Positions 1 through 60,395 of a stretch of 60,395 nucleotides of DNA are shown one piece after another. Positions within the stretch are counted from its first letter, which is position 1. Every line of letters begins with the position of its first letter. The position numbers were made by a program, and so were the translations under genes. Below the pieces are notes generated by a model, which worked only from the letters and a program-made list of their open reading frames with translations, had not been told where the DNA came from and did no database searches. Location of the stretch: IMG/VR virus record IMGVR_UViG_3300028805_000073. One strand, written 5' to 3'. This stretch comes from a virus. Its lineage: Duplodnaviria; Heunggongvirae; Uroviricota; Caudoviricetes.

Positions 1-1019
1 CTAGAAAAAGCTTTAAATGCAAGTACTGTGCTTGTTCCAGCTATTCCACCAGTTCCAGTTACAAAACTGTCTAATATGGTCGGTGTACAGAAGTTACCCC
101 ATACTCCATTTCTCTTTTTTCTATTAGACCACCAAAGGTAAGGATGTTCTGAATCTGCAGATTTAGGAGGATCATCAAACCAATAATATTCATTAGAATT
201 ATTAAGTTGATAAGCATAAAGATTCTCAGTGTTATAATTTGTTACCTATGGTAAAAATTCATCATTTCTATTAGTATATGTAGTACCATTAGTACGATAA
301 CAATTTGTCTAATTATTATTATCATATACTTTAACAACTCCTGATTCTTGATTTATTCCAGGAACAGAAGTTTTGTCTTTAGTCAATAGATAAATATATT
401 CTGTATCATTTGCATCAGGTCCTTTTTGATAATTCCATTTGTAGTCATTTGGATTTTGTGAATCATCTTCATTGTTATCAACATACATTCCATACCAATT
501 ATAAAATGTTCCTTTATTTAATCCTGTTGTGAAACCTACAGTATTTGTTATATTATTACCTTCAAATGTAAGTGAATCAGCAAAAGCAAGATGTATATAT
601 TTTTCACCTGTAGAACTACTATCATTAGATTCTCCTATATCAAACCATCCTTCAACAATAGTTCCATCTAATGTAATTTTATGATTTTTATTTCCTGTAT
701 AAATATAAACATGATTATTACATATATACATGGTACCTACTGTCAAACCTTCTTCATCATTACTAGGACATCTTTCAGTTATAGGTTGACCCTAATTCTA
801 ATCATCACCTTGAATTTTATATGTTTCTTCACCTATTTTTAATTCTCCAGTATTAGGATCAAAACTTATTAAGTCTGAGATATTAGAAATATCAGAGGAA
901 TTAGGAATTGGATTATTATTAAGGTATCCAATAATTTCATCCACTTTATGAGTTATAGCATTTAATTCAGTAGCAGTTAATGGTTTACCACATTCAAATT
1001 CTTTATTTAAAATATTCAT
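1..1019 (-). CDS. Tail/fibre-type structural protein, N-terminal part; runs off the window start; TAG=Gln
   Basis: Track ORFs 798-1019 and 309-746 share a frame and are separated only by TAG codons. The frame stays open to position 1 and includes a PYLWWSNR...WGNF motif typical of phage tail-fibre repeats. Confidence 0.7.
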
Positions 1020-1039
1020 AAAAATTTCTAATTTTTATA

Positions 1040-1729
1040 TTAATTACTATTCTAATTATCTTCTGGATCACAAGCAAGAGTAAAGCTTTTCTATTCTACT
1101 AATAACTATAATGAATTAACCTACTCAGTCAAACTTTGAATAGACTGTTGTAATTGCTAAATTAAGTTACTATTATTATTCTACTCTAAAACTTCAATAC
1201 TATCTTTTAAATTATTTATTTCAATTAAATACTCTTCTGGTATAGAATATTTAGGGTTATATTTAGTTAAACTTCCATTATTAACTATATATAATTGCTA
1301 TTCATCTTCAATATATATAATTCCTTTTTTAGGATAATTGTTACTAATCTTTTGAGTTTCAAATACTAATCCTAAATTTTTTAATGCAGTATATTTCTAT
1401 TCCTTAGAGGTATCCTATTCTTTTGTAAAAGAAACATAAATATCATTATTTTCTTCATTTTTATCAGTAGAATCTCTTGTTTTAGTAGAAGCTTGTTCTT
1501 CTTCCTATTGAGAAGTAGTTGTTTGTTCTCCTTCCTAGGTCTGTTCTTCTTCAACTTTAGGTTCTTCTTCTTTTTTCTTAACTAATTTAATATTTATGTT
1601 TCCTTCAGAGTCTAATAGGTCTATAAATTTTCTACCCCACTATATTTTAATCTTACCAGAACTTTTTAAAATGAGACCTTTATCAGAAGAGCCAATCTCT
1701 TCATAGTCTCTTCCGAACATGTTTAACAT
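1040..1729 (-). CDS. Conserved hypothetical protein (229 aa, TAG=Gln)
   Basis: ATG at 1729 to TAA at 1040 with only TAG interruptions. Begins [29 protein letters not shown](Q)[10 protein letters not shown]. Confidence 0.7.
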
Positions 1730-2010
1730 TTCTCATTAAGGTATTTATCTAAATCAAATTTATTCCAAGAAAGTTCTTTAAAACCTTGTCTTTTAGAACC
1801 TCTCGGAATTAAACCTTTATTTATATAATTATCAAAAGTAGCTCTTGATACTCCGATATAATCAGCCGCTTCTTGTTTGCTAAGTTCTTTAGTATTAATT
1901 TTATGAATAAAATCTATTACCTCTAACTATTGATGCTAACTTATATTAGAATTTCCAGAGTCAATATCATCTATTATCTATTGTAGTAAGTTTCTTATTA
2001 TTTTTAACAT
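1723..2010 (-). CDS. Small helix-turn-helix DNA-binding protein (MerR/excisionase-like, 95 aa, TAG=Gln)
   Basis: The reassembled ORF contains [29 protein letters not shown], a typical HTH pattern. Confidence 0.75.
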
Positions 2011-2012
2011 AT

Positions 2013-2180
2013 TTAATCATTATCTTCAGGATTATTCACTGGATTCTCAATTGACTAATCTCTATCAGGTAATCCTAAATCAACACTCTAATATCCATTA
2101 TAAGAGTTATCTTCAGTAGGAGTATTAGTCTAGTCCTAAACTTTTTTTCTACGACATCTTAAAGAAGTTATAAAACTCAT
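2013..2180 (-). CDS. Small hypothetical protein (55 aa, five in-frame TAG)
   Basis: ATG 2180 to TAA 2013. It packs tightly between its neighbours and is open only if TAG is read as sense. Confidence 0.5.
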
Positions 2181-2578
2181 TTTTTTAATTTAAATTTAAT
2201 GTAATAGTATGTATATCCAAATATTAATAATCCAATTAAAAGTAAATGTAATGCAAATAAGTTATAAATATTAAGCGGAATACATAAATAATCATCTGTT
2301 ATTAATAATATTTCATCTATAAGAATATAATACAATGGTAGCCTGTGTACATAACAAAATTCTAATGCCTATGATGCTGAATATAAATGTATCCAAGGTA
2401 AAATAGACATACTAGCTATATATCCTATTGAAATTGGATCTATTTCAAAAAAACATAACATTGTATATAAAACATATAATATTCCTATTAAATGTGGAAT
2501 ATACTTCGTAAGAATTAAAAATATCTTACGATTTCTTATACTAGCCAATTCGACCTCCTTTTTTACGAGATCTTCCAT
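2177..2578 (-). CDS. Multi-pass membrane protein (133 aa, TAG=Gln)
   Basis: Track ORF 2369-2584 continues through TAG to TGA at 2177. Several hydrophobic segments. Confidence 0.65.
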
Positions 2579-2689
2579 GACCAATTATTCTTTTACTCAT
2601 TGTTACTGGTCTTCGCATAATTGTTTATATTTAGTTATTTTCATTTAAAAATATTTATAGTTTAATATAAAACAAAAAAAAGTAGATTC

Positions 2690-3088
2690 TTATTCAGAAC
2701 CTACTTTCTTTTCAAGTTTTTTAACAATGTTATAAGATCGCATATTTAAATCTCCATTTAAATAAGCTAATTCTTCTTCATCATTAATATCTAATGTTTT
2801 AGATATATGACAAATTAAATGAAAATATTCATGTGCAATAGTATTTATTAACTATGAAAACGAACTTGTTTTATTAATTATTATAACTGAACTTTTTAAT
2901 TTAGTATTTGAATATGTTAAGCCAATATTTAGATCACAAGTTTCTAAATTATTTAATGCTTCTTTTATATATTTCTTAGGACATTTTATTCCTATTAAAG
3001 TTTCTATTATATTATCAATATCATCACAAGTACACTCATAAAATACAGATACATTCCAATCATAAATAATAAAATTATCTATTATCAT
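2690..3088 (-). CDS. Hypothetical protein with HExxH motif (132 aa, TAG=Gln)
   Basis: Readthrough of TAG 2852 gives S(Q)LINTIAHEYFHL and ends at TAA 2690. Confidence 0.7.
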
Positions 3089-3480
3089 AACATTTCATCC
3101 CACTCAATTGGAATACCAAGAGTTACTGTATCTGCATACCATCTATTAAACACAATTCCATCATATCCATCTTCGTCATCTATTACATCTTTAACATATA
3201 ATGCAAGATGTTTTTCATCTATAATACTACTTCCCATGAAATCGTTATTTCCCATATTACAAACATATATATAATCATAAAGTTCATTATTTTCCAACTT
3301 TATATTATATTTAGTAAGTAATTCCTCGACTTTATCTTTAGTCATTGGAGTTTTACCATGATTCATTTTAGAAACAGCAAATTCACATAGTTTTTTATTA
3401 AAATGCTATCCAAAGTATTTTAAATAACGTTTCATAGAAGAAGGTCTATCATCATATATATCAAGAGGCATTCTGTTCAT
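3085..3480 (-). CDS. Conserved Bacteroidota phage hypothetical protein (131 aa, TAG=Gln)
   Basis: Starts MNRMPLDIYDDRP...YFG(Q)HFNKKLCEFAVSKM and joins track ORF 3085-3366. Confidence 0.7.
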
Positions 3481-3482
3481 AA

Positions 3483-3695
3483 TCAATAAGAACGTCTGCC
3501 GCCACGGCGCATACCATAGCGAGAACCGTACATATCATCATCGTCATAATCTTTATGTTTGCTTCTTTCTCCGTATTCTGAATTTTCTGCAAGATCTTCA
3601 AACATTGCAACAAGACAATCAGAATGTTTTACTATTTCGGAAGCTGCTTTCATCATTTTTCCGAATTTGTCTTCAGTAACTTCAAGTATAATCAT
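3483..3695 (-). CDS. Small hypothetical protein with Arg/Gly/Tyr-rich C-terminus
   Basis: Track ORF ending YGSRYGMRRGGRRSY, in operon context. Confidence 0.7.
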   Translation of the reverse strand: MIILEVTEDKFGKMMKAASEIVKHSDCLVAMFEDLAENSEYGERSKHKDYDDDDMYGSRYGMRRGGRRSY

Positions 3696-4153
3696 TTTTG
3701 TATTAAATTAAATATTTTATCAAGTTTAGATTCAACACCATCAAATCTACTTTCTAGATTAGTTAGTCTTTCATCTCTTTCTTTATCTATAGCAAATTGA
3801 GGATTAAGTTGTTTAAGAATATTTTCACAATCTTCAATATTCTATTTATAGTAATCAATATTATTTATAATATTTCTACTAGAAGATAATATAGTTTCTA
3901 CTTCACTCTATATACCCTGTTTTGTTTCACTTATTAATAATTTTCCATTATTATATGTACTAAAACTATTAATACTTGGAAGATTGTTAAATTCTTGAAT
4001 TGAATCATCAATTTTTACTTTCAAATCTACTGTTGCCTAATTAAAAGTATATTTAGGCTATGTTACACCGACAATTTCTCCAACTAAAAATTTAGGAGAG
4101 GAAGTTTTATCTAATAGATAGATAGAACTTCCTTGTGAAAGAGCTGAGAACAT
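3692..4153 (-). CDS. Hypothetical protein (153 aa, TAG=Gln)
   Basis: ATG 4153 (MFSALSQGSSIYLLDK) to TGA 3692 with only TAG interruptions. Both ends overlap neighbouring genes. Confidence 0.7.
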
Positions 4154-4491
4154 TATACTAATTGCATTAAATTAGAGTTCTTATCATAATAGATAGTATA
4201 AACTCCAGGTAATGAAAAATCTGTTCCAGTAACAGCTACTCCTCCTACATTAGTTAAAGGTTGAGTAAATTCGTTAGAAGAGAATAGTATGGGAAGAGTT
4301 GTATTAGTAATTTCAGTATTAAGTCTAAATAATAATAACCCAGTTCCATTTAAAAATCTAAATGCTCTATTAGGAATATTTATTATTACATTAGTTGTAG
4401 TAACTTCTACTGAATTACTTTCAATCATCGGAATACCATTTCTATTTGCAAAATTAAACGGATAATTAGTTGTTGCTCCAAACATATTCAA
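4153..4491 (-). CDS. Hypothetical beta-rich protein
   Basis: Track ORF of 112 aa ending in TAA. Confidence 0.7.
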   Translation of the reverse strand: MNMFGATTNYPFNFANRNGIPMIESNSVEVTTTNVIINIPNRAFRFLNGTGLLLFRLNTEITNTTLPILFSSNEFTQPLTNVGGVAVTGTDFSLPGVYTIYYDKNSNLMQLV

Positions 4492-4504
4492 CTCCTTTCT
4501 TTAA

Positions 4505-5506
4505 TTAATTCCAAAAACTAGTCTAACCGAATCCTCCTATATAAGGAGTTACATTAGCAGCAATTACATTAGGCCACTAAACAGGAATAGTATTTGGTTG
4601 TCTAGCTGCAATAGCATCAATCTTATCATCAAGTGCACTCATAGCTTTATTAAATGCTAATGTTTGATTATCATTACTAATTTGATTTCTTAACTGAGTA
4701 ATTATATCACCTTGAGTATTAATCTTGTTCTATAATTCCCTTTCTTTAAGATCACAGAATTCTTTAGTAATAAGAGTGTTTTGTCCAGCAATAGCATTAA
4801 GAATACTATTAGTATTAGTATCAGCTTGTCTAGTGAGAGTATTAGTCTACTGACATACAGTAAGCTAATCAGCAGCTTCAATCTATGCATTTTGTAACTA
4901 ATCAGCAGCATGATTCTAAGAAGCAAGAAGCTAACTAGCAGCATGATTTTGAGAAGCTAATAATGTAGAATCAGCATGATTAGCTGCCATTTGACTTTGA
5001 ATAGCATTAGTTTGATTTGCAATAGCTAATCTGTTTTCACAGCAGCAATTACATAACTATTGACTAAGAGAAGCATTTCCAGATTGAATAGAATTAATAA
5101 CCTATTGTCCAGACATACCTACTTGAGCACCTACAGTTTGGATTGCAGATTGAATAGCATTAACTCCGTTTTGTACTTGACTTACACTTGTATTAAGAAT
5201 ACCTGCTAACTGATTAAGAGAATCAGCTCTACCATTAATAGCTTGTAAGAGTAAATCTCTACCAGCATCATTGTTTAATTGATTTGATAAGAATCCAGTA
5301 CCCATAACATTACCTGCTCCACCAAATCCTCCGAATCCACCGAATCCTCCGTTGAACATCCAAGGAAATAAGAAGAACAAAAACATAGGCCACATCCAAT
5401 TCATACCATTACCAAAACCTCCGTTCTAACTTAAAGCAAATAGAAGAGCAGGGTCTATTGAATTATTGTTTCCATCAGGAACATTAAAAACCTTTGTTTC
5501 AGACAT
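4505..5506 (-). CDS. Gly/Gln-rich phage protein with CNCCCENR motif (333 aa, TAG=Gln)
   Basis: Readthrough gives SGQ(Q)VINSIQSGNASLSQ(Q)LCNCCCENRL. The TAGs fall inside Gln-rich context. Confidence 0.8.
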
Positions 5507-5587
5507 AATAAATTAATTTTAGTTTTTTAATAAAATAATTATCTGTTGCGCAACTAAAACTAATTTATTTATACATATATAAATAAG

Positions 5588-5649
5588 AAAACGTTACTAA
5601 AAATTTTCTAACTGATTGATTATCAGATAGTTATCTTTAGTAACGTTTT
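5588..5649. repeat. Long intergenic inverted repeat
   Basis: AAAACGTTACTAAA (5588-5601) pairs with TTTAGTAACGTTTT (5636-5649) and encloses TAACTGAT...ATCAGATAGTTA. Confidence 0.7.
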
Positions 5650-5740
5650 AAATTTGTATTAAAATTTAATAAAAAATTTTGTAATAAAACAAAAATAGCT
5701 AGAAATATCTAAAAAATACTTCTAGCTATTTATTTTAAAA

Positions 5741-7414
5741 TTAAGAAATACCATAATCTTTATTTGCTTGATATAATTCCCAATTTGTAGGAGAATCTGT
5801 TTCTAACTATGATATAGGAAATATATAATCTGCAATAGCTGACCACTATTCATTTGTTTTATATGTGTTTACGACAGAATCTGGAACGTACCACCTTGCA
5901 AGACTAGGATTTCCCCATGACCATCCTAATCCAAAACCACCTGTGTCAGAAGAATTATAATTTGTTGACGGAGGAGTTGTAGCTTGTATAACAATATAAC
6001 AATTAATATAATTTCCAGATTCTCTATACATATCATTAAGTCTAAGTGATGTTAAAGTAGATGGAAACTACATATATTGTAAAAATTGACCAGTAATACC
6101 TCTACATAAATTATCAGTTGTACTCGTAAATCCATAAGGATATATTAATTTTTGTACTTTTGTATTAATAAATCCTGCTCCACCACCAGTTTTAAGTGTT
6201 TTAGGAAGTACAACAGATCTTAAATTCTAACAATTATAAAACGCACCTTGTGGAATTTCTGTAATAAGTCCTAAATTTGAAATTGTTTCTAATTTCATAC
6301 AATTTTGAAAGGATCCCGCACCTAATGATACAAGATTAGACATACTAAGATCTGAAATTTGCAAATTACTACAATAAGCAAATGCATCTGCTCCAATTGT
6401 CTATAAATTACTAATAAAATCAGCACTAACCAAATTACCTGCTGAATAAAAACAATTCTATCCAACTGATATTACTCCAGGTGCAGAAATACTATTTAAT
6501 ATTCCATATCTATTATTAAATGCATCAGCACTTAATGTAATACATGACTACGGTAATGTAACAGTAGTCAAAGAATTACATTCACTACATGAATTGCTTC
6601 CAACAGATGATATATTTCCAGTAACTGTTAATGTTGTCATAGTCGATGTCCTAAAAAAATCATCAGGAATATCTGTGTTACTTTCCCAAGTTACATTATT
6701 AATGTTAATTCTTCCGAATTTTCTCCCTCCTCCTCCGTTGACAGGAGTCATATCAGAAGTTATAACAACATCTGTTAATTTATTATTTGTATTTCCAATA
6801 TATATATTAACATTATTATTACTATTTGTTGGAAACATATATCTCGCACCCAAATTTATTTCAACAAACCATTTTAAAGAAGGAATTATAAAATCACATG
6901 ATACATTAGGAAAAAAATCACTTCCTCTATATGTTGAATCAAAAGCTATTAATTTTAAATTAGTACATCCGCTAAACGGACTATTTTGTCCTCCAGTATA
7001 GTTAGTAAAATATTTAAATTCTTCAAAATATTCAATATCCGTATTTTTAAAAGTTATACCTCCATTATTTCCATTTCCATCTAAATATAATCCATCTAAA
7101 TCAGATGTTGAAATTCCATAACCATCACCTAAATTATATGTATTTTTTAATATATTAAATACTTTAGGATCTCTAAATTCAATATAACTTTTTAATACAT
7201 TAATATGAAGTTTAGGGTAAGCACTATTTAAAGTGCTTACCTAATTTTCATATCCACCATCTGCTGTAATACTTCCAACTAATCCTATTTTTTGATTATC
7301 TTCATTAAGTTCTTGAGATATATCTCCATTTATATGTGCGTTATATAAGTTTACTATAACACCAGTACCTACTCTTTCAACTGAATTTTCAGGTTGCTAT
7401 ATTTTTATTATCAT
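5741..7414 (-). CDS. BspA-type leucine-rich-repeat protein (557 aa, TAG=Gln)
   Basis: Track fragments 6548-6853 and 5846-6031 share a frame. Repeats resemble IPDDFF...ISSVGSNSCSECNSLTTVTLP, and the C-terminus is WSAIADYIFPIS(Q). Confidence 0.75.
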
Positions 7415-10400
7415 ATATTATATAATTTATTAAATAATGTAAATCCACAAGGTCCAGACTAATTAACTCCTAATAATGTAATAGTAGTTATGCTAGAAGA
7501 ATCTTCTATTGTAACTCCATCTGAATTTAAAACTGTAGGACTATTTATTGTTATAATATTAGGAGTTCCAAGTTTAAGAGTAGATATTCTACTATTTTCT
7601 GGAATATTGACACCTAATGTTGTTCCTCTCGTATCTAATGATGTTAATTGAGAAGCATTTTCTAAATTTATTGTTCCTTGTAATAAATTACAATCTTTTA
7701 TTGATAAAGATGTTAATTTCTAACAATTAGCAAATGTAAACATATTTATTGAATCCTACAAACTACATCCAGTAAAATCTAACTCTGTTACATTTGGTAA
7801 ATATAATAATACAGAATCTCCTCTGTTTGTTTCTAAACTTGTTGTAAGCTGAGCTATATTAGGAGTAGATGCATTTGTATGGAACTATACAGAGCCTTCT
7901 ATTCCAATTAAATGAGTTTTATAAAGATTAACATACTAAGTTAAATTATAATCATTATTATATTTTGTAATTAATCCCATATATAATCCATTTCCTGAAT
8001 CCCCTGTAATAATTATATTATCATCTTTAATAACCATAATATTTACAGCTTTATATTGATAATTTCTAGCTCCTGCTTTTACTCTAATTCTAACCTGATA
8101 TGTTGTTATATTAGTAGGCATTATTTCAGAACTAGGAGCAGTAAGTTTTAATAATGAAGAATCTCCAAACTAAGAAGAATATATAATATTTTCATCGTTT
8201 TCTCCAAAAATATTATTTTCGGCAGATTCTGGTTTTGTTAAAAATCCGTTGGTTATACTTGCAGCTGTACTTACTTTTATAATATTAAATCCAAGTTCTT
8301 TAATTCTAGCATTATATGTTCCATGAGGTGTAATATTTATATTAATTTCTTGACCAGGTGTATATAATACATATACTTCTGGAGTCTCTGAATTAAATGT
8401 AGTATAATCAGAAAAATATGTAGTTTTTATTGTATTACTTCCATAAAACTATCTTAATCCAGAATTACCAGAAGGAGCAGTTACATCTATTGAATATCCT
8501 ACTGGATATACTGTACCTATAATATGTATTACAATATAAGAGTATCTTGTAAGATTATCATCTCCCTTATAAGCAACTCTTACTTTGACATCATAATTAC
8601 CAAAATCTCCTTCATTAGCAATTAACTACATTTTTCCATCATTCTAACTATATACTAATTCACAAGATTGATAAGTAGAACCCCAAACAGTATTATTAGT
8701 AGCTCCAATAGCCCAAATATATTCTCCGTCACCAGGAGCTGACATATCTGATATTACTATATTATTTCCAACAGATTCTCTAAGTAAAAATTTAGTTCCT
8801 ATCATAGAAGCAATGGAACCTTCAGTTAATTCCATTACTTCATTATTAATAGTAACATTATCAACGTTTATAATAACATCTTCACTAGTGGAATCTACAA
8901 CTAATTGAGAATTTATACCAGATTTATCAAATGCTGAATCTCCAAACCATTTCTTAATATTAACTATCTAAGACGAAGTAAGAGAACTATTTAATACAAC
9001 ATATCCTTTAATATATTTATGTATGTTATTATTAAACATTCCTGTTGAAGAAATTCCATTCAAATAAGCTATATTTTCAAGGTCTTCATAGGTTAATCTA
9101 GTATTAAACTATACTCCCCAATTAATGTTTTCTGCTCTAAATGATTTACTCTTTAATATTTCATGTAATTCTTCAGAATCATAACTACCATCATTGCTAT
9201 TATAACTACTTAAAGTTAATTTAATTGAATTAATCCAATCAAGAACAAATCTCAAAGAACATTCATTTCTAGCAGTACTACCATCAAATACAACAGTAGA
9301 GATAGATGAAGGAATTACATTTAACTTGGTATAAGTAGCACCAGCAGGATTATATACTGGAACAGGATTACCTTCTTCATCTTCAGTATAAATTGGTTCA
9401 TTATTTTCATCTAAAGCTATAGTAGCAGTACTAGTTGCTATAGTATTCCAAAATTCTAAATTATTCCATTTTGCATTATGCATTACAAATGTATTAATAT
9501 TAGATGTTGAAATAGTACTATCATAATTTAATATACTTGTAGTTCCAGGAAGGACTAAATTAGTAAATGTATTACCTGATGGAGCATTCTAGAATTCACT
9601 AAGCATTGTACCAGAAGCATAGAAGTTTTCTATAGAATTTCTATCATTATTTACAAACAATCCCATTGTATTATTAATTGTGGATTGACCTGTAATATTT
9701 AATGTTACAATTTCTGAAAGAGCATCGGTATTATTAATTCTAGATGTAGATGTAATACGAATCGCTGTTCCAGAAATAGAACCTGTTTTTTCAGTATCAC
9801 TTCCAACAAGAGGAACTCCAATATTTAAAACTTTAATATTGGCTCCAAGGACTGGATCATAACATCTTGATACATCTACAGCAGACATTGTTTTAGCAAA
9901 ACAACTTAAATCAAGTTCTTCAATGAATGAACCTCCGAATATCCAAGTCGGGTCTTTTGCAGAAAAACTATTTGGAGAAATATCAAAATTCCAACTTAAT
10001 GGATCTGACAACTATGCTTCAATTCTTCCTACACTAGCAGTACCTGTATTAGACATTAATTCAAAGAATGTATTAGCAGTAGGTTTAATTGTTAAAATAT
10101 CAGTTCCTTGTTGGGAAATACCTTTTTCAACAAATAATACTACACGTCTATCTTTAAATGTACCACAACTCCATTTAGCGTCATAATAGTTCATTGATGT
10201 ACTTAACCACCAGTGACGGTGTGACATACGAGAACCCTATAACCAAGGAAGATATTCACCACCTCCGTTTTTAATATATTTAAAGAATCCTGCTTCATTA
10301 TATAATGATTCAGCCCATTTATTAGAATATTCTTCATCAAACATCTAAGAAGCTTCTTCATATGTCAATCCTGCATTATATAAAGCTTCTGCAACTTCTG

Positions 10401-13400
10401 GTACTAAAGTATTAGCCCAATAATCCCATGCTTCAAGACAATCCCATAAGAAATTAGATGTACTAGCACCTCTACCAGAGAATGCATATGTTGATGTTCC
10501 AGGAATAAAACTTGTTCTTGTAAGAGGAGGATTAAGAACTAATGAACCTTGGTTAGTATTACCCATAGCAATATCCATATCCCATGGTTCATAGTGCCAA
10601 TGCTGACCATCATATGTTTTCATTTCAGCATTACGTTCAACAGAGTCAACAAGTCCAAATCTTAAGAAGAAAATATAGTATGCTGCCATTTTATACAAAT
10701 CTAAATGATCAGCTGCTTCTTGTTTAAATTTATTTAAAGCTACCTCATTAACAGTTCCATCAGTATACTATTGACCCTAACTATTAACATTTAAAGCAGA
10801 AATTCCTGTAATCCATTCTAAGAAATCTATAAATGGTTGAGCTTTAGTTCTAAATTCAGAATTCTAATCAAATTTATTTTCTTCTATATCATCTGGATCT
10901 GGATATATCATTTCAAAATAATCTTCCCAAAAGAACTTCTAAGGATTTCCGTCTATATCATACTTTATTTCCCTACAGTCTACAAAAGTTCCTCCTGTAT
11001 TTGTAATATCACCCTAGTCATTTAATTCAATAGTTGTTGGAACATCCATAGATAAATAACTGGTTACTGAAGTATTAGGAAGTACTATTTCTATCTATAA
11101 TACATTTTTATTATCCCATACTTTATTAGTTGCTATATCCTATTTTCCATTTATTCCATTTTTAGTATTATCAATATTCATTACAAATGGATCAGTATTA
11201 TCTCCAAATGAGTAAATACTTCTTTCTCCAAATACAAAATCAGATTTTTTATCATCCATAAATACATATTGACCTAAAAAGTGAGTATTTCCATCTCCCT
11301 AAGGATCATTATAAAATACTGCACAAGGGAATGAATCAGCTGATATTCTTACAGTATAAGGGAAAGTTTTTCCAGTTATTTCTGGCCAAGTTTTTCCAAC
11401 TCTTTCTGGATTATAACCATTCTAATCTTGTGTTAAGTTATATAAACCTTCAACCCATCCGTTTTCTCCTATATTTTCATTATTATGTGTTACTGTATAG
11501 CCAGATGTAAATAGTTGAGGCGCAGTTCTAAGTTTAAACTCATTGTTTTGGCCGAATGTTGCATTATACCAAGTTTTCTAAATAAGTCTCAATAATCCAC
11601 CGTTATGAACACCAGATGAGTCTGCATAGTTTGCTTGAAGAACAAATTTATTTGAAGGAATAGCTCTATTCTTCATTAAATATCTATTCTTATTAAGATT
11701 TAAAGCTCTCTATGCATCAGGTAATTCAGCAAATGAAGGATTATCTCCTATGGTAGCAGATTTATTTAACCAAAATTTCAAAGAAGTAATAGGATAGTTA
11801 ATAGTAGACTGACCATGTTTTCTAATCATAGCTTTAGTTACATAAAACTATTTAGTATCATCAGCTATACAAGTTCTTCTAATGTTAACAGTTGTTTCAG
11901 AATCTTTTTTAGAAGTAGATCCTGACAAAATATTTGTTAATCCTTTATAACTTTCACCTTGTTCACTTTCTCCTGGTAAACCCTCTATTAAAAGAGTATC
12001 AATTTTATTACTTACTAAATCATAATCTAATTGTTCATTTCTAAATAATTGATTTCTAGAAATAATTGTAGTTTTATCCAAAGAGTCAAATATAAAATTA
12101 TTTAATTCTTGTTGATAAGTAAGAGGTTTATCATAAGCTCTTATTGTATAAACTCTGATAATACTATCTGTTCCACCTATTATTATTTTTCCATTATCGG
12201 AAACATAGGAGTCAGTATATCCTATTTCTGCAGCTCTTTCTAATATTCCATTGTTTATAATATATACTAATCCGTTAGCATATATATCTGTATTGTTAGA
12301 TGTATTAAATATAAAAGCTAATTTAATTCTTTCTCCAACTTTATAATTAGTATGAACTTTATGTCCATCACCACTATATAAGTATGCTCCGGATGGTTTA
12401 ATATCAATATGTCCTCTAGTAGCATCTCCAATTCTAATAAGAATATCATCATCAGATACAGCTTTAACAGGCATAAATTCTATTTCTATTGTTTTTCCCT
12501 AATTTCCTAAAGAATAAGTTCCTCCAGGGAAAGGATTATAATTAATTACTGCTGTAGTATTTACTCCCTATAACTGTAATGCATTATCATTCCATCCAGA
12601 TCTATCATCCCAAGAAACGTTATTGAATGTTGTTGTAACATTATTAACATTATCGACCCAAATATCTCTACTTTCAGAAGAATTAGATTTACCAAAAGCC
12701 TGTAATTTTAACTTAATTTCACTAGCTTCTTGTATATCATAGGTACTTTTTGCAATTATAATTGGAAACGATTCTATTACAGTTTCTACATTATTTTTAA
12801 CAAATTTAGCTATTAATTCAGCACCATCATCTTGAGTCTAATATATTTCAGGAATAAATGTAAGAGGATCACTTACAATTCCTTTAGAACCTATTCCAGT
12901 TCCTACTAACATTTCATGATATTCATTATCTTGTTTATATCTCAAATACCATTGTACATTAATAGAATTATCAATATTTAAATGGTCAGTATAATAAGAC
13001 CAGTTTAATACAAATGGTTCATACTGTGTAGCATATAAAATAACTTCCCCGTTAGAAGATATATAATCTTTGTTAGCTGAAGTATCATATTTTATATTTA
13101 TAAATTTATTTACAATATTTGTTGCAGGAGAAGCTGTTTCAAAATTAAAATATATAATGTTACTTGTAAATTGAGTAGCAGATCCTCCGCTTCCTAATGT
13201 CGCAAATAATCTTAATGTATGAACTATATGATCTTGATTTTCATTATTTGGATTAAATACATTTTTTACTTCCAAAGTAGTCGTATAAGGATTATCTAAA
13301 CTATTAGTTTGAGGACTTGAAACTGTTGTAAATACTTTATTTACTGCATTTCCATCAGATACCTATGCATAAATATTCATAGTCATACCTGATACACTTC

Positions 13401-14181
13401 TTGTAATAGTTATAGGAATATAAAGCATTCCGTTTTCCTATATAGCTTTTGAAAAATCAAACGAACTTTCTAATTTAAATTTAATTAAATATACTGATAT
13501 ATTTACAGAAAATGTTGCTGCTGAATTTTTAGCTGTAACTGTAAGAGTTATAGTATTAGTTCCTTCTTTTAAATAATTATAACAATTAAAAGTAATAATA
13601 TTAGGTTCTCCAGATTGAGTAACCATACTAGAATTATAATCTTCTACAACTTTTACTTCATTTCCTGCTGCATTTTTTATATTATAAGTTACTGTAAAAG
13701 CATCTATAGTAGATTGTTGTTGTCCTCCTTGTTCTTTAAACATTCTTACAACATACTTAATCTTAGAAGCATCAGCATTTATATCTCCAGATATAATATA
13801 TCTAGAATCTCCAATATCACCTTCACTATTATTAGAATCTATACTCTTTACATCTATCATAGTATCAGAAGGTCTAGCCATGGAAGCAATAGGTATAGTA
13901 GAAGCTTTTTCCAAATCATATCTAGCATTTTGAGGATCAGTTAATACTAACCATTCGTTTTTAGCTTCTTCACTACTAAAGAATATATATTGTCCGCCAG
14001 AAACATCATCATATTTTACAAATGGTTTAAGAAGATGTTTCTACAATAATTTTCTTATAGATTCTCCAGATATTGGATGATCAGAATCGACTCCATTTAT
14101 AATATTTCCAGTAATACTATTTTCACCTGAAACCCAGTCTATAAACTCAGTAATACTTTCTCTATATGGTATTTTTTTCAT
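7411..14181 (-). CDS. Very large tail/virion protein (about 2256 aa, TAG=Gln) with LamG-like, CotH-kinase-like and LRR-like regions
   Basis: Nine track fragments (7936-13914) share one frame between ATG 14181 and TGA 7411. Contains WHYEPWDMDIAMG (CotH-like) and IIRVYTIRAYDKPLT (LamG-like). Not every codon was checked by hand. Confidence 0.75.
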
Positions 14182-14191
14182 ATTTTATATT

Positions 14192-14377
14192 TTAGTCTAC
14201 CCAATATGTTTCATCTGTCCAAGGATTATCATCTTCCCAATATCCATTGAAATAACAAGATAAAACTTTATTAATTATCTATTCTGGCCATACTAACTAT
14301 CCCTATGTATAGACGGATAGAATTTCCTATCCGCCTATATACATAGAAATAAATCCTTTATTATCTTTTCTAATCAT
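14192..14377 (-). CDS. Small protein (61 aa, four in-frame TAG) with acidic Trp-rich C-terminus
   Basis: MIRKDNKGFISMYIGG(Q)EILSVYT(Q)G(Q)LVWPE(Q)...CYFNGYWEDDNPWTDETYWVD, ending TAA 14192. Confidence 0.7.
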
Positions 14378-14379
14378 AA

Positions 14380-16356
14380 TTAACCATTATTTGTACTCCA
14401 AGGTCCGAAGTTATTAGCTTTAGCCCAAGCAGCTAGCTTAACAACATCTTCGACTAAACAAGAGGTAGACAATACAAATCCTTCAGGTTGTACTTCAGTT
14501 AATCCAGATCCTGGAGTCCAAGAACTTTCTTCAACAATTAAATCTGGACAATAATATGTTACTCCATCTTTCTTTAATTGTCTTTCATAAGTTCCTCCAG
14601 ATATAGTAGCAACTAAGTCATTACTCTTAGAAAGTACAGCTGAAGAACCTTTAGTAGATACTTTATAAACTTTAATTACTCCACTATCATTATATCTTAC
14701 AAAACAAGTAGTATCTGCTGGTACTAATGTTCCATCTGCAAAATAAACAGGAGTTTCTTTAACATGGTTAGTAGGATTATAAAGGGTAGTATGAGCAGCA
14801 TCTATATATAATACATCAGCTTGTCTTCTAAATTTAGAAACACTACTATCCCAATATATTGTTTTCCAAGAATTGTTATAAGTAGCTAACTTAATTTCAG
14901 TTGGAGTTGTAGGAGCTTCAACATTTCCACTCTTAGTAAATTTCTTTTCTAAGAAAAGTACTTCAGCAGTAGAACCAAAATTTATAGTACCTCCAGACTT
15001 ATCAGGATTCATAGCATTAAGTCTAATTTCTGGTCCTTCACATTTCAATGTATCACCAAACCCAATAACTACATCACCTGTTTTAGCTTCAATATCTACT
15101 TCTTTACCTGATGAAATACTAATCTTTGGAGATTCAACTGTATTTAATACATAGTATTGACTATTTTCAGAAATCTTAAATTTATTTGTAGTACCAATAA
15201 ATGTATCAGCAGTTACTCCATTATATGTTATAAGTTTTAATTCATCTTTCTCATAATTTGTATTTGCTATAAGAGGGAATATAACATTATAGTCAGGAGC
15301 AGTTTGATCTAATGCTTCAGAAATAAAATAATAGTCAGATGCAGCAATTTTACAATTACCAGAACCAGAAATCTTTGTAGCCATTCCTGGAGCATTGTTT
15401 AAAGCATTAGCTGTAGTAATTATATCTTCAGTAGTAGCTTCAACAGCTTCTGGTTCAAAGAAATCATAAAAATCATCTGCTGGATTCTTTACATAATGTT
15501 GAGCAGCAGTTGCAGGTAATCCTTGTAAACCTCCTTCTCTCTCATCTATAATTGCTTTAGAAGAATTTTCTTTTTGGCGATAAGCCATCTTCCAAACACC
15601 TTTTTTATTAAAACGATATTCATCAGTAAAAATAGAGGTTTTTTCTGCATTAAAAGTACCAAATTCTAATCCATCACCTCCACCATGTTCAAACTTAATT
15701 TTATTCATGTGTCCGTCATTATCGTAACCTTTAGGTTGTAAAGCAATTCCACCATGTTTTTCACAACGTAAATCAATAGCTTGAGCACGTACTTTTAAAT
15801 ATCCTCTTTCATCACGTTCATTATCTGTACCTGAATCTAATGTTGTTCCAGTAAGAATTTTTACATCTAATACTTTAGCATCATCTGTTTTAAACATTGG
15901 AGTAGTAGTATCTTGTCCAGTAGTACTGTTTTTCTTCTTGGTAAGAGACTTATTTTTAGTATTTAAACTAATTTCTCCAGCATGTATTTCAAATTTAACA
16001 GGATTATCTTCTCCATCAATAGTTTTTAAAACTATCTTATCTCTTTTGTTAGGTTCTCTATGATGCGAACAAAACTATATATCATCACCAGGTTTTAAAG
16101 CAATGTCTCCGTAGTTTCCAGAATAGTTTGGAACATTATTATCCCACGCAGGCTCTATATTTACATTTTTTGGACTACCTAAAGTAACATTTCCTTTACT
16201 ACTAGTAGATATAATGTTAGAAGAATCAATAACTATAGTATTACCTCCATTATTATACGACTCTATTATTTCATCTATTTTATTGGTAACCTAATTCCAT
16301 TCAGATGCTTCTAAAGTATCACCTGTAACTTTGTTATTAAAATTTAATTTATTCAT
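14380..16356 (-). CDS. Virion/tail-associated protein (658 aa, TAG=Gln)
   Basis: The 505-aa track ORF extends upstream in frame to ATG 16356. Its N-terminus (EWN(Q)VTNKIDEII) resembles that of the 1-1019 gene. Confidence 0.7.
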
Positions 16357-16359
16357 ATA

Positions 16360-17886
16360 TTATCCAAGTATAAAGGGGAAAGTATAAGTAAAACCAGAAC
16401 TCTATCCTGCTTCATTTACTATAAAATATATAGTATCGCTATCATAAGATTCTAGTGAATTATACATATCCTATGTTAAGAATACATGTTTAATTCTTTC
16501 TTTATTAGCTTCTAACTGCTAAATTGAATTTACTAAATTATCTAATCTCTAATTTATTGTATTTATTCTATTATTTATATCACTTACTATATTATTTATA
16601 TTATCCTTAGAATAAACTTCATTAGAATTTGCTTTCTCGTTTAATTGATTTATTAATCCTTCAACAACTTGATTATTATCTAAATCTTCACTGAGTCTCT
16701 ATAAAGTATCAAGTATTTCAGGAGATACTCCTGCAACTTTTTCTATTTCTTGAGAAATATAAGACTTTACTGAATGTGGATTATTTTCAGAATTATTTCC
16801 TAAATTTCCTATCTTATTATCTATTTCAGATTTAGTATATACAAAAGTTTTTGGATATACATCAGCAACATTTGCTTTACCAGATATATCCTAATGTTTT
16901 GTTAGATATTTTTCATCACATTCAGATTTAGAATAAACACCTGTTTTATCAGCTTTTCCTGCTAATGCTTGTGATAAATTCTACATAACATCATCATCTA
17001 ACAATTCAGATAATCTCTATAAAGCTTCTAATGTTTCAGGTGTATCACCAACAGTTTCAGATATTATTTGACTTACATAACTTCTAGTCGCATAATTTTC
17101 TAAGTCGGATGAATCAAATTCTCCAGCTTCACCAGGTGGTCCAACAAGTGACTATAACCATTCCTCTTCTGAGGGTATAGGTTCACCTTGAGGTATACGA
17201 CTTATATATATTTCATAAGCAGATTTTCCATCATCGCCCGGAGGTCCTGGAGTAAGTTGAATGTTATCAATGTTTTCTTGTAATTGAACTAATACTCCAG
17301 CTGTATTTTCATTATTAGTATTAACTTCATTTACAAATTCATTAAAATCAGTAGTATTTGTTTTTTCTGCGATTGAATTTGTTAATGCAGTAACAACGTC
17401 ATCATTATTTTCAAGTTTAGCAGCAATTTCTTCTAATGTATCTAATTTTTCAGGAGCAGTACCAATAACTTCAGTAATCTTTTCACTAATTTTTTTATCT
17501 ACTTGTGTTGTTGTATAGACATCCGAAGCATCAATTTTTTTATTTAATTCTTCATTAAAGTTTTGTTCTAAGGCAGACAAATCTGAGCTGTCTGCCTTAG
17601 AATTTAAACCTTGAGTAAGTGACTATACATCTTCAGATAACTAACTAATAGTTTCTAATACCTAAGGAGAATTTCCCAAAGCTTCCTCAATTTTATTATC
17701 AACATCTGTTGATAAATCACTAATTTGCTATAGAATTTCATCTTTTGACTGAGTAAAAGATTGATTTATTTCTTCTTGATTGAGATTTAAAATTCTATCT
17801 TTTATTTCCTTTGATGATGTAACAAATCCTCCTTTAACAGCACTAGCTAGTTCGTTTGGTATATATGTAACTTTTGTATCACTCAT
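16360..17886 (-). CDS. Tail-fibre-like coiled-coil protein with APEKLDTLEEIA-type repeats (508 aa, TAG=Gln)
   Basis: In frame with track ORF 17152-17580. Has repeated APE.LDTL.EIA segments and short GPPG runs. Confidence 0.7.
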
Positions 17887-17924
17887 AATAATTTTTAATT
17901 AATTGTATGAATATCATTTTATAA

Positions 17925-20900
17925 TTAAGAAGACGCTGTCTATACAGTCCATCCTGAAGGAATACCATTGTTACCAATTAAATTCCAAGTAGCTGCAGAA
18001 TTCTTTATAAATGTACCGCTTGATGCAACACCATTTACCCAGTCTGAAGTATAACCATAAGAAGAATTTGGATTAGTCGAAACATCTGTAGTAAACATTG
18101 CTTTAATCCAATTCAATTTTACACAACCTTTAAACATACTAGCATAACAACCATCACTACTATTAGCATTGGTAGTATGGAAGAATGTTGTAGCTTTTAA
18201 TACAGGAGCTTTTTCTAATGATGTACATCCTTCAAACATAGAAGCACAACATCCGTTTCTTAACTAAACAGCAGATAATTCAGGAGCTACCTTTAATGAT
18301 GTACATCCATAGAACATTCTATTATAGCAATAATTAGCTAATGTTTCAGCAGGTAATGTAATAGTTACATTAACTAATGATGTACATCCATTAAACATAT
18401 CTTTATAACAATTCTCTGCCAATGTTGTAGCATATAACTCTGGTACGGTAGGCAGACTTGTACAACCATAGAACATACTTTGACAACAACTAACAGCTGG
18501 AACTAATTGTTCATCATCATTATAGTAACTTAAATTTTCTGCTAATATCTTTGGAGCAGTTCTTAGATTTGTACAACCATTAAACATATTTTGATAACAA
18601 TAAGGAGTTAATTCTGGTGATGACAATGTTAATTTATTTGCATTGATCAATCCAGTACAATTATAGAATAATGATGAGAATATCCTCTCCTTAATAATGT
18701 ATTTATCATATGTAAAATCTTCTCCGTTTGTAAGAGACATTATATCTCCTTCAGCATCAAAATTACCTGTTAATTCGAATATTCCAAAATTAAAACTATC
18801 AATATTAGAATTATTTCCTTTAAAGAATACTTTGTCTCCTTTTTCTACCTATATTGTTTCTCCTGAAGTTACTTCTGTCCAATTTTCTCCTAAATCTTTA
18901 GAATATTGTAAATTTAGATTAGTTACATCAGTTGAAAATTTAATTCCACTATTTCCTGAACTTACTGGAATAAGTGCAAAATAATCTGGATAAATAGTAA
19001 TTATTTTTGTATCTGATACTTCTTCATAAATTTCAGTAGCTTGTTTAGTTACAGTTATTCTATAAGTTCCAGGTTCAAGTGCGTATATTATACCATTTTC
19101 ATCAATATAAATTTGTTTAGAAGAAGCATTAATATATTCACCTTGTTCATTAGTCTCATTTAATTTTACAGAATATACAATATCACCACCACCTTCTTCA
19201 GGAGTCTAAACTATTTCTGTATGAACAACTTTATCTGGATCGTAATCATCATTGTTGTCATAAGATAATACTGGTGCTGAATCAATCCAATTAACGAATT
19301 CTACAGTTTGTTGTGGTCTTTCGGAAATTGTAAAGTCACAAGTAGCTTCACCTCTATTATAATTAGTTGTTTCTGGAATAATTGCTCTTACAGTATATTC
19401 TCCTGCATTCTATGGAGGATTATTAGTATATGTATTATCATTAGCACCTTTAACTTTATACTAATATGTTACAGTACCATTACCAGTATTACCAGAGACA
19501 GTTGGTGTATTAGCTTGCTAACCTACAGTCCAACCTTGTATAGATACTGTAGGATTTATAGGAGCTTTAGCAATAGTAAATGTAGCAGTAGATGTATCTC
19601 CGTTATAATTAGCTGTTGAATCAACTTGTGCTCTTATAGTATAAGTTCCAGCGTTAGTTGGTTTTGTACTAGAATATGTACTATCAGCTGCTGTACTAAC
19701 TTTATACATGTATGTAACATTTCCATTTCCAGTATTTCCTGTTAATACAGGATTTGATGCAGTACCACCATATGTCCAATTTGACATTGTAACAGTAGGA
19801 TTAATAGATGCCTTACTTATAACAAATGTATCCTAAGCTGTTCCACCTAAATAATTTGATGTTTCAGGTATGTTAATTACAAGTTTATAATTATCTCCTG
19901 CATTAGACGGAACATTCTATAATGGAGTATTTCCATTATAATATATATATGTCACAGTTCCATTTCCAGAATTTCCTGATACGGTTGGTATAGAAGCAGT
20001 TTCCCCATATACCCAGTCATTTATTGTAACAGAAGGACTAATAGATGCTTTACCTATATTTACTGTAACAGTTCTATAATTTGTATCAGTTGGGAACAAT
20101 TTATCATCATTAGCATTTACAACTTTCCAATAAACAGTATAATCTCCAGCATTTGTTCCTGTTATCTAATTAATATTATCTGTATATCCTGAATTTGGAT
20201 TTAGACTATATACCATTGTTCCATTTGTATTAGGATCAACTGAACCTGTATTAATTAATATCTGAGCGTTTCCATTATATGTTAGGCTCTTTGGTGTTGG
20301 TGCAGTAGGTTCATTTACACTCTTAACTCTAAATGTGTACTGAGCTGATGTCTTAGGACTGATATAATTATTATTATTATGCGTAACTGTGACTTCTACT
20401 TTATATTCTCCAACAGTTGTAGGAGGATTACTACCTAATGATGTTGAACCACTATAATATGTATATGTCTTTGTATTAGATATGTTTAATGTATCCAATT
20501 GACAACTTGGAACAGGAGTACTTGGTGTATTTCCTTCATACCAATCATCCATTGTAACTGAAAGATTAAAGTCAGCTTTAGCTATTGTCACATCAAATGA
20601 ACCACTCTAAGGCTAATAATTTGAATTTGTAGGAATAAATTCCCAAGTTACAGTATATGTTCCAGCATTTGTTGCAGTTTCATTAGTATATTTAAATGTT
20701 CCATCATTTGAAGAACCTGCATTATATAGTATCTATGGTGAACCAGTATATTTAAGTCCTGTTTTCTTTGTAGGTGCATTAAATGCAATATCACCTGAAT
20801 TAACTTTTAACATTACTTCATTTGACCAATCTGAAGGATAATAATTACTATCTCCAGCCCATCTTGCTTTTGTTGTTTTTGAACCTACAGTATTTAACTA

Positions 20901-21530
20901 ATTTCCATTACTCCATTGTAATGAACCGTGTCCTCCTCCTCCATTAGCAGTTGCTTCTGCAATATCTGGATATGTTGTAGTTGCTCCAGTTGCTATAGGT
21001 ACATCTTGGTGGGCTTTATCTATTGTAATATTAATGGGTTGAGATAACTCCTTTATACAATAAGAATTTAAATTTTCAGGTTCAAATTTCCAAGTAGCTT
21101 CATAAGTACCTGCATTTTTTCCATAGGTATAAGTAAAGTTACCAGGAACATTATTAGACTAACCAGTTGTGAATAACTGTTGTGACTATCCGTTATATAC
21201 TAAATTATTTATTGGACTTGGTTCAACTATAGTATAATCACAATTTAATCCAAGTGTAGTCTCATTTTTAGATATAGTACTATAATGATTATTACGATCA
21301 TATGCTACGGCTTTAATAGTATATTTTCCAGGACCCTAAACGTTAAACGGGTTATTATATACAGTACCATAATTATATTTTGGATCATATGATGGTTCAT
21401 TATCTTTAGCTATTGTATATCTTATATTATAATTACTATTAATTGTAACTGTTGCAGTAGATCCAGAACTTGAAGGATTAATATTAATAATTGGGGGTGG
21501 TATTATACCAAATAATCTTCTTCTAAACAT
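17925..21530 (-). CDS. Putative adhesin/receptor-binding fibre: Ig-like (MBG-type) repeats plus C-terminal BspA-like LRRs (about 1201 aa, TAG=Gln)
   Basis: Six track fragments share one frame. Repeats include TVTI.DW.YG...S.P.V.GN.GNG.VTY.Y and CY..MF.GCTSL..AP.L.A. Confidence 0.75.
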
Positions 21531-21549
21531 ATTTATCAAATTTAAAATT

Positions 21550-23358
21550 TCATTGAGTATCAGTTCTAACATAGTATGTCCAGTTTTCACCGTATATATC
21601 GCCTTTTATTAATAAATAACTGATTTCTGCATATTGATTACTACCTATAGTTATTCTAGAGTAACCTCCATCTATTACTATTATATTACGATCTTTATCA
21701 GAAAGTGTTATTTCTTTATCAGACCCACTATAATTATAACAAATAACATTTTCTATTGCTACTCCATTAATTGCATCTGTACTTTCTATAGTAGGTGATA
21801 TATTAGTATTTTCGTTTAACATTACAAAACGAGCTTTTATATTACTTGCAGGCAATGATGTTGGATAATTAGGTAACGTAACAGTTCCATTATTTTGTGT
21901 GTATGTATTACCATTAACACTTATTGATGTTGTTAATCCATCCTTACCATCTTTACCATTGTTGCCACGTTCACCTTGTGGTCCTTGTGGACCAGTTAAT
22001 GCAGCTAATTGTGCAGGCGTAAAGTCAGAATATTCAAATGCATCACCTTTCTCACCTTGTGGACCTTGAGGTCCTTGAGCACCTGTATCACCTTTCAAAC
22101 CTTGAATACCTTGAGCACCTTGCGGTCCTTGTGGTCCTTGAATACCTTGAATACCCTATATACCAGGATCTCCTTTAACACCTTGATCACCTTTATCTCC
22201 TTTGTCACCTTTGTCACCTTTGAGTCCAGCTAATTGTTCAGAAGTAAAATCATTATAAGTAAAAGGATCTCCTTTATCTCCTTTATCACCTTTGTCGCCT
22301 TTATCTCCCTTAATTGTTTCTACTTCAGCTAATTTAGTATCAATCTCATTTTTTGTATAGACATCTTCAGCATCAGCTTTTTTAGCTATTTCATTAGTTA
22401 AAGTTCCTGCTAAATTAGCATCATTATTTAAAGCTGCGGCAATTTCTCCTAATGTATCTAAGGCTTCTGGAGCAGCATTAACTAAGTTTGTTATCTTAGT
22501 ATTTACTTCCTATTTTGTTGCATATGGTGATAAATTAATCTCTCTGATTTTCTAGTCTACTTCTTCTTCTGTTGCATATGGTGATAAATCAATACAACTA
22601 ATTTTGTCATCTACTATTGTATGTACATCATCAAAATCAGGTTTTTCATTTATCTAATTTTGAAGATTGCTAATAGCATCATCATGTTCTCCAAGTTTAC
22701 TTGCAATCTTACCAAGTGTATTTAAATCATCATCAGCATTATCTATAAGATTATTTATATTATCATTAACAAATTCTATTGTTGCATAATTTTCTAATTC
22801 ACTTGAATCAAATGTTCCAGTTTCACCTTGTGGACCACGAGCAGGAATACCAGTATCAGAAGTTCCAATCCACCAATGTCCGTTTGATCCTATATATGGA
22901 GTCTCTCCAGAACCACCTTTAAGAGAAGTTAACCATTCAATTTCGGTTCCTTGATAACCATTTTCTACAGCAATTTGATAAGCTGATTTTCCACTAGGTC
23001 CTGTTTTCTCTTCTTTCCAAGTACCTTCTTTTACAACATCTTTTAGAATTTCAACATCTCCAACATTAATTATTAAAGTATCTTGACCTATTATAGTTCC
23101 ATTAGATAAACTTCCTCCATCAAATTCTAATATACAATTCTTTGGGATTTCTATAGTACCATCTAATAAATCATAATCCCATTTAATAACATATTTAGTA
23201 TTTTCACTATCAAAATCTAATTGAGAAAGTGTATTCGTACCTTGTGAAATATTTGGTTTTAAAACTTTTGTAGTATAAGTAGATAAAGCATCTAATAAAT
23301 TACCACAACAAGAATTATATACCTAAACTCTTATATTATCATTCATAATTTTATCCAT
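21550..23358 (-). CDS. Tail fibre protein with collagen-like Gly-X-Y repeats (602 aa, TAG=Gln)
   Basis: [11 protein letters not shown] and GDKGDKGD runs. The frame extends upstream to ATG 23358. Confidence 0.75.
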
Positions 23359-24709
23359 TTATATCAATGTTATATGTTCCTGTATTATATGTATTAATTG
23401 AGGTAAATATAATATATTCTCCATTTTCTGTAATAACAACTTCTCTTTTAAGTGGAATTTCTATTCCATTTAAGTCTGCTCTTATAAACTATTCTTCAAT
23501 AGGTTTACCCATAACTATATAAATATTATCATTATCTTGACAATTTATATCATAATTACCACGTAATCCTTCAGTAACTGGAATAGAAAATTCTAAATGA
23601 TTTGCTGCGTATGATAAAATCTAATCAGTTGATTCGAAACTTCCTGAGAATATAAAGAAATTATCTGGATATTTAGTAACAGTTTTAGATACTACATGTT
23701 CAATACCTAATATTTTTACAACACATTTTATTTCAGAGGTTTCTTCAATTTGAGCAGGGAAAGTAAGATCTTTAACATTATCTGCTTCTTTTAATAAAAC
23801 ATTGTTAGCATAAAATGAAACGTGTTCAAATGTTTGATTTTCACAAGCTGTTGCAGAAACATTAATTGTAGTATGATCTCCTATAAAATATTGAGGATTT
23901 ACTGACATATTTATTTCATCAGTTATTTCTCCTGTTATTGATCTTATCTTATTCCAAATATCATTTAAAGCAATAGTTAATGTTTTCTAATTAACTCCTA
24001 TTAGTTCATCATTTCCAAACTAATTAGTAAGTCCTGCTCCATTTGACATTTTTAAAGAAGTATTTACTAAAAGCTATAATTTATTTATTCTATCTTCTAA
24101 AGGAATTATTAATTTCTTACCAATATTACAATATAAAGTCTAATAAAGATTTAAATATTCTTCTCTTACAAATTTTTTTAATTCACCAAAGTGATCTAAT
24201 AATTTCTAATAATTTGCTATTAATTTATTATATTTCTAATCATTAGCTAGAGAATGTTCGTTAAAGAGTTGTTCTAAATTATTTAAACAGTTCATTAAAT
24301 TTTCACATGTCTCATTTAACTCAAATTCTATTTTATTATAATTATCATTGATTTTCTTTATAGTCTTGGTCCAAAGTTCCTATGTATTCTAATCTAATTC
24401 TTCTTTTGTAACATAATTTAAGAGAGTCTAATATATTACATCACTACTAAGAACTTTATTATAATTTCCTTGAGTTGGAGCAAAGTCCCAATTTATACAG
24501 CCTTCTTTAATAACTTCATTATCTATTTTTTCATCTAATTTTTTTATTATTTCTGGAATTCCTAAATTAGATCTAGCTTCTTCTTTATCATCGGATGTTG
24601 AAAATTCTGCTAACTTTTTATCTATTTTAAGAAATCCAGGTTCTCTGCTAGGAATTTTACATCCTTGATATTTTTGCCTATTTGTAAAATACTATATATT
24701 ATTCTTCAT
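23351..24709 (-). CDS. Structural protein (452 aa, TAG=Gln)
   Basis: ATG 24709 to TAA 23351, in frame with track ORF 23621-23908. Contains an EARSNLGI motif. Confidence 0.65.
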
Positions 24710-24935
24710 ATATATAAACTATTGATATTTCTTCTAATAAGAATTCTAAATCTGGCTAAATACCACATTCTAATTTACGAATAATAGACTAAAAATCACA
24801 AATTATTTTTTCCTTCAATTCACATAAATCACAAGGTTCTGAATAATCTTCAACACATAATTTTAAATTGATATTTTTTTCTATTATAGGAAATTCAAAC
24901 GGTTCCTAAACTGGATTACATCTACAATTTTTCAT
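24699..24935 (-). CDS. Small Cys-rich protein (78 aa, TAG=Gln)
   Basis: ATG overlaps the upstream TGA; open only with TAG readthrough. Confidence 0.6.
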
Positions 24936-25567
24936 TTTCTACAACCACATCCACAATTACTAGTAAATTCAGGTTGAGAAGAAGAACATAATCCATTACA
25001 TGCGGTTATTTCTTCTAACAACCTTTGAGCCTCTTCTAATTGGTCCATTTCAACTAAGTATTTTATTACATTCATCGCAGACCAAAGTAAATCTCTTTTA
25101 TATATCAAAGAACTATCTGAGTTAGGTTTATTACACATAGATGTCTATTGCTTAAATATATCCTAACAAATATTTATAAAACATTTCTTAAGATTACAAG
25201 TAGAAAAGTAATATAAATATTCAACTTTTACTTCAGAAACATTAGGATTTATATCTAATATTTCTTGTAAAGATACTTCCTATATATTATGGTAAAACTT
25301 TTCATCCTTATAATAATAAGGTTTACCTTCATCGATAGGAACTGTTAGTTTACAAATAGTATAAAATCCATCACCGTTACTATTGAATACTACTGGCTAA
25401 TGACGATTAGTTTTAATTATTGTTTGTGTGGGATTATCATCATCTTTTGAATTATTAAGTTTTAAAATAAATACTTGAATATAGTTACAATTAAAAGTGA
25501 AATCTTCTATAACTATATCACAATTTTTATTTGTTATTATTCTATTACAATTTTCTTTTTCACACAT
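24932..25567 (-). CDS. Portal-adjacent structural (ring/adaptor-type) protein (211 aa, TAG=Gln)
   Basis: Extends track ORF 24932-25138 upstream. C-terminus SNCGCGCRK; located directly downstream of the portal gene. Confidence 0.6.
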
Positions 25568-25569
25568 TT

Positions 25570-27747
25570 TTATACATTCTTAACCTCATCGTTATAAGGA
25601 TTGCTATCATATAACTACATAAGCTCAATTTGTGTACGTTTAGTATCATTTTCAGCTTGACTTTCTTTAAAAGTTCTTTCAGTTTTAGCTTTGAAATCAT
25701 CAACCTAGTATTGAAGTTGAATTTTTTCTCTTTCAATTTGAAGTTTAGCTTCATTAAGACTTTCAATTTTACTCTATGATTGTTCTAACTATTTTTGAGC
25801 TTGTTGTAAATTGTTTTGCAATTCTTCAACCTACTATGTAAGTTGTTGTATCTAATTGTTTTCAGCCTTCTATTTTTTAATAGATTTATTAACAACATTT
25901 TTCATTTCTGATAAACTTTTAGCCGTCATAATTTCCATTAAAATGTCAGGAGAAACAATTCCTGATTTTATAAATTCTGGAACAACTGCTCTTATTTGTT
26001 CCATTTCCTTGATTACTTCAGAAGAAGTAATTATATGTATATCATGATCAGTAACAGTAAAATATTTTGGTAATGCTGTAAATGTTTTCTATAATTTATT
26101 ACCTAATATTAATACTCCCGTCAATCCATCTTTATATACTATTTTAGCACAATTAAGAGAATCTAATAAAATTTCTCTTGTTACTAAATCCATCTAATAA
26201 TGCCATTGCTTAGTAACTATAAATGAATTATTTATTCCTGTTTGTACATTAGTTACTGCATCACGTTCTTGTATTCCATTTAATCTTTCTCTAAATACTC
26301 CTGTTATAGAAGATGTTGTTTGTTCTATAGAATCAATAGCTAATTGAATTGCCTAAATAGCTTGTACTTTAACAGTATCATCATATCCATTAAATAACTA
26401 ATTTAAAGGAGCTTGACCTGTATTTAATTGACCTTCTTGTGAAGTATCAATTAATGCCATACCTTGTTTTTTATAAGCTTTCCATTTCATAAGTCTTTCC
26501 GATAAATCATCACCTAATATTGTAGGTAATGTTGGAAGATTAATAAAATCTCCTACTGAACCAGACTAAGCTATTAGATTATCTCTGTAGAAATGTAAAA
26601 GATCATATCTATCTTGTAAAACCATACATTTAGTTACCATAGAAAATGGCTCTCCTCCTCTATTATTGAACCAAACTCCATTAACACTTAATGTTGCTTT
26701 ATTTGGAGCATCTTTAGTTCTTATTACATCTTCATTTTTTCCTTTTAATATATATATTTCAGAACCAATTCTTACTGTACTATATCTTTGTTCTATAAAG
26801 TTCTTATCCGTTTCTATCCATTCAACTTCATATACAGGAATAAGACTACTGTTATACCAATGTTGTTCTGGATATCCAGGAGTAACTTCCTCACCAGCTC
26901 TTATTCCATCAGTAGCAGGAGTACCGTCTTGATTATAACTTCTGACAAAATAAGAACCTGTTGTTTCTAAAGAATCTGTCCACATTTCTTCTATCTTTTT
27001 AACATCTTCTTTAGATAAATCTTTTCCATATTTACTAAGAATTTGATTTCTAGTTAGATATGTTCTAACTACTATTCTCTAACACTCATTAATATATGGA
27101 GAATCATAATTTAAATCTGGAAATACATTAAGTGGATTTAAACACTAAATGCTTATATTTTTACCAGAAGAAGAAGGAAGAACTCTATAATAAGTAAATC
27201 CAGAAACAAGTAAATCTATAAATAACTATTTTAATTTAGTTACAAGATCAATATTTCTTGATTGAATGATGTACTCGACAACATTCTATCCTGCTATTTC
27301 ATATTCAGAAATAAAATTTTCATTTATATCTTCTACTAATTTATCTAACTATTCTTTTATATTTAGATCTATCATATCTTTGCTACCTAATATTCGTAAG
27401 AGATTATTTTTGAGATTATTTTGTAGGAGATTTGCACATTCCGTAGCTATTTTAATTTGTTTTTCTCTAAATATATTATTAATAGTTTTATCATCTTTAC
27501 AAGAAACTTTTGGAAGTATTGGAACATTTAAATATTCTCCTACTAATGCATCAATATGTTTCCTAATTAAAGGAATAAACTCAACCGCTGTTGGCTACCC
27601 AATACCAAAGTTTTCTTCTAAATATCTAAACTACTCCTTGTCTCTTTTACAATTATAATAATTATATGATTTTTGCATAGTATAATTGTCTTTGACAAGT
27701 TCACCAATGGTTAAATCAGTTTTGCTAACAAGTTCTTCTTTCTTCAT
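25570..27747 (-). CDS. Portal protein (725 aa, TAG=Gln)
   Basis: N-terminal YLEENFGIG(Q)PTAVEFIPLIRKHIDALVGEYL matches my recollection of crAss-type portals. It lies downstream of terminase. Confidence 0.8.
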
Positions 27748-28012
27748 CTTCTGGATAAATTTTAACTCCTCTAAAATATTTTACTCTGTGTAATTGTCTC
27801 TAGACAAGTTCTTGTTCAACAAATTTTAAAAAATCTTCTGCATTTAAATCTGCAGCCAAATGTAATTGTGGTTTATCTGGATTATCTAAATCTATGACAG
27901 CCTTGTATCCAGTCCCACCCAACCCTAGTTTAGTCACTTTAATTCCTCCAGTGTATTTACATTTGTATTTACACTCGATTATTTTTAAAATGGCTTCTTC
28001 CATACTATTCAT
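27716..28012 (-). CDS. Conserved small protein between terminase and portal (98 aa, TAG=Gln)
   Basis: Track ORF 27800-28012 reads through TAG to TGA at 27716. Confidence 0.65.
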
Positions 28013-31000
28013 CTATATCTCGGATCACTTGTTATGTTATAACCTTGGACATATCCAGTATTTATATTTCCTCTAACTTTATTGTCTTCAGGTTTAGGAA
28101 TTATTCCAAATTTTATATTTCCTTTTTCGTCTCTATAGTATCCAACATCTCTAAATTCCTAAGATGCTGGTTTCTATTGAGTTGGAACCACTTCGGATAA
28201 TTCTTCATCTGCTATTTCTGCCATTTGCATAGCAGCTACTATATCAAATTTTCCTTTGTTTTCGTCAGAATATTTTAGTAATTGATTTAACATTTCTAAG
28301 AACCACATTTCAGAATAATAATCTTCTATATAAGATGCAACTAATTCTAATCCATGTTGAATCATTGCTACAGTTGCTGTTGTTCCATAAGGAGTATTAA
28401 AACTTCTTTTTTTATTAGGATCTCCTTGACATACTCTTGGTCTTCTCATAAAATACTACATCCATTTCTCTTTTTTAGCCCAAGTAAGTATTCCAACTTT
28501 AGATGCTTCAAGATTTGCAACTGCATTATAATAGTACATTAATGCTAATGTCTATTCATATGCTTCTTCTATACGTTGTGGTCTATCTAAATAGTAAGCT
28601 ACATACATTGGAGATTTCATTCCGTGTATTCTTCTTTTTATTACAGCACAAAATTTAGATGGATTTTTAGTAGCTTCAGAAGTATCTTGCTATCCTAAAT
28701 CAATTCCGTCTATCCCAGTAACATAAAGACTATTCATTTTACTAAAAGATACTCCTTCTTCTAAGGATTTTCTTTCCATAAATTCTTCTTCGGATTCTCC
28801 TGGTTCTCTATCATATCCATTTCTAATTTCCCATAAAGGATGCTAAAGTATATGAACTGGTCCATTAGGATGAGGTTTAAATCTTACTCCTGAAATATTT
28901 TCTCTTTTATGATTAGGACTACTGTATATAAATTCCATATATCCAGTTTCCACTTTAGGAACATAATTTTTTTTAAATTTAATAGAACTTATTTGCTCTA
29001 TTATTTTTACTTTATTAAATATGTTTTGTCCTTCAAGAGCAAATGCTTCACTAGGATAAAAGCAATATTCAGCTTTATAATCAATCAAAGCTTTTGGAGA
29101 AGATTCTAATTTTCTTCTTTCTTCTTCGTAAAATTCAGTAGCTTTTTTAATATTACATACTCCTCTTTTATCAACATATCCTTCTCTATAAAAAGCTATA
29201 TTAGATGGAATAAAGAAAGCTGTCTTAACCCAATCTCCTTCTTCATTATAATTATTTAGAAATGGTAAAACATTATAAGCTTCTGGATTATAGAACATAT
29301 CTGATAATCCTTCAAGTCCATCACGGTCACCACCAGTACCTCCAGCCATTCTTATACCAAATCTATTACCTCCAATTTCTACAAGAGCATTTCCTTTAAT
29401 ATAAGATTGTCTAAGAACAGGATTAGAACCAGCCTCTTCATAAATAAGTAAATCAACACGATCACCTCTTATTTTTCTATCATTATCAGCTACAATTGCT
29501 TCAATTAAACTTCCCCAACCATCTTCTACCTTTTGACCATTAACCATTTTATAGTAAGATGCTTTTTTAGCCATCTATTTATCAAGTACTTGTCTTAACT
29601 TAAAGAATCCTCCATCAGTATTATCATTTGCAAATGTCATTCCACCCCATACTTTATCAAGAGATTTATCTACATAATTCTAAGCATTTGCTGTAAGCAT
29701 ACATACTGAATTAGGATAACAATTATAAATTTGATTACAAATAGCAGCATTTATTTCGGAAAACCCTCACTTTGTTATCGTATAGGCTTTTTATCCTATA
29801 CTTCTTATAGTTTCCTATAAGGTCAGCGTACATCATCATCTTTCTCTTTAGAGTTAAGATGTTCCGAACTCTTGGGAAGATTATTGCTCTCATTAACGCT
29901 CACTTCCTACGCGTTACAGTGCTCAGAGATGATCTGAGTTACCTCGGTGTTAACATAATAATCAAATTTTTTATATTTTCTACTTAAATAAAAATTAGAA
30001 TCATCATATAGTAAATGAAAAATCTTTTCTGCTTCTTTCTTTGATGCAGTACATATTCTATACATATTATCTCTTTTTAGATAGTTAATATTCATTTTTA
30101 TATTGTTATCTGAAAAGAATTTCAAAAAATCATTAAATATAGAAATAGTTTTTCCATCAATATTTACATGAACCCTTACTCTTGGATTAGGCCTGTTTTT
30201 ATCTTGATATACTCCTCCAGTTATACATCCATCTCCGTCAAAATATCCTCTAACAAAATGTCTAATTAATTCTTTAGGAATATTTGGAATATGTAATTCG
30301 GCATAACTTTTATTATATCCAAATCCTAAATTTACTAAATCATTACATAATTCAACACTTGTTATATCTACTCCATAAGATTCATGTGCATGAACTTTCA
30401 TTCCATTTCTTCCAGAAGTTATGTGTTCTTCTTTTTTAAATGTATAAGCATTTGGACTTATTATATCTTTATAAAGATTTACTATTTCAGAATCTCCTAT
30501 TTGTAAGTGTATTCTAAAAGTTTTTCTTTTTTCATTAATACTTCCGTCTGCTGCATAAAATCCTAAAAGATATGCTTGAAGTTCTGTTTCTATCTTAGAG
30601 AAAAAAGAATGTCTAATTTCTCTAGTTGATATATGATGTAATTCTAAGGGATAATTATCCTCAATCAATTTTAATTGTTCTAATTTATTCATAATATTCA
30701 AAATATAAAAATTTAATTATCTTAGCTTTCACCGATTTTTCGGAATTTTGTCATCTGATATTTCTATCAAAAGGGTACTAGGTTTAGTTAATACCTCTAG
30801 CTTTAAACATACAAACATCTTTCTTTAATAATTTACAAAGTTCAAAGTAATGAAAGAATTCATATTGAGAAGTATAGAATTCAGGAAATATATCACGCCT
30901 ACTTGTTCCAAGTTTTTTGACATTAGTTTCTGGTAATTGATAATAATTTAAGAAATAGTAGTAAGTTCCAGGAATAGTATAACCGTTTACAGTCATTCCT

Positions 31001-31392
31001 TCTCTACATCTTTTATATTCTTCATTCCAAAAATCACGATATGCTTTAGAACCAAAATAATAAGATGTATAATGTCCAGTTTTTAATTTTGTATCTCTAG
31101 CTTCGGTAAACCAACTAGGATCAAAATCTAATCCTTGAGTTTCAGTAATAGGTCTATATCCGCTTAATTCATATGAAAGTCTTTTATCAAAATATTCAAT
31201 AGGATCTCCTATTTTAACATCCCATTCTCCTTCCTTATGTTCAACTTTAGATTTTTGAAGTTCATGTATTTCATCTTGGAGCTACTATTGTTTATCTTGA
31301 ACTTCATCTACTAATGATTGAATTTCTTTTGGTAATTCTTCTGGAACAGGATTTTTTCGAGGTCTTCCTCGTTTCTTTTTAACTTCCTCCAT
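28009..31392 (-). CDS. terL: Terminase large subunit, spliced: join(31392..30791, 29767..28009), 786 aa, TAG=Gln
   Basis: Splicing restores the Walker A-like KARG-I-GFSE (AGA GGT AT|A GGG TTT). Walker B LLIYEEAG and nuclease-region motifs are present. Tandem TAG TAG reads as KQ(QQ)LQ. Confidence 0.9.
29768..30790 (-). mobile_element. Group I intron in terL (1023 nt)
   Basis: The 5' exon ends in U and GGUAU pairs with IGS GUACC through a U.G pair. The intron ends in G. P10 is AAACCU/AGGGUUU and there is a GAAA-capped P9 hairpin (TTATAG GAAA CTATAA). Removal restores the terL frame. Confidence 0.9.
29907..30701 (-). CDS. LAGLIDADG homing endonuclease (two motifs), intron-encoded
   Basis: Motifs AYLLGFYAADGSI and HFVRGYFDGDGCI; 264 aa with no internal TAG. 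Confidence 0.9.
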   Translation of the reverse strand: MNIMNKLEQLKLIEDNYPLELHHISTREIRHSFFSKIETELQAYLLGFYAADGSINEKRKTFRIHLQIGDSEIVNLYKDIISPNAYTFKKEEHITSGRNGMKVHAHESYGVDITSVELCNDLVNLGFGYNKSYAELHIPNIPKELIRHFVRGYFDGDGCITGGVYQDKNRPNPRVRVHVNIDGKTISIFNDFLKFFSDNNIKMNINYLKRDNMYRICTASKKEAEKIFHLLYDDSNFYLSRKYKKFDYYVNTEVTQIISEHCNA

Positions 31393-31943
31393 TATAAGTC
31401 AGGAACAAATCCTTCAGTAGCTCCTGCACGAATCTGATTTTGTTCAGCAATTTCTTTCTTAACAAGAGATTCTATCATTTTAAGATTTTCTATCTATTTA
31501 GCAGCATTTTCCATAGCTTTCTAAATATCTGCTACTTTATTAACATATTTTCCTGTTTGTTCGTCACGTTCTTCTAAATCTACATTATTAAAATAATCGA
31601 TAATTTTATCGGTTACTAATTCTGCAGATTTAAGAAGACGTACGTAACGATTTGATTCTTGTAAAGCTCTGTATTTTCTACAAGCTGCTCTAAAAGAAGA
31701 ATCATTCCATTCTTCTTCGGTTATATGTGCATCCTATAAAGCAGCTTCGTGTCTCTCTTGTTCCGAATATCCATTATAAGGAGATTTCCAATCAATTGCT
31801 AAATAAATATAAGTAAATTCTCTATCAGCTCTATTTTTATCTCTTTTTATAATTGTTCTAAATTCATCAATAAGAGCAAGATCTGCTGAATTAAGAATTA
31901 CTGTACCAGTTTTCTAATCATAATCAAAAACATTTAAATTCAT
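31392..31943 (-). CDS. Conserved protein upstream of terL (183 aa, TAG=Gln); possible small terminase subunit
   Basis: MNLNVFDYD(Q)KTG...FTYIYLAIDWKSPY; its stop overlaps the terL start. The function is inferred from position only. Confidence 0.6.
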
Positions 31944-31965
31944 ATTTACATTAACATTTTATAAA

Positions 31966-32652
31966 TTAATATTTATCTGTGGTTCTTTTGAATCCAGCAG
32001 TTTTAGATGTAGCATCATCAAATTTCTAGAAAATTCCTGTTCCCATATTTGGACGAGTCTAATCTAGACTTTTTACTCGTAAAGAAGTATACTCTCCAGG
32101 AAGTCTTCTTCTAATATTTGTTATAGATGAAGCCGCTCTTTGTGGAGTTATATTACCTACCCATCTTCCTAGATATTTATCAGGATCATGCATCATTACT
32201 TTCATAACATTAGCTCTTTCTTCTGGAGAAAGTTTATCAAGAATATTATTAATATTTAATCTTGAAGCTCTTGTCATTTTATATGCATCAAATAATTCCT
32301 AATAATTTGGAAGATTTGGAACCTCAATTTGCGCAGCATATCCATTACCCTATTTAACCGTTTTAGGACCTGTTGCTATAGATTTAGGTTTTGGAGATTT
32401 AATAATTGCTTTAGCTGCTTTAGCTGCTTTTTCAGTTTTCATTGCTCTAACCATTTGTAAAGCTTCCCAAGCATTTTTTGCTTTTGTTATTCCAACATTA
32501 GGAGCATCTCCAGTAATTAGATAAGGATCACTTGGACTAAATCCTCCTAAATAAGCTTTAGCAGCATTATAATAATTTAAAATACTTGGACCCTAACTTA
32601 AGTAAGATTTAGCTATTTCTAAATTTCTATTACGTCTTTTTTCTGGAGACAT
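31966..32652 (-). CDS. Hypothetical basic protein (228 aa, TAG=Gln)
   Basis: In frame with track ORF 32059-32277; ends TAA 31966. Start position uncertain. Confidence 0.55.
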
Positions 32653-32672
32653 TCTAGAAAACTATTCATATG

Positions 32673-33302
32673 TTATACCTCCTTCTTGATAAAAGGGATA
32701 CCGTTTAAACTACCTCCCTAACGATGCATTTTAAATTTAGCAACAGCTCCATTACAAGCTTTTAGTTTAGAACCTCCGCAATCTTTTTTAACCTTACCTC
32801 CACATTTTTTCACTTCATGATCTCCTTTTCCCTCTAAATAATCTTTTTCAGAATCCTTTACTTTTTTACTAGAATAATCATTTTTATGGTATTTTCTTTT
32901 TAAAGCATCAAGCATTGGTTGTTTAGTGGATCCAGGATTTTTCTCCTAAGTTGGTAGATTAGGAACAGGTTTTCTATTTTTAAATTTATCAACAACCGTA
33001 CCTTTTTTAGCTTTAGTTACTTCTCCTCCATCTTCCTTCTTTTTACAACCACAACTTACAGAACCACCTTTTTTGTAATAGTAGAGTTCTTCTCCTTCAG
33101 GACATTGATTCTTTAAAGAACGGAAATAGTTTAATTTAGTACCATGAGCTGCTTTCTTTGTTTTTTGGGATTTGTATTTCTTATACAAATCAGCTACTTC
33201 TTTTTCATCTTTTGGACTATATTTATTATCTTCTAACCATTTTTTAAAACTTTCTAATTCTTTCTATTGTTCTGGTGAAAGCTTTTTATTTTGTGTATTC
33301 AT
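32673..33302 (-). CDS. Lys-rich protein with repeated K.GG/CGGK motifs (209 aa, TAG=Gln)
   Basis: Joins track ORFs 32946-33188 and 32718-32915; ends HR(Q)GGSLNGIPFIKKEV. Confidence 0.7.
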
Positions 33303-33304
33303 AG

Positions 33305-33535
33305 TTAATCAATTAAGATTAAATCTTTTGTTGAAAAAATTGCTTCTTGTAAGAAACCATTTTCTGTAAACCATCTTACCTTTACTCCTTTAAGTAAGGC
33401 ATTCTTATCTTCATTTCTAATTATAGAACGTTCAACTCTATATACTAACATAATAGGTTTATTTGGTATATCCTATTTTAAAGTTACTTTTTGTCCAGGA
33501 GTAAAATAAACCTTATCATCAATAAAATTATTCAT
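33305..33535 (-). CDS. Small beta-barrel protein (76 aa, TAG=Gln)
   Basis: FTPGQKVTLK(Q)DIPNKPIMLV...VKVRWFTENG. Confidence 0.65.
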
Positions 33536-33536
33536 A

Positions 33537-34124
33537 TTACTTTAAATTTTTAAATCTTTCTGTAAGTCGTTCATTAACAACTGCAAGAACTCTATTTTCA
33601 CATACAAGTTGTAAATTTTGTTTATAGAATGGAACTGGAACTGCAGAGGGTTTAGTATAGAATATAGTATCATCTGGTTTACACCATTTGCATTCTGGAC
33701 CAACTTCTTGAATTACTCCTACCTTAATAAATTGTTCTTCTTCTTCAATTTGACCGTTGTCAGTATTTTTATATTGAGGTTTCATTCCACCCATATCAAG
33801 AATAAGTCCAGATTTAGAATCTCTAACTATTCTTTGGAATGGATTTTCTTCAAATTGTTTACAAAGAACATAATTACCAATAGGCATTATTTCTATATTC
33901 TCAACATTATTATTAACTTTTTCAGCAAACTCTTTTAAATTAGTAGAATGTTGTTCAAATTTTTCAGCAAAAGAATCAACTTCCTGATTAAATTTCTTAG
34001 TGTTTCTTTCTTTAATAATATCATCTGCTGTTCTGCCATCTAATGTTACAATGCGTGTTGTACTTTCTCCAGCTATATTCATAGCTATTTTTTCATTTTC
34101 ACTTAAAATAGGATGTTCTTCCAT
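33537..34124 (-). CDS. GroES-like co-chaperonin domain protein
   Basis: IMPIGNYVLCKQ...KVGVIQEVGPECKWCKPDDTIFY follows the GroES pattern. Confidence 0.7.
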   Translation of the reverse strand: MEEHPILSENEKIAMNIAGESTTRIVTLDGRTADDIIKERNTKKFNQEVDSFAEKFEQHSTNLKEFAEKVNNNVENIEIMPIGNYVLCKQFEENPFQRIVRDSKSGLILDMGGMKPQYKNTDNGQIEEEEQFIKVGVIQEVGPECKWCKPDDTIFYTKPSAVPVPFYKQNLQLVCENRVLAVVNERLTERFKNLK

Positions 34125-34125
34125 A

Positions 34126-34419
34126 TTACCATTTATTCATTAAACATTTTTCGGACTCTATGCTTGCTTTACTTTTTAATATACAACCACAGAGTTCACA
34201 TATATGTGAACCCATATATTTTATATTATGTTCACAATTTTTACAAATATCTAATCTTTTTTTCATTTCATCTGATTGATAACCAGTTAAATTTCTCCAA
34301 TTACCAACTATTATATTTCGTATTTTAAGAAAGAGATTCTTTACCATATAATAACTTATTATAAAACTCTTTGAGTTTTTTCCATTCATCATAATCCATA
34401 TAATACTTTTTTTCTCCAA
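34126..34419 (-). CDS. Small Cys-rich (Zn-binding) protein
   Basis: RLDICKNC...CELCGC...KASIESEKCLMNKW. Start position uncertain. Confidence 0.65.
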   Translation of the reverse strand: MEKKSIIWIMMNGKNSKSFIISYYMVKNLFLKIRNIIVGNWRNLTGYQSDEMKKRLDICKNCEHNIKYMGSHICELCGCILKSKASIESEKCLMNKW

Positions 34420-34425
34420 CTTTAA

Positions 34426-34641
34426 TTACCATTTTCCTGCTATACAATGACTATTCAAACTTTTCATTTTTATATCTATATTACATCCACATCCTCTAAC
34501 ATATCCAGATTTAGAATGAGTAGATACTTCATTAGTATCTGGATTTATCCAAAGTTTTGGATTACACAATCTATTAATAGGATTATATATAGGACAAGAT
34601 TCACAAATTTTCTTTCTATCATTAATATTCTATACGTTCAT
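34426..34641 (-). CDS. Small Cys-rich protein, similar in pattern to 34126-34419 (71 aa, TAG=Gln)
   Basis: RKKICESCP...GCGC...HCIAGKW, with one in-frame TAG near the start. Confidence 0.65.
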
Positions 34642-35542
34642 ATTTTTGTCTTTGTTTTTCTAATTTTTGTTGCTTAGCAAAATGCTTTAACATTTTTTCT
34701 ACATCATCTTTTAAATAGGAACAATTATAAAGAGTATTGTTTCCTTCATGATCATAATGATTTAAAGTTAAACTTTTAATAACAAATTCAGGATTAATCT
34801 TTTGAATCATCCAAGCATAAGTAGATAACTGAAGTTGATATATATTAAAATTACAATTATCTAAAGATGTTAAAGGATATTTTAATTTTTCTGTACTGCG
34901 TGTAGAATTATTATAAAATCCTTTTAAATCAATTTTCTTGTTACTCTTATGGTCAATTATATGAATATCATTACTATTTTTAACTAATAAATCAATTTGT
35001 CCAGCTATATGTAAATCTAGTTTAGGATTATCATAATAAATAAGATATTCTGGATATATTCCATATTCTAAATCTAATTCATTATAATTTTTCTTACATT
35101 CAAATTTACCTCCAATTCCAAACTTTTTTAAAGTTATATTAGAACCAGCTTTATAAAATGAATTTTCTAGTTGTGAATGAATTTTAGTTCCTCTTTCACA
35201 AGATTCTTTATTTATTTTAGCCCATTCATCAAGAATATCTTGTTGAGTTTTATTAAGTTCAGATTCTGAAATATTATATACTTCTAAAAAATCTTTAGGT
35301 ATTTTTTTAGATTTCCAGATTCCGCCTTTTTCTTTTTTCCAATCTGAAGGTGATAAAAGTCTTTCAAGTGCTTTGTAACGTGATATAAAATCTTTATCAA
35401 ATTCAGGTTCATATTTACCAATCATTGTAGTAACAGAGGTATATTTAATTTCTGGTTGTTTAAAATTTCCATAAACGTGATCACTTTCTCTAAACCACAT
35501 ATCTCCATTTACTTTATCATATTCCATTTTTTCATTTAACAT
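34622..35542 (-). CDS. PD-(D/E)xK family nuclease/exonuclease
   Basis: SVTTMI, ERGTKIH, IAGQIDLL...IIDHKSN and YQLQLSTY motifs. Confidence 0.8.
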   Translation of the reverse strand: MLNEKMEYDKVNGDMWFRESDHVYGNFKQPEIKYTSVTTMIGKYEPEFDKDFISRYKALERLLSPSDWKKEKGGIWKSKKIPKDFLEVYNISESELNKTQQDILDEWAKINKESCERGTKIHSQLENSFYKAGSNITLKKFGIGGKFECKKNYNELDLEYGIYPEYLIYYDNPKLDLHIAGQIDLLVKNSNDIHIIDHKSNKKIDLKGFYNNSTRSTEKLKYPLTSLDNCNFNIYQLQLSTYAWMIQKINPEFVIKSLTLNHYDHEGNNTLYNCSYLKDDVEKMLKHFAKQQKLEKQRQKYERIEY

Positions 35543-35552
35543 TTTAAAATAC

Positions 35553-36170
35553 TTATTTAGAATTATCTTTTATATAATTTAAAATACCTTCTATGTGAAG
35601 TCTAACAATTTCATGAAATCCTTCATCACTTAATAAATAATCTACATCTTTTTTATTATCCATAAAAAAGTTTTCAGTTAATACAGCAGGACAATTTGTA
35701 TGTTTTAATACATATAAATGAGCTTCTTTATCTGGATCTCCATCACTATAATCTGTTCTCATTTTTTTATCCTTTGTATTATATTTAGCTGCATTATATA
35801 AACAAGTAGCAAGTTTATCAGATTTTGTTTTACCTACAGTTGTATAAATTTCCCATCCTGTTCCTGTATGCCATTTTCCATCTGACCCAGCAGCATTAAC
35901 ATGTATAGAAACATATATACAATCTTTATATTTTTTTACTAAATCATTAACAATTTTACATCTTAATGATAATTCTTTAGACTAGGATAATTTTAAATCA
36001 TCATCTTTAACATCAATAAATACTTGATATCCCATATCTTTAAGAATAGCTTCTATAGCTTGAACTATTTCTCTAGAATATTCATATTCTTTTAATCTTT
36101 TATCAGGAGAACATTTTCCAGATATACTTTTCTAATGAGCTGTACCAAGAATAATTGTTATTGTGTGCAT
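35553..36170 (-). CDS. N-acetylmuramoyl-L-alanine amidase (Amidase_3) endolysin (205 aa, TAG=Gln)
   Basis: IILGTAH, KEYEYSR, YVSIHVNAAG and CPAVLTENFFMDN catalytic motifs. Two in-frame TAGs, one directly after the first His. Confidence 0.88.
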
Positions 36171-36838
36171 ATTTTTTCGTAGTCTAATAATATAGCTAAT
36201 TTCTAAATATGGGGTAATATTCTACCTGCATATCTATAATCATATCTCCTAGGTTCTTTATAAAAAAGAATAATTAATCCTATTTGTGAATTATGTCCTT
36301 CTATAGTAAAGAAAGATACTGAACTTGCTTCACTAGTTTTAACTAATCTATAAAGTTTAGGAAGAGATCTACTCATTAATTCTATATTTTCAAATCTAAC
36401 AAAACTCTAACTATGTATTTTAGCTAATTCATCTGCATAATATATATAATCTAATTTATTCCATTGCTATATCAATGTAGGAGTATCTAATGATCTTGGA
36501 GCTTCTGTGAGACAAGATAAATACAAATATTTGTAACCTTGCAAACTTTGAGTATTATTATGATAATTTAAAAGTAATACATCAAAAGCATCTTTATCTA
36601 TTTCGGCTATTGATTGAACTTGCTAGTTTATTTCTATAGCTGTTTCTATTGAATATTGTTCAGCTTTTTTGTTGTTTACAATTTCTTGTTTGTGTTTTTC
36701 ATTTATTTGTCTAGCAGTTTCAACAGTTATCTGGGAATATAAAATCCATCCAAGTAAAAGTACAATGATAAGACTTCTTGTTTCTGGATGAATTCTATTT
36801 AATATTCCCCATAAATACTTAATCCAGTTTAAATTCAT
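36158..36838 (-). CDS. Putative holin-like membrane protein with soluble GAF-like domain (226 aa, TAG=Gln)
   Basis: N-terminal transmembrane segment SLIIVLLLGWILY, then a soluble domain; directly upstream of the amidase. Function inferred. Confidence 0.55.
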
Positions 36839-36877
36839 GTTTTAATCATTATTAATATAAAAATATTTGTATTTATT

Positions 36878-36908
36878 CAAAAGTATTAGTATATTTAATA
36901 ATGTCAAA
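36878..36908 (-). promoter_or_regulatory. Bacteroidota primary-sigma promoter (-33 TTTG, -7 TAnnTTTG)
   Basis: The minus strand reads TTTG-N19-TACTTTTG, about 40 nt upstream of the 36838 start. Confidence 0.65.
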
Positions 36909-36985
36909 ATAAATGATATTTAAAAATATAAAAATCAAATTTTTGAATAAGATAATTAGTTTTAATTTAACACTTTATATAAAAT

Positions 36986-37789
36986 ATGAATGAAAAATAG
37001 ATTAAAAAGATGTAGACTACTAGTAAAGGACTTATAGATAAACAAGGAAGTAAAATGAATATATTAGAATTTTTAAAAAATGGAAGTAAAATCCATATTA
37101 AGGAAAAGAATAAAGGTAAGTTTACTTCTTATTGTGGAGGTAAAGTAACAGATAAATGTATTTAGAAAGGTAAAAATTCTTCTAATCCTGCTATTAGAAA
37201 AAGAGCTACATTTGCAGCTAATGCTAGAAAGTGGAAGCATAAAAAAGGAGGAAACATATTATTTAAATTAAGAAGATATTAGGAAGGTGGTTAGACTACA
37301 AATAATAAATTTGACTATGGTCAAGTTATAAATGTAGCTTCAGATGTACTTTCTACTATCTAGCAGAACAAAGCTGTTGATGCTTCTATAAAAAATCTAA
37401 GAGCATAGGCTGATTTATAGAAGAAAAAATTATTCTATAATAATTATAAATCTTTATTAGGATAGCAATTAGATAGAAGTCCAATAGTTAATTAGAATAG
37501 AGCTTATATTCAAGCTAATAATATGTCAGATGTTTCTGATATAGATCAATAGTTTTTAAATCAAGAACAAGAATTATTAAATTAGAAATAGAAGAATACA
37601 TCAAGATTGATAAGTTCTATAGGAGGATTAGCTTAGTCATATTTTAGTAATTTAGGTAATAAAAATCAAATTTCTACTACTGGTAAAAATGATCCAACTC
37701 CTTCTCCAATAAGAAAAACATATACAACAGAAATTACTAAACCATTTAATAATACTGCTGATGAATGGAGACAATTAATTATAAATTAA
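36986..37789 (+). CDS. Conserved crAss-type protein (267 aa, many in-frame TAG; absent from the ORF track)
   Basis: Contains IHIKEKNKGKFTSYCGGKVTDKCI(Q)KGKNSSNPAIRKRATFAANARKWKH; ATG 36986 to TAA 37789. Confidence 0.75.
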
Positions 37790-37790
37790 T

Positions 37791-38138
37791 ATGAAGATAA
37801 TTAAAAATACATTAATTCCTTTTAAAGGATATTTAGCAATTAATTTATTTGGAGTTTTATTTGTTAGAAAAGAATTATATTCTAAATTAAAATTAAGAGA
37901 TATTAATCATGAATAGATTCATACTAAATAGATGAAAGAACTTTTATATATAGGATTTTATATAATATATTTATTGGAATGGTTATATAGAGTTTTATTT
38001 ACTAAAGATAGATTTAGTCATAAAGCATATAAGAATATATCTTTTGAAAGAGAAGCATATAATAATCAAGATAATTTAGGTTATATAGAGACAAGAATAT
38101 CTTATGCACAATGGAAAAAGCCGAACATCTCGAAATGA
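37791..38138 (+). CDS. Conserved small membrane/peptidase-like protein (115 aa, TAG=Gln)
   Basis: INHE(Q)IHTK(Q)MKELLYIGFY...FEREAY, which includes an HExxH motif. Confidence 0.75.
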
Positions 38139-38156
38139 GAAGCTCGGCTTTTTTAT
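38118..38156 (+). terminator. Intrinsic terminator between convergent genes
   Basis: AAGCCGA...TCGGCTT stem followed by a T run. Confidence 0.65.
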
Positions 38157-38305
38157 TGTTCTGGGTCTAAACTATATTCATTTAATTTATCTAACCAATT
38201 TAAAAACGGTTGTTCATTAATCATATTATATTCAATAGATAGTTTGCGTATTGCTTCTATCTCTTGAATATTGCTCTCATAAAGCTATTCAAGTAATTTA
38301 TTCAT
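38153..38305 (-). CDS. Small hypothetical protein (50 aa, one TAG)
   Basis: ATG 38305 to TAA 38153. Confidence 0.45.
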
Positions 38306-38585
38306 AATACATTGTCTCTAAAAATTCTTTATTATAATGTTTAGAAAGAAATTTTTCAATTGGAGGTCTTGTTCCTTTTGAAACATAACATACTCTTCTA
38401 ATATCATCTAATGTTGAACGTATAATAACTTGTTCTTTATCTAACATATAATCCTCTATAGAATTATCTTCTTTCTTTTTTTCATCTGGAAGAATTTCTA
38501 TATCTTCCATAGTTATTCCCATCTTTTTTAATTTCTTTTCTACATTGACGGGATTATAAATTTTACCATTATATTTAAATTTCAT
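38298..38585 (-). CDS. Hypothetical protein
   Basis: Track ORF of 95 aa. Confidence 0.65.
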   Translation of the reverse strand: MKFKYNGKIYNPVNVEKKLKKMGITMEDIEILPDEKKKEDNSIEDYMLDKEQVIIRSTLDDIRRVCYVSKGTRPPIEKFLSKHYNKEFLETMYYE

Positions 38586-38590
38586 AATTG

Positions 38591-38666
38591 TTGGGGAAGC
38601 AGGATTCGAACCCGCGTAATGCAGAGATTTAGAGTCTCCAGTCTGAGGCCGCTCGACTATTCCCCA
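38591..38666 (-). tRNA. Amber suppressor tRNA, anticodon CUA, probable Gln identity
   Basis: TGGGGAA/TTCCCCA acceptor (U1-A72, G2-C71, G3-C70), anticodon arm GGAGA CT-CTA-AA TCTCT, T arm GCGGG TTCGAAT CCTGC. Confidence 0.92.
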
Positions 38667-38675
38667 TTATTGGAC

Positions 38676-39044
38676 TTAATAGTCCAATAACTTTTGTAAT
38701 TCTTTAATTTTACGAGAAGCAACTTCTTTAGTTTTATTTTTAAATTTAGTAATTACTTCCTTATAATTATCTGAATTATAAAGTTCATCTAATTGATGTA
38801 AGTTGTCTTGTTCTGAAAGTGATTCCCAAACTTCATTAAAAATATCATTATCAAGTTTGTTAATCCATCTTTCAAATTCTTTCTTATCTTTATTGTCTTT
38901 TAAGGTAATAGTAACTGTAAGAGTATTACCTTTTTTCTAAGAATCTACTACAAAATTTGTATCATTATCTTGATATTCTTGATGTAGTGTGTCCATTGCA
39001 AATAGCTCTTTAATAAGAGTTTTTAATAATTCTTCTTGTTTCAT
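38676..39044 (-). CDS. Hypothetical protein upstream of the suppressor tRNA (122 aa, one TAG)
   Basis: ATG 39044 to TAA 38676 with a single in-frame TAG. Confidence 0.65.
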
Positions 39045-39049
39045 AACAA

Positions 39050-39215
39050 TACTAATTTATTATATATTATAATTTTTATATACATAAAAAATGTTAAAAA
39101 TCAAAATTTATTTTTTTGTAAAAATTTTTTATTTTTTTTGAAAAATTTTTTTGTTGTGAAAAATTTTTGTAATTTGAAAATTTTTTTTAATTTTTTTGTG
39201 AGGGGGAGGGGACAC
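39050..39215. other. Extremely AT-rich A-tract/T-tract region at the divergence of the two genome halves
   Basis: About five A4-5T5-8 units followed by a GAGGGGAGGGG run. Gene orientation and code usage switch here. Confidence 0.6.
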
Positions 39216-39350
39216 CTATGGCGAGAGCCCCTGGCCTCGCTCATAGGAAAAATAAGTCAAATTTATATTGGTAATATGTCTTCGACAATCGGTATCGAGA
39301 GATTACCATTGTCAGAGTTCACTTATTGTTTTACTTAAAGTTTTAGGATT

Positions 39351-39848
39351 ATGACCGAAAAACAAAAGAAAGAGCTTCAAAAGCTCATTGAGAACCACGA
39401 CGGACGTCGGTTCTCAGAATTGGAAAGTGTTGTGCTCGCACAACAAAGTCGTGAATACCCCGATTTCGGCGGTGACGTTCCCGAGGACGTTTACTATGTT
39501 TTGGGCGTTTTCAATGTCCACACGTGGAAAAATCGCCGTGGCAACGAAACAGAAATTTTGACTGCTGTCGTAGCCAACGAAAAGGGAGATGAATTTGAGG
39601 TGGCTTTTGCCAGTTTCTGCAAAAGGGAGTGGGATTTTGTCAAATTCAATCGTGAAACGAAAGAATACGACAAAGTAGAGTGCAATCCTTTGCTGCCGTT
39701 CTATCCTTCTCTCTCTCAGAGGACAAAGGCTGTTTCTGAAATCAAGCCGATGACCGCTATTAGAATTAAGCGTGCAAGGGGTCACTTTGACAACCCCAAC
39801 AATAGTCGCATTTTCGATTTCAATTACACTTGGGTCGAAAAGGCTTAA
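39351..39848 (+). CDS. Early hypothetical protein
   Basis: Track ORF of 165 aa with higher GC and an A/T-rich leader. Confidence 0.75.
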   Translation: MTEKQKKELQKLIENHDGRRFSELESVVLAQQSREYPDFGGDVPEDVYYVLGVFNVHTWKNRRGNETEILTAVVANEKGDEFEVAFASFCKREWDFVKFNRETKEYDKVECNPLLPFYPSLSQRTKAVSEIKPMTAIRIKRARGHFDNPNNSRIFDFNYTWVEKA

Positions 39849-40062
39849 ATGAAAAATCTTTACAATTAGGGAGTGGTGACAGCACTCCCTTATTTTTTCG
39901 CTTCGCGAGTTTCCGCCCCGAACTGCGTTCGGTAACGGAAATGTAAGCCAGATGTATAGCAATCCCATATTTATAGTGGAATAATGTGTATAACATATTT
40001 TCACGGTGGTTTAAAGACTACAAACAAAAAATAAACAAACTTAAACAATAGGAGAAAAAAGT

Positions 40063-40497
40063 ATGAAGAAAATGACTTCTTACATCATCACTGGAGTTAA
40101 GGCAGATGATGAGCAGGTTTTTTTGCAGCGTGTTGGTGAACTTCTTGAGCGTAATGATCTTCTTGATCAGTTGACGGAGGGTGTGGCAGTGTCAGCAGTA
40201 ATTGTTGATGAGGCTGCTTTTCTTGATGCTCTTCAGAAGCAGTACAAGGAACGTCTTAACATCGAGATTACTAATTCTAATATCACTATTGATCGTGAAG
40301 GACGTCTGGAACTTGGAGCTATGTCATATGACAGAACTTATTGGTATGCTACAGAAGAGGCTGCTGAAAAAGCTGAGTATCGTGATGGATATGGATCTAA
40401 GGATGAGAAGCATCCATTTCCAGGTCTTAACCATACTACAGACTATCACGTACGTATTTCAAAAGATACTGCTGGTATTAAAGTTTTGTACGTATAA
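40063..40497 (+). CDS. Early hypothetical protein
   Basis: Track ORF of 144 aa preceded by an AAACAAAC-type leader. Confidence 0.75.
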   Translation: MKKMTSYIITGVKADDEQVFLQRVGELLERNDLLDQLTEGVAVSAVIVDEAAFLDALQKQYKERLNIEITNSNITIDREGRLELGAMSYDRTYWYATEEAAEKAEYRDGYGSKDEKHPFPGLNHTTDYHVRISKDTAGIKVLYV

Positions 40498-40612
40498 ATA
40501 CGATATACGCTTCGTCCGTTGTGCTTTGAACAGCGGACCTCCAGCTGGGATCCTTGTGCTGTGAACGAGGAACACCGTACATCATTTATTAACAATTTAA
40601 ATTTTTAAAGTC

Positions 40613-41236
40613 ATGGGAGAAAAAAAGACTAATGACAAGAAAGATCTTCAGAAGATCGTTGACGAGAGTGTAATTAATGCAGTAGCTGCTGCCAGTGGTA
40701 ACCTGAAGGGTGAGTCTTATGACTCTTTCGAGAAGGCCCTCGAGATTGCTAAGAAGGATGGTGAATCCTTCTTCAATCCGACACTCTCACAGTACAAGGA
40801 AGGTTTGGTGATCAACACCAATCGTGATGTCGTCAAAATCAAGCGTGTACCTGTGGGAACTCGTGGCAACAAGGCATGGTGTATTACCTGTCCTGCTGGT
40901 TATCAGAAGGGTGATGAAATTGTTTACGATCAGGCTTTCAATTTCTATCCCAGCACTCTGCGTAAGACCATCCAGGTGACCGATGAGGTTGGTGATCCGA
41001 TGCTCGACGAGAAGAAACAGCCTATCACGATCGACGGTGCTGGCAACCAGGTATGGGAAGGTGCTCGCGGTTGTAACAACCCTGAGGAGCTCCTGGAGTA
41101 TTCCGTCGACAAGGTGCTGAAGGTTATCGACATCAAGCGTGACTTCGGTCCTGTTGGCTTCGTTGAGAAGAACGGCGTAAACCGTGCTACAGGTCACAAG
41201 ATCACCTCACTGCCTTTATTCGATCAGATCGGTTAA
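40613..41236 (+). CDS. Early protein with strongly biased codon usage (possibly highly expressed nucleic-acid binder)
   Basis: Track ORF of 207 aa. Function not assignable from sequence. Confidence 0.7.
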   Translation: MGEKKTNDKKDLQKIVDESVINAVAAASGNLKGESYDSFEKALEIAKKDGESFFNPTLSQYKEGLVINTNRDVVKIKRVPVGTRGNKAWCITCPAGYQKGDEIVYDQAFNFYPSTLRKTIQVTDEVGDPMLDEKKQPITIDGAGNQVWEGARGCNNPEELLEYSVDKVLKVIDIKRDFGPVGFVEKNGVNRATGHKITSLPLFDQIG

Positions 41237-41454
41237 TGGCAACTGGTGAACTGCTTACTTTCTGGGGTAAATTAAGGAAGAATAATTCCTTAGTTACCTC
41301 AGAAGGTACTCTTCGAGAAGTAATTTACGACCCTGAAATGGTAGCACCTGGTATGTATGGTTACTTCTTGGTAATGAAAAGGAGAAAAAAATATCAAATT
41401 CTGAAATTTTTAAGTGAAACAATAGTGAGACAATTAGTTCCTAGTTCGAGATGA
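41236..41454 (+). CDS. Small hypothetical protein
   Basis: Track ORF; start overlaps the previous stop. Confidence 0.55.
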   Translation: MATGELLTFWGKLRKNNSLVTSEGTLREVIYDPEMVAPGMYGYFLVMKRRKKYQILKFLSETIVRQLVPSSR

Positions 41455-41762
41455 ATTGGGAACTAATTTTATTTAAATCTCATATAGAGTTTCACAATAA
41501 CAAGGATTAAGTGTATAAAATAAGCTTCTTACATAAGGATTTGATCAAAATTCTTTAGTGAGAGATATGCTCGAAGGCACTGTCAGCAGACCCACCTTCA
41601 ACACTCAAACTCACTCAACTTTAATCTCAAAAATCGGGATTTTGAACAAGTATTAGAATTGAGTTATCATTAACACAAAAAAATATTCATTTCTAATATA
41701 TTAGAAAATTTTAAAAAAATTGGTTGAGTATAAACCAACAGAATTTTTAAAATCCTATAAAA

Positions 41763-41822
41763 ATACCTCTGATGAGTCTTGGAAGATTAAGACGAAACCT
41801 AGAAATTTCGATGGTCAGGTAT
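41763..41822 (+). ncRNA. Hammerhead ribozyme (type I)
   Basis: Stem I ATACCT/AGGTAT, core CTGATGA, stem II GTCTT/AAGAC, GAAA, stem III CC/GG, GUC cleavage triplet (cut after 41816). Confidence 0.9.
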
Positions 41823-41842
41823 AAACAAACAACAACAACAAT

Positions 41843-42178
41843 ATGAAAGAAGAAGTTTTTATTTTAATTATCACATGTGTAGAACCTAAAGATGTGAAAA
41901 AGGTATCAAATTCTGCAATTATGTTTCTTAATTTTAAGGAAGCATTAGATTATGCAAGAAAAGATGCTGAGTATTATAAATATCTTACATCAACATATAC
42001 TGAACGTATTGGGGATAATAAGTGTCATGCTGAGATAAAATTGTATGGAAAGTACATCAACAAAACATACAGAATATCTAATATGGCAAAAGGTGGACCG
42101 TGTGGTGAGAAACATCTGGAAAATCGTATGAATACATATTATACATATGATTACTATGATGGAGAAATTTTATTCTAA
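41843..42178 (+). CDS. Hypothetical protein directly downstream of the hammerhead
   Basis: Track ORF of 111 aa with an AAACAAACAACAACAACAAT leader. Confidence 0.7.
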   Translation: MKEEVFILIITCVEPKDVKKVSNSAIMFLNFKEALDYARKDAEYYKYLTSTYTERIGDNKCHAEIKLYGKYINKTYRISNMAKGGPCGEKHLENRMNTYYTYDYYDGEILF

Positions 42179-42461
42179 AAATAGCAAAGCTCCCACCGCT
42201 ATACAAAAAGTGTGGGAGCATTAAAAAACTCAATATAAAATATCTCAAGACAAGGATTATACCAAAATTCTTGTGTGGATAGGGAAACAGGTGGTGCTGT
42301 CCTTGATAGAAAAAGAGATTTCCAAGATGTTGAGGACGCCAGTTTCTTAGTGTGGCAAGGAGTATCTAACCTTGTGGATTGCATTGGATGTAAAAGCTAT
42401 GATACTAAGTTTTAGGTGTAAAACACTCAAATAATCTTTAAAACAAACAAACAAAACAATT

Positions 42462-42698
42462 ATGAAAAATATTGAGCTGAAATTTAAAAATGGTGAAGTT
42501 GATATGTATATTACAAAGTCAACAGACGATTTAAAGCTTCCATCATTGGGATTTAGGTATGAAGAAGATGCCGAACTTGCTATTGCAATTGCAAAAGCTA
42601 TTAAGGCACGTGAAGGTCGTGATTATTGGATAGAGATGCATGATGCAGTAAAGTATGTATTTCGCACTCTTAATCTACAGGATTCTGGTTGGACATAA
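42462..42698 (+). CDS. Small hypothetical protein
   Basis: Track ORF with an A/C-rich leader. Confidence 0.7.
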   Translation: MKNIELKFKNGEVDMYITKSTDDLKLPSLGFRYEEDAELAIAIAKAIKAREGRDYWIEMHDAVKYVFRTLNLQDSGWT

Positions 42699-42704
42699 TA
42701 AAAT

Positions 42705-43140
42705 AATAAAACTCCTATAAACCAAGAGGGGAGTATAAATAAAAAGCTTGGTTGGATGAGAGTGATTACCTGTAATCTGTAAAATGTTGGTTCCAAAGAC
42801 CTGTCCGCAATCAGAGGTTATAGTAAGGTGATAAGCTATTCCTTACAAACTCTTTGTTATCTAGAGTATAAACTAAACGTGGTCAATCACTAGGAGATAA
42901 CTAAGTGTCCTTGTGGTACCGAAGGGAAATCGGTACAACTCCGTGCGTTGTAGAAAGGAGTATAAATAATACGCTATAGCTTTGGTGTCTGCAGACACTG
43001 ACTTCCCAACCTCTTGAGAGAAGTAAAACAATAGATAGAGGTGAGCGGCAGTGATATAAAACACTGTCCACAACCACTAGTGAATAGAAACCTATGAAAT
43101 TATAGGGTAGTGGCAGGAGTAAATTCCCTGAAAATAATTT
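42705..43140 (+). ncRNA. Candidate large structured ncRNA (block 1)
   Basis: No credible ORF. Many hairpins, including GTACCGA/TCGGTAC, CCACTA/TAGTGG, CAGTG/CACTG and long-range AGTGATT/AATCACT. Confidence 0.45.
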
Positions 43141-43379
43141 CAATGTTTATAATATATGCCAGTATATTGTGTTCCGTATCGTTGATAGCTGGCACTATCA
43201 ATTGACGTAAGTAGACCTAATTACTTAATTATAAGTCCTGGAATATTAGGCTCGCTCTGGAATGAGGTGACTAGAGAATTAATTTGTAAGATCTGGATAC
43301 TATGGCAATAGATCGTGATGCCAGACTTTAATCCTCAAAGCGTGAGAGGATTTTAATTTTTTAATTATGAAACTTATTT

Positions 43380-43985
43380 AGTAAAATGTCGTAGCCGAAC
43401 TTCATTCGTTACCAACTGAATGGTGGAGTTCATATGGCTGAGGAGAGGCAGTTGGTCGTTGCACACATGGCGGACATGAAAAGTAGGATGAAAGACTAGT
43501 AAGTGTTGATGTCTGATTCCAAAACTCGAAGATGATAGAGTATAAGCAGTATCATCCATTCCTACGTGACATCTTGGAATTCGTAGTGAGGGAAACAAAG
43601 AGTATAAAACAAATCCTTAACAAGATAAGGTTGGCAGTTCGGAATAGAACGACAATTAAAATCCAGGAAGTACAACTGGTCGGTGATACAACCCATAGCC
43701 GTTATAACATGAAGGGGAGTCTCGATAAGCATGTATGTAATGTAAAACGAGCAAGTACTTGAAATATAGTACGTAGCAAGCGAATTACCTCTAGCTAGGA
43801 GGACAATCTGAAATAATATTCACGTCGAAATTTCACTGATGATTACCGAGAACTAATGCTCGGATTCTACATGGTTGTTTTTAGGATAATACAACGTAGT
43901 AGGGGATAAACGACGTAAAATAAATCCCGAAATTGTTAAGTTTGTTTGCTCTCCATCCATAATTGGGTGGATGGAGAGATTTTTT
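43380..43985 (+). ncRNA. Candidate large structured ncRNA (block 2) ending in a terminator
   Basis: Hairpins GAACTTCA/TGGAGTTC, CTACG/CGTAG, CCGAG/CTCGG and GGGAT/ATCCC, then CTCCATCCA/TGGATGGAG plus a T run. Confidence 0.45.
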
Positions 43986-44282
43986 AAACTAAACAATATG
44001 AAACTAAAACATTTAGCAATATGAAAAAGTGGAAATTTTCAAACAAATTCCAGGATTATTTCTGGGGGTTTGTATTCACAGTATGTGCACTACTGTGGAT
44101 ATGGGTAGCTGCCTTATTTGTATAATAAATCTTATTTATCTCTCTTGACTCACATATGCAATCAGTGAGTATAATAAATAGATGCAAGCATCATTACTAG
44201 GATGGTGAGATAATTGAACTAAGTGTTGACTTTGTGTTATTATCCTGAAAGGATCCTAGTTCCTTTCTTCTTTTTTAATAAT

Positions 44283-44477
44283 ATGAAGACAAATAAAAGT
44301 TTTATGCAACTTGATCCAAATCGTTTGAGTTGCACACTGGAGGAATCTTGTAACAGATTTCTCAAAACGCATAAAGGACTTCAGTATCTTTTAATGAAGT
44401 TCTCAAATCTCTCACTCCAAGATGCTATCCAGGAGTATAAAAATAAGGAAGCAGAAGCAGAATTTTATTGTCCTTAA
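44283..44477 (+). CDS. Small hypothetical protein
   Basis: ATG-trimmed track ORF 44223-44477. Confidence 0.5.
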   Translation: MKTNKSFMQLDPNRLSCTLEESCNRFLKTHKGLQYLLMKFSNLSLQDAIQEYKNKEAEAEFYCP

Positions 44478-44490
44478 AACACTTAACAGT

Positions 44491-44916
44491 ATGAAAAGAA
44501 AAAATTACATGGCTTTGACCGAGAGCCTTAACAAGTTCCGTATGGAAAACCGGTCAAAGACATTTACTCGTGAAGAATTGATTGAATCTCTTTATAAAAT
44601 GGGATTCAATCGAGGAGTGGCTGGAATGATTATTTCAAAATTTATTCCAGCAGAAAAAATGGGCACATCCAAACTCTATAGTTTTGGAACAGATCCAATC
44701 CATAATAAAGCCATAGAAGCAATTTATCGAAAATTTGCTTCGTATGGTACTGATTCTAAGAAGCAGCCAGCTCAATTACCTAATGAGGAATCCCTCATTA
44801 ACAAGGTAAAAGAAATGGGTTATCAAATCCGCAAATGTGTTGGATTTGATATGGAAAGGTTCAAAAAGGAACAGCCGTTCATGTATCAAAAATATTTGAG
44901 ATATGAGTCCGTTTGA
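44491..44916 (+). CDS. Hypothetical protein (possible winged-helix)
   Basis: ATG-trimmed track ORF, 141 aa. Confidence 0.7.
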   Translation: MKRKNYMALTESLNKFRMENRSKTFTREELIESLYKMGFNRGVAGMIISKFIPAEKMGTSKLYSFGTDPIHNKAIEAIYRKFASYGTDSKKQPAQLPNEESLINKVKEMGYQIRKCVGFDMERFKKEQPFMYQKYLRYESV

Positions 44917-45022
44917 AGCGATACAAATAGCCAGGAAGTATAATCTTGAAGCTGAAGTTCGTCAAGAACTAGCTTCAGGATTAACTCCTGAAGAAGCACT
45001 TGAAGAATGGGATATAAATTAA
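44903..45022 (+). CDS. Small acidic protein (39 aa)
   Basis: MSPFEAIQIARKYNLEAEVRQELASGLTPEEALEEWDIN. Confidence 0.55.
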   Translation: MSPFEAIQIARKYNLEAEVRQELASGLTPEEALEEWDIN

Positions 45023-45437
45023 AAAATAATATGTATATAACAATAGAAGAAAAAAATCCTCAACTTAATCAAGAATGTAATAATATAAAGTTGAGGTCCA
45101 AAAACGGAAATACTCTTTTTATTGAAGAGATAGATGGAAATCTTGTAATAAGAAATAATTAATCGGTAACCAATCCGAACTCTAGAGTGTCCCAATTAAA
45201 TTCTTGAAGGGACTAATAAAATACAAGGGTTTAAGAAACTGTACCACAATTAGCTACTGTGGAATAATACAGAGCTTCCAGGTTCTCAGCGCGCTGCTCT
45301 TACTGGATATTTTATTAATAGCTAAACAAACAAAACAATATGAAAGAATATACAATTAATATGCGTAAAGATGGTTCTGCCGTCATTGCTAAAGTTGTCC
45401 AAAGAAGAAGTAGAAAAATTATTAAAATAACTTAAAT

Positions 45438-45899
45438 ATGATAACAGATTTTATTTATAATGATATTGTTCTTTATTGTAAAGGATGGTATCAGAAGAAT
45501 GGAAATATGTTAGAAGATTTAGGTTATTTATTCTCTAAAATATATACTTGGACTCCTAAGACAGAAAAAGAAATAGGGCATATGATGCTTATTGTTCTTG
45601 ATGAATTGTATGATAAGTTAGATAAGCCTATCAATTCTTATAGATTTTATAATAAACATTCTATATTTATGGAAGAAATTTCTAAATATATGAGTTTATA
45701 TGGAATCTCTATGGATATGGCAATTATTTATCTTGTAAGAAACGTACTTCAAGGATTATCTCAAAATGAGATTAAACTCAAAGCTCCTCATTATGGAAAA
45801 AAAGAATATTTCAGAATGGGAAGTTTATCTAGAATAAATCCGATAAGTATGACTTATACTGAGATGAATAGAAGAACAAAGAAGATATTCAATAAATAA
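45438..45899 (+). CDS. Hypothetical protein
   Basis: Track ORF of 153 aa. Confidence 0.7.
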   Translation: MITDFIYNDIVLYCKGWYQKNGNMLEDLGYLFSKIYTWTPKTEKEIGHMMLIVLDELYDKLDKPINSYRFYNKHSIFMEEISKYMSLYGISMDMAIIYLVRNVLQGLSQNEIKLKAPHYGKKEYFRMGSLSRINPISMTYTEMNRRTKKIFNK

Positions 45900-46119
45900 A
45901 AGTTAGCACCGCAAAGTCCGTAAAAAGTACACGGCGTCCCGATGTGCACCCCATGCTGCTCTTAAATACTAGTTTAGAGAAACAGGTGAAATCCAGATAT
46001 AAGTATGCGTCGACGAATAAAACTGGAGAACTAACTTTTGGTAAACAACTCCTCGCTTTACTCTAAATATTGTAGAGAGTTTGAAGTCTGTTTCAACAAT
46101 TTCTTTTGGACTTCATTTA

Positions 46120-46258
46120 AGCCAGATAGCTCAGATAATATAAGAGCGCTTCTGTTAACAAGTACATCATATGGCTTGCACAATGTTCGGACAAACCTTA
46201 AGGTATAACCCCGATTAACATAGAGAAGAGGTCGTTGGTGTAAATCCAACTCTGGCTA
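46120..46258 (+). ncRNA. tRNA-like RNA with a branched insertion replacing the anticodon loop
   Basis: Acceptor AGCCAGA/TCTGGCT, D stem GCTC/GAGC, stem CTTCT/AGAAG enclosing about 70 nt, T arm GTTGG TGTAAAT CCAAC. Confidence 0.7.
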
Positions 46259-46319
46259 CATTAACTTTAGACCATATGAGGATAGACGAAGGAAACGATA
46301 GCTATCAGGATTCTAGAGT

Positions 46320-46392
46320 TGGACAATGGTGTAATTGGTAACACACTACTCTTAAAAAAGTGGTATTATAGGTTCGAGTCCTATTTGTCTTC
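46320..46392 (+). tRNA. Degenerate tRNA with a Gln-like body and an 8-nt anticodon loop (CTTAAAAA); probably pseudo
   Basis: D stem GTGT/ACAC, CTACT/AGTGG stem, T arm ATAGG TTCGAGT CCTAT. The acceptor has mismatched terminal pairs. Confidence 0.55.
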
Positions 46393-46582
46393 TAAAAGAG
46401 AATCTACACTCTATAATATAGGACCGGTATGTCCGGATAGCACAATAATAGGTGCGTTGTAGTCGTCCCATTTTAATTATTGAAGGAAAAAGCGGTTTCG
46501 CCCTTCTAGCATCAGGAACGAAAGACCTCTTCACTGAGATACTCCTATATTTATTTTTTAATAACTTTAAACAAATAACAAT

Positions 46583-46915
46583 ATGACAACAAATTTAATA
46601 TTATTAGTAATACTAATTTTAGCATTATTTTGTTTTTATATGCTTTATAGAAACAATAAAACTTATTATTTTTCTGTAAGTTTGAATCATTTTCTTTCTG
46701 ATGAATTAAGAAGAATTTTAAATACTTATAAGAATGATAATGAATTTCATGAAGATGAAAATAATTATAACTATATTAAAGAAAAAACATATTATCTTTT
46801 AGATAAATATTCTTATAGTGAGTATTTATTTTCTTTTAAACCTTTCAAATTAGAAAAATGGTTTACTAAAGAAGAATTAGAGTTTATGAAATACTTAAAA
46901 CAATATAGAAAATGA
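46583..46915 (+). CDS. Small membrane-anchored protein
   Basis: N-terminal hydrophobic helix. Confidence 0.7.
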   Translation: MTTNLILLVILILALFCFYMLYRNNKTYYFSVSLNHFLSDELRRILNTYKNDNEFHEDENNYNYIKEKTYYLLDKYSYSEYLFSFKPFKLEKWFTKEELEFMKYLKQYRK

Positions 46916-47301
46916 AATGTCCAACTTGTGGTAAAGAACTTGGAACTGATAGTTCTATTGGTTCTGATGAACGCTCTATGAAGGAGCATGGAGAGTGTTT
47001 TGAATGTGCTCTCTGGAGAGAAAGGTTACCTCTTGTAGGTAATCCTGATGTTGCAATCATTGATGGTACAATGTATACCATTGGTGATGAAAACTCTAAA
47101 GATTCATTTAGAGGATTTGGTGGTAATAAATTTGTCATCAAGTTTAAAAATGGTAGAAAAGTTACTACTACAAATCTGTGGTGTGGAGGAGATATTTCTG
47201 AAGCTTGGAGAGATAAGTTTCCTAATAATGCCGATTTTGATTGGCAGTGGAAGAAAATTGGAGAATGTAATTATCTTATTCCAAAAAATGAAAAAGAATG
47301 A
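46912..47301 (+). CDS. Zn-finger-like hypothetical protein
   Basis: CPTC...CFEC motifs. Confidence 0.7.
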   Translation: MKCPTCGKELGTDSSIGSDERSMKEHGECFECALWRERLPLVGNPDVAIIDGTMYTIGDENSKDSFRGFGGNKFVIKFKNGRKVTTTNLWCGGDISEAWRDKFPNNADFDWQWKKIGECNYLIPKNEKE

Positions 47302-47626
47302 TATATTCACTTTCGTAGCTCCCAATGGAGTTGAGATAACAGCTGTTGCTATCTATTTCTATGATGGCAAGTTTGTTGATAGTTATATTGGTTGTACCAA
47401 TTGCATAGGTTATGCACAAAATAGACTTTTCACTTGTAAGATTACTTTTAAGAGAAAGTACTTTGCTGGTCAAGTACCAGAAGGTGAAGATAACCCTGTA
47501 GTCATTGATAGAATTACTAACGTAGAAACTATAGTAGACTACTGCATCCTTCCTGACTATGATGAGTTGCTTGCAAGATACAATGATCTACAAGTAGCTC
47601 AAGCTGAAACTAATATTGGCATGTAG
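47288..47626 (+). CDS. Hypothetical protein; ends in TAG
   Basis: ATG-trimmed track ORF (MKKNDIFTFVAPNG...). The next gene starts 2 nt after the TAG, consistent with TAG as stop here. Confidence 0.65.
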   Translation: MKKNDIFTFVAPNGVEITAVAIYFYDGKFVDSYIGCTNCIGYAQNRLFTCKITFKRKYFAGQVPEGEDNPVVIDRITNVETIVDYCILPDYDELLARYNDLQVAQAETNIGM

Positions 47627-47627
47627 T

Positions 47628-48020
47628 ATGAAAGTAAAAGTATTTCAACTTCAACAAAAGAAATTTGATTCTAAGGGATATATTATTCCAAAGGACAAAC
47701 GTAAAAACAAAATCGTTTGTATTGGTACAGTAATAGTTCCAAAAAATAAAAAAGATTTCATTGAAGAGGCAATTTGGGATCTTTTTAATTGGACTTGTTG
47801 GTGGCATGACAAATTCAATACCTATTTAAAAGGAATTCGAAAAGGATTTAGAAAACAAGGCTATCGTTGTTTTCCTAATTCTAATGCTCAAGGATATTGT
47901 AACTCAGATATTTTCTTCAAATTGGAAGATAAATGGATGATTGCAAAATCATTTGGATGGAATAAAGCTAATTCTTACGAAGAAGCTGTAAACATAGTAA
48001 TAAATCAGCAATGGTATTAA
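47628..48020 (+). CDS. Hypothetical protein
   Basis: ATG-trimmed track ORF. Confidence 0.6.
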   Translation: MKVKVFQLQQKKFDSKGYIIPKDKRKNKIVCIGTVIVPKNKKDFIEEAIWDLFNWTCWWHDKFNTYLKGIRKGFRKQGYRCFPNSNAQGYCNSDIFFKLEDKWMIAKSFGWNKANSYEEAVNIVINQQWY

Positions 48021-48022
48021 AA

Positions 48023-48214
48023 ATGAAACCAAAAGAAAAGAAATTTGTGTGTGACTTAATTAGTTTAGTTGCAAATGCAGTAGCTACTGGAACTATTCCA
48101 GAAGCTGAAGACTATCTTGTAGATCATTATCAGGGTGAGGATAATGATTTAATAGAACACTCACTCAATGTATTAACATCAATTAAAAACAAACAAGAAC
48201 AATATGAGATATAG
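48023..48214 (+). CDS. Small hypothetical protein; ends in TAG
   Basis: ATG-trimmed track ORF. Confidence 0.55.
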   Translation: MKPKEKKFVCDLISLVANAVATGTIPEAEDYLVDHYQGEDNDLIEHSLNVLTSIKNKQEQYEI

Positions 48215-48412
48215 AGTTATCTTGGGCTACAATCAAGTCCACAAGTTTAAAACCTATAGCGAAGCATTAAAATTCGCACAAGAGACAGGAGGAATCCTCT
48301 ATGAACAAGTCATGTACTGAAATAGAGGATGAGATAAAAAGGAGTATTACTATCATTGCACGTTTGTACAATGTTAGTAATACTTTAGTTATAGAAACAA
48401 TTAAAAAACTAT

Positions 48413-48844
48413 ATGGAAATGAAGATTAATTTTACAAAAGAACATTATGCAAAGCTTAAAGAACTTGCTGTTCAAGCTTTATTTGAAGGAATAACCCTTC
48501 GTACTAAGTTGGGACCGTATCTCACTATTTACGAACTCGTTCACACAACTTCAATCAATCAACTTAATGAGATTAAGAATGGTCTTGCTAAGCAAATTGA
48601 AAAGATTGAGTCAGGTGATGAATGGATAGATCCAGATTCCGAGAAACTAGAAAGTCTCAAATCCAATAAAGAATTAGTTAATTTAATTATTGGATGGAGG
48701 AGATACAATCTAGAAAAAGAGACTAACGCTCGTAAGAAGGAAGAGCTTGAAGCTAAACTTGCCGAACTAAAAGAATCTACTAAGACTCCAGAAGATCGGA
48801 TTAAGGAGCTTGAAGCTCAACTTAAAGAGTTGGAAGAATTCTAA
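48413..48844 (+). CDS. Coiled-coil phage protein
   Basis: 143 aa with C-terminal KKEELEAKLAELKE...IKELEAQLKEL. Confidence 0.75.
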   Translation: MEMKINFTKEHYAKLKELAVQALFEGITLRTKLGPYLTIYELVHTTSINQLNEIKNGLAKQIEKIESGDEWIDPDSEKLESLKSNKELVNLIIGWRRYNLEKETNARKKEELEAKLAELKESTKTPEDRIKELEAQLKELEEF

Positions 48845-48849
48845 AGATT

Positions 48850-49395
48850 CCAGGGTGGGCGTGGTGGAAAGTCTGGGTAGTGCACTACTAGAGCGAGACT
48901 TTGTGTAGAATCTTTTCAATATAATAAGACTGAAGCTTGATACCGGAATGATAATTCTATGCTTAAGCGCATAACTTCGCTCATTATCATAAAGTAGAGA
49001 TAAAACCGCTCGAAGCCAGTCTTATTTTAAATATAATAAATTTCCGAGGGCTGAAGGGAATTCCAATATTGAACCTTCAACGGGTATACTGAATTGACAG
49101 TTGGAAGACCTTGTAGTGGCAAACACGTGATTGAGGTCATTGTGATACGTAAAGCAACGTAATGGAGACTGTAAAATAGAAAAGCAGTGAAAATCTGCAC
49201 TTTAGTAGAATCTCTTAGTAGATTGAAGGAGTTAATTGCTATAAAACAGATGTAGGAAATTTATTTTGTCTTCGGACTTGTTGGTGTATCAACTGGGAAG
49301 GTTACATCGAGAACAGAAAAGAACCCAAGCAGTTAAACATCTGTGGAGGACGTGGAAACCGTTCACTTTTATGGCACAATCCCTAAATTAAAGAT
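48850..49395 (+). ncRNA. Candidate ~550-nt structured RNA upstream of the TROVE-like gene
   Basis: No ORF. Helices AATAAGACTG/CAGTCTTATT (48923-32/49017-26), ATGATAA/TTATCAT, TGAAGG/CCTTCA, GACCT/AGGTC and ACAGATGT/ACATCTGT (49246-53/49337-44). Confidence 0.5.
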
Positions 49396-49426
49396 TAGTT
49401 ACTTACAAATTTCATAATTTAAAAGA

Positions 49427-51277
49427 ATGATTACAGTAGAATTAAACAAAAAGAACGAAAACCCATTTTATGGGTGTAGTAACTGTTTGAAATTAGTCGA
49501 ACAAGCAGCAGGTAATATAACTTATTCTATGCTTGATGCAGCATGGAATGAAGTTGCACAAGATATCGAGAAGAGAAAGATGTTCTTTTCAGTACTATTC
49601 TCCATTGGAGATATTACTGGAAGACAGCATAATATCTTTAAAGGAAAGAAAGTAGACTCTGGTGGTAATGCCAATAGAGATGCTTTCAATACCATTTTCC
49701 ATTGGTTATGGAACAATAACAAAAATCAATTCATTAAGTTCATGAACGCTCAGCTATTCAATGAATATCAGTGTTTTGATACATTGTTCCAGAATCGTGT
49801 GCAAACCAAAGGATCAAAGGTGTTGAATGTATTCTCTGCCTATCGTGATCCAGAGTATAAGAAAGCACTTCTTAACTATGTGTATTCTGTTATCAATGGT
49901 ACCAATCCGTTTAACAAGATGCTCATAGCTAAGTTCTTGACCATTCCTCGTACATCTAAGAGACAAGGTCATAAGAAGATGTTTCCTGAAACTCTCAAAA
50001 TTATGAGAGAGAAGAAGGCTTTCTTAGAGGAACTTTCTAAGATGATGGGTTGGGAGATAGCTTTCTTAAAAGGTTATCGTGAATGGCGCAAACAGTACAA
50101 TGGAGAATTGGAATCTGTTCTCTTCTCTACTGGAAAGATTAACGAATTTACTACTAAGGATGAATTCCTTAGTTGGTTTGATAAGCTTCCAGCACAAGCA
50201 CGTTTCCGTGTGAAGAACCGTATTCTTTATTCTAAAGATGGAACTCAAACTATAAATACTAAGAAGAACGATGGTAAAAGTCTTACCATTGTTGCAGATA
50301 AGTATAAGTGGGCTAAGTTCCAGCCTTGGTTAAAGGAATGGGAAACTTACAAGGATAAGAAGCAAGAAGAGCAACGTATTCTTGAAGAGAAAGTTCGTCA
50401 AGGACAGGCATCTGATGAAGATAAGATTAGACTTCAGAAGGTGAAGAAGGAAGCAAAGGTTACAACTGGTGCTATTAACTTTAAAGAGTTGTATGATTCA
50501 ATTCTGAGAGGTAATGTAGACAAGTTAAAACTTGAATCATTCATCCAGAATAAAGTCAATTTGCCATACAATAGTTTGGTAATCATTGACGATTCTGGTT
50601 CAATGAACGGCTCTCCGTTCAGATTTGCGAAGTTTATCGCTTCAGTATGTCTTGTTAAGAATCCAGATGATGATGCTCGTAATCTAATTGGATTCTTTAA
50701 CAGTACTTCTCACTGGCACAGTTTCATTGATCAAACTTCTTCTCGAAGAAATAGTCTTCTTAGAACTCAAATTGCTCAAACTAATGCTAAGCCATTAGTT
50801 GATCCAACCTTGAGTTTCTATGATAACTACTTGAGAATTAGTAGTTTCTGTGAAGCAGTATATCAGGGTGGAGGAACATACATCACAAGTATTCCTAAAG
50901 GTTTAGAGTTTATCATTAAAGAGAATCCAGATTTCTTGGACACTCTTAAAGAGTATCCGATTTGGACAATCTTAAGCGATGGTGACTTGAACAATGATTG
51001 GAATGCTCGTAGTAGTATGCTACAATTCCAGAATGACTGCCGTCGTATTCTTGGTTATGTTCCATTCGTAGTGATGATTGAAATTTATCGCTATGGACAA
51101 CCTTCAATTAACCATTTTGAAGGAATTGAGAATATGATTTACATTCCTGGAAATCCTGCTCAGATTGAACAATTCTTAACCAACTTTAAGGATATGGATA
51201 TCTTTGATGTCTATACTCCATTGTTGAGTCTCTATAGAAGTAATAGGTATGAACTCGTGAGAGCAAATACCCTTTAA
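49427..51277 (+). CDS. TROVE/DUF2828-like protein with C-terminal vWA domain (Ro60-like architecture)
   Basis: MIDAS motif VIIDDSGSM plus later GGT and ILSDGD elements. The helical N-terminus has LF...DI...GG...R..F and AKF..PR elements of the kind seen in DUF2828/TROVE proteins. Family assignment is by recalled motifs. Confidence 0.7.
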   Translation: MITVELNKKNENPFYGCSNCLKLVEQAAGNITYSMLDAAWNEVAQDIEKRKMFFSVLFSIGDITGRQHNIFKGKKVDSGGNANRDAFNTIFHWLWNNNKNQFIKFMNAQLFNEYQCFDTLFQNRVQTKGSKVLNVFSAYRDPEYKKALLNYVYSVINGTNPFNKMLIAKFLTIPRTSKRQGHKKMFPETLKIMREKKAFLEELSKMMGWEIAFLKGYREWRKQYNGELESVLFSTGKINEFTTKDEFLSWFDKLPAQARFRVKNRILYSKDGTQTINTKKNDGKSLTIVADKYKWAKFQPWLKEWETYKDKKQEEQRILEEKVRQGQASDEDKIRLQKVKKEAKVTTGAINFKELYDSILRGNVDKLKLESFIQNKVNLPYNSLVIIDDSGSMNGSPFRFAKFIASVCLVKNPDDDARNLIGFFNSTSHWHSFIDQTSSRRNSLLRTQIAQTNAKPLVDPTLSFYDNYLRISSFCEAVYQGGGTYITSIPKGLEFIIKENPDFLDTLKEYPIWTILSDGDLNNDWNARSSMLQFQNDCRRILGYVPFVVMIEIYRYGQPSINHFEGIENMIYIPGNPAQIEQFLTNFKDMDIFDVYTPLLSLYRSNRYELVRANTL

Positions 51278-51300
51278 ATAATCGTGTAAAATTTTAAATT

Positions 51301-51331
51301 GACTAGAGGAGGTTCGATTCCTCCTCTAGTT
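51301..51331 (+). ncRNA. T-loop-capped 12-bp minihelix-like hairpin
   Basis: GACTAGAGGAGG TTCGATT CCTCCTCTAGTT. Confidence 0.5.
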
Positions 51332-51338
51332 TCTAATT

Positions 51339-51403
51339 AGGATACTTACAATATTAAATTGCTAGTAAGTAACCAACTTTTAATTGATTACATTTAGTAT
51401 CCT
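51339..51403 (+). ncRNA. Y-like cassette 1 (AGTA-loop hairpin plus Lys-UUU anticodon hairpin)
   Basis: AGGATACT/AGTATCCT closing stem; internal TTGCT-AGTA-AGTAA and CAA-CTTTTAA-TTG. Confidence 0.7.
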
Positions 51404-51434
51404 TTTTAACAAATTTTAAATTTGAAATAAAAAT

Positions 51435-52226
51435 ATGAAAAATAAATTAAATGTACTTTTAGCTTTAAGAGAAAAACTCGCAAATCGTTATGCACAAATG
51501 AATGGAGATTACACTTCATTCTTTAAAAATAAACAGGGAGCTTTTCAAGGAGTATTAAAAACTCACTCACCTTTAGATGGATATTCAATAGATCCAACTA
51601 AGGTAGCAAATACTAGAATTGTTACTACAGTAAATGAAAAAATGGATTGGTGGCTTAAGGAAGCATTAGAATATTTTAATACAGCTCTTGCTATTGAAGC
51701 GTCCAATGGTGAAGGTGCTCCTTCTGTAAAACTTGAATTTGAAGGAAAAGAATACGGACCATTTCCTGCTACTGTACTTCTCCGTCTTCGTGGCATTATT
51801 GAAAGTGATAAACTTGCACAGATGCTTGGTTCTATTCCAGTAAGAGAGGAGACAAAAGTTTGGTTTCCATCAACTGATGAGGATTACATAAAGAGAGGTA
51901 ACATTTTTGAAACTGAAATGCAATCTGGAGAAACTCGTACAACTGAGACTCATGATGAAATTTTAAAAGATTGTAATCTTGATCCTCAGCATCTTCCTTC
52001 TAATTATAAAGCAGTAGTTACTTCTGTTAAGAAAACTGTAAAGACTGGTGATTACACAACTCAGTTTTTCACTGGTGAATGGACACATCAGCAAAGAGCA
52101 AATCTTTTGAAGAGACGTTCAGAACTTCTTGATGCTATCAATGTTGCTTTACAGAAAGTAAATGACCGAGAGGCTACTGAATGTAAAGTTGATGAACTTC
52201 TTGGACATTTGATTTATGGACAATAA
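51435..52226 (+). CDS. Conserved phage hypothetical protein (263 aa)
   Basis: Track ORF located inside the TROVE-like/RNA locus. Confidence 0.8.
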   Translation: MKNKLNVLLALREKLANRYAQMNGDYTSFFKNKQGAFQGVLKTHSPLDGYSIDPTKVANTRIVTTVNEKMDWWLKEALEYFNTALAIEASNGEGAPSVKLEFEGKEYGPFPATVLLRLRGIIESDKLAQMLGSIPVREETKVWFPSTDEDYIKRGNIFETEMQSGETRTTETHDEILKDCNLDPQHLPSNYKAVVTSVKKTVKTGDYTTQFFTGEWTHQQRANLLKRRSELLDAINVALQKVNDREATECKVDELLGHLIYGQ

Positions 52227-52473
52227 GATATTTCTTCTTGATTGGGAAGATAATGATATGGTTGGAGGTTTTGATGGAAAAACTTTTGATCAATGTTTTA
52301 ATACTGATAAAAAGTTATTATGTTGGAGCCTTCAACATACTATGGAATTAAAAGGAGTATCTTCATTAGAAATTCAATTTCTTAAATCTCATAAAGAATT
52401 AAATGAATTAAGAAAAAAGAACAATATTGAAGTAAAACCTACTCTCGATGAATATTTAGAAAAATTTAAATAA
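52216..52473 (+). CDS. Small hypothetical protein
   Basis: Track ORF overlapping the previous stop. Confidence 0.6.
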   Translation: MDNKIFLLDWEDNDMVGGFDGKTFDQCFNTDKKLLCWSLQHTMELKGVSSLEIQFLKSHKELNELRKKNNIEVKPTLDEYLEKFK

Positions 52474-52498
52474 TTGACCGTAGCTTTAGATTCACTTT

Positions 52499-52842
52499 AT
52501 TAGCTTTACAAATCCTAGATAATAAGCATTAATGTCGTGGTCAAAAGCATTAGTTAGGTTGATTACTGTATATTACTTACCTTGACGATTATAGCAATCC
52601 TAATATCGTAAGTTCGAATCTTACTAGCCCCTCATCACAGGCGTACTGAAGAAGGTTCAGCATTCCCGAAGTAAAATGTGTGAAATAGCTTTTATTAGAG
52701 GAGCTTCCCCGCAGAGGTTGTAATCTAATATTTGGGGCTATAGTATAGTGGTTAGTACATTAGGTTAGTTTAGCATTAGATTAAAGAGGTAAAAGGTAAT
52801 ATGCAAAAGTCTATGGATTAGTAAGACGGATTTGTCGCTAAT
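52499..52842 (+). ncRNA. Large rod-shaped RNA with a circularly permuted tRNA domain
   Basis: The tRNA 3' half (CCTAA, T arm 52608-24, TAGCCCC) precedes the 5' half (GGGGCTA 52734-40, D arm, TTAGG). Flanks pair as TGTATATTAC/GTAATATGCA, TTACCT/AGGTAA, ACAAATCC/GGATTTGT and ATTAGC/GCTAAT. Confidence 0.75.
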
Positions 52843-52846
52843 CCTA

Positions 52847-52921
52847 GGGGAAGTAGATCAGTGGTAGATCAATAGTCGCCAAAACTATGTGTCGTTGGTT
52901 CGAATCCAACCTTCCCTGCCA
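52847..52921 (+). tRNA. trnW: tRNA-Trp(CCA) with non-canonical G33, encoded CCA end
   Basis: Full cloverleaf; anticodon arm ATAGT CG-CCA-AA ACTAT; G73. Confidence 0.8.
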
Positions 52922-52922
52922 T

Positions 52923-52999
52923 AGAGAGGTATGCGAATTGGTATAGCAGCTTAAAATTCTAGGTATAAGTGTTTGGGAGTTCGATTCTCTCCCTCTCTA
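52923..52999 (+). tRNA. Aberrant tRNA with Leu-type D arm and irregular anticodon arm (TTCTAGG; UAG or CUA reading ambiguous)
   Basis: Acceptor AGAGAGG/CCTCTCT and intact T arm. CTTA/TAAG encloses 12 nt. Confidence 0.5.
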
Positions 53000-53006
53000 C
53001 CTGATC

Positions 53007-53071
53007 AGGATACTTACAATACTAAAAAGCCAGTAGGCAATCAACTTTTAATTGATCATGTTTAGTATCCT
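53007..53071 (+). ncRNA. Y-like cassette 2 (AGTA-loop hairpin plus Lys-UUU anticodon hairpin)
   Basis: AGGATACT/AGTATCCT; GCC-AGTA-GGC; ATCAA-CTTTTAA-TTGAT. Confidence 0.75.
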
Positions 53072-53090
53072 TTTAAAGAGATATAAAAAT

Positions 53091-53212
53091 AAGTTACTTA
53101 CAAAATAAAATATTAGCTTGCTAAGCCGCGTGTCATGGGTTCAAATCCCATCAAGGGACTATAAACTCCTTGTAGCTCAGTCTGGTAGAGCAACGTATTC
53201 ATTAAGTAACTT
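53091..53212 (+). ncRNA. Y-like cassette 3: permuted tRNA elbow (T arm, closed acceptor, D arm)
   Basis: AAGTTACTT/AAGTAACTT; ATGGG TTCAAAT CCCAT; CAAGGGA loop TCCTTG; GCTC AGTCTGGTA GAGC. Confidence 0.8.
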
Positions 53213-53322
53213 TTTAAAATTAAAAAATTATGGGAGAATTAGCTTTTATTTGTGGTTGTATGACATATTTGTGTGTTATGATAACCTTTATTTATATCAA
53301 ATTATGTAATAAATAATATAAT

Positions 53323-53436
53323 AAGATACTTACAAAACCATATTTAATGTTGGTTCGAATCCAACCTTCGTATTTACGATGTGGTGAAATTGGTATACAC
53401 GAGAAACTGTGGATTTCTTTATAAATTAAGTATCTT
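53323..53436 (+). ncRNA. Y-like cassette 4: permuted T-acceptor-D plus His(GUG) anticodon hairpin
   Basis: AAGATACTT/AAGTATCTT; GTTGG TTCGAAT CCAAC; TCGTA/TACGA; GTG..GGTATA CAC; AGAAA CT-GTG-GA TTTCT. Confidence 0.8.
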
Positions 53437-53442
53437 TTATAT

Positions 53443-53561
53443 GCAGGAGATAGTGTAATTGGTAACACGACGTAGTTATTAGTATCATACGATACTTACA
53501 ATACCAATTAACATTGCTTTTGGTGCCGTTAATGAGTGGTTCGAGTCCCTCTCTCCTGCCA
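53443..53561 (+). ncRNA. Cassette 5: tRNA-Gln(UUG)-like RNA with a 43-nt insertion carrying the closing stem in permuted form
   Basis: Normal-order tRNA. The anticodon stem ACG|GC / GCCGT is split by 53473-53515, which contains AGTATC-ATAC-GATACTTACAA. Confidence 0.75.
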
Positions 53562-53784
53562 GTTTACACACTAATAATATACGCGTTAAAAATAGTGTGG
53601 TTTTCCTATTCAACCTGAGTGGAACACTTCGATGTTATCTTCTAAGTCTGAAAGTTAAGCGATTAGGTACTAAAGGAAGTGAGAATAGTGAAAATGCTTT
53701 TGAAATTGTTATTTTTTACTTATTATATTAATAATTTACAAAGAGAAGTCTGTTGTGAAACATACTTCTTTACTAATAAACAAT

Positions 53785-54063
53785 ATGGAAAAGTATAGAA
53801 TTGCATTTACAATAGAGGACTATTACGATTATATTGGATATAGTATTAAAGAACGTATGTTACAATCTATTCCAGATTTATTTAGAGAGAATGGTTATAA
53901 CATTAAATTCAAAACTCTTCATTATTATCAACATAAATACTATAGAGTACACATGTCGGTTAGAATGACAGAGGAAAAAATCAAGGAAGTATTTGAAGAA
54001 TACAAAGATATGATGTTTGAATTAAATAACACATCATATAAATTAATAACAAAACATTTTTAA
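53785..54063 (+). CDS. Small hypothetical protein
   Basis: ATG-trimmed track ORF. Confidence 0.6.
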   Translation: MEKYRIAFTIEDYYDYIGYSIKERMLQSIPDLFRENGYNIKFKTLHYYQHKYYRVHMSVRMTEEKIKEVFEEYKDMMFELNNTSYKLITKHF

Positions 54064-54067
54064 TTAT

Positions 54068-54295
54068 ATGGGAAAAGGTAAAGGTGAATTAGTAGTTCGT
54101 CAAAGAGCTGCTTTAAAAAGATTGGAGGCTGCTTATGAAAAATTTAAAGCAGCTGGTGAAGATAAGAAACCTTACGATTCTACTCGTAATGGTAGAATTA
54201 TTCATCACTCTGGTAGAAGTTATAAAGAAGAATGTGAAAGAATGAAGAAAGAAATCTCCAATTTAAAGGAGAACATTTCAAAGAATCATTCTTAA
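54068..54295 (+). CDS. Small basic hypothetical protein
   Basis: Track ORF of 75 aa. Confidence 0.65.
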   Translation: MGKGKGELVVRQRAALKRLEAAYEKFKAAGEDKKPYDSTRNGRIIHHSGRSYKEECERMKKEISNLKENISKNHS

Positions 54296-54341
54296 CATTT
54301 TTTAACTATAATATCTAAAAATAAAAAATAAATTTAAAATC

Positions 54342-54396
54342 AAGATACTTACAAATTTTTATTATAATTTATAATGTTGGAATAAATAAGTATCTT
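54342..54396 (+). ncRNA. Y-like cassette 6 (minimal)
   Basis: AAGATACTT ACAA ... AAGTATCTT followed by a T run. Confidence 0.65.
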
Positions 54397-54403
54397 TTTT
54401 TTG

Positions 54404-54487
54404 GCCCCTATATTCGAATTGGTATAGAAGACAGACTTAAAATCTGTTCAGCAGTTGCTGGTGTGAGTTCGAGTCTCACTAGGGGTA
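54404..54487 (+). tRNA. trnL: tRNA-Leu(UAA)
   Basis: GCCCCTA/TAGGGGT; ACAGA CT-TAA-AA TCTGT; long variable arm. Confidence 0.88.
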
Positions 54488-54506
54488 CATGGACTGAGGA
54501 TAACTT

Positions 54507-54993
54507 AATTAAATTTGAGTGCTATGGCGAGAAATCCCATAGTAGAATCTCCCTAAAACGGTGGAAGTCCTTTTAGCCCTGATATATCAGGAGGATTTTC
54601 TGCACTGAACAATCGCAGAACACTAACCAATAATGTGTAAGGATAATACCGTGCTAAATTGATAATCTTAGTAGCATTTATATGTGAAAAGCGAATGTTG
54701 AGTAGTAGAACGGCTACATTATCATAAATGTGTAGAGGATATAGAGGAGATACCTAAGTTGAAATTTATGTTAAAGCAGAGTATAGAAACTGCTACATAT
54801 GAGATATAGTTTACATAAGAACCTATTCCCTCAAAAGGTTTAAACCCTAACATAATCTTGCAAGAATTTCAATATGGTAATAATATATTCCAGACCACAA
54901 CAAATTTAACGCATCATCGGTTGGATGCCTGGGGACATGTGCCTCGTATATACGTTATTGTTAAGTTTGGCTATGGTAACATAGTGTGGTAGG
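54507..54993 (+). mobile_element. Group I intron (487 nt, no ORF) lacking a recognisable tRNA 5' exon
   Basis: P1 ACUU|AA/UUGAGU with a U.G pair; P3 ATCTCC/GGAGAT; P4 ACGGT/ACCGT; P7 GAGGATA/TATTCC; GTAA-capped P9; terminal G. Confidence 0.8.
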
Positions 54994-55044
54994 AAAATCC
55001 AATGTCCAGTAATGGACGTGGGGATTCAATTTCCCCTAGAGCTA
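54994..55044 (+). pseudogene. Orphan 3' half of a class II tRNA (Leu-UAA type)
   Basis: AAAA TCCAA, variable arm GTCC/GGAC, T arm GGGGA TTCAATT TCCCC, acceptor strand TAGAGCT-A. No complementary 5' half was found nearby. Confidence 0.7.
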
Positions 55045-55114
55045 CATGTCGTGAGACATATGATTTTTTGTTAACGATTGTTGGTTAAGCTACTGTACCT
55101 TAACAGTAGCACTT

Positions 55115-55185
55115 TGGGGTTCGGTGTGACGGTCGCACAGAAGATTTTGGTCCTTCTAGTACAGGTTCAACTCCTGTAATCCCAA
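55115..55185 (+). tRNA. trnQ: tRNA-Gln(UUG)
   Basis: TGGGGTT/AATCCCA; loop TT-TTG-GT; U1-A72. Confidence 0.85.
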
Positions 55186-55189
55186 CTAT

Positions 55190-55254
55190 AGGATACTTAC
55201 AATAGATAATTAAATGCGATAAATAAATATTTATAGGAATGTTCTAAGTATCCT
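55190..55254 (+). ncRNA. Y-like cassette 7 (minimal)
   Basis: AGGATACTT ACAA ... AAGTATCCT. Confidence 0.65.
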
Positions 55255-55258
55255 TAAT

Positions 55259-55296
55259 GCGCTCATAGCTCAGTTGGTAGATGCACATGACTTTTA
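55259..55296 (+). pseudogene. Orphan 5' half of tRNA-Lys(UUU)
   Basis: GCGCTCA TA GCTCAGTTGGTAGATGC A CATGA CTTTTA, fused directly to the next tRNA. Confidence 0.7.
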
Positions 55297-55367
55297 GCTT
55301 CCAAAGCTTTAAGGTGAAGCACGAAACTTTTAATTTCGGGAACACGGGTCAGTACCGTGTGGAAGCA
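55297..55367 (+). tRNA. trnK: tRNA-Lys(UUU) with atypical T loop (GTCAGTA)
   Basis: GCTTCCA/TGGAAGC; CGAAA CT-TTT-AA TTTCG; CACGG/CCGTG. Confidence 0.8.
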
Positions 55368-55373
55368 CAATTT

Positions 55374-55499
55374 AAGTTACTTACAAAATTATTAATAATA
55401 TTATACTAAAATTAGTATCAATGGTTCGAATCCATTATTTTCCACCATATTTTTTGGGAGATTAGCATAGTGGTTTAATGCAATATTTTTAAGTAACTT
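55374..55499 (+). ncRNA. Y-like cassette 8: permuted tRNA elbow with internal ACCA and a G3.U70 pair
   Basis: AAGTTACTT/AAGTAACTT; T arm 55420-36; ATTTTCC-A-CCA (55437-47), linker, GGGAGAT (55456-62); GCAT/ATGC D stem. Confidence 0.8.
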
Positions 55500-55702
55500 T
55501 CTTCTATAAAAGAATATTTAACAAGACCCTCTAACTAAGGTGACAGGCTGCCTTAAGCAATGTAGGTGTACGCTAGCAATAATCCATACATTTCTAGGTG
55601 AGAGTAAATATAAAGTTGGTGCACAAGTGAAATTACTCTTAGAGCATTTAATACTAAATAAATTGGTTTAAATGTAATGTCAAAAAATATTCTTTTTAAT
55701 AT

Positions 55703-55775
55703 CACGGAGTGGAGCAGTTGGTAGCTCGCCAGGCTCATAACCTGGAGGTCGCACGTTCGAATCCTGCCTCCGTAA
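55703..55775 (+). tRNA. trnM: tRNA-Met(CAU), initiator-like (C1xA72)
   Basis: Cloverleaf with loop CT-CAT-AA and a C1/A72 mismatch. Only two of the three initiator G-C pairs are present in the anticodon stem. Confidence 0.85.
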
Positions 55776-55801
55776 CATAGCTTTCTTTTTTCTGACATAA
55801 T

Positions 55802-55908
55802 AAGATACTTACAAAACTAAAATGATGTTTAGTTCATTTGGTTAGAACGATTTCTTTTCAAGAAATAGTAACAAGTTCGATTCTTGTAATGTCAACCAGA
55901 AGTATCTT
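55802..55908 (+). ncRNA. Y-like cassette 9 enclosing a complete tRNA-Glu(UUC) (55823-55898, CCA end)
   Basis: AAGATACTT/AAGTATCTT flanks TGATGTT...ATTTC TT-TTC-AA GAAAT...AATGTCA-A-CCA. Confidence 0.8.
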
Positions 55909-55912
55909 AAAT

Positions 55913-55984
55913 CGTGGGTTCATCTAAGGGTTAGGATTGCAGATTTTCGATCTGCCCATACCAGTTCGAATCTGGTACCCATGA
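55913..55984 (+). tRNA. trnE: tRNA-Glu(UUC)
   Basis: CGTGGGT/ACCCATG; GCAGA TT-TTC-GA TCTGC. Confidence 0.85.
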
Positions 55985-56188
55985 CTTAGTCCGACTTTTT
56001 GGCAAAGTCGTTAAAGAAATGCACCACTGTTTAATAGTTTTGCAGTAAAGAACTATTCGTTGTAAGAGAGAAAATAACTCTTAGAATAAGCGTTAATGAT
56101 TCAAAAAAATTCCTAGATATTTTTTCTAGTAGAATCCTACATGGTTACAAATAATGACTAATAAAATAACATAAATGTAGGATTATTT

Positions 56189-56260
56189 GGGGTGTGTGAT
56201 GTAAAGGCTAACATATCATCCTTGCACGATGAATTTGCGGTTCGAATCCGACACACTCCA
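56189..56260 (+). tRNA. trnA: tRNA-Ala(UGC)
   Basis: G3.U70, A73; TCATC CT-TGC-AC GATGA. Confidence 0.85.
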
Positions 56261-56263
56261 CTA

Positions 56264-56347
56264 AAGATACTTACAAATACTTTTAATATTTTATTAGACA
56301 TCATATGTAGTATCAAGTTTATTAATCTTAATAATCTTAAGTATCTT
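56264..56347 (+). ncRNA. Y-like cassette 10 with Lys-UUU anticodon hairpin
   Basis: AAGATACTT/AAGTATCTT; AAATA-CTTTTAA-TATTT at 56275-91. Confidence 0.7.
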
Positions 56348-56352
56348 TTAAT

Positions 56353-57158
56353 GCTCCCTTAGCTCAGTGGATAGAGCAACTGCCTTCAGTATATTTCTGT
56401 GAAGAAATAAACAGGAGTGCTATGGCGAGAAATCCCATAGTAGAATCTCCCTAAAACGGTGGAAGTCCTAGTTAAAATTGAAGACCCTTAGTAGCCTATA
56501 GGCGAAAGTGGAATACGGCTTTAATGGCTTGCAGCAAACGTAAACTGCATCTGAAACAATAAGGAAGGATAATACCGTGCTAAATTGAGAAACAGTAGAA
56601 GTCCTTTTAATACTGATAATATAAATTCATTTGTATATAAAATTTATGTTAAGATAAATATAAAACTTTTGAATAAAATAGCGTCTTGGCTATATCCAAG
56701 CAATAATATCAGTAACACTAACCAATAATGTGTAAGGATGATTTAGTACAAATAGTTCAAATGGAAATAGAACGCTCATAAAAGTGTAGAGGATATAGAG
56801 GAGATATGAGGGAAATATATTGAATACCCTCACATTCTATTCAGACGTATCTGATAAGAATGCCTAAGTTGAAATTAGTGAGGGAAGGTCACAGTAGTCC
56901 TGTTATAAAACATCGGAAAACCTCCTTGCTTACTTGCAAGAATTTCAATATGGTAAAGATGTATTCCAGACCACAACAAACAAACAATCGCTGAGGGTAA
57001 CAGAGTGACTATCGTAGTTACAAGGCAAATCCTGTAAGTCAAAAGCCTAAGCCTTCTTAGGGATAAACATAAAATCGGAGGCTAAAATTTGTTTGGCTAT
57101 GGTAACATAGTGTGGTAAGCTAAGCAGTAGGTCACAGGTTCGAATCCTGTAGGGAGTA
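56353..57158 (+). tRNA. trnR: tRNA-Arg(UCU) split by a group I intron: join(56353..56386, 57120..57158)
   Basis: The spliced product has ACTGC CT-TCT-AA GCAGT, acceptor GCTCCCT/AGGGAGT, and canonical D and T arms. Confidence 0.9.
56387..57119 (+). mobile_element. Group I intron (733 nt, no ORF) after U34 of tRNA-Arg(UCU)
   Basis: CUU|C pairs with IGS GGAG through a U.G pair. The core is nearly identical to the 54507-54993 intron and ends in G. Confidence 0.9.
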
Positions 57159-57258
57159 CTATATTCAATACTAGATAAGAATCTCTTTTTTGTTTTGTTT
57201 TCATAGTATTAGTTCTATATAGAGAGTAATTCTAGTTAAACTCTCATTTCATAATAAT

Positions 57259-57372
57259 GAGATACTTACAAAATCATATTTTGTGAATTTTTAGCTCATT
57301 TGGTAGAGCGCACGATTTATAATCATGAGGTCGCCGGTTCAATTCCGGCAAAATTTATTTTATTAGTATCTC
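57259..57372 (+). ncRNA. Y-like cassette 11 enclosing a tRNA-Ile(UAU)-like cloverleaf (57285-57357)
   Basis: GAGATACT/AGTATCTC flanks a tRNA with loop TT-TAT-AA and an almost purely A-U acceptor stem. Confidence 0.75.
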
Positions 57373-57382
57373 TTTTTTATAA

Positions 57383-57456
57383 AGTCCTATAGTGTAGTGG
57401 TCAAACATATCTGATTTACATTCAGCAGATCCTTGGTTCGAATCCAAGTAGGACAA
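57383..57456 (+). tRNA. trnV: tRNA-Val(UAC)
   Basis: GTCCTA/TAGGAC; loop TT-TAC-AT; canonical T arm. Confidence 0.82.
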
Positions 57457-57557
57457 CGCTACAAACCACAGTGTATATATTAAAAGGGAAATTCAATCTT
57501 TTATAGATTGGGTTTCCCTTAATTTTTTTAATTGATAACAATAATTATTGAAAAAAT

Positions 57558-57989
57558 ATGAAACAAGAAGATAAACAACTATTATTGGTAGACCTTTGTG
57601 CAAGGTTGTCTTATGGGATAAAAGTAGACCATTTTGGCACAGTAAAAGAGTTTTTAGGAATCATTCCGTCCTCTGAGAATGTTATGGTTGGATATGACAT
57701 TAATGACTATGAAGATAGCATTATTGAAGATATTAAACCATATCTCCGTCCAATGTCTTCTATGACTGAAGAAGAAAGGTATGAAATTCAAGGAATATTA
57801 GGAAAAGATATTGAAATTATTGATGATTTTATCAATATTATTGATTCTTCAAGAAAAAGATTTTCATTTCTTGAACTGCAAGCAGTGTTTGATTGGCTCA
57901 ATGCACATCATTTTGACTATCGGGGACTTATAAACAAAGGGCTTGCGTTGGTAGCCCTTGAAGGAATGTACAACTTAAATGAAAAATAA
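57558..57989 (+). CDS. Hypothetical protein, paralogue of 59188-59607
   Basis: Shared DLCARL, KPYLRPMSSMT.EE and DWLNAHHFDYRGLI.KGLA motifs. Confidence 0.8.
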   Translation: MKQEDKQLLLVDLCARLSYGIKVDHFGTVKEFLGIIPSSENVMVGYDINDYEDSIIEDIKPYLRPMSSMTEEERYEIQGILGKDIEIIDDFINIIDSSRKRFSFLELQAVFDWLNAHHFDYRGLINKGLALVALEGMYNLNEK

Positions 57990-57991
57990 CT

Positions 57992-58384
57992 ATGATTACA
58001 GAAGATTATGTTAGTTTTGAAATAGCCAAACTACTGAAAGAAAAAGGATTTGATGAAAAACTATTTACTTGTTATGTTACTGATAAAGATAAAAAGGAAG
58101 GTTGTTTTCTAATAATGAGTTTTACTGATGATAAGATAGATAATAATCATAGTAACTTGTGTTATTCCGCTCCCACTCTTCAAATGACAATGAAGTGGTT
58201 GAGAGAAGTACATAATATTCATATCGACATCTGTTCTATTTGGGACGAAATTCATTGGCTTTATCAAGTTTTTGTTATTACGCCTAGAACTGCGCGTAAT
58301 TCTTATGTAGATAAAACACTGTATGTTTCTTATGAAGAAGCTTGTGAAGCAGCAATCAAATATTGTCTTGAAAATTTAATTTAA
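57992..58384 (+). CDS. Hypothetical protein, paralogue of 58387-58737
   Basis: Shared ITEDYVSF..A.LLKEKG, TLQM.MKWLREVHNI and EAAIKYCL motifs. Confidence 0.8.
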   Translation: MITEDYVSFEIAKLLKEKGFDEKLFTCYVTDKDKKEGCFLIMSFTDDKIDNNHSNLCYSAPTLQMTMKWLREVHNIHIDICSIWDEIHWLYQVFVITPRTARNSYVDKTLYVSYEEACEAAIKYCLENLI

Positions 58385-58386
58385 CT

Positions 58387-58737
58387 ATGGCATATATTAC
58401 AGAAGACTATGTTAGTTTTCAGACAGCAGAACTATTAAAAGAAAAAGGAATGGACATATCTTGTTTCAATCATTATGTACAAAAAAACAATAATAATGGA
58501 ACAAGTGAAGCGGTAACTGTTTGTACTCTTCAAATGGCGATGAAGTGGTTGAGAGAAGTGCATAATATCTTTATTGAAATCAGTGTAACTATAGACCTTA
58601 ATGGTAACTATCATTATCGTTATTCTATTCTTAATAAAGAATGCAAATATATAAGAAAAGGATACACTGATTTTGATTGGGACTATAATCAAGCTATTGA
58701 AGCAGCTATTAAGTATTGTCTAAAGAGCTTAATTTGA
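58387..58737 (+). CDS. Hypothetical protein, paralogue of 57992-58384
   Basis: Same shared motifs as 57992-58384. Confidence 0.8.
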   Translation: MAYITEDYVSFQTAELLKEKGMDISCFNHYVQKNNNNGTSEAVTVCTLQMAMKWLREVHNIFIEISVTIDLNGNYHYRYSILNKECKYIRKGYTDFDWDYNQAIEAAIKYCLKSLI

Positions 58738-58823
58738 AATAACTATGAATAGTAAAGATAGGCGTTGCAGAAATTGTGCAACTAAGTTATGTTGTTTTTG
58801 CTCTTATAATAAAAGAAATGATT

Positions 58824-59177
58824 ATGGCAACAATTAAGAAAGAAGAATATTACATTATAAATAACGGATTTGACTATTTGGGTAAACATTATGACTGCCA
58901 ATTTGCAATTAGGCGTGATGTTAAAATGATTCTACAAGAAGCAGAATCATCTCATAAAGATACTTTTGACGAACTTTATGATAAGAGTACATTAAGACCA
59001 GATAAGATTCGTATATATGTGGATGAGAATGATACACCTATTTATGGAATGATTATATATCTTATAGATTATAAAGAAGAATATAATAGTAGACAGGCTT
59101 GTGGTGGATACTATAGGTTTGAATTTGATAATTCAATGTTTTTACCACACCCATATCAAGAAAGCATCTGTTGGTAA
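58824..59177 (+). CDS. Hypothetical protein
   Basis: ATG-trimmed track ORF. Confidence 0.6.
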   Translation: MATIKKEEYYIINNGFDYLGKHYDCQFAIRRDVKMILQEAESSHKDTFDELYDKSTLRPDKIRIYVDENDTPIYGMIIYLIDYKEEYNSRQACGGYYRFEFDNSMFLPHPYQESICW

Positions 59178-59187
59178 TAAAATAACT

Positions 59188-59607
59188 ATGACACAAGAAG
59201 ATAAAGAACTGTTATTGAAAGACCTATGTGCAAGGTTGCTGTACAGTATTAAAGTGCACCATTATCAAGGAAGCAATTGTATATTGAAGTTCATAAATTT
59301 AATAACATATGCTGCTTATGTTGAAGTATATGACTGTATAGTATTTAAAGATTTTATTCAAGATGGACAAAGACGTATTTTTGAATATAAACCGTATCTT
59401 CGTCCAATGTCTTCAATGACAAAGGAAGAAAGAAATGAGTATGATTCAAAAAGAAAACATATTTGTGATGATTATAACCGTTATTGTTTTGATACTGTAG
59501 CGAGTATTGATTGGCTAAATGCTCATCACTTTGACTATCGTGGTTTGATAGAGAAAGGTCTTGCTATTGCAGTAACAGAAGAAAATAATCCTTATAAAGA
59601 AAAATGA
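59188..59607 (+). CDS. Hypothetical protein, paralogue of 57558-57989
   Basis: ATG-trimmed track ORF with the shared motifs. Confidence 0.8.
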   Translation: MTQEDKELLLKDLCARLLYSIKVHHYQGSNCILKFINLITYAAYVEVYDCIVFKDFIQDGQRRIFEYKPYLRPMSSMTKEERNEYDSKRKHICDDYNRYCFDTVASIDWLNAHHFDYRGLIEKGLAIAVTEENNPYKEK

Positions 59608-59960
59608 TAATGGAAAATATTTTACAAATACCAAGAATTACAAATACCACAATAAAATATTTTGTTGATGGTGAATTTATCGACAATGTGACCGTAGATG
59701 AGGTAAACAAAATTAGAGAAAATGTCTTGGAGTATATTATAGATACTAAGGATATTTCAATTCTCAATCGTTTCTATTTCATTGGTCACAAAGACACAAA
59801 TGACGGTAAGATGGGTGAAGAAGTAAAGATAACAATGGACAATTTTGGAAATCTTTCTGATTGTCCTTGGGAAATGACTCATGTACGTAGAAGTATGTAT
59901 CATCTTATGCAAATTGGTCGCAATCATTGTGAATTACTTAATAACTTTAATAATGACTAA
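59604..59960 (+). CDS. Hypothetical protein
   Basis: Track ORF of 118 aa. Confidence 0.7.
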   Translation: MIMENILQIPRITNTTIKYFVDGEFIDNVTVDEVNKIRENVLEYIIDTKDISILNRFYFIGHKDTNDGKMGEEVKITMDNFGNLSDCPWEMTHVRRSMYHLMQIGRNHCELLNNFNND

Positions 59961-59998
59961 TTACCAGAAGGTATGTATAATATATAGAATAAATAACT

Positions 59999-60373
59999 AT
60001 GGCAACAATTAAAGCATTTACAGACTTAGACCAGTCAAAGAAGTTGACAGTAATACTTCCGCTTGAAACTGCAGATATGCATTATGTACTTATTGATACT
60101 GATGAAAATAAATATGATGCAGGACTTGGTAAGTATATAGGAATTTTACCTTACTATCCTTGTTGGAGTCTTGCTGCATTATTTGACATCATTCCTAAAC
60201 GCATTAAGGATTATAATGTTTTACGAATTGATATTAATGAAAATGATACTGCCATATGGTATGATAAAATAGGTTGTGGAGTTAATAATGATTTACCTGA
60301 TGTAACAAAGGAATCTGCTATTGATTCTTGCTACGAAATGATTATTAAATTGAACGAACTAAATTTATTATAA
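59999..60373 (+). CDS. Hypothetical protein
   Basis: Track ORF of 124 aa with a PCWSLAAL motif. Confidence 0.75.
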   Translation: MATIKAFTDLDQSKKLTVILPLETADMHYVLIDTDENKYDAGLGKYIGILPYYPCWSLAALFDIIPKRIKDYNVLRIDINENDTAIWYDKIGCGVNNDLPDVTKESAIDSCYEMIIKLNELNLL

Positions 60374-60395
60374 ATATGTCTGTAGATGAATTAAT

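What the first reader, a model, noticed from the sequence alone, without database searches (positions are those of the whole stretch)
41726..44440. Eight GAGTATAA copies in 2.7 kb, mostly as the 3' arm of an ACTC...GAGT hairpin followed by ATAA
Seen at 41726, 42731, 42864, 42958, 43538, 43600, 44167 and 44433. Five copies have an upstream ACTC-containing arm whose next base covaries or extends the stem (ACTCC/GGAGT three times, ACTCT/AGAGT, ACTCAC/GTGAGT). One has ACTC/GAGT, one has a wobble ATTC/GAGT, and one places the motif in a loop. Loop lengths vary from about 9 to 17 nt. A rough composition estimate gives well under one copy expected. Inference: either a repeated RNA protein-binding or tertiary module, or hairpin promoters for the virion RNA polymerase that crAss-like phages use for early genes (by analogy with N4).
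Basis: partly seen in the sequence, partly recalled or inferred. Interest (0 to 1): 0.7.

Follow-up and report, generated by a model that had tools for sequence, protein, structure and literature searches.

The report
Repeated RNA pseudoknot module in phage
The repeated eight-letter word is most likely not a promoter but part of a small knotted RNA fold, otherwise known from two self-cleaving ribozymes, which this gut or rumen phage and its relatives reuse many times as a building block of a cluster of non-coding RNAs whose job is not yet known.

Summary
The cluster is real: 8 copies of GAGTATAA in 2.8 kb against 0.14 expected. The window is a TAG-recoding crAss-like phage, and the cluster opens its early region. 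After the ACUC/GAGU stem and the AUAAA linker, a downstream strand pairs with the hairpin loop, giving an H-type RNA pseudoknot. This is the 5' subdomain of pistol ribozymes (same letters as Rfam's consensus) and of the pseudoknot hammerhead, where the A-rich strand lies in the stem's minor groove. Relatives show compensatory changes in both stems. In one unit all 36 distinct copies keep the stem while 10 lose GAGTATAA, which argues strongly against a promoter. Two copies are supported by covariation, one is conserved unchanged, two are weak, and three are not modules. Two further modules with variant letters were missed. The window copies lack ribozyme cores. Most likely they are structural staples in stable early non-coding RNAs; a decoy role is inferred, not shown. 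The scan probably noted one unit before in another genome (e1-1679240).

The parts
42711..42753 (+). Module A: H-type pseudoknot. Stem 1 42711-16/42729-34, stem 2 42720-26/42747-53, A-rich linker 42735-46. First element of RNA block 1, 12 nt after a stop codon
   Evidence: stem 2 paired in 8 of 8 orthologs, CCAAG/CUUGG changing to CAGAG/CUCUG in two; stem 1 also occurs as ACUUCC/GGAAGU
42849..42879 (+). Module B: stem 1 ACUCU/AGAGU plus AUAAACUA; stem 2 only 4 bp, doubtful
   Evidence: one ortholog; stem 2 score no better than controls (0.58 of control tails)
42938..42980 (+). Module C: pseudoknot. Stem 1 42938-42/42957-61, stem 2 42947-53/42974-80
   Evidence: 7-bp stem 2 kept with compensating changes in L104 and L004; L004 carries an extra hairpin in the linker
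43001..43042 (+).
   Evidence: six positional orthologs with different letters in both stems, all paired (register set by hand)
43330..43352 (+). Terminator-like hairpin followed by a T-rich tail, closing RNA block 1
   Evidence: read from the sequence, kept in relatives; not called by the consensus scan
43524..43556 (+). Module G: stem 1 ACUC/GAGU (4 bp), stem 2 GAUGAUA/UAUCAUC
   Evidence: stem 2 beats 98% of control tails; conserved in 7 genomes almost without change, so no covariation; could also fold as a plain hairpin
43587..43619 (+). Hairpin UGAGGG/UCCUUA with the 43600 copy in its loop; the ATTC arm is probably not its partner
   Evidence: hairpin kept in 6 of 7 orthologs, exact word in only 2 of 7
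43822..43928 (+). Stem 1 43822-27/43911-16, linker 43917-23, stem 2 43903-07/43924-28
   Evidence: stem 1 of 5-6 bp in 36 of 36 distinct copies; all 5 stem-1 pairs show changes on both sides; 26 of 36 copies read GAGTATAA here
43949..43985 (+). Intrinsic terminator closing RNA block 2
   Evidence: stem varies and stays paired in relatives
44148..44186 (+). Module I: 6-bp stem 1, possible 4-6-bp stem 2; unverified
   Evidence: no ortholog found; stem 2 not significant (0.14 of control tails)
44414..44453 (+). Copy J inside a conserved 64-aa ORF (44283-44477), where the word spells Glu-Tyr-Lys; a pseudoknot is possible but clearly kept in only one of eight homologous ORFs
41720..41738 (+). Hairpin with GAGUAUA as its loop in an AT-rich stretch; not a module
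   Evidence: kept in L014 with a compensated stem pair, lost in three other orthologs
41763..41822 (+). Type I hammerhead ribozyme, predicted cut after 41816. At this site five relatives carry a pseudoknot hammerhead that contains the stem + A-rich linker module
49853..49860 (+). Ninth copy, inside the 616-aa ORF; chance or coding
   Evidence: stem 2 score worse than 93% of controls

Best explanation
GAGTATAA is the 3' strand of stem 1 (GAGU) plus the start of the A-rich loop (AUAA) of a small H-type RNA pseudoknot. The loop of stem 1 pairs with a strand 7-12 nt downstream (stem 2). The A-rich linker crosses stem 1 and, as in pistol and pseudoknot-hammerhead crystal structures, should lie in its minor groove as A-minor triples. 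That is why the letters ACUC/GAGU-AUAAA recur. Shown by covariation: the two helices in modules A, C, D and F, and that the folded strand is the + strand. Inferred from solved homologous modules: the triplex. Inferred from context: the modules are domains of two terminator-closed early non-coding transcripts (about 42700-43360 and 43380-43990), assembled from cassettes that are gained, lost and reordered among relatives. The most likely job of the module is a non-catalytic staple that makes compact domains and buries A-rich RNA from the host's single-strand endonucleases, so that the RNAs persist as the long intergenic RNAs of phi14:2 do. I put the fold at about 0.9 and this job at about 0.55. 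What the stable RNAs then do (my guess: decoys for host RNA-binding or RNA-cutting defence proteins) is untested.
For: Local enrichment of 8 against 0.14. A pseudoknot descriptor finds 4 hits in 42650-44500 against 0.10 in shuffles and none on the - strand. It finds 41 sense against 3 antisense hits, a few of them shifted duplicates, in 70 kb of early regions of the window and its relatives. Unit F: 92% of cells paired, 19 of 32 pairs with changes on both sides, all 5 stem-1 pairs among them, 0 of 500 shuffles as high, slid controls 31-44% paired. Own partner gives 5.2 bp against 2.6 bp for swapped partners over 36 copies. A model without stem 1 finds further copies that have it. G.U 27 against A.C 4. 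Modules A, C and D compensate in stem 2. Rfam's pistol consensus begins acUCG...CGAguAUAAAuA. The AUA4 strand forms a minor-groove triplex in the pseudoknot hammerhead (PMC11300833), as A19-A21 do in pistol (PMC6101554). Relatives use the module inside RAGATH-1-like hammerheads at the site of the window's hammerhead. phi14:2 makes two abundant, persistent early intergenic RNAs (bioRxiv 2020.03.07.982082). Bacteroidota have RNase E/G and RNase Y (PMC10234816).
Against: The two RNA runs that hold 0.65 and 0.54 of the words of 39200-46500 are contigs from one sample, give no strand, and may be DNA. G is invariant, B and I have weak second stems, and 41726, 43600 and 44433 are probably not modules. 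The strongest covariation comes from D and F, which in this window do not read GAGTATAA. Registers for C and D were set by hand, and related sequences inflate pair counts. An unselected viral search for ACTCC..GGAGTATAAATA shows only slight stem-2 enrichment (12 of 72 against 9.6% of controls), so the word alone does not imply the fold. The stabilising role is inference only.
Confidence: 0.8

Rival explanations
1. The pseudoknots are protein-binding decoys: a diversified set of mimics of type III antitoxin RNAs (CptI or ToxI kind) that soak up a host toxin ribonuclease, as pseudo-ToxI does in phage TE. This accepts the fold and differs on its purpose.
For: CptI is an H-type pseudoknot whose A-rich loop twists along the minor groove of stem 1. 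Its stem starts AC and ends GU before AUAUAAAU, much like the module (PMC4627078). Phage mimicry of ToxI is documented (PMC5086642). The cassettes are early and differ between relatives.
Against: Antitoxins are tandem near-identical repeats; these units are dispersed, dissimilar and embedded in larger RNAs. Type III systems are reported mainly from Firmicutes, Fusobacteria and Proteobacteria, and that review does not mention Bacteroidetes. The ToxN search found nothing, but its control rang nowhere either, so it is inconclusive.
Confidence: 0.15
2. The modules are relics or parts of self-cleaving ribozymes: truncated pistols or pseudoknot hammerheads, or an unrecognised class (unit F above all), that cut the early transcript into pieces.
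For: The 5' letters are those of pistol. True ribozymes sit at 41763 and at the same site in relatives. Unit F keeps CUGANGA with only N variable and usually GAA after stem 2.
Against: No pistol match in the window at E up to 5 or in five related records, while the same model finds true pistols at 44-75 bits. P2, P3 and the GCG after the pseudoknot strand are absent in all module A orthologs. For unit F the would-be hammerhead stem I does not covary (one 3' end occurs with three different 5' ends), GAA is lost in three copies, and about 65 nt separate A9 from stem 2.
Confidence: 0.12
3. Hairpin or sequence promoters for the virion RNA polymerase, or -10-like boxes.
For: One orientation, at the start of the early region; the crAss-like virion polymerase prefers single-stranded templates in vitro.
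Against: The word is replaced in 10 of 36 unit-F copies, each time with a compensating change about 85 nt upstream. A downstream strand covaries with the loop, which a promoter upstream of a start site would not need. N4 promoters need a short conserved loop on the template strand; here loops are 9-17 nt or longer and the wobble pairs favour the RNA-like strand. Copies sit inside structured blocks, two of them just before a terminator, and not before most early genes. phi14:2 early transcripts lack a common upstream motif. Sigma-70-like sites are not enriched (15 against 18).
Confidence: 0.04
4. Small-molecule sensing aptamers of the preQ1-I, SAM-II or NAD+-II pseudoknot kind.
For: The same general architecture. 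By my recollection, module B's tail resembles the preQ1-I tail.
Against: No riboswitch family matches these sites in the window or the orthologous blocks. Loop letters are not conserved between or within module types. Most copies are not in 5' leaders.
Confidence: 0.05

Closest known systems
Pistol ribozyme (Rfam RF02679), P1 + pseudoknot + J1-2 subdomain
   Same: Stem ACUC(G)/(C)GAGU followed by AUAAA, with the stem's loop pairing to a downstream strand; A-minor triples of the linker in P1's minor groove (PMC6101554).
   Different: No P2, no P3, no GCG or cleavage-site GU; loop 9-17 nt or about 85 nt instead of 6; the linker runs straight into the pseudoknot strand; no Rfam match.
Pseudoknot-containing hammerhead (RAGATH-1, RF03152; structure in PMC11300833)
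   Same: Helix IV + AUA4 minor-groove triplex + pseudoknot helix. Relatives carry this ribozyme at the site of the window's hammerhead.
   Different: The array copies are not joined to a CUGANGA/GAAA core with stems I and III.
Type III antitoxin CptI and phage pseudo-ToxI (PMC4627078, PMC5086642)
   Same: Small H-type pseudoknot with an A-rich loop along stem 1; several units per transcript.
   Different: Not tandem identical repeats, no adjacent toxin gene seen, variable inserts, and a host phylum not reported for these systems in the review read.
Long early intergenic RNAs of crAss-like phage phi14:2 (bioRxiv 2020.03.07.982082)
   Same: Non-coding stretches at the start of the early region of a crAss-like phage.
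   Different: No sequence similarity found; their structure was not described in that paper; expression here is not shown.
UG27 reverse-transcriptase ncRNA arrays (10.64898/2026.09.22.753630)
   Same: Variable arrays of pseudoknot-bearing RNAs in Bacteroidota phages, with gain and loss of units.
   Different: No reverse transcriptase in three complete relatives; the units here do not share one 135-167-nt fold.

Membership tests
H-type pseudoknot with A-rich minor-groove loop | Stem 1 pairs, with compensatory changes | tested here: met
   unit F; module D; near-invariant in A, C and G
H-type pseudoknot with A-rich minor-groove loop | Loop of stem 1 pairs with a downstream strand (stem 2), with compensatory changes | tested here: met
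   for A, C, D and F; invariant in G; not shown for B, I and J
H-type pseudoknot with A-rich minor-groove loop | A-rich linker conserved directly after stem 1 | tested here: met
   ATAAATAA in 26 of 36 copies, A-rich in all
H-type pseudoknot with A-rich minor-groove loop | A-minor triples formed in three dimensions | not testable with these tools
   inferred from PMC11300833 and PMC6101554
Pistol ribozyme (RF02679) | P1 + AUAAA linker + pseudoknot | tested here: met
Pistol ribozyme (RF02679) | P2, P3, GCG after the pseudoknot strand, cleavage-site GU; model score of 34.5 bits | tested here: not met
   positive control
Hammerhead ribozyme (array units, unit F) | CUGANGA and GAAA core with stems I, II and III in register | tested here: not met
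   stem I not conserved, GAA lost in three copies, long insert after A9
N4 virion-polymerase promoter | Template-strand hairpin with a short conserved loop centred at -11 | tested here: not met
N4 virion-polymerase promoter | Transcription start at a fixed distance | not testable with these tools
Type III antitoxin or pseudo-ToxI | Tandem array of near-identical 34-57-nt repeats | tested here: not met
   only the 8-mer repeats, units differ and are spaced irregularly
Type III antitoxin or pseudo-ToxI | Cognate ToxN-family toxin gene | tested here: inconclusive
   no hit, but the control rang nowhere
Type III antitoxin or pseudo-ToxI | Binding and neutralising a toxin | not testable with these tools
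   needs kill and rescue assay
UG27 ncRNA array | Adjacent reverse transcriptase gene | tested here: not met
   PF00078 absent from three complete relatives, control rang in 3 genomes; a very divergent enzyme could be missed
Crassvirales, Zeta-like group | crAss-like terminase, 145-192-kb genomes, TAG read as Gln in late genes, suppressor tRNAs | tested here: inconclusive
   fit the description; no tree was built, so the group name is a resemblance

The most novel reading that the evidence does not exclude
Large crAss-like phages carry a shuffled library of small triplex-stapled pseudoknot RNAs, expressed at the start of infection, that works as an RNA-only counter-defence: a repertoire of stable decoys for host toxin ribonucleases or other RNA-sensing defence proteins. 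Unit F would be a widespread, undescribed conserved RNA class with its own activity.
Probability: 0.2. Interest if true: 0.85.

Novelty: new variant of a known kind. Interest (0 to 1): 0.55.

Why it matters
The phi14:2 study left the function of its abundant early non-coding RNAs open. This locus gives such RNAs a testable anatomy: units of 33-107 nt with helices backed by covariation, small enough for probing, cleavage assays and crystals. It also suggests that the scaffold subdomain of pistol and pseudoknot-hammerhead ribozymes exists as a free, reused building block, which bears on how these ribozymes were assembled. Unit F has no Rfam match and occurs in dozens of large crAss-like contigs. 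The fold itself is known, and no activity is shown.

Tried and rejected
N4-like or sigma-70-like promoter: rejected. Pistol membership: rejected with a positive control. Unit F as a hammerhead with an inserted domain: attractive on four copies, rejected when more copies showed no stem I covariation and loss of GAA. A helix AAUUUC/GAAAUU closing unit F: pairs in the rumen-type set but without changes on both sides and is not kept in other copies; left open. UG27 array: no reverse transcriptase. Blocker of 5'-3' exonucleases: the first module often starts 0-12 nt after a stop codon, but the Bacteroidota tested lack RNase J, so this is set aside. A general viral search for the 17-letter hairpin word was mostly noise. 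Protein-based locus searches with two nearby small ORFs found nothing. Nearby ORFs have no informative family hits. No whole genome is held. Model R1 found nothing in 35 more distant records or in three GenBank stretches. Literature searches found no description of this array, but the library is incomplete.
Full report
Setting. The terminase at 28009-29700 matches crAss-like phages. The left 36 kb carries late genes on the - strand that open only with TAG read as Gln, and two CTA-anticodon tRNAs are present. Close relatives are 176-183-kb contigs. This fits the description of the Zeta group (PMC7886860), but no tree was built. The best holders of the stretch are sheep gut runs. From about 39200 the genes run on the + strand, and 42700-44000 is nearly gene-free.

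Observation. Nine copies in 60 kb would be unremarkable (4.6 expected), but eight in 41700-44500 are not: mean 0.14, maximum 3 in 3000 shuffles, and no comparable 8-mer exceeds 5 copies in shuffles.

What was missed. After GAGU and the A-rich run, a strand complementary to the hairpin loop follows. In A (42711-42753) it forms 7 bp, in C (42938-42980) 7 bp and in G (43524-43556) 7 bp. This is an H-type pseudoknot. A descriptor for this fold finds 4 hits in 42650-44500 (0.10 expected, none on the - strand) and 2 in the rest of the window. In 70 kb of early regions of the window and its relatives it finds 41 sense and 3 antisense hits, a few of them shifted duplicates. It also shows module D (43001-43042) with variant letters. 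Alignment with relatives shows unit F (43822-43928), the same knot with two hairpins inserted.

Covariation. In module A, stem 2 is paired in 8 of 8 orthologs and two pairs change on both sides. In C, three orthologs keep 7 bp through different letters, one with an extra hairpin in the linker. In D, six positional orthologs differ in both stems and stay paired (registers set by hand). In unit F, 15 aligned copies give 92% paired cells, 19 of 32 pairs with changes on both sides and all 5 stem-1 pairs among them; no shuffle reaches this and slid registers fall to 31-44%. A model built without stem 1 finds further copies that have it. With a pattern search there are 36 distinct copies, all with 5-6 bp in stem 1; swapped partners give 2.6 bp. 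Of these, 26 read GAGTATAA and 10 do not. Five carrier contigs that were checked encode the related terminase. G.U cells outnumber A.C cells 27 to 4, so the + strand is the folded one. Related sequences inflate such counts, but seven different five-pair cores of stem 1 are hard to explain by descent alone.

Copy by copy. A and C are supported by covariation. G is conserved in 7 genomes without informative change and could fold as a plain hairpin. B and I have good first stems and weak second stems, and I has no ortholog. The 43600 copy sits in the loop of a conserved hairpin, but the word is kept in only 2 of 7 orthologs. The 44433 copy spells Glu-Tyr-Lys in a conserved 64-aa ORF, with a convincing knot in only one homolog. 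The 41726 copy is a hairpin loop kept in one relative. The copy at 49853 is coding.

What it resembles. Rfam's pistol consensus begins with the same stem and AUAAA linker, and all 14 genome loci fetched by that word and then scanned are true pistols. In pistol, three linker adenines form A-minor triples with P1 (PMC6101554). In the pseudoknot hammerhead the AUA4 strand forms a minor-groove triplex with helix IV (PMC11300833). Several relatives carry that hammerhead where the window has a plain type I hammerhead at 41763-41822, so these phages use the module inside a ribozyme as well as alone. The array copies are not pistols: the model gives no hit, and P2, P3 and the catalytic GCG are missing. 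Unit F keeps CUGANGA and mostly GAA, but a hammerhead reading failed on the larger set.

Against a promoter. N4 promoters are template-strand hairpins with a short, sequence-read loop (PMC4496689). Here the loops are long, the letters are free if pairing is kept, a downstream strand is under pairing constraint, and the word is absent before most early genes. In phi14:2, early transcripts had no common upstream motif, while two long early intergenic RNAs were abundant and persistent (bioRxiv 2020.03.07.982082).

How it most likely works. Shown: the two helices in four units, the strand, and the A-rich linker. Inferred from solved homologs: the minor-groove triplex, which explains why one word recurs in otherwise unrelated units. 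Inferred from context: two transcripts, about 42700-43360 and 43380-43990, each ending in a terminator-like hairpin, built from cassettes that relatives gain, lose and reorder. Both blocks fold better than all 20 shuffles. The simplest role is a staple that compacts each domain and hides A-rich RNA from RNase E/G and RNase Y. The Bacteroidota tested lack RNase J, so blocking a 5' exonuclease is unlikely (PMC10234816). The host is assumed to be a Bacteroidota from the phage group. A decoy role against type III toxins is possible, since CptI has a similar knot, but the tandem-repeat layout is absent. A UG27 array is unlikely, as no reverse transcriptase was found.

Verdict. A real feature, best read as a known RNA module in an apparently undescribed use. 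Rfam has no family for the units, and the searches found no paper on them. New variant of a known kind, interest 0.55.

Noticed in passing
window 42317-42349: A 32-33-nt block is 100% identical in at least six relatives that otherwise differ strongly, followed at a variable distance by a second fixed block near 42405-42426; no Rfam match.
   Followed up: no
window 42223-42244 and 41749-41764: Two unstructured AT-rich words are conserved in many relatives just upstream of RNA cassettes or ribozymes; they are better promoter candidates than GAGTATAA.
   Followed up: no
window 41763-41822; L104:2225-2295; L102:3727-3799; L174:4989-5058: The ribozyme before the first small early genes is swapped between a plain type I hammerhead and a RAGATH-1-like pseudoknot hammerhead among relatives.
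   Followed up: partly
L003:2248, L035:324, L173:13028, L174:6810, L252:463, window 42711: The first pseudoknot of an array often starts 0-12 nt after the stop codon of the preceding gene, so a terminating ribosome would overlap it. Not tested against a control.
   Followed up: partly
window 43836-43846 (unit F): CUGANGAUUAC and an AAUUAAUG-type loop are near-invariant in 36 copies and are not explained by the pseudoknot; they may mark a binding or active site.
   Followed up: partly
L111, L113, L118, L119, L123, L128, L132, L136, L164: Other large viral contigs share a module-A-like element with a short stem 2 that appears to change from AAC/GUU to AGC/GCU.
   Followed up: partly
window 43698-43757: An element shared only with L176 keeps a CTCG...CGAG pair across an AT-rich variable spacer; possibly another cassette.
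   Followed up: no
L003:2979-3022, L004:6015-6058, L035:1066-1111, L104:4434-4477: Another pseudoknot cassette with an A-rich linker lies between G and F in relatives and is absent from the window.
   Followed up: partly
window 39180-39260: A G-rich stretch with a hairpin follows a long T-rich tract at the switch between late (-) and early (+) strands; perhaps a genome end or origin feature.
   Followed up: no
window 38590-38666 and 52923-53001: Two CTA-anticodon tRNAs, one on each strand, consistent with TAG read-through in late genes.
   Followed up: no

Follow-up and report, generated by a model that had tools for sequence, protein, structure and literature searches.

Genes and RNA elements at the locus

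In the window (the whole stretch of DNA that was analysed, 60,395 nucleotides of a crAss-like gut phage), a 143-aa ORF and the gene for a 616-aa Ro60-like protein form a two-gene module with an RNA helix in its spacer, and an array of 11 Y-RNA-like cassettes lies downstream (Table 1). By tblastn, the 143-aa ORF closely precedes the Ro60-like gene at nearly every locus, with identities as low as 31%; the Atlas search gave no named relative for it. The neighbouring small ORFs had no Pfam families, and a DUF7873 neighbour was dropped as a candidate partner because it accompanies the Ro60-like gene in only three lineages.

Table 1. Coordinates of the features discussed in the text (positions in the window)
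Feature	Position	Strand	Basis and remarks
143-aa ORF	48413..48844	+	Conserved, directly upstream of the Ro60-like gene; weak match to phrog_2018 (family without assigned function)
5' arm of the leader helix	49397..49408	+	Identity to cassette arms; distance from the motif end to the ATG, 18-19 nt
Start codon of the Ro60-like gene	49427..49429	+	First ATG after a stop; N-terminus conserved in homologues
616-aa Ro60/TROVE-like gene	49427..51277	+	Helical ring and vWA domain with MIDAS site (predicted fold)
Inner hairpin ACCCAU-UUU-AUGGGU	49461..49475	+	RNAfold; codons of the invariant peptide N-P-F-Y-G; stacked on the terminal helix
3' arm of the leader helix, GU-AGUAACU(G)	49476..49485	+	Codons Cys17-Ser18-Asn19-Cys20
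Array of 11 Y-RNA-like cassettes	51340..57371	+	Closing stem in every MFE and centroid fold
Starts of the cassette 5' arms	51340, 53008, 53092, 53324, 53490, 54343, 55191, 55375, 55803, 56265, 57260	+	

The 5' arm of the leader helix, AGTTACTTACAA, agrees at 11 of 11 positions with the arms of two cassettes, 53092 and 55375. Exactly twelve copies of the core TACTTACA are present in the window; all of them are on the + strand, in the interval from 49.4 to 57.3 kb. The sequence-only reading, which had recognised a twelfth cassette stem where the Ro60-like gene begins, is borne out by these counts. Leader and cassettes share one type of stem (a variable but paired part of 7-8 bp ending in ACUU/AAGU, followed by ACAA); the cassette at 53008 has the 7-bp helix of the leader (AGUUACU/AGUAACU) together with the matching bulge and the AC/GU continuation. 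An exact 7-mer partner of the arm was found 45-120 nt downstream in 10 of the 11 cassettes. The 3' arm is followed by a U-run (at least three U) in eight of ten cassettes; the leader copy has no such run, as is expected if the RNA must run on into the coding sequence.

Some cassettes enclose complete tRNAs and others tRNA-like modules. The cassette at 53092-53211 gave a full-length match to Rfam YrlA at 53105-53220 that was below threshold (41.9 bits against a gathering score of 69; E = 9e-7), and the leader (49397-49485) gave no match to the YrlA covariance model (RF02553) even at E values up to 1. The leader copies only the stem of the cassettes, not the tRNA-like module: its loop is devoid of tRNA-like arms and holds only an A-rich leader, the AUG and 16 codons. 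Several cassette arms begin 3-6 nt past the 3' end of a tRNA; the array is thus probably transcribed as one precursor and processed.

A motif standing just upstream of the gene and of each small RNA unit resembles a promoter or initiator, and inverted repeats, for example those of a mobile or recombining cassette, would maintain complementarity in DNA as well, so that the complementarity in the coding sequence might be incidental. We regard such a role at the DNA level as very improbable. When the 12 arm copies were aligned, only G-N-TACTTACAA was invariant and nothing upstream of the arm was conserved; the arms that follow tRNA 3' ends leave no room for a promoter; and in three relatives that are complete or nearly so (about 180 kb) the motif is concentrated near the Ro60-like gene, on the strand of the gene, and falls to the background level elsewhere, so that it is no general promoter. 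A promoter was rejected on these grounds. Moreover, the covarying positions (see below) lie upstream of the invariant core and must therefore be in the transcript, and the partner of the leader arm has changed codon and reading frame and yet stayed complementary, which incidental complementarity leaves unexplained. A DNA-hairpin promoter of the N4 type was set aside, since 45-120 nt separate the arms, with tRNAs or tRNA-like modules between them. A scan for sigma-70 promoters and terminators, of a kind that covers neither Bacteroidota nor phage polymerases, gave nothing useful at the element.

The Ro60-like protein

The structure of the 616-aa protein was predicted with AF2 from an alignment of 70 sequences (pLDDT 90, pTM 0.84); this model replaced one built from nine sequences (pLDDT 68). 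The ten best Foldseek matches in the PDB were all Ro60/Rsr/TROVE proteins aligned over the full length (E = 3e-6 to 3e-4, TM 0.23-0.46), and the best matches among the Swiss-Prot AFDB models were Ro60 (five species), p80 and TEP1. VIA gave a Z of 11-12 with an rmsd of 5.5-6 Å over about 390 aligned residues, vWA-only matches being only slightly lower (Z about 10). The MIDAS residues D388, S390, S392, T484 and D518 were invariant in the 70-sequence alignment.

At the sequence level, no Pfam match was obtained for the window protein or for 10 distant relatives. Among the 70 family members, TROVE matched none and vWA_Ro60 matched two, weakly (E = 0.015); the TROVE model PF05731 found nothing in the three complete or near-complete relatives, with control genomes responding, and DUF2828 was not found in the three relatives tested. 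A search of the family profile against the PDB sequences reached TROVE proteins only at E = 0.1. The earlier designation as a TROVE-like protein holds for the predicted fold: it is the fold comparison that places the protein near Ro60, and by sequence it is not a TROVE member. Its presumed mode of RNA binding is extrapolated from the fold. The family is abundant in uncultured crAss-like phages of gut and rumen, and tblastn against GenBank phages gave no match to it.

The helix around the start codon

RNAfold predicted, in the MFE and centroid structures alike, a terminal helix of 8 bp, including one U.G, between 49396-49403 and 49478-49485. Beyond it come a bulged U (U49404) and the pairing of A49405-C49406 with G49476-U49477, which stacks directly on the inner hairpin (arms ACCCAT, 49461-49466, and ATGGGT, 49470-49475). 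The start codon region forms an A-rich loop of about 55 nt, closed by the helix and unpaired in the centroid fold. Relative to the ATG, the arms lie at -30 to -19 (5') and +50 to +59 (3'), about 70 nt apart. The sequence-only reading had given the positions of the arm, the ATG, both hairpin halves and TGTAGTAACT (49475-49484) correctly, and its description of a stem that straddles the start codon and encloses the ACCCAT/ATGGGT hairpin agrees with the coordinates and with the fold. Of the ACA/TGT extension that it had drawn, two of the three pairs are compatible with the hairpin; the third uses T49475, which the hairpin itself needs.

For the inner hairpin, paired synonymous sites covaried weakly (Asn3/Gly3, Fisher p = 0.014; Pro3/Tyr3, p = 0.04; 38 distinct sequences), and part of its complementarity (CC..GG) is dictated by the encoded peptide. 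The leader helix does not have the form of an intrinsic terminator: its 3' arm is followed by GUUUG in the coding sequence, with no immediate U-run, and the terminator scan made no + strand call at 49476-49490.

When this window is taken alone, the pairing would be weak evidence, and the support comes from the comparison with related loci. The helix is short (about -10 kcal/mol), the z-score of the fold (-1.32) is not significant, with 24 of 200 shuffled sequences folding equally well, and AGTAACT, with 13 occurrences on the + strand of the 60 kb, has a chance of about 2% of occurring once within 100 nt.

Conservation of the pairing in related phages

Most homologous loci carry the arm motif on the 5' side of the ATG. 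The comparison set consisted of 33 distinct leader versions with the motif near the ATG (30-90% protein identity), and every arm in this set had its own complement, of 6-9 bp and in all cases but one of 7-9 bp. Arm positions 3-5 were variable, and yet all 29 distinct arm pairs had them paired, as G-C, U-A, A-U, C-G or G.U; examples are GTTACTT/AAGTAAC, TTTACTT/AAGTAAA, TTCACTT/AAGTGA and GACACTT/AAGTGTC. To compare pairing in RNA with pairing in DNA, extension of the stem by G.U and by A.C was counted: it was found in 15 and 10 of the 33 leaders, against 28 and 42 of all 195 cassette arms, with no clear preference for pairing in RNA.

The position of the partner is not constant. In the window clade it lies at +51, in Cys-Ser-Asn codons; elsewhere it lies at +21 to +30 in Lys-Ser-Asn codons or at +8 to +11 in Gln-Val-Glu/Lys codons, and in lineage L048 at +11 in another reading frame (Ile-Val-Thr). 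Distant relatives have Leu/Met-Arg/Lys-Asn at the site of the window's 3' arm, their own 3' arm sitting elsewhere, while in the close relatives L001, L002 and L004 the 3' arm is unchanged and the neighbouring synonymous sites vary. Eight lineages carry the whole stem upstream of the ATG instead of around it (partner at -9 to -36), with the 3' arm ending 1-27 nt before the ATG. The element was absent at the ATG in about seven of some 40 lineages (for example, L025, L028, L029, L031, L045, L051 and L052).

The pairing was compared with other windows of the same coding sequence, which gave a combined Fisher p of 2e-23 (27 non-independent loci), and with a null model of synonymous-codon shuffling with the amino acids fixed, which gave a Fisher p of 9e-6 and a Stouffer p of 2e-7 (15 lineages of less than 70% identity). 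Under the latter null the p values of the single loci were modest (0.01-0.4), so that the case rests on combining the lineages. In the swap test, the arm type of the locus itself was the best or tied for the best in 16 of 22. These combined statistics, together with the relocation of the partner with compensatory changes, leave hardly any room for chance complementarity in AT-rich sequence, an explanation that was already disfavoured and that has on its side the expectation and the z-score calculated for the window only. The analysis as a whole shows that the helix exists, that it belongs to the family of the cassette stems, and that it is kept by selection. The loss of the pairing from homologous loci, which the sequence-only reading had named as an observation against itself, is not what was found; these loci retain it through covariation and relocation.

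The positions of the arms also bear on the possibility that the stem works as a structure with no protein, as a constitutive damper of initiation, as a protection of the 5' end from decay or as a boundary to structured RNA upstream. In many lineages the 3' arm, at +8 to +30, is inside the footprint of the ribosome, where a helix of 7-9 bp would slow initiation; the cassettes, too, have both ends paired; and 33 nt upstream of the leader arm there is a hairpin resembling a terminator, so that the mRNA could begin near the arm. However, a simple stem for stability or damping needs no invariant ACUUACAA common to the cassettes, the location of the arm only 10-65 nt past the stop codon of the upstream ORF in most relatives points to an internal position and not to a terminal one, and in the window clade the arms, at -30 and +51, are at the edge of the ribosome footprint and leave the AUG open. 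We thus consider a purely structural role rather unlikely. That the AUG stays unpaired in the helix by itself, as seen in the fold of the window, is in keeping with the window clade requiring a bound factor.

Putative autoregulation by target mimicry

In target mimicry, the initiation site of an mRNA copies a feature that is recognised in the main RNA ligand of a protein, and the free ligand competes; such operators include the E. coli thrS leader, which mimics the anticodon arm of tRNA-Thr, those of the ribosomal proteins S8, S15, L1 and L20, the hairpin of the MS2/R17 coat protein, which holds the replicase AUG, and those of T4 RegA and gp32. The element described here appears similar to the mimicry operators in that the leader holds a copy of the stem of the presumed ligand around the initiation site. 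It differs from them in that the helix is long-range, from the leader into the coding sequence, in that one of its arms is constrained by codons, and in that the partner arm has repeatedly moved.

The leader shares with the cassettes, as the presumed main RNA ligands, the feature by which these would be recognised; the element overlaps or encloses the initiation region, the 3' arm being as near as +8 to +30 in some relatives; and the comparative statistics, the relocation and the swap test argue that selection maintains the structure. The best reading, to which we give about even odds (roughly 0.5), is that the leader stem is an autoregulatory operator for the Ro60-like protein, relieved by competing cassette RNAs. 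The leader, together with the opening 60 nt of the coding sequence, would fold into a closing stem of the cassette type around the start codon, and protein in excess of the cassette RNAs would bind this stem on its own mRNA, either hindering the loading of the 30S subunit or marking the mRNA for decay; when abundant, the cassette RNAs would compete for the protein and translation would proceed. In this scheme, we infer which protein binds, in which direction it acts and that it is titrated.

The binder may be another factor. A selected stem could be read by the 143-aa protein, by another phage protein, or by a host nuclease or chaperone acting on all cassette stems; regulation or processing of the mRNA would then go together with that of the cassettes, in place of autoregulation. 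The conserved module that has the element in its spacer begins with a product of no assigned function, and the arms that follow closely on tRNA 3' ends are compatible with co-processing. This alternative nevertheless seems improbable to us, because the Ro60 fold is documented to bind exactly such closing stems (PMC4201824, PMC12135203), because the motif tracks the Ro60-like family across 30-90% identity, and because the stem is at the start of the Ro60-like gene, not at that of the 143-aa ORF. Across the same range of protein identity, ACTTACAA shows a strong bias, at nearly all loci, to the strand that carries the Ro60-like gene. The sequence-only reading had held that the stem ties the motif to this protein independently of synteny; this independence was overstated, as an element inside the spacer of a conserved two-gene module is still positional evidence.

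Ro60 proteins bind the closing stems of Y RNAs, also in a phage, and particles of Ro60 (Rsr) and Y RNA are described as Rsr-YrlA of Salmonella, Rsr-Yrn1 of Deinococcus, and the Ro60 of Thermus phage phiLo with Yrl1 and Yrl2 (PMC4201824, PMC12135203). The present system resembles these in having a ring-plus-vWA protein (as predicted here) beside small RNAs with a closing stem and often a tRNA-like module, and the position of the phiLo Y-like RNAs, directly upstream of the Ro60 gene, recalls the loci here in which the whole stem is upstream of the ATG. It is unlike them in that the phage protein has no Pfam TROVE or DUF2828 match, in that its cassettes number 11, some with complete tRNAs inside, in that the sequence of the stem (..ACUU ACAA) is not like that of YrlA, and in that a copy of the stem encloses the start codon of the protein itself. 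A full-text literature search found no report of Ro60 autoregulation, and no word for autoregulation was found in the two papers cited (PMC4201824, PMC12135203).

Implications

We tentatively propose, from the sequence comparisons, that the Ro60-like proteins of large crAss-like phages gauge the pool of cassette RNAs through a mimic of the cassette stem at the start codon. If this is true, it would give the Ro60/TROVE superfamily its first described autoregulatory operator, as far as we could find. The mimic ties the cassette stems to the Ro60-like protein more directly than the neighbourhood of the genes alone, and the operator would offer a natural way to read the RNA code recognised by this divergent ring protein, that is, a paired variable stem ending in ACUU and followed by ACAA. 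The moving arm on the coding side is a clear case of RNA structure shaping the choice of codons and even of amino acids (Cys-Ser-Asn in the window clade versus Leu/Met-Arg/Lys-Asn). Little is known about what sets the stoichiometry of Ro60 and Y RNAs, although both are conserved all the way from bacteria to humans; the stem mimic would offer a simple hypothesis for it that can be tested by mutation.

Leader helix in the window

In the sequence-only reading, a twelfth copy of the cassette stem was placed across the start codon of the Ro60-like gene, and its coordinates for the arms, the ATG and the ACCCAT/ATGGGT hairpin all agreed with the sequence (see the table). With RNAfold, the long-range helix was present in the MFE and centroid structures of the leader: 49396-49403 pairs with 49478-49485 (8 bp, one of them U.G), then comes a bulged U, and the AC/GU pairs beyond it stack directly onto the inner hairpin; positions -18 to +34, including the AUG, were unpaired. 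Of the three ACA/TGT pairs also proposed, two can coexist with the inner hairpin and the third cannot, because T49475 is used by the hairpin. Paired synonymous sites of the inner hairpin covaried weakly (p 0.014 and 0.04), and the hairpin's complementarity is partly imposed by invariant N-P-F-Y-G codons. The fold z-score of the leader was -1.32; AGTAACT occurs in 13 copies on the + strand of the window, which gives about a 2% chance of one within 100 nt. The window data alone do not beat chance pairing, and the weight comes from the comparison with homologous loci.

Features of the window, and 3' arms in homologous loci (L-numbers, locus records around homologues of the Ro60-like protein; window clade, close relatives of the window; signed positions are relative to the ATG)
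Feature	Position	Strand	Remark
tRNA(CUA) suppressor	38590-38666	-	
tRNA, four-base anticodon (taaa)	46320-46392	+	ARAGORN; 8-nt loop; Rfam tRNA 47.6 bits
143-aa ORF	48413-48844	+	C-terminus coiled-coil-like
ORF-free stretch	48845-49396		550 nt; G+C-richer; extra in the window
Segment within it	around 48990-49030		also present immediately 5' of the arm in L010 and L024
Segment within it	around 49200-49260		recurs in L013
Terminator-like hairpin	49348-49364		
Leader 5' arm AGTTACTTACAA	49397-49408	+	
Start codon ATG, Ro60-like gene	49427	+	
Inner hairpin arms ACCCAT, ATGGGT	49461-49466, 49470-49475	+	
Leader 3' arm TGTAGTAACT	49475-49484	+	inside codons 17-20 (Cys-Ser-Asn-Cys) of the 616-aa ORF (49427-51277)
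10-bp hairpin	51300-51333	+	T-loop-like TTCGATT loop, like a tRNA minihelix; just past the Ro60-like stop codon, 7 nt before the first cassette
DUF7873 gene	51435-52226	+	E 6e-31; after the first cassette; three lineages only (L003, L004, L033) have it together with the Ro60-like gene
tRNA(CUA) suppressor	52923-53001	+	
YrlA-matching cassette	53092-53211 (match 53105-53220)	+	
tRNA-like gene	53443-53561	+	anticodon region with reversed cassette arms (AGTATC, 4-nt loop, GATACTTACAA)
First insert	54507-55000		
Second insert	56405-57117		between tRNA-like halves at about 56350-56385 (5') and 57118-57160 (3')
3' arm, window clade	+51		Cys-Ser-Asn codons
3' arm, a large clade	+21 to +30		Lys-Ser-Asn, AGT AAC
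3' arm, L011, L024, L038, L050	+8 to +11		Gln/Glu-Val-Glu/Lys; arm TTTTACTT with AAGTAAAA or AAGTAGAA
3' arm, L048	+11		other reading frame, Ile-Val-Thr
3' arm, L043, L049	+27 to +30		TTCACTT/AAGTGA (L043: AGTGAA)
3' arm, L027, L033, L036, L047, L032, L022	-9 to -36		entire stem shortly before the ATG
RNA ligase gene (PF09414), L048	104-886	+	47% identity; two genes upstream of the Ro60-like homologue

Conservation of the pairing

The comparison set was drawn from IMG/VR and metagenome assemblies: 52 records of loci with a homologue of the protein (including several duplicates), at 30-91% protein identity. (N)TTACTTACAA or a close variant was located 1-30 nt upstream of the ATG in most loci, and each arm-bearing leader had its own nearby complement of 6-9 bp (7-9 bp in all but one), at differing sites. 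The conservation and covariation expected of homologous genes were thus found, the arm-bearing loci keeping the pairing while its variable positions covary: the three variable arm positions were paired in 29/29 distinct arm pairs, with G-C, U-A, A-U, C-G and G.U all in use. Because this arm-pair table is fitted (the best helix was picked per locus), two null models were used. In the first, each arm was set against windows of the same length from other parts of that locus's coding sequence; for most loci, the observed helix ranked first among roughly 230 windows (combined p by Fisher 2e-23, 27 non-independent loci). In the conservative model, with amino acids fixed and synonymous codons redrawn from the gene's own usage, the per-locus p was 0.01-0.42 in 15 lineages below 70% identity, and the combined values were 9e-6 (Fisher) and 2e-7 (Stouffer). 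When arms were swapped against seven alternative types, the locus's own type was best or tied in 16/22 loci. The window clade has the peptide Gly-Cys-Ser-Asn-Cys where Gly-Leu/Met-Arg/Lys-Asn-Cys is found elsewhere, and has lost the older Lys-Ser-Asn site; its peptide has thus changed towards forming the 3' arm. The comparison demonstrates that an RNA helix of the cassette-stem type, located at the Ro60-like start codon or around it, is under selection.

Kinship with the cassette stems

That the leader element is a copy of the cassette stem was borne out by the 8-mer TACTTACA, which occurs in exactly 12 copies in the 60 kb, on the + strand only and at 49.4-57.3 kb only, and by the identity of the leader arm to the arms at 53092 and 55375 (11/11 positions). 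An exact 7-mer complement was located 45-120 nt downstream in 10/11 downstream copies, the variable bases covary (GGATACT/AGTATCC, AGTTACT/AGTAACT, AGATACT/AGTATCT), and the closing stem was found in every MFE and centroid fold. The leader copy is without the U-run present after 8/10 cassette 3' arms. Inside the cassettes are small hairpins, complete tRNAs (Glu, Ile) or tRNA-like modules in rearranged form, and one cassette gave a full-length sub-threshold Rfam YrlA match (41.9 bits, gathering score 69, E 9e-7); this match comes from the T arm, closed acceptor and D arm and leaves out the terminal stem.

The tRNA-like gene with reversed arms is a permuted form of the cassettes, and the same layout was seen upstream of the Ro60-like gene in L046. 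The two inserts (500-750 nt) are homologous, sharing blocks at 94-100% identity, and had no Rfam match; the second looks like an intron because it is placed between tRNA-like halves at the anticodon loop. In L041 (IMG/VR 3300027724_000010, 34% identity, + strand 413-4690), the cassettes have ACTTATAATA instead of ACTTACAA, with exact 7-mer partners for five ACTTATAATA copies, and ACTTATAA is also present in the leaders of L043 and L047; therefore, the invariant tag itself changes between lineages.

A promoter reading of the arms was rejected: only G-N-TACTTACAA is invariant in the 12 copies, upstream conservation is absent, and for five arms a tRNA 3' end lies 3-26 nt before the start (3-6 nt in four of them). 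The invariant core is preceded by the covarying bases, which must therefore be transcribed. TACTTACAA clustered within 8-14 kb around the gene, on the gene's strand, in three relatives with complete or near-complete genomes (about 180 kb), with background level elsewhere, and ACTTACAA had a strong bias to that strand in nearly all loci. Extension by G.U versus A.C did not tell RNA-level from DNA-level pairing, so the RNA-level reading rests on the strand asymmetry, the tRNA context and the YrlA-like architecture; a DNA-level function and chance, taken jointly, are very improbable.

Upstream neighbourhood

Nearly every locus has the 143-aa ORF immediately before the Ro60-like gene, at identities as low as 31%. 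Neither a Pfam family nor a named relative in the Atlas was found for the ORF, and its PHROG match was weak, to a family of unknown function; the product may act with the Ro60-like protein as a partner. The stop codon of the ORF is followed after 10-65 nt by the arm in most relatives, an arrangement that most likely places the leader stem inside a transcript of both genes. Searched against Rfam with E values up to 1, the ORF-free stretch that precedes the arm in the window had no match; it may be a large structured RNA.

The Ro60-like protein

The label "TROVE-like" held for the fold and not for family membership by sequence. The protein was not placed by Pfam, NCBI-style profile or PDB sequence searches, PF05731 (TROVE) and PF11443 (DUF2828) had no match in three relatives, and a weak PHROGs match was to phrog_850 ('RNA-binding protein'). 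Structure was modelled with AlphaFold2 (pLDDT 90, pTM 0.84) on a 70-sequence alignment of family representatives, in which the MIDAS residues were invariant. The best ten PDB matches were exclusively Ro60, Rsr or TROVE, including the Ro60 of Thermus phage phiLo, aligned full length (E 3e-6 to 3e-4, TM 0.23-0.46), and the top reviewed AlphaFold DB matches were Ro60 of five species, telomerase p80 and TEP1. VIA-align gave Z 11-12 over about 390 residues, with vWA-only matches only slightly lower (Z about 10). By its modelled fold the family is TROVE-like; by sequence it is outside TROVE. At 50% identity its metagenomic members fall into about 150 clusters, and no match was found among deposited phage genomes.

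Possible autoregulation

Ro60 proteins bind the closing stems of Y RNAs, the phage case included, and phage Ro60 with adjacent Y-like RNAs is already known (PMC4201824, PMC12135203). A full-text literature search found no report of Ro60 autoregulation, the stem 'autoregul' is absent from both papers, and the phiLo paper makes no mention of mRNA. From the known binding to Y RNA closing stems, the Ro60-like protein would be expected to bind the leader helix. In the window clade the AUG stays open in the loop, so any effect there would seem to need a bound factor. In loci with the 3' arm between +8 and +30, the helix itself would reach into the ribosome footprint. That the stem is bound by something other than the Ro60-like protein is unlikely. 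A structural role of the stem, independent of the protein, is likewise doubtful.

Operators that mimic the ligand of a protein follow a classical principle; in the thrS, ribosomal-protein and MS2 operators, protein binding lowers the initiation or stability of the mRNA. By analogy, binding to the leader helix would lower initiation or stability, and the cassette RNAs would compete for the Ro60-like protein. We give autoregulation through the leader helix a probability of about 0.5; the proposed leader operator would have the ligand-mimic principle in common with these classical operators.

What the first reader, a model, noticed from the sequence alone, without database searches (positions are those of the whole stretch)
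52499..52842. ~340-nt rod-like RNA with a permuted tRNA head
Seen: a tRNA 3' half (52599-52632) lies upstream of its matching 5' half (52734-52764), with perfect GGGGCTA/TAGCCCC and TTAGG/CCTAA pairing and a ~100-nt linker. The flanks form a long interrupted duplex down to ATTAGC/GCTAAT. The 5' end has a TTTACAA variant of the cassette motif. Joining the halves at the anticodon position could give TT-GCA-AT (Cys, consistent with U73), but no splicing signal is evident. Inference: a giant Y-like member or a permuted tRNA gene of a kind known mainly from algae and archaea.
Basis: partly seen in the sequence, partly recalled or inferred. Interest (0 to 1): 0.8.

Follow-up and report, generated by a model that had tools for sequence, protein, structure and literature searches.

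The report
Acceptor-capped tRNA-mimic RNA beside DUF7873
The "back-to-front tRNA" is real, but it is the head of a ~370-base structured phage RNA that always follows one unknown protein gene (DUF7873), so it is a tRNA look-alike of an apparently undescribed RNA-protein family and not a gene for a working tRNA.

Summary
A tRNA 3' half (52599-52632) lies about 100 nt upstream of its matching 5' half (52734-52764), and the re-joined halves pass ARAGORN as a 73-nt cloverleaf. A strict scan finds this one site in the window, against 0.01 per shuffled window.

Eight homologues show heavy compensatory change in the T, acceptor, D, anticodon-like and 17-bp rod helices. That 3' sequence forms a local hairpin instead, and the true 5' end is a new helix P1 (52474-79 with 52539-44).

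The "linker" is a variable cap on the acceptor stem: 18-27 nt in most relatives, about 100 nt here. No anticodon is conserved, so a permuted tRNA gene is rejected.

The RNA tracks the DUF7873 gene (51435-52226), not the Ro60-like gene upstream. It is present in 6 of 6 loci with DUF7873 and 0 of 13 without. A permuted tRNA-like module follows DUF7873 in 40 of 51 diverse phage loci. Five near-complete genomes that carry it have no TROVE gene.

Rfam 15 has no family for it, and YrlA is the nearest known. This scan has already reported the same DUF7873-RNA family in other genomes. Function is unknown, and expression could not be tested.

The parts
51435..52226 (+). DUF7873 gene (263 aa, P0122), the conserved protein neighbour of the RNA
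   Evidence: Pfam PF25283, E 6e-31. It lies directly upstream of the RNA in every homologous locus with upstream sequence and is absent from 13 Ro-like loci that lack the RNA. In 40 of 51 diverse DUF7873 loci a permuted tRNA-like module lies 145-390 nt downstream. AF2 pLDDT is 94, with no solved-fold match.
52216..52473 (+). 85-aa ORF between DUF7873 and the RNA; lineage-specific insert
   Evidence: ORF list. It is also present in L010/L139. In other loci the RNA starts 15-40 nt after the DUF7873 stop.
52474..52566 (+). 5' domain closed by helix P1 (52474-52479 TTGACC with 52539-52544 GGTCAA). It contains a 20-mer (52529-52548) that is invariant in the 8 close homologues
   Evidence: Alifold predicts P1. 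Family-wide compensatory pairs are TTGACT/AGTCAA, TTCGAC/GTCGAA, TCGACA/TGTCGA, ATACCT/AGGTAT and TTGACG/CGTCAA. 96% of cells pair, 4 of 6 pairs change on both sides, and 0 of 500 shuffles match. The 20-mer is invariant.
52567..52583 (+). Rod helix, 5' strand (pairs with 52786-52805, with a 3-nt bulge)
   Evidence: 17 pairs, 8 of them with changes on both sides, 96-97% paired.
52599..52603 (+). Anticodon-stem equivalent, 3' strand (pairs with 52760-52764). It runs on into an internal loop and the rod, not into an anticodon loop
   Evidence: (helix 3).
52608..52624 (+). T arm (GTAAG / TTCGAAT / CTTAC)
   Evidence: 100% paired, with 4 of 5 pairs changed on both sides, in both the close set and the diverse set.
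52625..52633 (+). Acceptor 3' strand TAGCCCC (pairs with 52734-52740), followed by the conserved unpaired U-C
   Evidence: 7 bp, 100% paired in the close set and 96.8% in the diverse set; 6 of 7 pairs change on both sides in the diverse set. The next base is T (25 loci) or G (15 loci), then an invariant C.
52634..52733 (+). Expansion of the acceptor-closing loop (100 nt, predicted to form two hairpins)
   Evidence: Linker length is 19 nt in L010 and L071, 69-78 nt in four homologues, and 100-101 nt here and in L059. Across the family it is 18-27, 62-80, 114-131 or 203 nt. Fold.
52734..52764 (+). Acceptor 5' strand, U8-A9, D arm (52743-52758, loop AGTGGTTA) and the 5' strand of the anticodon-stem equivalent
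   Evidence: The G15-C48 Levitt pair becomes A15-U48 in L010 (read).
52765..52810 (+). Conserved single-stranded block (TAGCATTAGATTAAAG type), then the rod 3' strand (52786-52805)
   Evidence: Alignments; pairs.
52812..52846 (+). 3' terminal hairpin (GGATTAG/CTAATCC with inner GAC/GTC; loop GGATTTG), abutting tRNA-Trp at 52847
   Evidence: 15 pairs, 5 changed on both sides. In L168 and L171 the homologous hairpin is followed by a T run, which marks the RNA's 3' end.
49427..51277 (+). Context only: a divergent Ro60-like protein (helical N-terminal part plus vWA/MIDAS domain), 1.2 kb upstream
   Evidence: PHROG 850 'RNA-binding protein', E 5e-5. The Foldseek top hits are all Ro60/TROVE over the full length, E 2.5e-5 to 1e-3. 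VIA gives TROVE 9kop Z 11.1 over 333 residues and Rsr 2nvo Z 10.8 over 319 residues.

Best explanation
Positions 52474-52846 encode one structured non-coding RNA of about 373 nt. It is a 'one-headed' member of a phage RNA family that sits immediately 3' of a DUF7873 gene on the same strand.

Anatomy, from 5' to 3':
- a 5' domain closed by helix P1;
- a 17-bp rod;
- on top of the rod, a complete tRNA body in circularly permuted order (anticodon-stem equivalent, variable loop, T arm, 7-bp acceptor stem, D arm);
- a 3' hairpin.

The acceptor stem is not open. It is capped by a loop, which in this lineage has grown to a 100-nt two-hairpin insert. There is no anticodon loop.

Shown here: the fold, its conservation and covariation, the variable cap, and the linkage to DUF7873.

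Inferred:
- The RNA is co-transcribed with DUF7873. Its 3' end is released when RNase P cuts the adjoining tRNA-Trp.
- It forms a ribonucleoprotein with the DUF7873 protein.
- Like YrlA-type Y RNAs, it presents a tRNA-shaped elbow (D loop and T loop) to a tRNA-recognising host or phage factor, as decoy or adaptor, without being decoded.
For: Structure:
- On a sequence-only alignment of 8 homologues, 54 pairs are 97% paired and 25 change on both sides. None of 500 shuffles matches, and slid controls reach only 2-6 pairs.
- On 18 diverse family members aligned by MAFFT alone, the T stem is 100% paired, the acceptor 96.8%, and 19 of 27 pairs change on both sides; 0 of 500 shuffles match.
- P1 covaries across the family.
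- The halves form a canonical cloverleaf, and the chance rate is 0.01 per window.

Cap, not spacer of fixed role: the linker is 19 to 101 nt among close homologues and 18-203 nt across the family.

Linkage:
- DUF7873 is present in 6 of 6 loci with the RNA and 0 of 13 Ro-like loci without it.
- The module lies downstream of DUF7873 in 40 of 51 IMG/VR loci, down to 32% protein identity.
- DUF7873 is the only protein neighbour conserved across lineages.

3' end: the homologous hairpin doubles as a terminator in L168 and L171.

No Rfam family covers it.
Against:
- About 7-11 of 51 DUF7873 loci show no module downstream. One group, L153-L157 and L162, clearly lacks it within 600 nt, so the pairing is frequent but not obligatory.
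- The DUF7873 fold matches nothing known, so RNA binding by it rests on synteny alone.
- A 7-bp acceptor plus T arm is a classical RNase P substrate, so the RNA may not stay in one piece.
Confidence: 0.6

Rival explanations
1. It is a true Y RNA (a YrlA-class member). Its stem binds the Ro60-like protein encoded 1.2 kb upstream (49427-51277), and its tRNA-like head recruits an effector, as in Rsr/YrlA systems.
For: It has the same permuted topology as YrlA (PMC4201824). The upstream 616-aa protein resembles Ro60/TROVE plus vWA over its full length. Three small YrlA-like cassettes lie in the same array, one at 41.9 bits on RF02553. One family member, L161, gets 35.5 bits on YrlA.
Against: The element gets no YrlA hit even at E<=10. 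It has no GNCGAAN0-1G motif. It is absent from 13 loci that have the Ro-like gene but no DUF7873. No P0001-like gene lies within 3 kb of DUF7873 in L141-L188. Neither TROVE (PF05731) nor a P0001-like gene is found in 5 phage genomes that are 94-100% complete and carry the module.
Confidence: 0.12
2. It is a precursor of a two-piece RNA. RNase P cuts 5' of G52734, the 3' side is trimmed back to U52632 (or C52633) and CCA is added, so the cap is discarded. The product is a split, acceptor-open tRNA-like molecule held together by the rod, matured as two-piece tmRNAs are and as seen for M. smegmatis YrlA.
For: A 7-bp acceptor plus T arm is the minimal RNase P substrate. M. smegmatis YrlA, the one YrlA with a 7-bp acceptor, is cut by RNase P in vitro and is cleaved and CCA-tailed in vivo (PMC4201824). 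The cap is free to vary from 18 to about 200 nt in length and in sequence. The unpaired N-C right after the acceptor is conserved, usually as N-C-N-A.
Against: - The long caps carry stable, conserved hairpins. UUCG and GNRA-type loops are shared by L004, L158, L143 and L103, which suggests the caps are retained.
- The position-73 base is U or G and the 3:70 pair varies, so no single aminoacylation identity is conserved.
- There is no G3.U70, ARAGORN calls no tmRNA, and a candidate tag frame is broken by an indel in L071.
- No data on RNA ends are available.
Confidence: 0.15
3. It is a circularly permuted tRNA gene. The flanks are joined and the linker removed to yield a functional tRNA.
For: The 3' half lies upstream of a perfectly matching 5' half, and the re-joined halves form a valid cloverleaf. 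The phage lives by tRNA tricks, including TAG recoding with suppressor tRNAs.
Against: The putative anticodon triplet differs in every lineage: GCA, ACA, AAU, AUA, CAU. The 'leader' and 'trailer' are the most conserved, covarying parts of the element. No bulge-helix-bulge arrangement is evident at the junction, where an asymmetric internal loop leads into the rod. The short-cap relatives have the same body.
Confidence: 0.02

Closest known systems
YrlA (Y RNA-like A; Rfam RF02553; Chen et al. 2014, PMC4201824)
   Same: Both are tRNA mimics in permuted order (T arm, loop-closed acceptor-like stem, D arm) mounted on a long stem that replaces the anticodon arm. Both keep the tRNA tertiary-pair nucleotides, including R15-Y48 covariation. 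Both occur in phages, often near tRNAs. The mycobacterial member also has a 7-bp acceptor.
   Different: This RNA is three times longer (about 373 nt against about 115). It has an extra P1-closed 5' domain and a 3' hairpin with a conserved loop. It has no GNCGAAN0-1G Ro60 motif and no Rfam hit. Its constant genomic partner is DUF7873, not Ro60/TROVE. Its acceptor cap has expanded to 100 nt.
Two-piece (circularly permuted) tmRNA of alpha-proteobacteria and cyanobacteria (textbook knowledge; ARAGORN models them)
   Same: The gene order has the acceptor 3' strand and T arm upstream of the acceptor 5' strand, separated by a variable intervening segment, and a long helix replaces the anticodon arm.
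   Different: There is no G3.U70, no conserved tag reading frame and no pseudoknot series. A full D arm is present. ARAGORN finds no tmRNA.
Permuted tRNA genes of Cyanidioschyzon merolae and some archaea (my own knowledge, not read here)
   Same: The 3' half is encoded upstream of the 5' half, with a linker between the acceptor strands.
   Different: Those genes mature through a circular intermediate into a normal tRNA with an anticodon loop. Here there is no anticodon, the flanks are conserved and structured, and the hosts are bacteria, which lack the splicing endonuclease.
DUF7873-associated tRNA-mimic RNAs reported earlier by this scan on other genomes (unpublished AI notes)
   Same: The gene-RNA arrangement is the same, as are the permuted and capped tRNA body, the absence from Rfam and the absence of Ro60. 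I reached the DUF7873 link independently before reading those notes.
   Different: Most earlier cases are described as two-headed (about 370-400 nt). This one is one-headed, has an unusually large acceptor cap, and lies next to a Ro60-like gene and small YrlA-like cassettes in a TAG-recoded crAss-like phage.

Membership tests
YrlA / bacterial Y RNA (RF02553) | tRNA-like domain in the order T arm, loop-closed acceptor-like stem, D arm | tested here: met
YrlA / bacterial Y RNA (RF02553) | Reaches the Rfam gathering score (69 bits) | tested here: not met
   No YrlA match over 52474-52846 even at E<=10. The neighbouring cassette at 53105-53220 scores 41.9 bits, and family member L161 scores 35.5 bits.
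YrlA / bacterial Y RNA (RF02553) | Ro60-binding module with GNCGAAN0-1G on the 5' strand of the terminal stem (PMC4201824) | tested here: not met
   A regex search finds none in the element. The 5' and 3' ends do not pair with each other with covariation support.
YrlA / bacterial Y RNA (RF02553) | Encoded beside, and bound by, a Ro60/TROVE protein | tested here: inconclusive
   In this window a Ro60-like gene lies 1.2 kb upstream. However, the RNA tracks DUF7873 rather than that gene, and 5 near-complete genomes with the module lack TROVE. Binding cannot be tested here.
Circularly permuted tRNA gene (algal/archaeal type) | 3' half upstream of the 5' half of one tRNA | tested here: met
Circularly permuted tRNA gene (algal/archaeal type) | The ends can be joined to give a conserved anticodon loop and a functional tRNA | tested here: not met
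   The triplet at the would-be anticodon differs in each lineage. The flanks are conserved, covarying structure.
Two-piece tmRNA | G3.U70 alanine identity, a tag reading frame, and recognition by ARAGORN | tested here: not met
   The 3:70 pair is G3-C70. The candidate frame is broken by an indel in L071. ARAGORN calls none.
DUF7873-associated tRNA-mimic RNA (undescribed; defined operationally here) | Lies directly 3' of a DUF7873 gene on the same strand | tested here: met
   DUF7873 is at 51435-52226. The same arrangement holds in 40 of 51 loci.
DUF7873-associated tRNA-mimic RNA (undescribed; defined operationally here) | P1-closed 5' domain, rod, capped permuted cloverleaf with N-C after the acceptor, and a 3' hairpin | tested here: met
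DUF7873-associated tRNA-mimic RNA (undescribed; defined operationally here) | The RNA is expressed and bound by the DUF7873 protein | not testable with these tools

The most novel reading that the evidence does not exclude
The RNA is a phage 'split tRNA mimic'. Host RNase P opens the capped acceptor at G52734, the 3' strand is trimmed and CCA-tailed, and the resulting two-piece particle, loaded with DUF7873, carries a free acceptor end but no anticodon. It could then be charged, or be attacked in place of real tRNAs, for example by soaking up acceptor-end or elbow-directed anti-phage nucleases and transferases. That would make it a Ro60-independent counterpart of Y RNPs and of two-piece tmRNA.
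Probability: 0.15. Interest if true: 0.85.

Novelty: new variant of a known kind. Interest (0 to 1): 0.62.

Why it matters
tRNA-shaped non-coding RNAs (tmRNA, Y RNAs, viral tRNA-like structures) have each revealed a distinct way of exploiting the cell's tRNA-handling machinery.

This RNA has a full tRNA body, strong covariation, its own extra domains and a constant protein neighbour of unknown fold. It recurs in the tRNA gene clusters of crAss-like and jumbo phages from gut, rumen and environmental samples. It is absent from Rfam 15 and from the papers I could search.

If DUF7873 and this RNA form a particle, that would be a second, Ro60-independent class of tRNA-mimic RNP. It would probably be tied to the phage-host conflict over tRNAs.

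This phage is a useful case for two reasons. It carries both a Ro60-like gene with small YrlA-like RNAs and the DUF7873 RNA side by side. Its enlarged acceptor cap also shows which part of the RNA is free to vary.

Tried and rejected
- A phage GenBank search with the region found only a tRNA-Trp match.
- An IMG/VR exact-motif scan gave 3 contigs. The metagenome scan with a 16-mer returned mostly chance hits and 4 true homologues.
- nhmmer with the element profile found nothing in 13 Ro-like loci lacking DUF7873.
- Rfam, at gathering and at permissive thresholds, gave nothing on the element and nothing but a weak YrlA hit in 10 family loci.
- A tmRNA-like tag (a 12-codon frame from about 52803 to the TAA at 52839-52841) was considered and dropped. 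The frame is broken in L071, and the conserved changes are explained by the hairpin.
- Reading TTGACC as a -35 box was rejected. No sigma-70-type promoter is called there, and the hexamer covaries with its pairing partner.
- Apparent UAG/YAG-repeat tracts in the single-stranded blocks are not enriched over Markov shuffles, so I make no claim about them.
- DUF7873 fold searches gave no informative match: Foldseek on PDB had a best E of 0.012, VIA-align against 48,161 chains had a best Z of 7.1 on generic helical bundles, and AFDB clusters returned only uncharacterised proteins. phmmer against PDB gave nothing, and no paper mentions DUF7873.
- The first attempt to fetch DUF7873 loci with the 66-sequence alignment failed for lack of a conserved stretch.
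- No covariance model was built. The full model would exceed the calibration limit, and the MAFFT-only alignments already gave non-circular covariation.

Full report
**Setting.** The window is AT-rich (about 30% GC). Its minus-strand genes in 1-38 kb open only when TAG is read through, and it carries two CUA-anticodon tRNAs. It also has a large terminase, and relatives sit on contigs of 130-190 kb. It is therefore a TAG-recoded, crAss-like phage, as earlier notes on this genome also say. A plus-strand block (49.4-57.5 kb) holds a 616-aa gene, a DUF7873 gene, an 85-aa ORF, the element in question and a tRNA array.

**The observation.** The sequence is as described.
- The 3' half is an anticodon-stem 3' strand CCTAA, variable loop TATC, T arm GTAAG/TTCGAAT/CTTAC, acceptor 3' strand TAGCCCC and U73, at 52599-52632.
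- 100 nt further on come the acceptor 5' strand GGGGCTA, TA, a D arm with loop AGTGGTTA, one A, and TTAGG, at 52734-52764.
- The MFE fold recovers this permuted cloverleaf.
- Joined in silico with any 7-nt loop, the halves are called a 73-nt tRNA by ARAGORN.
- A strict scanner required a T arm, a 7-bp acceptor across a linker, a D arm with GG, and an anticodon-like stem. It finds this one site in 60 kb on both strands, against 0.01 sites per window in 100 shuffles.

**Homologues and structure.** Seven further homologues were found (94% to about 70% identity).
- On their MAFFT alignment, a structure of 54 pairs is 97% paired and 25 pairs change on both sides. No shuffle of 500 reaches this, and slid controls give 2-6.
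- Supported helices are the T stem, the 7-bp acceptor, the D stem, the anticodon-like stem, a 17-bp rod (52567-83 with 52786-805) and a 3' hairpin (52812-46).
It shows no compensatory change and breaks where it varies.
- Extending the alignment upstream revealed helix P1, TTGACC (52474-79) with GGTCAA (52539-44).
- In distant relatives both strands of P1 change together: TTGACT/AGTCAA, TTCGAC/GTCGAA, TCGACA/TGTCGA, ATACCT/AGGTAT. This hexamer is therefore RNA, not a -35 box, and no promoter is called there.
- The element spans 52474-52846.

**The linker.** Its length is 19 nt in two homologues, 69-78 nt in four, and 100-101 nt here and in L059. It is thus an expansion of the loop that closes the acceptor stem.
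- In this window it is predicted to form two hairpins.
- Several relatives share a hairpin with a GNRA-type loop in theirs.
- The two bases after the acceptor (U-C here) are conserved.

**No anticodon.** The anticodon-like stem opens into an asymmetric internal loop and then the rod.

**What it travels with.**
- The upstream 616-aa protein does look like a divergent Ro60. It matches PHROG 850, has a MIDAS motif, and returns full-length Foldseek and VIA matches to Ro60/TROVE structures, although global TM-scores are low.
- The RNA is nevertheless missing from 13 loci that have this gene.
- It is present wherever the DUF7873 gene is: 6 of 6 loci against 0 of 13.
- I fetched 51 IMG/VR loci by DUF7873 (32-96% identity, contigs 28-550 kb, mostly inside tRNA arrays). 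In 40 of them a permuted, capped tRNA-like module lies 145-390 nt downstream on the same strand.
- On a MAFFT-only alignment of 18 diverse members, the T stem is 100% paired and the acceptor 96.8%, and 19 of 27 pairs change on both sides.
- The 5' domain, the conserved blocks and the 3' hairpin with a GGAU-UUG-type loop recur. In two lineages that hairpin is followed by a T run, fixing the 3' end.
- No other protein neighbour is conserved.
- Five near-complete genomes with the module have neither TROVE nor a P0001-like gene.
- DUF7873 folds confidently (pLDDT 94) into a helical-bundle-plus-sheet shape that matches no solved structure. Its only predicted-structure relatives are uncharacterised proteins.

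**Comparison with known families.** Topologically the head is that of YrlA (PMC4201824). It differs in five ways:
- the element fails the Rfam model;
- it lacks the Ro60 motif;
- it is three times larger;
- it has extra domains;
- it has another partner.

It is not a tmRNA. M. smegmatis YrlA, which has a 7-bp acceptor, is cut by RNase P and CCA-tailed. A two-piece mature form is therefore a live alternative that I cannot test.

**Earlier notes.** After I had reached the DUF7873 link, the scan's notebook showed that the same gene-RNA family had already been reported on many other genomes, mostly as two-headed RNAs. One later check there rated the protein-binding claim as unproven. This case is a one-headed member with an enlarged cap, sitting next to a Ro-like system.

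**Verdict.**
- The structure is real and well supported.
- The reading as a permuted tRNA gene is rejected.
- The reading as a Y-like tRNA mimic is right in form, but the Ro60 link is not supported.
- Function is unknown. My best guess is a DUF7873 RNP that displays a tRNA elbow.

Noticed in passing
window 56341-57160 (+): A tRNA is split by an insert of about 735 nt in its anticodon loop. The 5' part is 56341-56378 and the 3' part about 57118-57160. By position and loop remnants it is probably tRNA-Arg(UCU), which relatives L001 and L002 carry intact at this place. No Rfam family, including group I introns, matches the insert even at E<=1.
   Followed up: partly
window 54489-55110 (+) and 56395-57125 (+): Two related structured stretches of about 600-730 nt share their first ~50 nt and last ~27 nt. 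One lies between tRNA-Leu and tRNA-Gln, and the other is the insert in the split tRNA. No ORF and no Rfam hit.
   Followed up: no
window 53096-53215, 53328-53435, 55379-55500 (+): Three YrlA-like cassettes of about 115 nt (T arm, closed acceptor, D arm) are each closed by a GATACTT/AAGTATC-type stem. The first scores 41.9 bits on Rfam YrlA. In the third the acceptor 3' strand ATTTTCC is followed by ACCA before the cap.
   Followed up: partly
window 49401-57271 (+): The motif ACTTACAA recurs 12 times on the plus strand. It appears upstream of small RNAs and tRNAs and also just before the start of the Ro-like ORF (49401). In all there are 27 matches to AYTTACAA against 14 expected. A similar TTACTTAC lies in the 5' strand of the rod of the big RNA (52575-52582).
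   Followed up: partly
window 49427-51277 (+): A 616-aa protein with no Pfam hit gives full-length structural matches to Ro60/TROVE plus a vWA/MIDAS domain. More than 1,200 homologues exist in metagenomes, on contigs up to about 180 kb.
   Followed up: yes
window 53441-53560 (+): A tRNA-like gene carries a ~43-nt insert in its anticodon stem, and the insert contains the cassette motif in hairpin form. It gives only a weak tRNA-Sec model hit.
   Followed up: no
L151 has a deletion that removes the T arm. Caps have therefore expanded independently.
   Followed up: partly
window 51306-51323 (+): A T-arm-like hairpin (GAGGA GGTTCGATT CCTC) lies right after the Ro-like gene and is scored as terminator-like.
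   Followed up: no

Follow-up and report, generated by a model that had tools for sequence, protein, structure and literature searches.

Introduction

Particles of Ro60 and Y RNA have been described in animals, in some bacteria and in a small number of phages. The published cases closest to the locus described here are the YrlA RNAs of bacteria and mycobacteriophages (PMC4201824) and the Ro60 protein of Thermus phage phiLo with its RNAs Yrl1 and Yrl2 (PMC12135203). YrlA RNAs are tRNA mimics that are encoded on the same strand as Ro60 and less than 4 kb from it, in bacteria as well as in mycobacteriophages (Chen et al. [quoted passage not shown] The phiLo Ro60 binds two neighbouring Y-like RNAs, Yrl1 and Yrl2 (PMC12135203; PDB 9KOP, 9L5Y), which lie upstream of the gene and contain CGAA bulges, without being described as mimics of tRNA (PMC12135203).

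The present analysis concerns a window of 60,395 nucleotides (the whole stretch of DNA under study) from a virus of the Caudoviricetes, IMG/VR record IMGVR_UViG_3300028805_000073. Two RNA genes in this window, designated E1 and E2, together with a neighbouring Ro60-like gene, most likely represent a variant of the known Ro60/Y-RNA partnership.

Results

A plus-strand tRNA array in a recoded phage

The window consists of AT-rich DNA of a gut or rumen-type phage, and its terminase is about 27% identical to the terminases of crAss-like Bacteroides phages. When TAG is read as sense, long open reading frames extend across the minus-strand half, one of them of 2256 aa. In-frame TAG is frequent in the structural genes on the minus strand (window 1-36800) and occurs hardly at all in the plus-strand genes that surround the RNA array (36900-60395), and two suppressor tRNAs with the anticodon CUA are encoded at 38590-38666 and 52923-53001. 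Judged by these sequence features, the phage is TAG-recoded and distantly related to crAss-like phages. Its relatives are complete, metagenome-derived genomes of 176-183 kb. E1 and E2 sit in a tRNA gene array on the plus strand, at 52.5-57.5 kb.

Two other peculiarities of the plus-strand tRNA genes were observed. A tRNA with the four-base anticodon UAAA was called by ARAGORN at 46320-46392 (Rfam tRNA, 47.6 bits), and for its counterpart in the related locus L003 the call gives an anticodon of two bases. Either the anticodon loop is odd or this may be a tRNA of the frameshift type. Two long insertions in tRNA genes, at 54490-55040 and 56400-57120, have long stretches in common that are identical (starting, for example, at 54519 and at 56418), and their appearance is that of group I-type introns without an ORF; Rfam gave no family at threshold for either insertion.

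Anatomy of E1 and E2

53091-53212, plus strand: E1, permuted tRNA-like RNA of class I (evidence: sequence, YrlA match, 16-member alignment A2)
53323-53436, plus strand: E2, permuted tRNA-like RNA of class II (evidence: sequence, YrlA match, 33-member alignment A3)

Both RNAs are enclosed by a perfect terminal helix of 10 bp (AAGWUACUUA / UAAGUAWCUU) followed by ACAA (CAA after AAGWTACTTA), and both share the T loop TTCRAAT, acceptor strands of 7 nt, U8 and N9 ahead of the D arm, and a T run behind the closing strand. The elements of E1 follow in the order terminal helix, ACAA, mini anticodon-like hairpin, T arm, closed acceptor, D arm, terminal helix. Its outer 5' strand (53091-53100) is followed by ACAA and by the mini hairpin (53115-53126; loop UUGCUAA, stem of only 2-3 bp), the T arm (53135-53151), the acceptor (3' strand 53152-58, loop 53159-65, 5' strand 53166-72), U8/A9 and a D arm with GG (53175-53191), before the outer 3' strand (53203-53212) leads into a U run. 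In E2, the outer strands (53323-32 and 53427-36) enclose a T arm (53349-65), an acceptor (53366-72 / 53375-81) closed by the 2-nt loop UU, a D arm (53384-53400) and a full anticodon arm at 53402-18 (AGAAA CUGUGGA UUUCU, with a 5-bp stem, a 7-nt loop and GUG at 53409-11). The strand break of E2 corresponds to the variable-loop position.

Neither RNA has a CCA, E2 also lacks a discriminator base, and neither was called as a tRNA by ARAGORN or by the Rfam tRNA model. Single-sequence minimum-free-energy folds contain the outer helix in E1, E2 and a third unit, E3 (z-scores of -1.5 to -2.8), and give a full cloverleaf-like body for E3 only, which is weak evidence by itself. The order of T arm, hairpin-closed acceptor and D arm with GG, which an earlier sequence-only reading had proposed for both elements, was located in each of them, and the complete anticodon arm of E2 proved to be real and structurally conserved (RNAalifold, 33 members). 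That reading had counted two such mimics; both stand, and two more, at 55374-55499 and about 52599-52765, had been overlooked.

Between E1 and E2 lies a 28-codon open reading frame (53230-53316, plus strand). The peptide that it encodes (MGELAFICGCMTYLCVMITFIYIKLCNK) is hydrophobic and rich in Cys; protein-level conservation is seen in the related locus L004, but in other relatives the frame is missing or replaced.

Conservation of the fold and of the tRNA core

About 90 loci in all were compared, comprising 8 viral and 69 metagenomic loci around homologues of the 616-aa gene described below, together with loci found by a DNA pattern. A script was applied that accepted only sequences combining T arm, closed acceptor and D arm with the outer helix, and 66 non-redundant units, from 75 distinct sequences, passed the length and motif filters. 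About half of the 66 belong to class I (E1 and E3 type), with no anticodon arm after the D arm; the other half form class II (E2 type), in which a perfect 5-bp arm with a 7-nt loop stands at this place, as against about 2% expected by chance.

RNAalifold on MAFFT alignments recovered the outer, T, acceptor and D helices in the E1 family (16 members), with 12 of 25 pairs doubly changed, and the same four helices plus the anticodon arm in class II (33 members), with 20 of 25 pairs doubly changed. Standard pairs fill 97.6-97.7% of the alignment cells, compared with 29-50% after a displacement of the partners by 1-3 columns; the paired percentages are inflated by the pairing filter that chose the units, while the compensatory changes and the slid controls are independent of it. 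The observed covariation was reached in none of 500 shuffles. Features outside the filter also follow the tRNA core: 65 of 66 units have U8 and all 66 have A14. For the 15:48 pair, formed by position 15 with the base that immediately precedes the T stem, 56 of 66 units show G:C or A:U, versus 29 expected if the positions were independent. On the 5' side, the block UAAGWUACUUACAAWA is conserved in 65 units, and no conserved sequence was found upstream of it in the units compared; the 3' strand of the helix usually precedes a U run.

The sequence-only reading had named decayed tRNA fragments without conservation as the finding that would speak against it. Conservation was found instead, and the decayed-fragment reading is rejected because compensatory changes occur in all helices. 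By comparative sequence analysis, E1 and E2 are confirmed as conserved structured RNA genes.

A Ro60-like protein encoded upstream

49427-51277, plus strand: gene of a 616-aa Ro60-like protein with an N-terminal helical ring and a C-terminal vWA domain (evidence: alignment A1, AF2, Foldseek, VIA)

This gene ends 1.8 kb upstream of E1, on the same strand. In the C-terminal third of its product the MIDAS motif DxSxS...T...D (D388, S390, S392, T484, D518) is invariant among 49 diverse homologues (A1). The AF2 model is confident (pLDDT 87.7). In a Foldseek search against the PDB, the top 10 matches are all Ro60/TROVE/Rsr structures aligned over the whole length with probability 1.0, and in VIA-align only Ro/TROVE chains span both domains (Z 10-12, 367-409 residues), the top match being phiLo Ro60 (9KOP; Z 11.8, 398 residues). 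The TM-scores to Ro60 are low (0.23-0.45), and among the AlphaFold DB clusters DUF7788/DUF2828 rank best, while TROVE comes further down. Taken together, these fold matches, low TM-scores and clusters point to a divergent member of the Ro60-like fold and not to a clear orthologue.

At the sequence level, the protein does not match Pfam TROVE (PF05731) even at E 10, nor any other Pfam family, and its profile reaches Ro60/TROVE entries of the PDB only at E 0.09-2.5, around the MIDAS motif. A tblastn search found no match in 50,697 GenBank phage records, a distant-homologue query returned nothing, and a literature search for Ro60 in crAss-like phages gave nothing relevant. As modelled, the 616-aa protein is Ro60-like by fold only. 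The locus resembles that of Thermus phage phiLo in combining a phage-encoded Ro60 fold with neighbouring small RNAs that have a terminal stem, but the sequence identity of the two proteins is about 12%, and the RNAs here lie downstream of the gene, lack the CGAA motif and are tRNA-shaped.

Two features directly downstream of the gene are recorded here. A perfect 10-bp minihelix with a T loop (51303-51329, plus strand), equivalent to a T arm stacked on an acceptor-like stem, begins 26 nt after the Ro60-like stop codon and has a counterpart in L004; it may serve as a tRNA-like signal for processing the 3' end of the mRNA. At 51435-52226 (plus strand), directly after a handle cassette, lies the gene of a DUF7873 protein (Pfam E 6e-31), a family with mostly viral members.

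Linkage of the helix to the Ro60-like gene and a candidate operator

The handle block, UAAG-N-Y-ACUUACAA-W-A, is the sole conserved sequence on the 5' side of the units. Three complete relatives of 176-183 kb have 25 motif copies between them, and 24 of these are found on a single strand of the 8-11 kb that begin with the Ro60-like gene; the reversed pattern, used as a control, has 0 copies in the same genomes. Wherever at least 3.5 kb of downstream sequence was available (26 of 26 loci), 3-12 copies follow the Ro60-like gene, down to 47% protein identity. A separate copy precedes the gene itself:

49397-49484, plus strand: helix motif copy (AGUUACUUACAA) before the Ro60-like start codon, with its downstream partner; candidate autoregulatory operator (evidence: covariation of the partner)

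The copy at 49397 pairs with AGUAACU inside the coding sequence, at 49478-49484. Across relatives, the motif lies 3-45 nt upstream of the start codon, with a complementary partner 20-55 nt inside the coding sequence in about 40 of 45 distinct motif-bearing gene starts, and the partner changes with the motif (AGTTACT/AGTAACT versus TGTTACTT/AAGTAACA). Because the partner pairs and covaries, the motif is transcribed and pairs as RNA, and is not a promoter only.

A phage-specific promoter is nonetheless what GATACTTACAA brings to mind at first sight, since the conserved block, at about 16 nt, has a length similar to that of promoters of single-subunit RNA polymerases and stands closely upstream of the Ro60-like start codon; the downstream complement would then be coincidental or act at the DNA level. 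Such a reading does not account for the perfect covariation of the partner at four variable positions of the helix, seen at spacings of 40-120 nt, nor for the equivalent, loop-closed helix inside tRNA genes, nor for a motif with nearly all its copies within one 8-11 kb stretch of a 176-183 kb genome. In view of the covarying partner, the confinement to a single locus and the lack of conservation upstream of the motif, the promoter reading was rejected as highly improbable. As a helix that encloses a start codon, the structure resembles the translational operators of RNA-binding proteins, and by this analogy we infer that it provides the strongest indirect support for binding of the helix by the Ro60-like protein.

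Further units and other settings of the shared helix

55374-55499, plus strand: E3, third permuted tRNA-like RNA (evidence: the minimum-free-energy fold gives the whole architecture)
52599-52765, plus strand: fourth permuted tRNA-like unit (evidence: sequence; compensatory acceptor AUCGCCC/GGGCGAU in the L004 orthologue)
53443-53561, plus strand: normal-order tRNA-like gene with an inserted helix (evidence: sequence; 50 distinct cases in relatives of a cassette inside a tRNA)
55802-55908, plus strand: complete tRNA-Glu(UUC) within the helix strands, which form a leader-trailer helix
57259-57372, plus strand: complete tRNA-Ile(UAU) within the helix strands
51339-51404, plus strand: cassette without a tRNA-like body, the helix enclosing small hairpins

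The terminal helix of E3 is that of E1, its acceptor loop begins with ACCA, and a variable-arm-like hairpin stands ahead of its T arm. An alanine identity of E3 (G3:U70, A73, CCA) was considered and rejected, as it is not retained in relatives. The fourth unit has the order T arm, acceptor 3' strand UAGCCCC, 103-nt linker, GGGGCUA, D arm. Body-less cassettes similar to that at 51339-51404 occur at 53007-53071, 54342-54396, 55190-55254 and 56264-56347.

At 53443-53561, the helix, closed by the 4-nt loop AUAC, is inserted together with ACAA in the 5' strand of the anticodon stem, and taking out 43 nt restores a 5-bp anticodon stem. E1 is an exact circular permutation of this type, with a proximal stem ACG/CGU, the handle and then the 2-3 bp hairpin with its 7-nt anticodon-like loop. 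In the 50 cases from relatives the closed helix is found either at the D loop or at the anticodon stem, so that the handle exits where extra arms leave the tRNA L shape intact. Such an exit is in keeping with a retained protein-binding arm and is, to the same degree, reminiscent of the introns and permuted genes of Archaea and red algae. Since complete tRNAs are flanked by the helix as well and some tRNA genes have it in their interior, it could be a processing or splicing signal.

The wide use of the helix leads to the question whether it might be an element of transcript architecture only (a stalk for leader-trailer processing, an insulator or a U-run terminator, for instance) that would serve all RNA genes of the array, with no relation to the Ro60-like protein and with the permuted units as by-products of recombination. 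The U run that usually follows the 3' strand would suit this, as would the helix around ordinary tRNAs and around 'empty' loops, and consecutive units abut in some relatives. By-products would be expected to decay, yet five helices and tertiary pairs are kept by compensatory change across a divergence of the Ro60-like protein that reaches 47% identity. Moreover, most of the ordinary tRNAs of the array do without the helix, and the motif is confined to the vicinity of the Ro60-like gene and placed on its start codon as well. We consider a purely architectural role improbable.

Anticodon turnover and tRNA-type features

In class II the structure of the anticodon arm is conserved and the triplet is not. 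At least 18 different triplets occur among the class II units, and orthologues of E2 that are 81-92% identical outside the triplet and share the same sealed acceptor carry GTG, GTA, GCA or CGA. Over the 33 class II units the anticodon columns have an entropy of 1.7-1.8 bits, compared with 0.33 bits for U33 (present in 31 of 33) and 0.61 bits for the purine at position 37 (33 of 33). The near-constant flanks of a variable triplet indicate that the arm is selected as a shape, while the triplet, as far as alignments indicate, is either free or diversifying. The His(GUG) identity that had been assigned to E2 is therefore meaningless, given that GUG is not conserved among orthologues.

The same turnover was seen in normal-order tRNAs wrapped by the handle that start with ACATTAGCTCAT (L001 11938-12040, L002 12428-12520, L003 14112-14215, L005, L006, L049 and others), whose anticodon varies between related phages (GAT, GCT, TTC, GTT, TGT, GGT, GAG); anticodon turnover thus appears general to the handle-bearing tRNA-like genes.

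Of the 66 units, 17 have NCCA directly after the 7-bp acceptor 3' strand, where chance would give about 1, so that cleavage to two-piece, CCA-ended molecules is possible for the family. With the processing known for the YrlA of M. smegmatis, two-piece forms become plausible for some members. The sequence-only reading had concluded that the closed acceptor blocks aminoacylation of the two RNAs as transcribed; E1 and E2 themselves lack CCA, and cleavable forms are possible for the relatives with NCCA. The NCCA loops, together with the fully canonical anticodon loops, hint at a tRNA-like biochemistry beyond that of a passive mimic.

The permuted, split and intron-bearing tRNA genes of Cyanidioschyzon merolae and Archaea involve a bulge-helix-bulge motif, a splicing endonuclease and RtcB. 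As in those genes, the 3' half is encoded here before the 5' half with a complementary acceptor, the termini pair in a helix equal to the 'intron' helix of normal-order genes, and insertions occur at non-canonical positions. The units might accordingly be true circularly permuted or intron-bearing tRNA genes, with the helix directing splicing or assembly: the acceptor would be opened by RNase P together with 3' trimming or the addition of CCA, and the product would be re-ligated or would serve in translation as a two-piece tRNA. Several observations would be explained in this way, namely the excess of NCCA, the canonical 7-nt anticodon loops of class II with U33 and purine 37, and the same helix in the D loop or anticodon stem of normal-order tRNA genes, including 53443-53561, where the restoration of the anticodon stem follows the pattern of archaeal and red-algal introns and permuted genes. 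In addition, 11 of 12 class II anticodons have no counterpart among the locus's ordinary tRNAs, but this non-redundancy is not above chance (about 9.4 of 12 expected).

Other observations weigh against functional tRNAs. E2 and its orthologues have a 2-nt acceptor loop with neither discriminator base nor CCA, the anticodon-like hairpin of E1 has just 2-3 bp, the G3:U70 pair of E3 is lost in relatives, and identical acceptor and D arms carry the anticodons of four amino acids; in contrast to the genes of C. merolae and Archaea, anticodons are not tied to the rest of the body. RtcB, which belongs to those systems, is absent from all three complete relatives (0/3), and an Rnl2-type ligase is present in one of the three; the host could supply a ligase. 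A helix around the start codon of a protein is left unexplained by a tRNA splice signal. On balance, genuine permuted tRNA genes seem unlikely. A literature search for permuted tRNA genes in phages gave nothing relevant.

A bacterial precedent for a permuted tRNA-like domain is provided by the two-piece tmRNAs that alphaproteobacteria and cyanobacteria possess. There the CCA end is encoded first, then a linker and then the acceptor 5' strand, and host enzymes carry out the maturation. Unlike tmRNA, the units have no tag reading frame, no pseudoknots and no conserved alanine identity. Among the related loci, ARAGORN called a tmRNA with a tag peptide in L023 (11585-11949), and Rfam gave a weak tmRNA match in L086 (1020-1143).

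Comparison with YrlA RNAs

The YrlA covariance model (Rfam RF02553) aligns with both elements end to end, with 41.9 bits for E1 (E 6e-8) and 24.8 bits for E2 (E 0.006) in a 600-nt scan, both below the gathering score of 69. A further 13 full-length matches, with 30.6-49 bits, were obtained in ten related loci, largely in units of the E1 family. E1 and E2 resemble YrlA in that the tRNA-like domain consists of a T arm, an acceptor-like hairpin and a D arm inside a stem of the 5' and 3' ends, in the covarying 15:48 pair, and in their position on the same strand as a Ro60-type gene and less than 4 kb from it, E1 starting 1,814 nt after the Ro60-like stop codon; this arrangement recurs in 26 of 26 loci.

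They differ from YrlA in several respects. The 5' motif is ACUUACAA instead of GNCGAAN0-1G, and no CGAA occurs near the 5' end of either RNA (the sole CGAA of E2 lies in the T loop, and E1 has none). Many copies are present per genome (at least 12 helix copies here), one class has a canonical anticodon arm that is complete and whose triplet is hypervariable, whole tRNAs are wrapped by the same handle, which is found as an insertion in tRNA genes too, and the partner protein is too divergent for Pfam TROVE. The YrlA-type order put forward earlier is thus borne out by the architecture and by the Ro60-like neighbour, but not by the gathering score or the 5' motif. Since neither the gathering score nor the GNCGAA motif is reached, E1 and E2 are placed as a Ro60/Y-RNA variant and not as YrlA members; that they 'work like YrlA' in architecture and genomic context is supported by the sequence comparisons.

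Discussion

It is probable that E1 and E2 are Y-RNA-like tRNA mimics carried on a handle that is bound by the Ro60-like protein. They would then be noncoding RNA genes of a phage Ro60-type ribonucleoprotein, with two modules per RNA. The handle would be the 9-10 bp helix formed by the RNA's own ends, 5' UAAG-N-Y-ACUU followed by unpaired ACAA(W)A, and the ring of the Ro60-like protein would bind it in the way that Ro60 binds the terminal stem of Y RNAs. The same protein may repress its own mRNA through the operator copy. The body would be tRNA-shaped and circularly permuted, with the T arm, the hairpin-closed acceptor and the D arm in this order, followed in E2 by the anticodon arm. As a mimic, it might engage factors that bind tRNA, such as modification and processing enzymes, nucleases or PNPase-type partners, rather than take part in decoding. 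A mimic is preferred to a decoder because E1 lacks a proper anticodon stem, and because the acceptor of E2 is sealed and without CCA while its anticodon drifts.

A different role for the Ro60-like protein can be envisaged, to which we assign a rather low probability. The helix would mark permuted, split and insertion-bearing tRNA genes of the phage, and the Ro60-like ring would hold it during the opening of the acceptor by RNase P and 3' processing of the host, giving two-piece or re-joined tRNAs with rapidly swappable anticodons. If true, this would be the first permuted or split tRNA system outside Archaea and eukaryotes, and anticodons swapped between phage lineages would supply decoding or bait host anticodon nucleases.

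For the favoured reading of E1 and E2 as handle-bound mimics, the locus adds to the Ro60/Y-RNA particles a phage lineage, abundant in gut and rumen metagenomes, in which a dozen RNAs share one conserved handle next to a very divergent Ro60-like protein. The tRNA body occurs in every topological arrangement, whether permuted, wrapped by the handle or with the handle inserted, and the anticodon is the part that evolves fastest. The family thereby offers a natural series of variants for testing what purpose a tRNA mimic serves on a Ro60 particle, and it raises the possibility that phages use handle RNAs in the conflict over host tRNAs.

Follow-up and report, generated by a model that had tools for sequence, protein, structure and literature searches.

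Y RNAs are thought to be derived from tRNAs, and their tRNA-like domains have been proposed to tether Ro60 to tRNA-handling enzymes. To our knowledge, the known tRNA-like Y RNAs are permuted, have no anticodon loop and are few per genome. In M. smegmatis, RNase P cuts the YrlA RNA and CCA is added to it in vivo, so that this Y RNA comes to have a tRNA-like acceptor end that is free (Chen et al. 2014, PMC4201824). A phage Ro60 binds both phage Y-like RNAs and host PNPase, and one use proposed for the Ro60 of phage phiLo is the capture of host PNPase (PMC12135203). In our literature search, we found no published description of capped Ro-type handles inside tRNA genes.

Here we describe a gene with such a handle. 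It lies in 60,395 nt of AT-rich phage DNA from the ruminant gut (IMG/VR record IMGVR_UViG_3300028805_000073), a stretch that was analysed as a whole and is called the window below. An array of tRNAs occupies 52.8-57.5 kb of the + strand and includes the gene, at 53443-53561. The gene belongs with the Ro60/Y-RNA kind as a novel variant, and its reading as a protein-binding RNA is supported by association. Its parts are as follows.

53443..53561, +: whole tRNA-shaped gene, with G-1, 7-bp acceptor, D arm, split anticodon arm with side arm, bulged T arm, C73 and CA (sequence, fold, ARAGORN call after deletion, orthologues)
53470..53472, +: 5′ part of the anticodon stem, ACG (positions 27-29), paired with 53527-53529
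53473..53515, +: side arm (the insert) of 43 nt, comprising an 8-nt spacer, the capped handle hairpin, UACAA and a 14-nt spacer (sequence, fold)
53481..53496, +: capped handle helix of 6 bp, AGUAUC (53481-53486), loop AUAC, GAUACU (53491-53496); same helix as in the open cassettes, with covarying triplets
53497..53501, +: conserved UACAA immediately 3′ of the handle helix, the same word in all cassettes of the window
53516..53529, +: rest of the anticodon arm, GC (53516-53517), 7-nt loop UUUUGGU (53518-53524) and GCCGU (53525-53529), with the anticodon UUG at 53520-53522
53534..53551, +: T arm with a single bulged U (53537) in its 5′ strand (MFE fold)

[quoted passage not shown] U8, A9 and G26 were all present, and the D arm (53453-53468) was normal, with GG in the D loop. 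The side arm leaves the anticodon stem on its 5′ strand, between positions 29 and 30. As the two strands of its handle stand in reversed order and are joined by a 4-nt loop, the handle is capped and projects from that strand. The initial annotation had described the 3′ strand (AGTATC) ahead of the 5′ strand, joined by ATAC, and the letters at 53481-53496 agreed with it. The MFE fold contained an 8-bp acceptor, the D arm, the handle hairpin and the bulged T arm (z = -2.35). The extra acceptor pair G-1:C73, which had also been pointed out, is real. Among the related loci (numbered with L), it was kept in L004 and in L002, where the acceptor sequence is different, and it was not found in L003, L012 and L006. 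The anticodon loop was identical to that of an ordinary tRNA-Gln(UUG) at 55115-55186.

The intact gene was not called by ARAGORN and did not match RF00005 at E values up to 10. Its only tRNA-type signal in Rfam was tRNA-Sec, with 20.7 bits against a gathering score of 47 bits. After exact in silico deletion of 53473-53515, ARAGORN called a 74-nt tRNA-Gln(ttg) with a 5-bp anticodon stem, a 7-nt loop and the anticodon UUG. The earlier statement that removal of these 43 nt restores the stem thus held, and the contiguous cloverleaf of a canonical tRNA was seen only in the deleted form. In two further respects the gene differed from canonical tRNAs: its T stem was interrupted by the bulged U (53537) instead of being a regular 5-bp stem, and a His-type G-1:C73 acceptor was combined with the anticodon UUG. 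We know of no canonical tRNA with a bulged U inside the T stem like this one. Standard tRNA finders miss genes with capped handles. Therefore, inventories of phage tRNAs are incomplete, whether the arm is retained or removed.

A scan for promoters and terminators around the gene revealed nothing beyond the shuffle level. Just 3′ of the gene, at 53567-53606, there is a 7-bp hairpin with a 19-nt loop, followed by GUUUU. The scan did not flag this hairpin because the loop is too long. It could be the transcript end for the gene and for two neighboring cassettes, 3 and 4.

Some ten other cassettes of the array are closed by the same handle, which consists of a 6-bp helix and UACAA directly after it. 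The 11-nt word of the handle, GATACTTACAA, occurred 14 times in the window when variants with one mismatch were included, compared with 3.06 expected, and none of 100 shuffles reached 14. All exact copies were on the + strand, at 51.3-57.3 kb. Each copy in the window is the 5′ strand of a helix, the 3′ strand (AGTATC) of which lies 40-120 nt downstream. A change in the first three bases was matched by a change in the partner, for example GTT with AAC. Two MAFFT alignments were not structure-consistent, as loop and spacer lengths vary, so covariation was counted by a script over the window and 42 related loci, after removal of L008, which duplicates part of the L030 contig. There were 402 handle sites on the + strand and 65 on the opposite strand. 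An exact downstream partner was found for 62% of the + strand sites, compared with 7.8% for control triplets, and an exact capped (just-upstream) partner for 10%, compared with 0.44%. Capped copies numbered 41 on the + strand and none on the opposite strand. Across 51 capped handles ACUUA was invariant, being the anchor of the search pattern, and the next A, which is outside the pattern, was invariant too. The strand bias and the covariation indicate that the handle is an RNA helix, not a promoter or a DNA repeat. On the strand counts, we rejected a recombination site or mobile inverted repeat, and the 11-mer was rejected as a promoter because its variable triplet covaries with the partner.

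In its open form, the handle closes three permuted tRNA-like cassettes, two whole tRNAs (55804-55906 and 57261-57370) and several short hairpin RNAs of the window. U-rich tracts follow the 3′ strand of the handle in open cassettes. The three permuted cassettes are listed here.

53093..53210, +: cassette 3, permuted twin of 53443-53561 with open handle and closed acceptor, stem GUUACU/AGUAAC (Rfam YrlA, 41.9 bits)
53325..53434, +: cassette 4, handle-closed permuted tRNA-like RNA, ending 8 nt before G-1 of 53443-53561 (Rfam YrlA, 24.8 bits; fold)
55376..55496, +: cassette 8, third permuted tRNA-like cassette, closed by GUUACU/AGUAAC

Cassettes 3 and 4 were YrlA-like in Rfam, with scores below the gathering score of 69 bits. 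The insert had been described as the circular permutation of cassettes 3, 4 and 8. This was right for the order of the strands: in 53443-53561 the AGU strand follows the D-arm side, and the T-arm side follows the strand bearing UACAA. However, the exact twin is cassette 3 only. It shares the ACG/UA junction with 53443-53561 (the slash marks the boundary of the insert) and, past the handle, has a 7-nt loop closed by GC. In cassette 4 the anticodon arm is on the opposite side, and cassette 8 has none.

Several other genes of the window also had unusual features. A tRNA-Arg(UCU)-like gene was split in its anticodon loop by an insert of ~745 nt (56351-57170), while L001 and L002 have an uninterrupted tRNA-Arg(tct). 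A second copy of this large insert RNA follows tRNA-Leu, at 54489-55100. Both copies had contig depths of 1,000-26,000 in two of three rumen RNA libraries and of 231-2,500 in the third, against 65-270 in the DNA run. The large RNA had no Rfam match, group I introns included. At 55259-55296 there is the 5′ half of a tRNA-Lys(UUU)-like gene (acceptor, D arm, anticodon stem and start of the loop), which runs straight into a complete but odd tRNA-Lys(UUU) at 55297-55368 with no UUC in its T loop. A tRNA at 46320-46392 has an 8-nt anticodon loop with the four-base anticodon UAAA, and amber-suppressor tRNAs (CUA) were found at 38590-38666 (-) and 52923-53001 (+). The minus-strand genes at 1-36.8 kb are open only if TAG is read as a residue, with up to 33 TAG codons in one frame of 2256 aa. 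The + strand from ~39 kb onward, with the RNA/Ro60 region, uses the standard code.

The array adjoins a gene for a Ro60-like protein, and 53443-53561 sits 2.2 kb downstream of it.

49427..51277, +: gene for a 616-aa Ro60/TROVE-like protein (helical ring and vWA domain, DxSGSM MIDAS motif), the proposed partner of the handle (AF2 model, structure matches)
49398..49483, +: open handle copy around the start codon and ribosome-binding region of the Ro60-like gene (with a counterpart in 29 of 40 related loci)

The 616-aa protein had no Pfam match at E values up to 10, TROVE included, and phmmer found none in the PDB. A profile of the protein gave only weak PDB matches, in the vWA region of Ro60/TROVE chains, and the only other signal was a weak match to phrog_850, 'RNA-binding protein'. 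An AlphaFold (AF2) model was built from an alignment of 69 sequences (pLDDT 90.5, pTM 0.87). Its best structural match was Ro60 (1yvp_B, Z 12.1), with 395 residues aligned and spanning 18-593, and other matches were Deinococcus Rsr (2nvo, Z 11.9), a TROVE domain (Z 11.7) and the Ro60 of phage phiLo (Z 10.5). Plain vWA domains matched at residues 380-591 only. The model has the Ro60/TROVE architecture, a helical-repeat ring and a C-terminal vWA domain with MIDAS, and the DxSGSM motif of the latter was invariant in 69 relatives. With an earlier shallow model (pTM 0.43), Ro60 was top in Foldseek and the TM scores were poor. Judged from the predicted structure, the protein is Ro60-like in architecture but not at the sequence level.

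The handle word was found just upstream of the Ro60-like gene in 30 of 40 related loci. In 29 of them it had a complementary partner, ~35-80 nt from the word. In the nine sequences that were read in detail, the partner lay at differing early codons, and there were compensatory variants of the UUUACU/AGUAAA type. Upstream of and into the same gene, at 48598-49625, RNA-library contigs had depths of 790-1748, compared with 51-68 in DNA, which suggests another abundant small RNA or a stable fragment of the 5′ leader. The Ro60-like gene and the first handle hairpin are followed immediately by a gene for a DUF7873 protein (51435-52226), which belongs to a conserved viral family. An Atlas look-up of this protein returned its own family only. 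It is an alternative candidate for the protein that binds the handle.

We searched related genomes for the arrangement seen at 53443-53561. Orthologues were present in L004, L002, L003/L012, L005/L020, L006, L009, L027, L024, L037, L038 and L042, in phages with Ro60-like proteins 59-88% identical, and all four tRNA helices and the arm were kept. The split stem occurred as ACG/GC, CAG/GC, CU/GUC, CG/GAA, CG/AUC and CGU/GC, each with a matching 3′ strand, and the compensatory changes of the anticodon stem were in L003/L012, L006, L005, L024 and L038. A loose search for split stems gave solutions in 22-43% of shuffles and was replaced by a strict test, which required five pairs with at most one G.U, a 7-nt loop, U33, a purine at 37 and the proper distance to the T loop. 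We discarded a scan in which ARAGORN was run over every deletion boundary, as it proved far too permissive. By the strict test, a split anticodon arm was found in nine of 11 distinct orthologous lineages, compared with 1.7-4.9% of shuffles (3.5% for shuffles of this gene). The remaining two lineages have 8-nt loops. After removal of the arm, the anticodons across lineages were UUG, GUG, UGG, GUU, UCA, UAG and AUG. The handle stems of the orthologues also varied by compensation (GGUACU with a G.U pair, UGCACU, AUAAACU). The bulged U of the T stem was kept in L004 (UUU), L002 and L003, and the pair next to it had changed from A-U to U-A, which is compensatory.

The stretch is not an assembly artefact, a possibility that had been raised at the outset, since a DNA-run contig and an RNA-library contig cover it without differences and the orthologues are on independent contigs. 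The initial annotation had also proposed an evolutionary intermediate between tRNAs and Y-like RNAs. We found no support for an intermediate. The design is stable, conserved and multiplied: a script search revealed 63 tRNA-like genes with capped handles in 32 related loci and the window, with several insertion positions. In family A, the capped handle is within the anticodon stem. Family B consists of tRNA mimics of class-II shape (long variable arm) with a capped handle in place of the anticodon loop. In family D, the capped handle is inserted in the D loop of otherwise canonical tRNAs, one of which, in L003, has an encoded CCA end.

L002:16829-16951, L011:12716-12833, L013:12053-12172 and L014:7456-7575: members of family B (folds with z from -4.5 to -5.8)
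L002:12799-12925, L003:15077-15200, L010:13363-13485 and L014:8392-8513: members of family D (anticodons GCU, AUG, GUU and GGU)

As family B has no anticodon loop, no tRNA can be restored there, and its arm must be the functional part. In a pattern scan of IMG/VR, ten complementary capped handles had a tRNA-like context, and every one of them was on a contig with the gene for the Ro60-like protein; for eight of them the gene was in the fetched stretch, and two were on the L003 contig. Among matches to the pattern outside such a context, only one of 111 was on a contig of this kind.

On balance, we lean towards the reading that 53443-53561 is an analogue of the YrlA-type Y RNAs in tRNA order and with a free acceptor, and that it keeps its arm and docks the Ro60-like protein with it. 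The arm most likely docks this protein, rather than being an intron, because the helix that closes Y-RNA-like genes and surrounds the Ro60-like start codon is the same one. Comparative evidence therefore favors the earlier alternative of a tRNA with a protein-binding handle, as the helix is shared with the YrlA-like cassettes and the Ro60-like leader and travels only with that gene, the binding itself being suggested by association. The GNCGAA(N)G motif for Rsr binding was absent from 53443-53561 and from all cassettes, and its sole occurrence in 51301-57500 was inside the large RNA, at 56501. Since the handle is without this motif of the known Rsr-bound Y RNAs, the case for docking is one of association.

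In a retained form, the gene would be transcribed within the + strand RNA array. RNase P would cut the 5′ end, probably leaving G-1 because the acceptor has eight pairs, and the 3′ end would be trimmed. The anticodon stem could remain stacked through its continuous 3′ strand, with the arm branching off after position 29. The arm, with its 6-bp helix and UACAA, would be the docking site of the 616-aa ring protein, and this protein would meet the same helix at its own start codon, which may lead to feedback control. As has been proposed for YrlA, the tRNA body might serve the particle as its effector module. It would show its acceptor, elbow and Gln-type anticodon loop to host factors that bind tRNA, candidates being an exoribonuclease partner or defence enzymes that cut or modify tRNAs, for which the RNA might be a decoy.

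Several findings count against a working decoder. A normal tRNA-Gln(UUG) is in the same window, a His-type acceptor (G-1:C73) is joined to a Gln-type anticodon, the T stem has a bulged U, and some orthologues have AUG anticodons or 8-nt loops. By the identity rules of HisRS, an RNA with a His-type acceptor and a Gln anticodon would miscode if it were charged and used. Other points count against docking. Another protein, such as the DUF7873 neighbor, could bind the handle, and the match to Ro60 is at the level of the predicted fold only. Also, the canonical arms with diverse anticodons, as read from the sequences of nine of 11 lineages after removal, look as would be expected of decoders bearing introns.

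The latter point leads to the possibility that the insert of 43 nt is a tRNA intron of a new kind. The handle would mark the precursor for an endonuclease, perhaps recruited by the Ro60-like protein, and a host ligase such as RtcB would rejoin the parts into tRNA-Gln(UUG); the handle-flanked whole tRNAs and the permuted cassettes would then be further substrates of the same maturation pathway. We consider this unlikely, though it deserves serious weighing. Exact removal gives a perfect stem and loop that ARAGORN accepts, the anticodons of the restored arms include sense and suppressor ones, the junctions are alike across lineages (CG/UA on the 5′ side, UU/G on the 3′ side), and the tRNAs of family D are canonical apart from the handle. 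RtcB was present in the control genome, Bacteroides thetaiotaomicron. However, RtcB and the tRNA splicing endonuclease (PF01974) were absent from five complete related genomes (176-183 kb), and only one of the five had an RNA_ligase-family domain. The T4 Rnl1 family had no match in these five genomes, and its control also matched nowhere. There is no bulge-helix-bulge, both junctions being opposed at the base of one helix. Self-splicing introns of groups I and II have a catalytic core of ~200 nt or more, which the 43 nt fall short of, and Rfam gave no intron match on the insert. The same handle closes RNAs and an mRNA leader that need no joining, family B has no anticodon loop to restore, and the duplicate tRNA-Gln(UUG), the mixed acceptor and anticodon identity and the bulged T stem speak against a decoder as the product. 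A retained arm is thus favored over an intron by the geometry of the junctions, the size of the insert, the missing enzymes, family B, the shared handle and the tRNA-Gln duplicate. An RNA-library contig from sheep/bovine gut runs spans 53239-54173 unspliced. As its depth of 15.5 is the baseline of the neighboring coding DNA, it may be DNA carry-over or a precursor. None of the RNA-contig joints listed crosses 53473-53515. It is also conceivable that the handle defines a new class of protein-marked tRNA introns and processing signals in bacterial viruses, in which the Ro60-like protein or a partner recruited by it licenses excision and rejoining and times the activity of the tRNAs, the precursors being suppressor and sense tRNAs, permuted genes and handle-flanked tRNAs. 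This version seems to us a little more doubtful still.

The handle could also be unconnected with the Ro60-like protein, either as a protein-independent RNA element or as the site of a different protein. It would then be a stem for processing, stability or end protection, such as a site for an RNase or a clamp that keeps exonucleases out. The U-rich tracts of the open cassettes fit such a role, and around the two whole tRNAs the handle resembles a leader-trailer processing stem. The known Rsr motif is absent, and the conserved DUF7873 protein is next to the Ro60-like gene. Nevertheless, the handle surrounds the Ro60-like start codon in most relatives, tRNA-like genes with capped handles were found only with the Ro60-like gene in the IMG/VR scan, and an invariant single-stranded UACAA beside a covarying helix resembles a site for protein recognition, not a clamp. 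We regard this explanation as rather improbable. The irregular T stem, the many local repeats of the handle and the lack of an ARAGORN or Rfam call for the intact gene might further suggest a decaying, functionless tRNA gene into which a mobile hairpin repeat had inserted. This is very hard to reconcile with the orthologues, which keep four helices and the arm by compensation, with the conservation of the T-stem bulge in the nearest relatives, and with the strong strand specificity of the motif; we give it hardly any credence.

It seems that one handle serves as a portable tag in this phage lineage, on whole tRNAs, permuted mimics, mimics in tRNA order and the Ro60-like mRNA. In the mimics in tRNA order that bear it, the anticodon loop is intact and the acceptor end is free. 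Should the arm be retained, these mimics would be the first Y-RNA analogues in tRNA order and would offer a route to understanding the part played by the tRNA-like modules of Ro60 particles in infected cells, such as recruiting an exonuclease or protecting, as a decoy or shield, from defences that cut tRNAs. If the arm is removed, it would represent a new class of introns in bacterial viruses.

Among known systems, the non-canonical tRNA introns of archaea are similar in that a short insert is at a non-canonical position (29/30) and its exact removal restores a canonical anticodon arm. They differ in the bulge-helix-bulge, which is not seen here, and in the splicing endonuclease, which the five complete relatives do not have. 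In addition, the initiator tRNA is of bacterial type (C1xA72), the context is that of a bacterial phage, and the sequence of the insert is common to RNAs other than tRNAs. The permuted tRNA genes of Cyanidioschyzon merolae and two-piece tmRNA resemble the neighboring cassettes, which are permuted and have their ends in a helix away from the acceptor. In contrast, 53443-53561 is itself unpermuted, and neither a circular intermediate nor a BHB at the ends is indicated.

The system of the Thermus phage phiLo (PMC12135203; PDB 9KOP, 9L5Y) shares a phage Ro60 ring, here a predicted one, and phage partner RNAs beside its gene, here putative ones. However, its Yrl1 and Yrl2 are stem-bulge-stem Y RNAs with a CGAA motif and are not tRNA-shaped, and there are two of them, compared with an array of about a dozen handle-bearing RNAs here, whole tRNAs included. 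YrlA (RF02553; Salmonella, M. smegmatis, mycobacteriophages) is similar in its tRNA-like T arm, D arm and acceptor, with a stem at the position of the anticodon stem that is putatively protein-binding here. It is also similar in lying beside a Ro60-type gene, although the partner found here matches Ro60/Rsr by fold only. The YrlA covariance model (gathering score 69 bits) did not match 53443-53561, and the handle word here is a helix with UACAA, not GNCGAA. Unlike YrlA, 53443-53561 is in normal tRNA order, not permuted, and keeps a complete anticodon loop beside the handle. With this order and a handle capped by a loop, its RNA is one piece with native tRNA ends.
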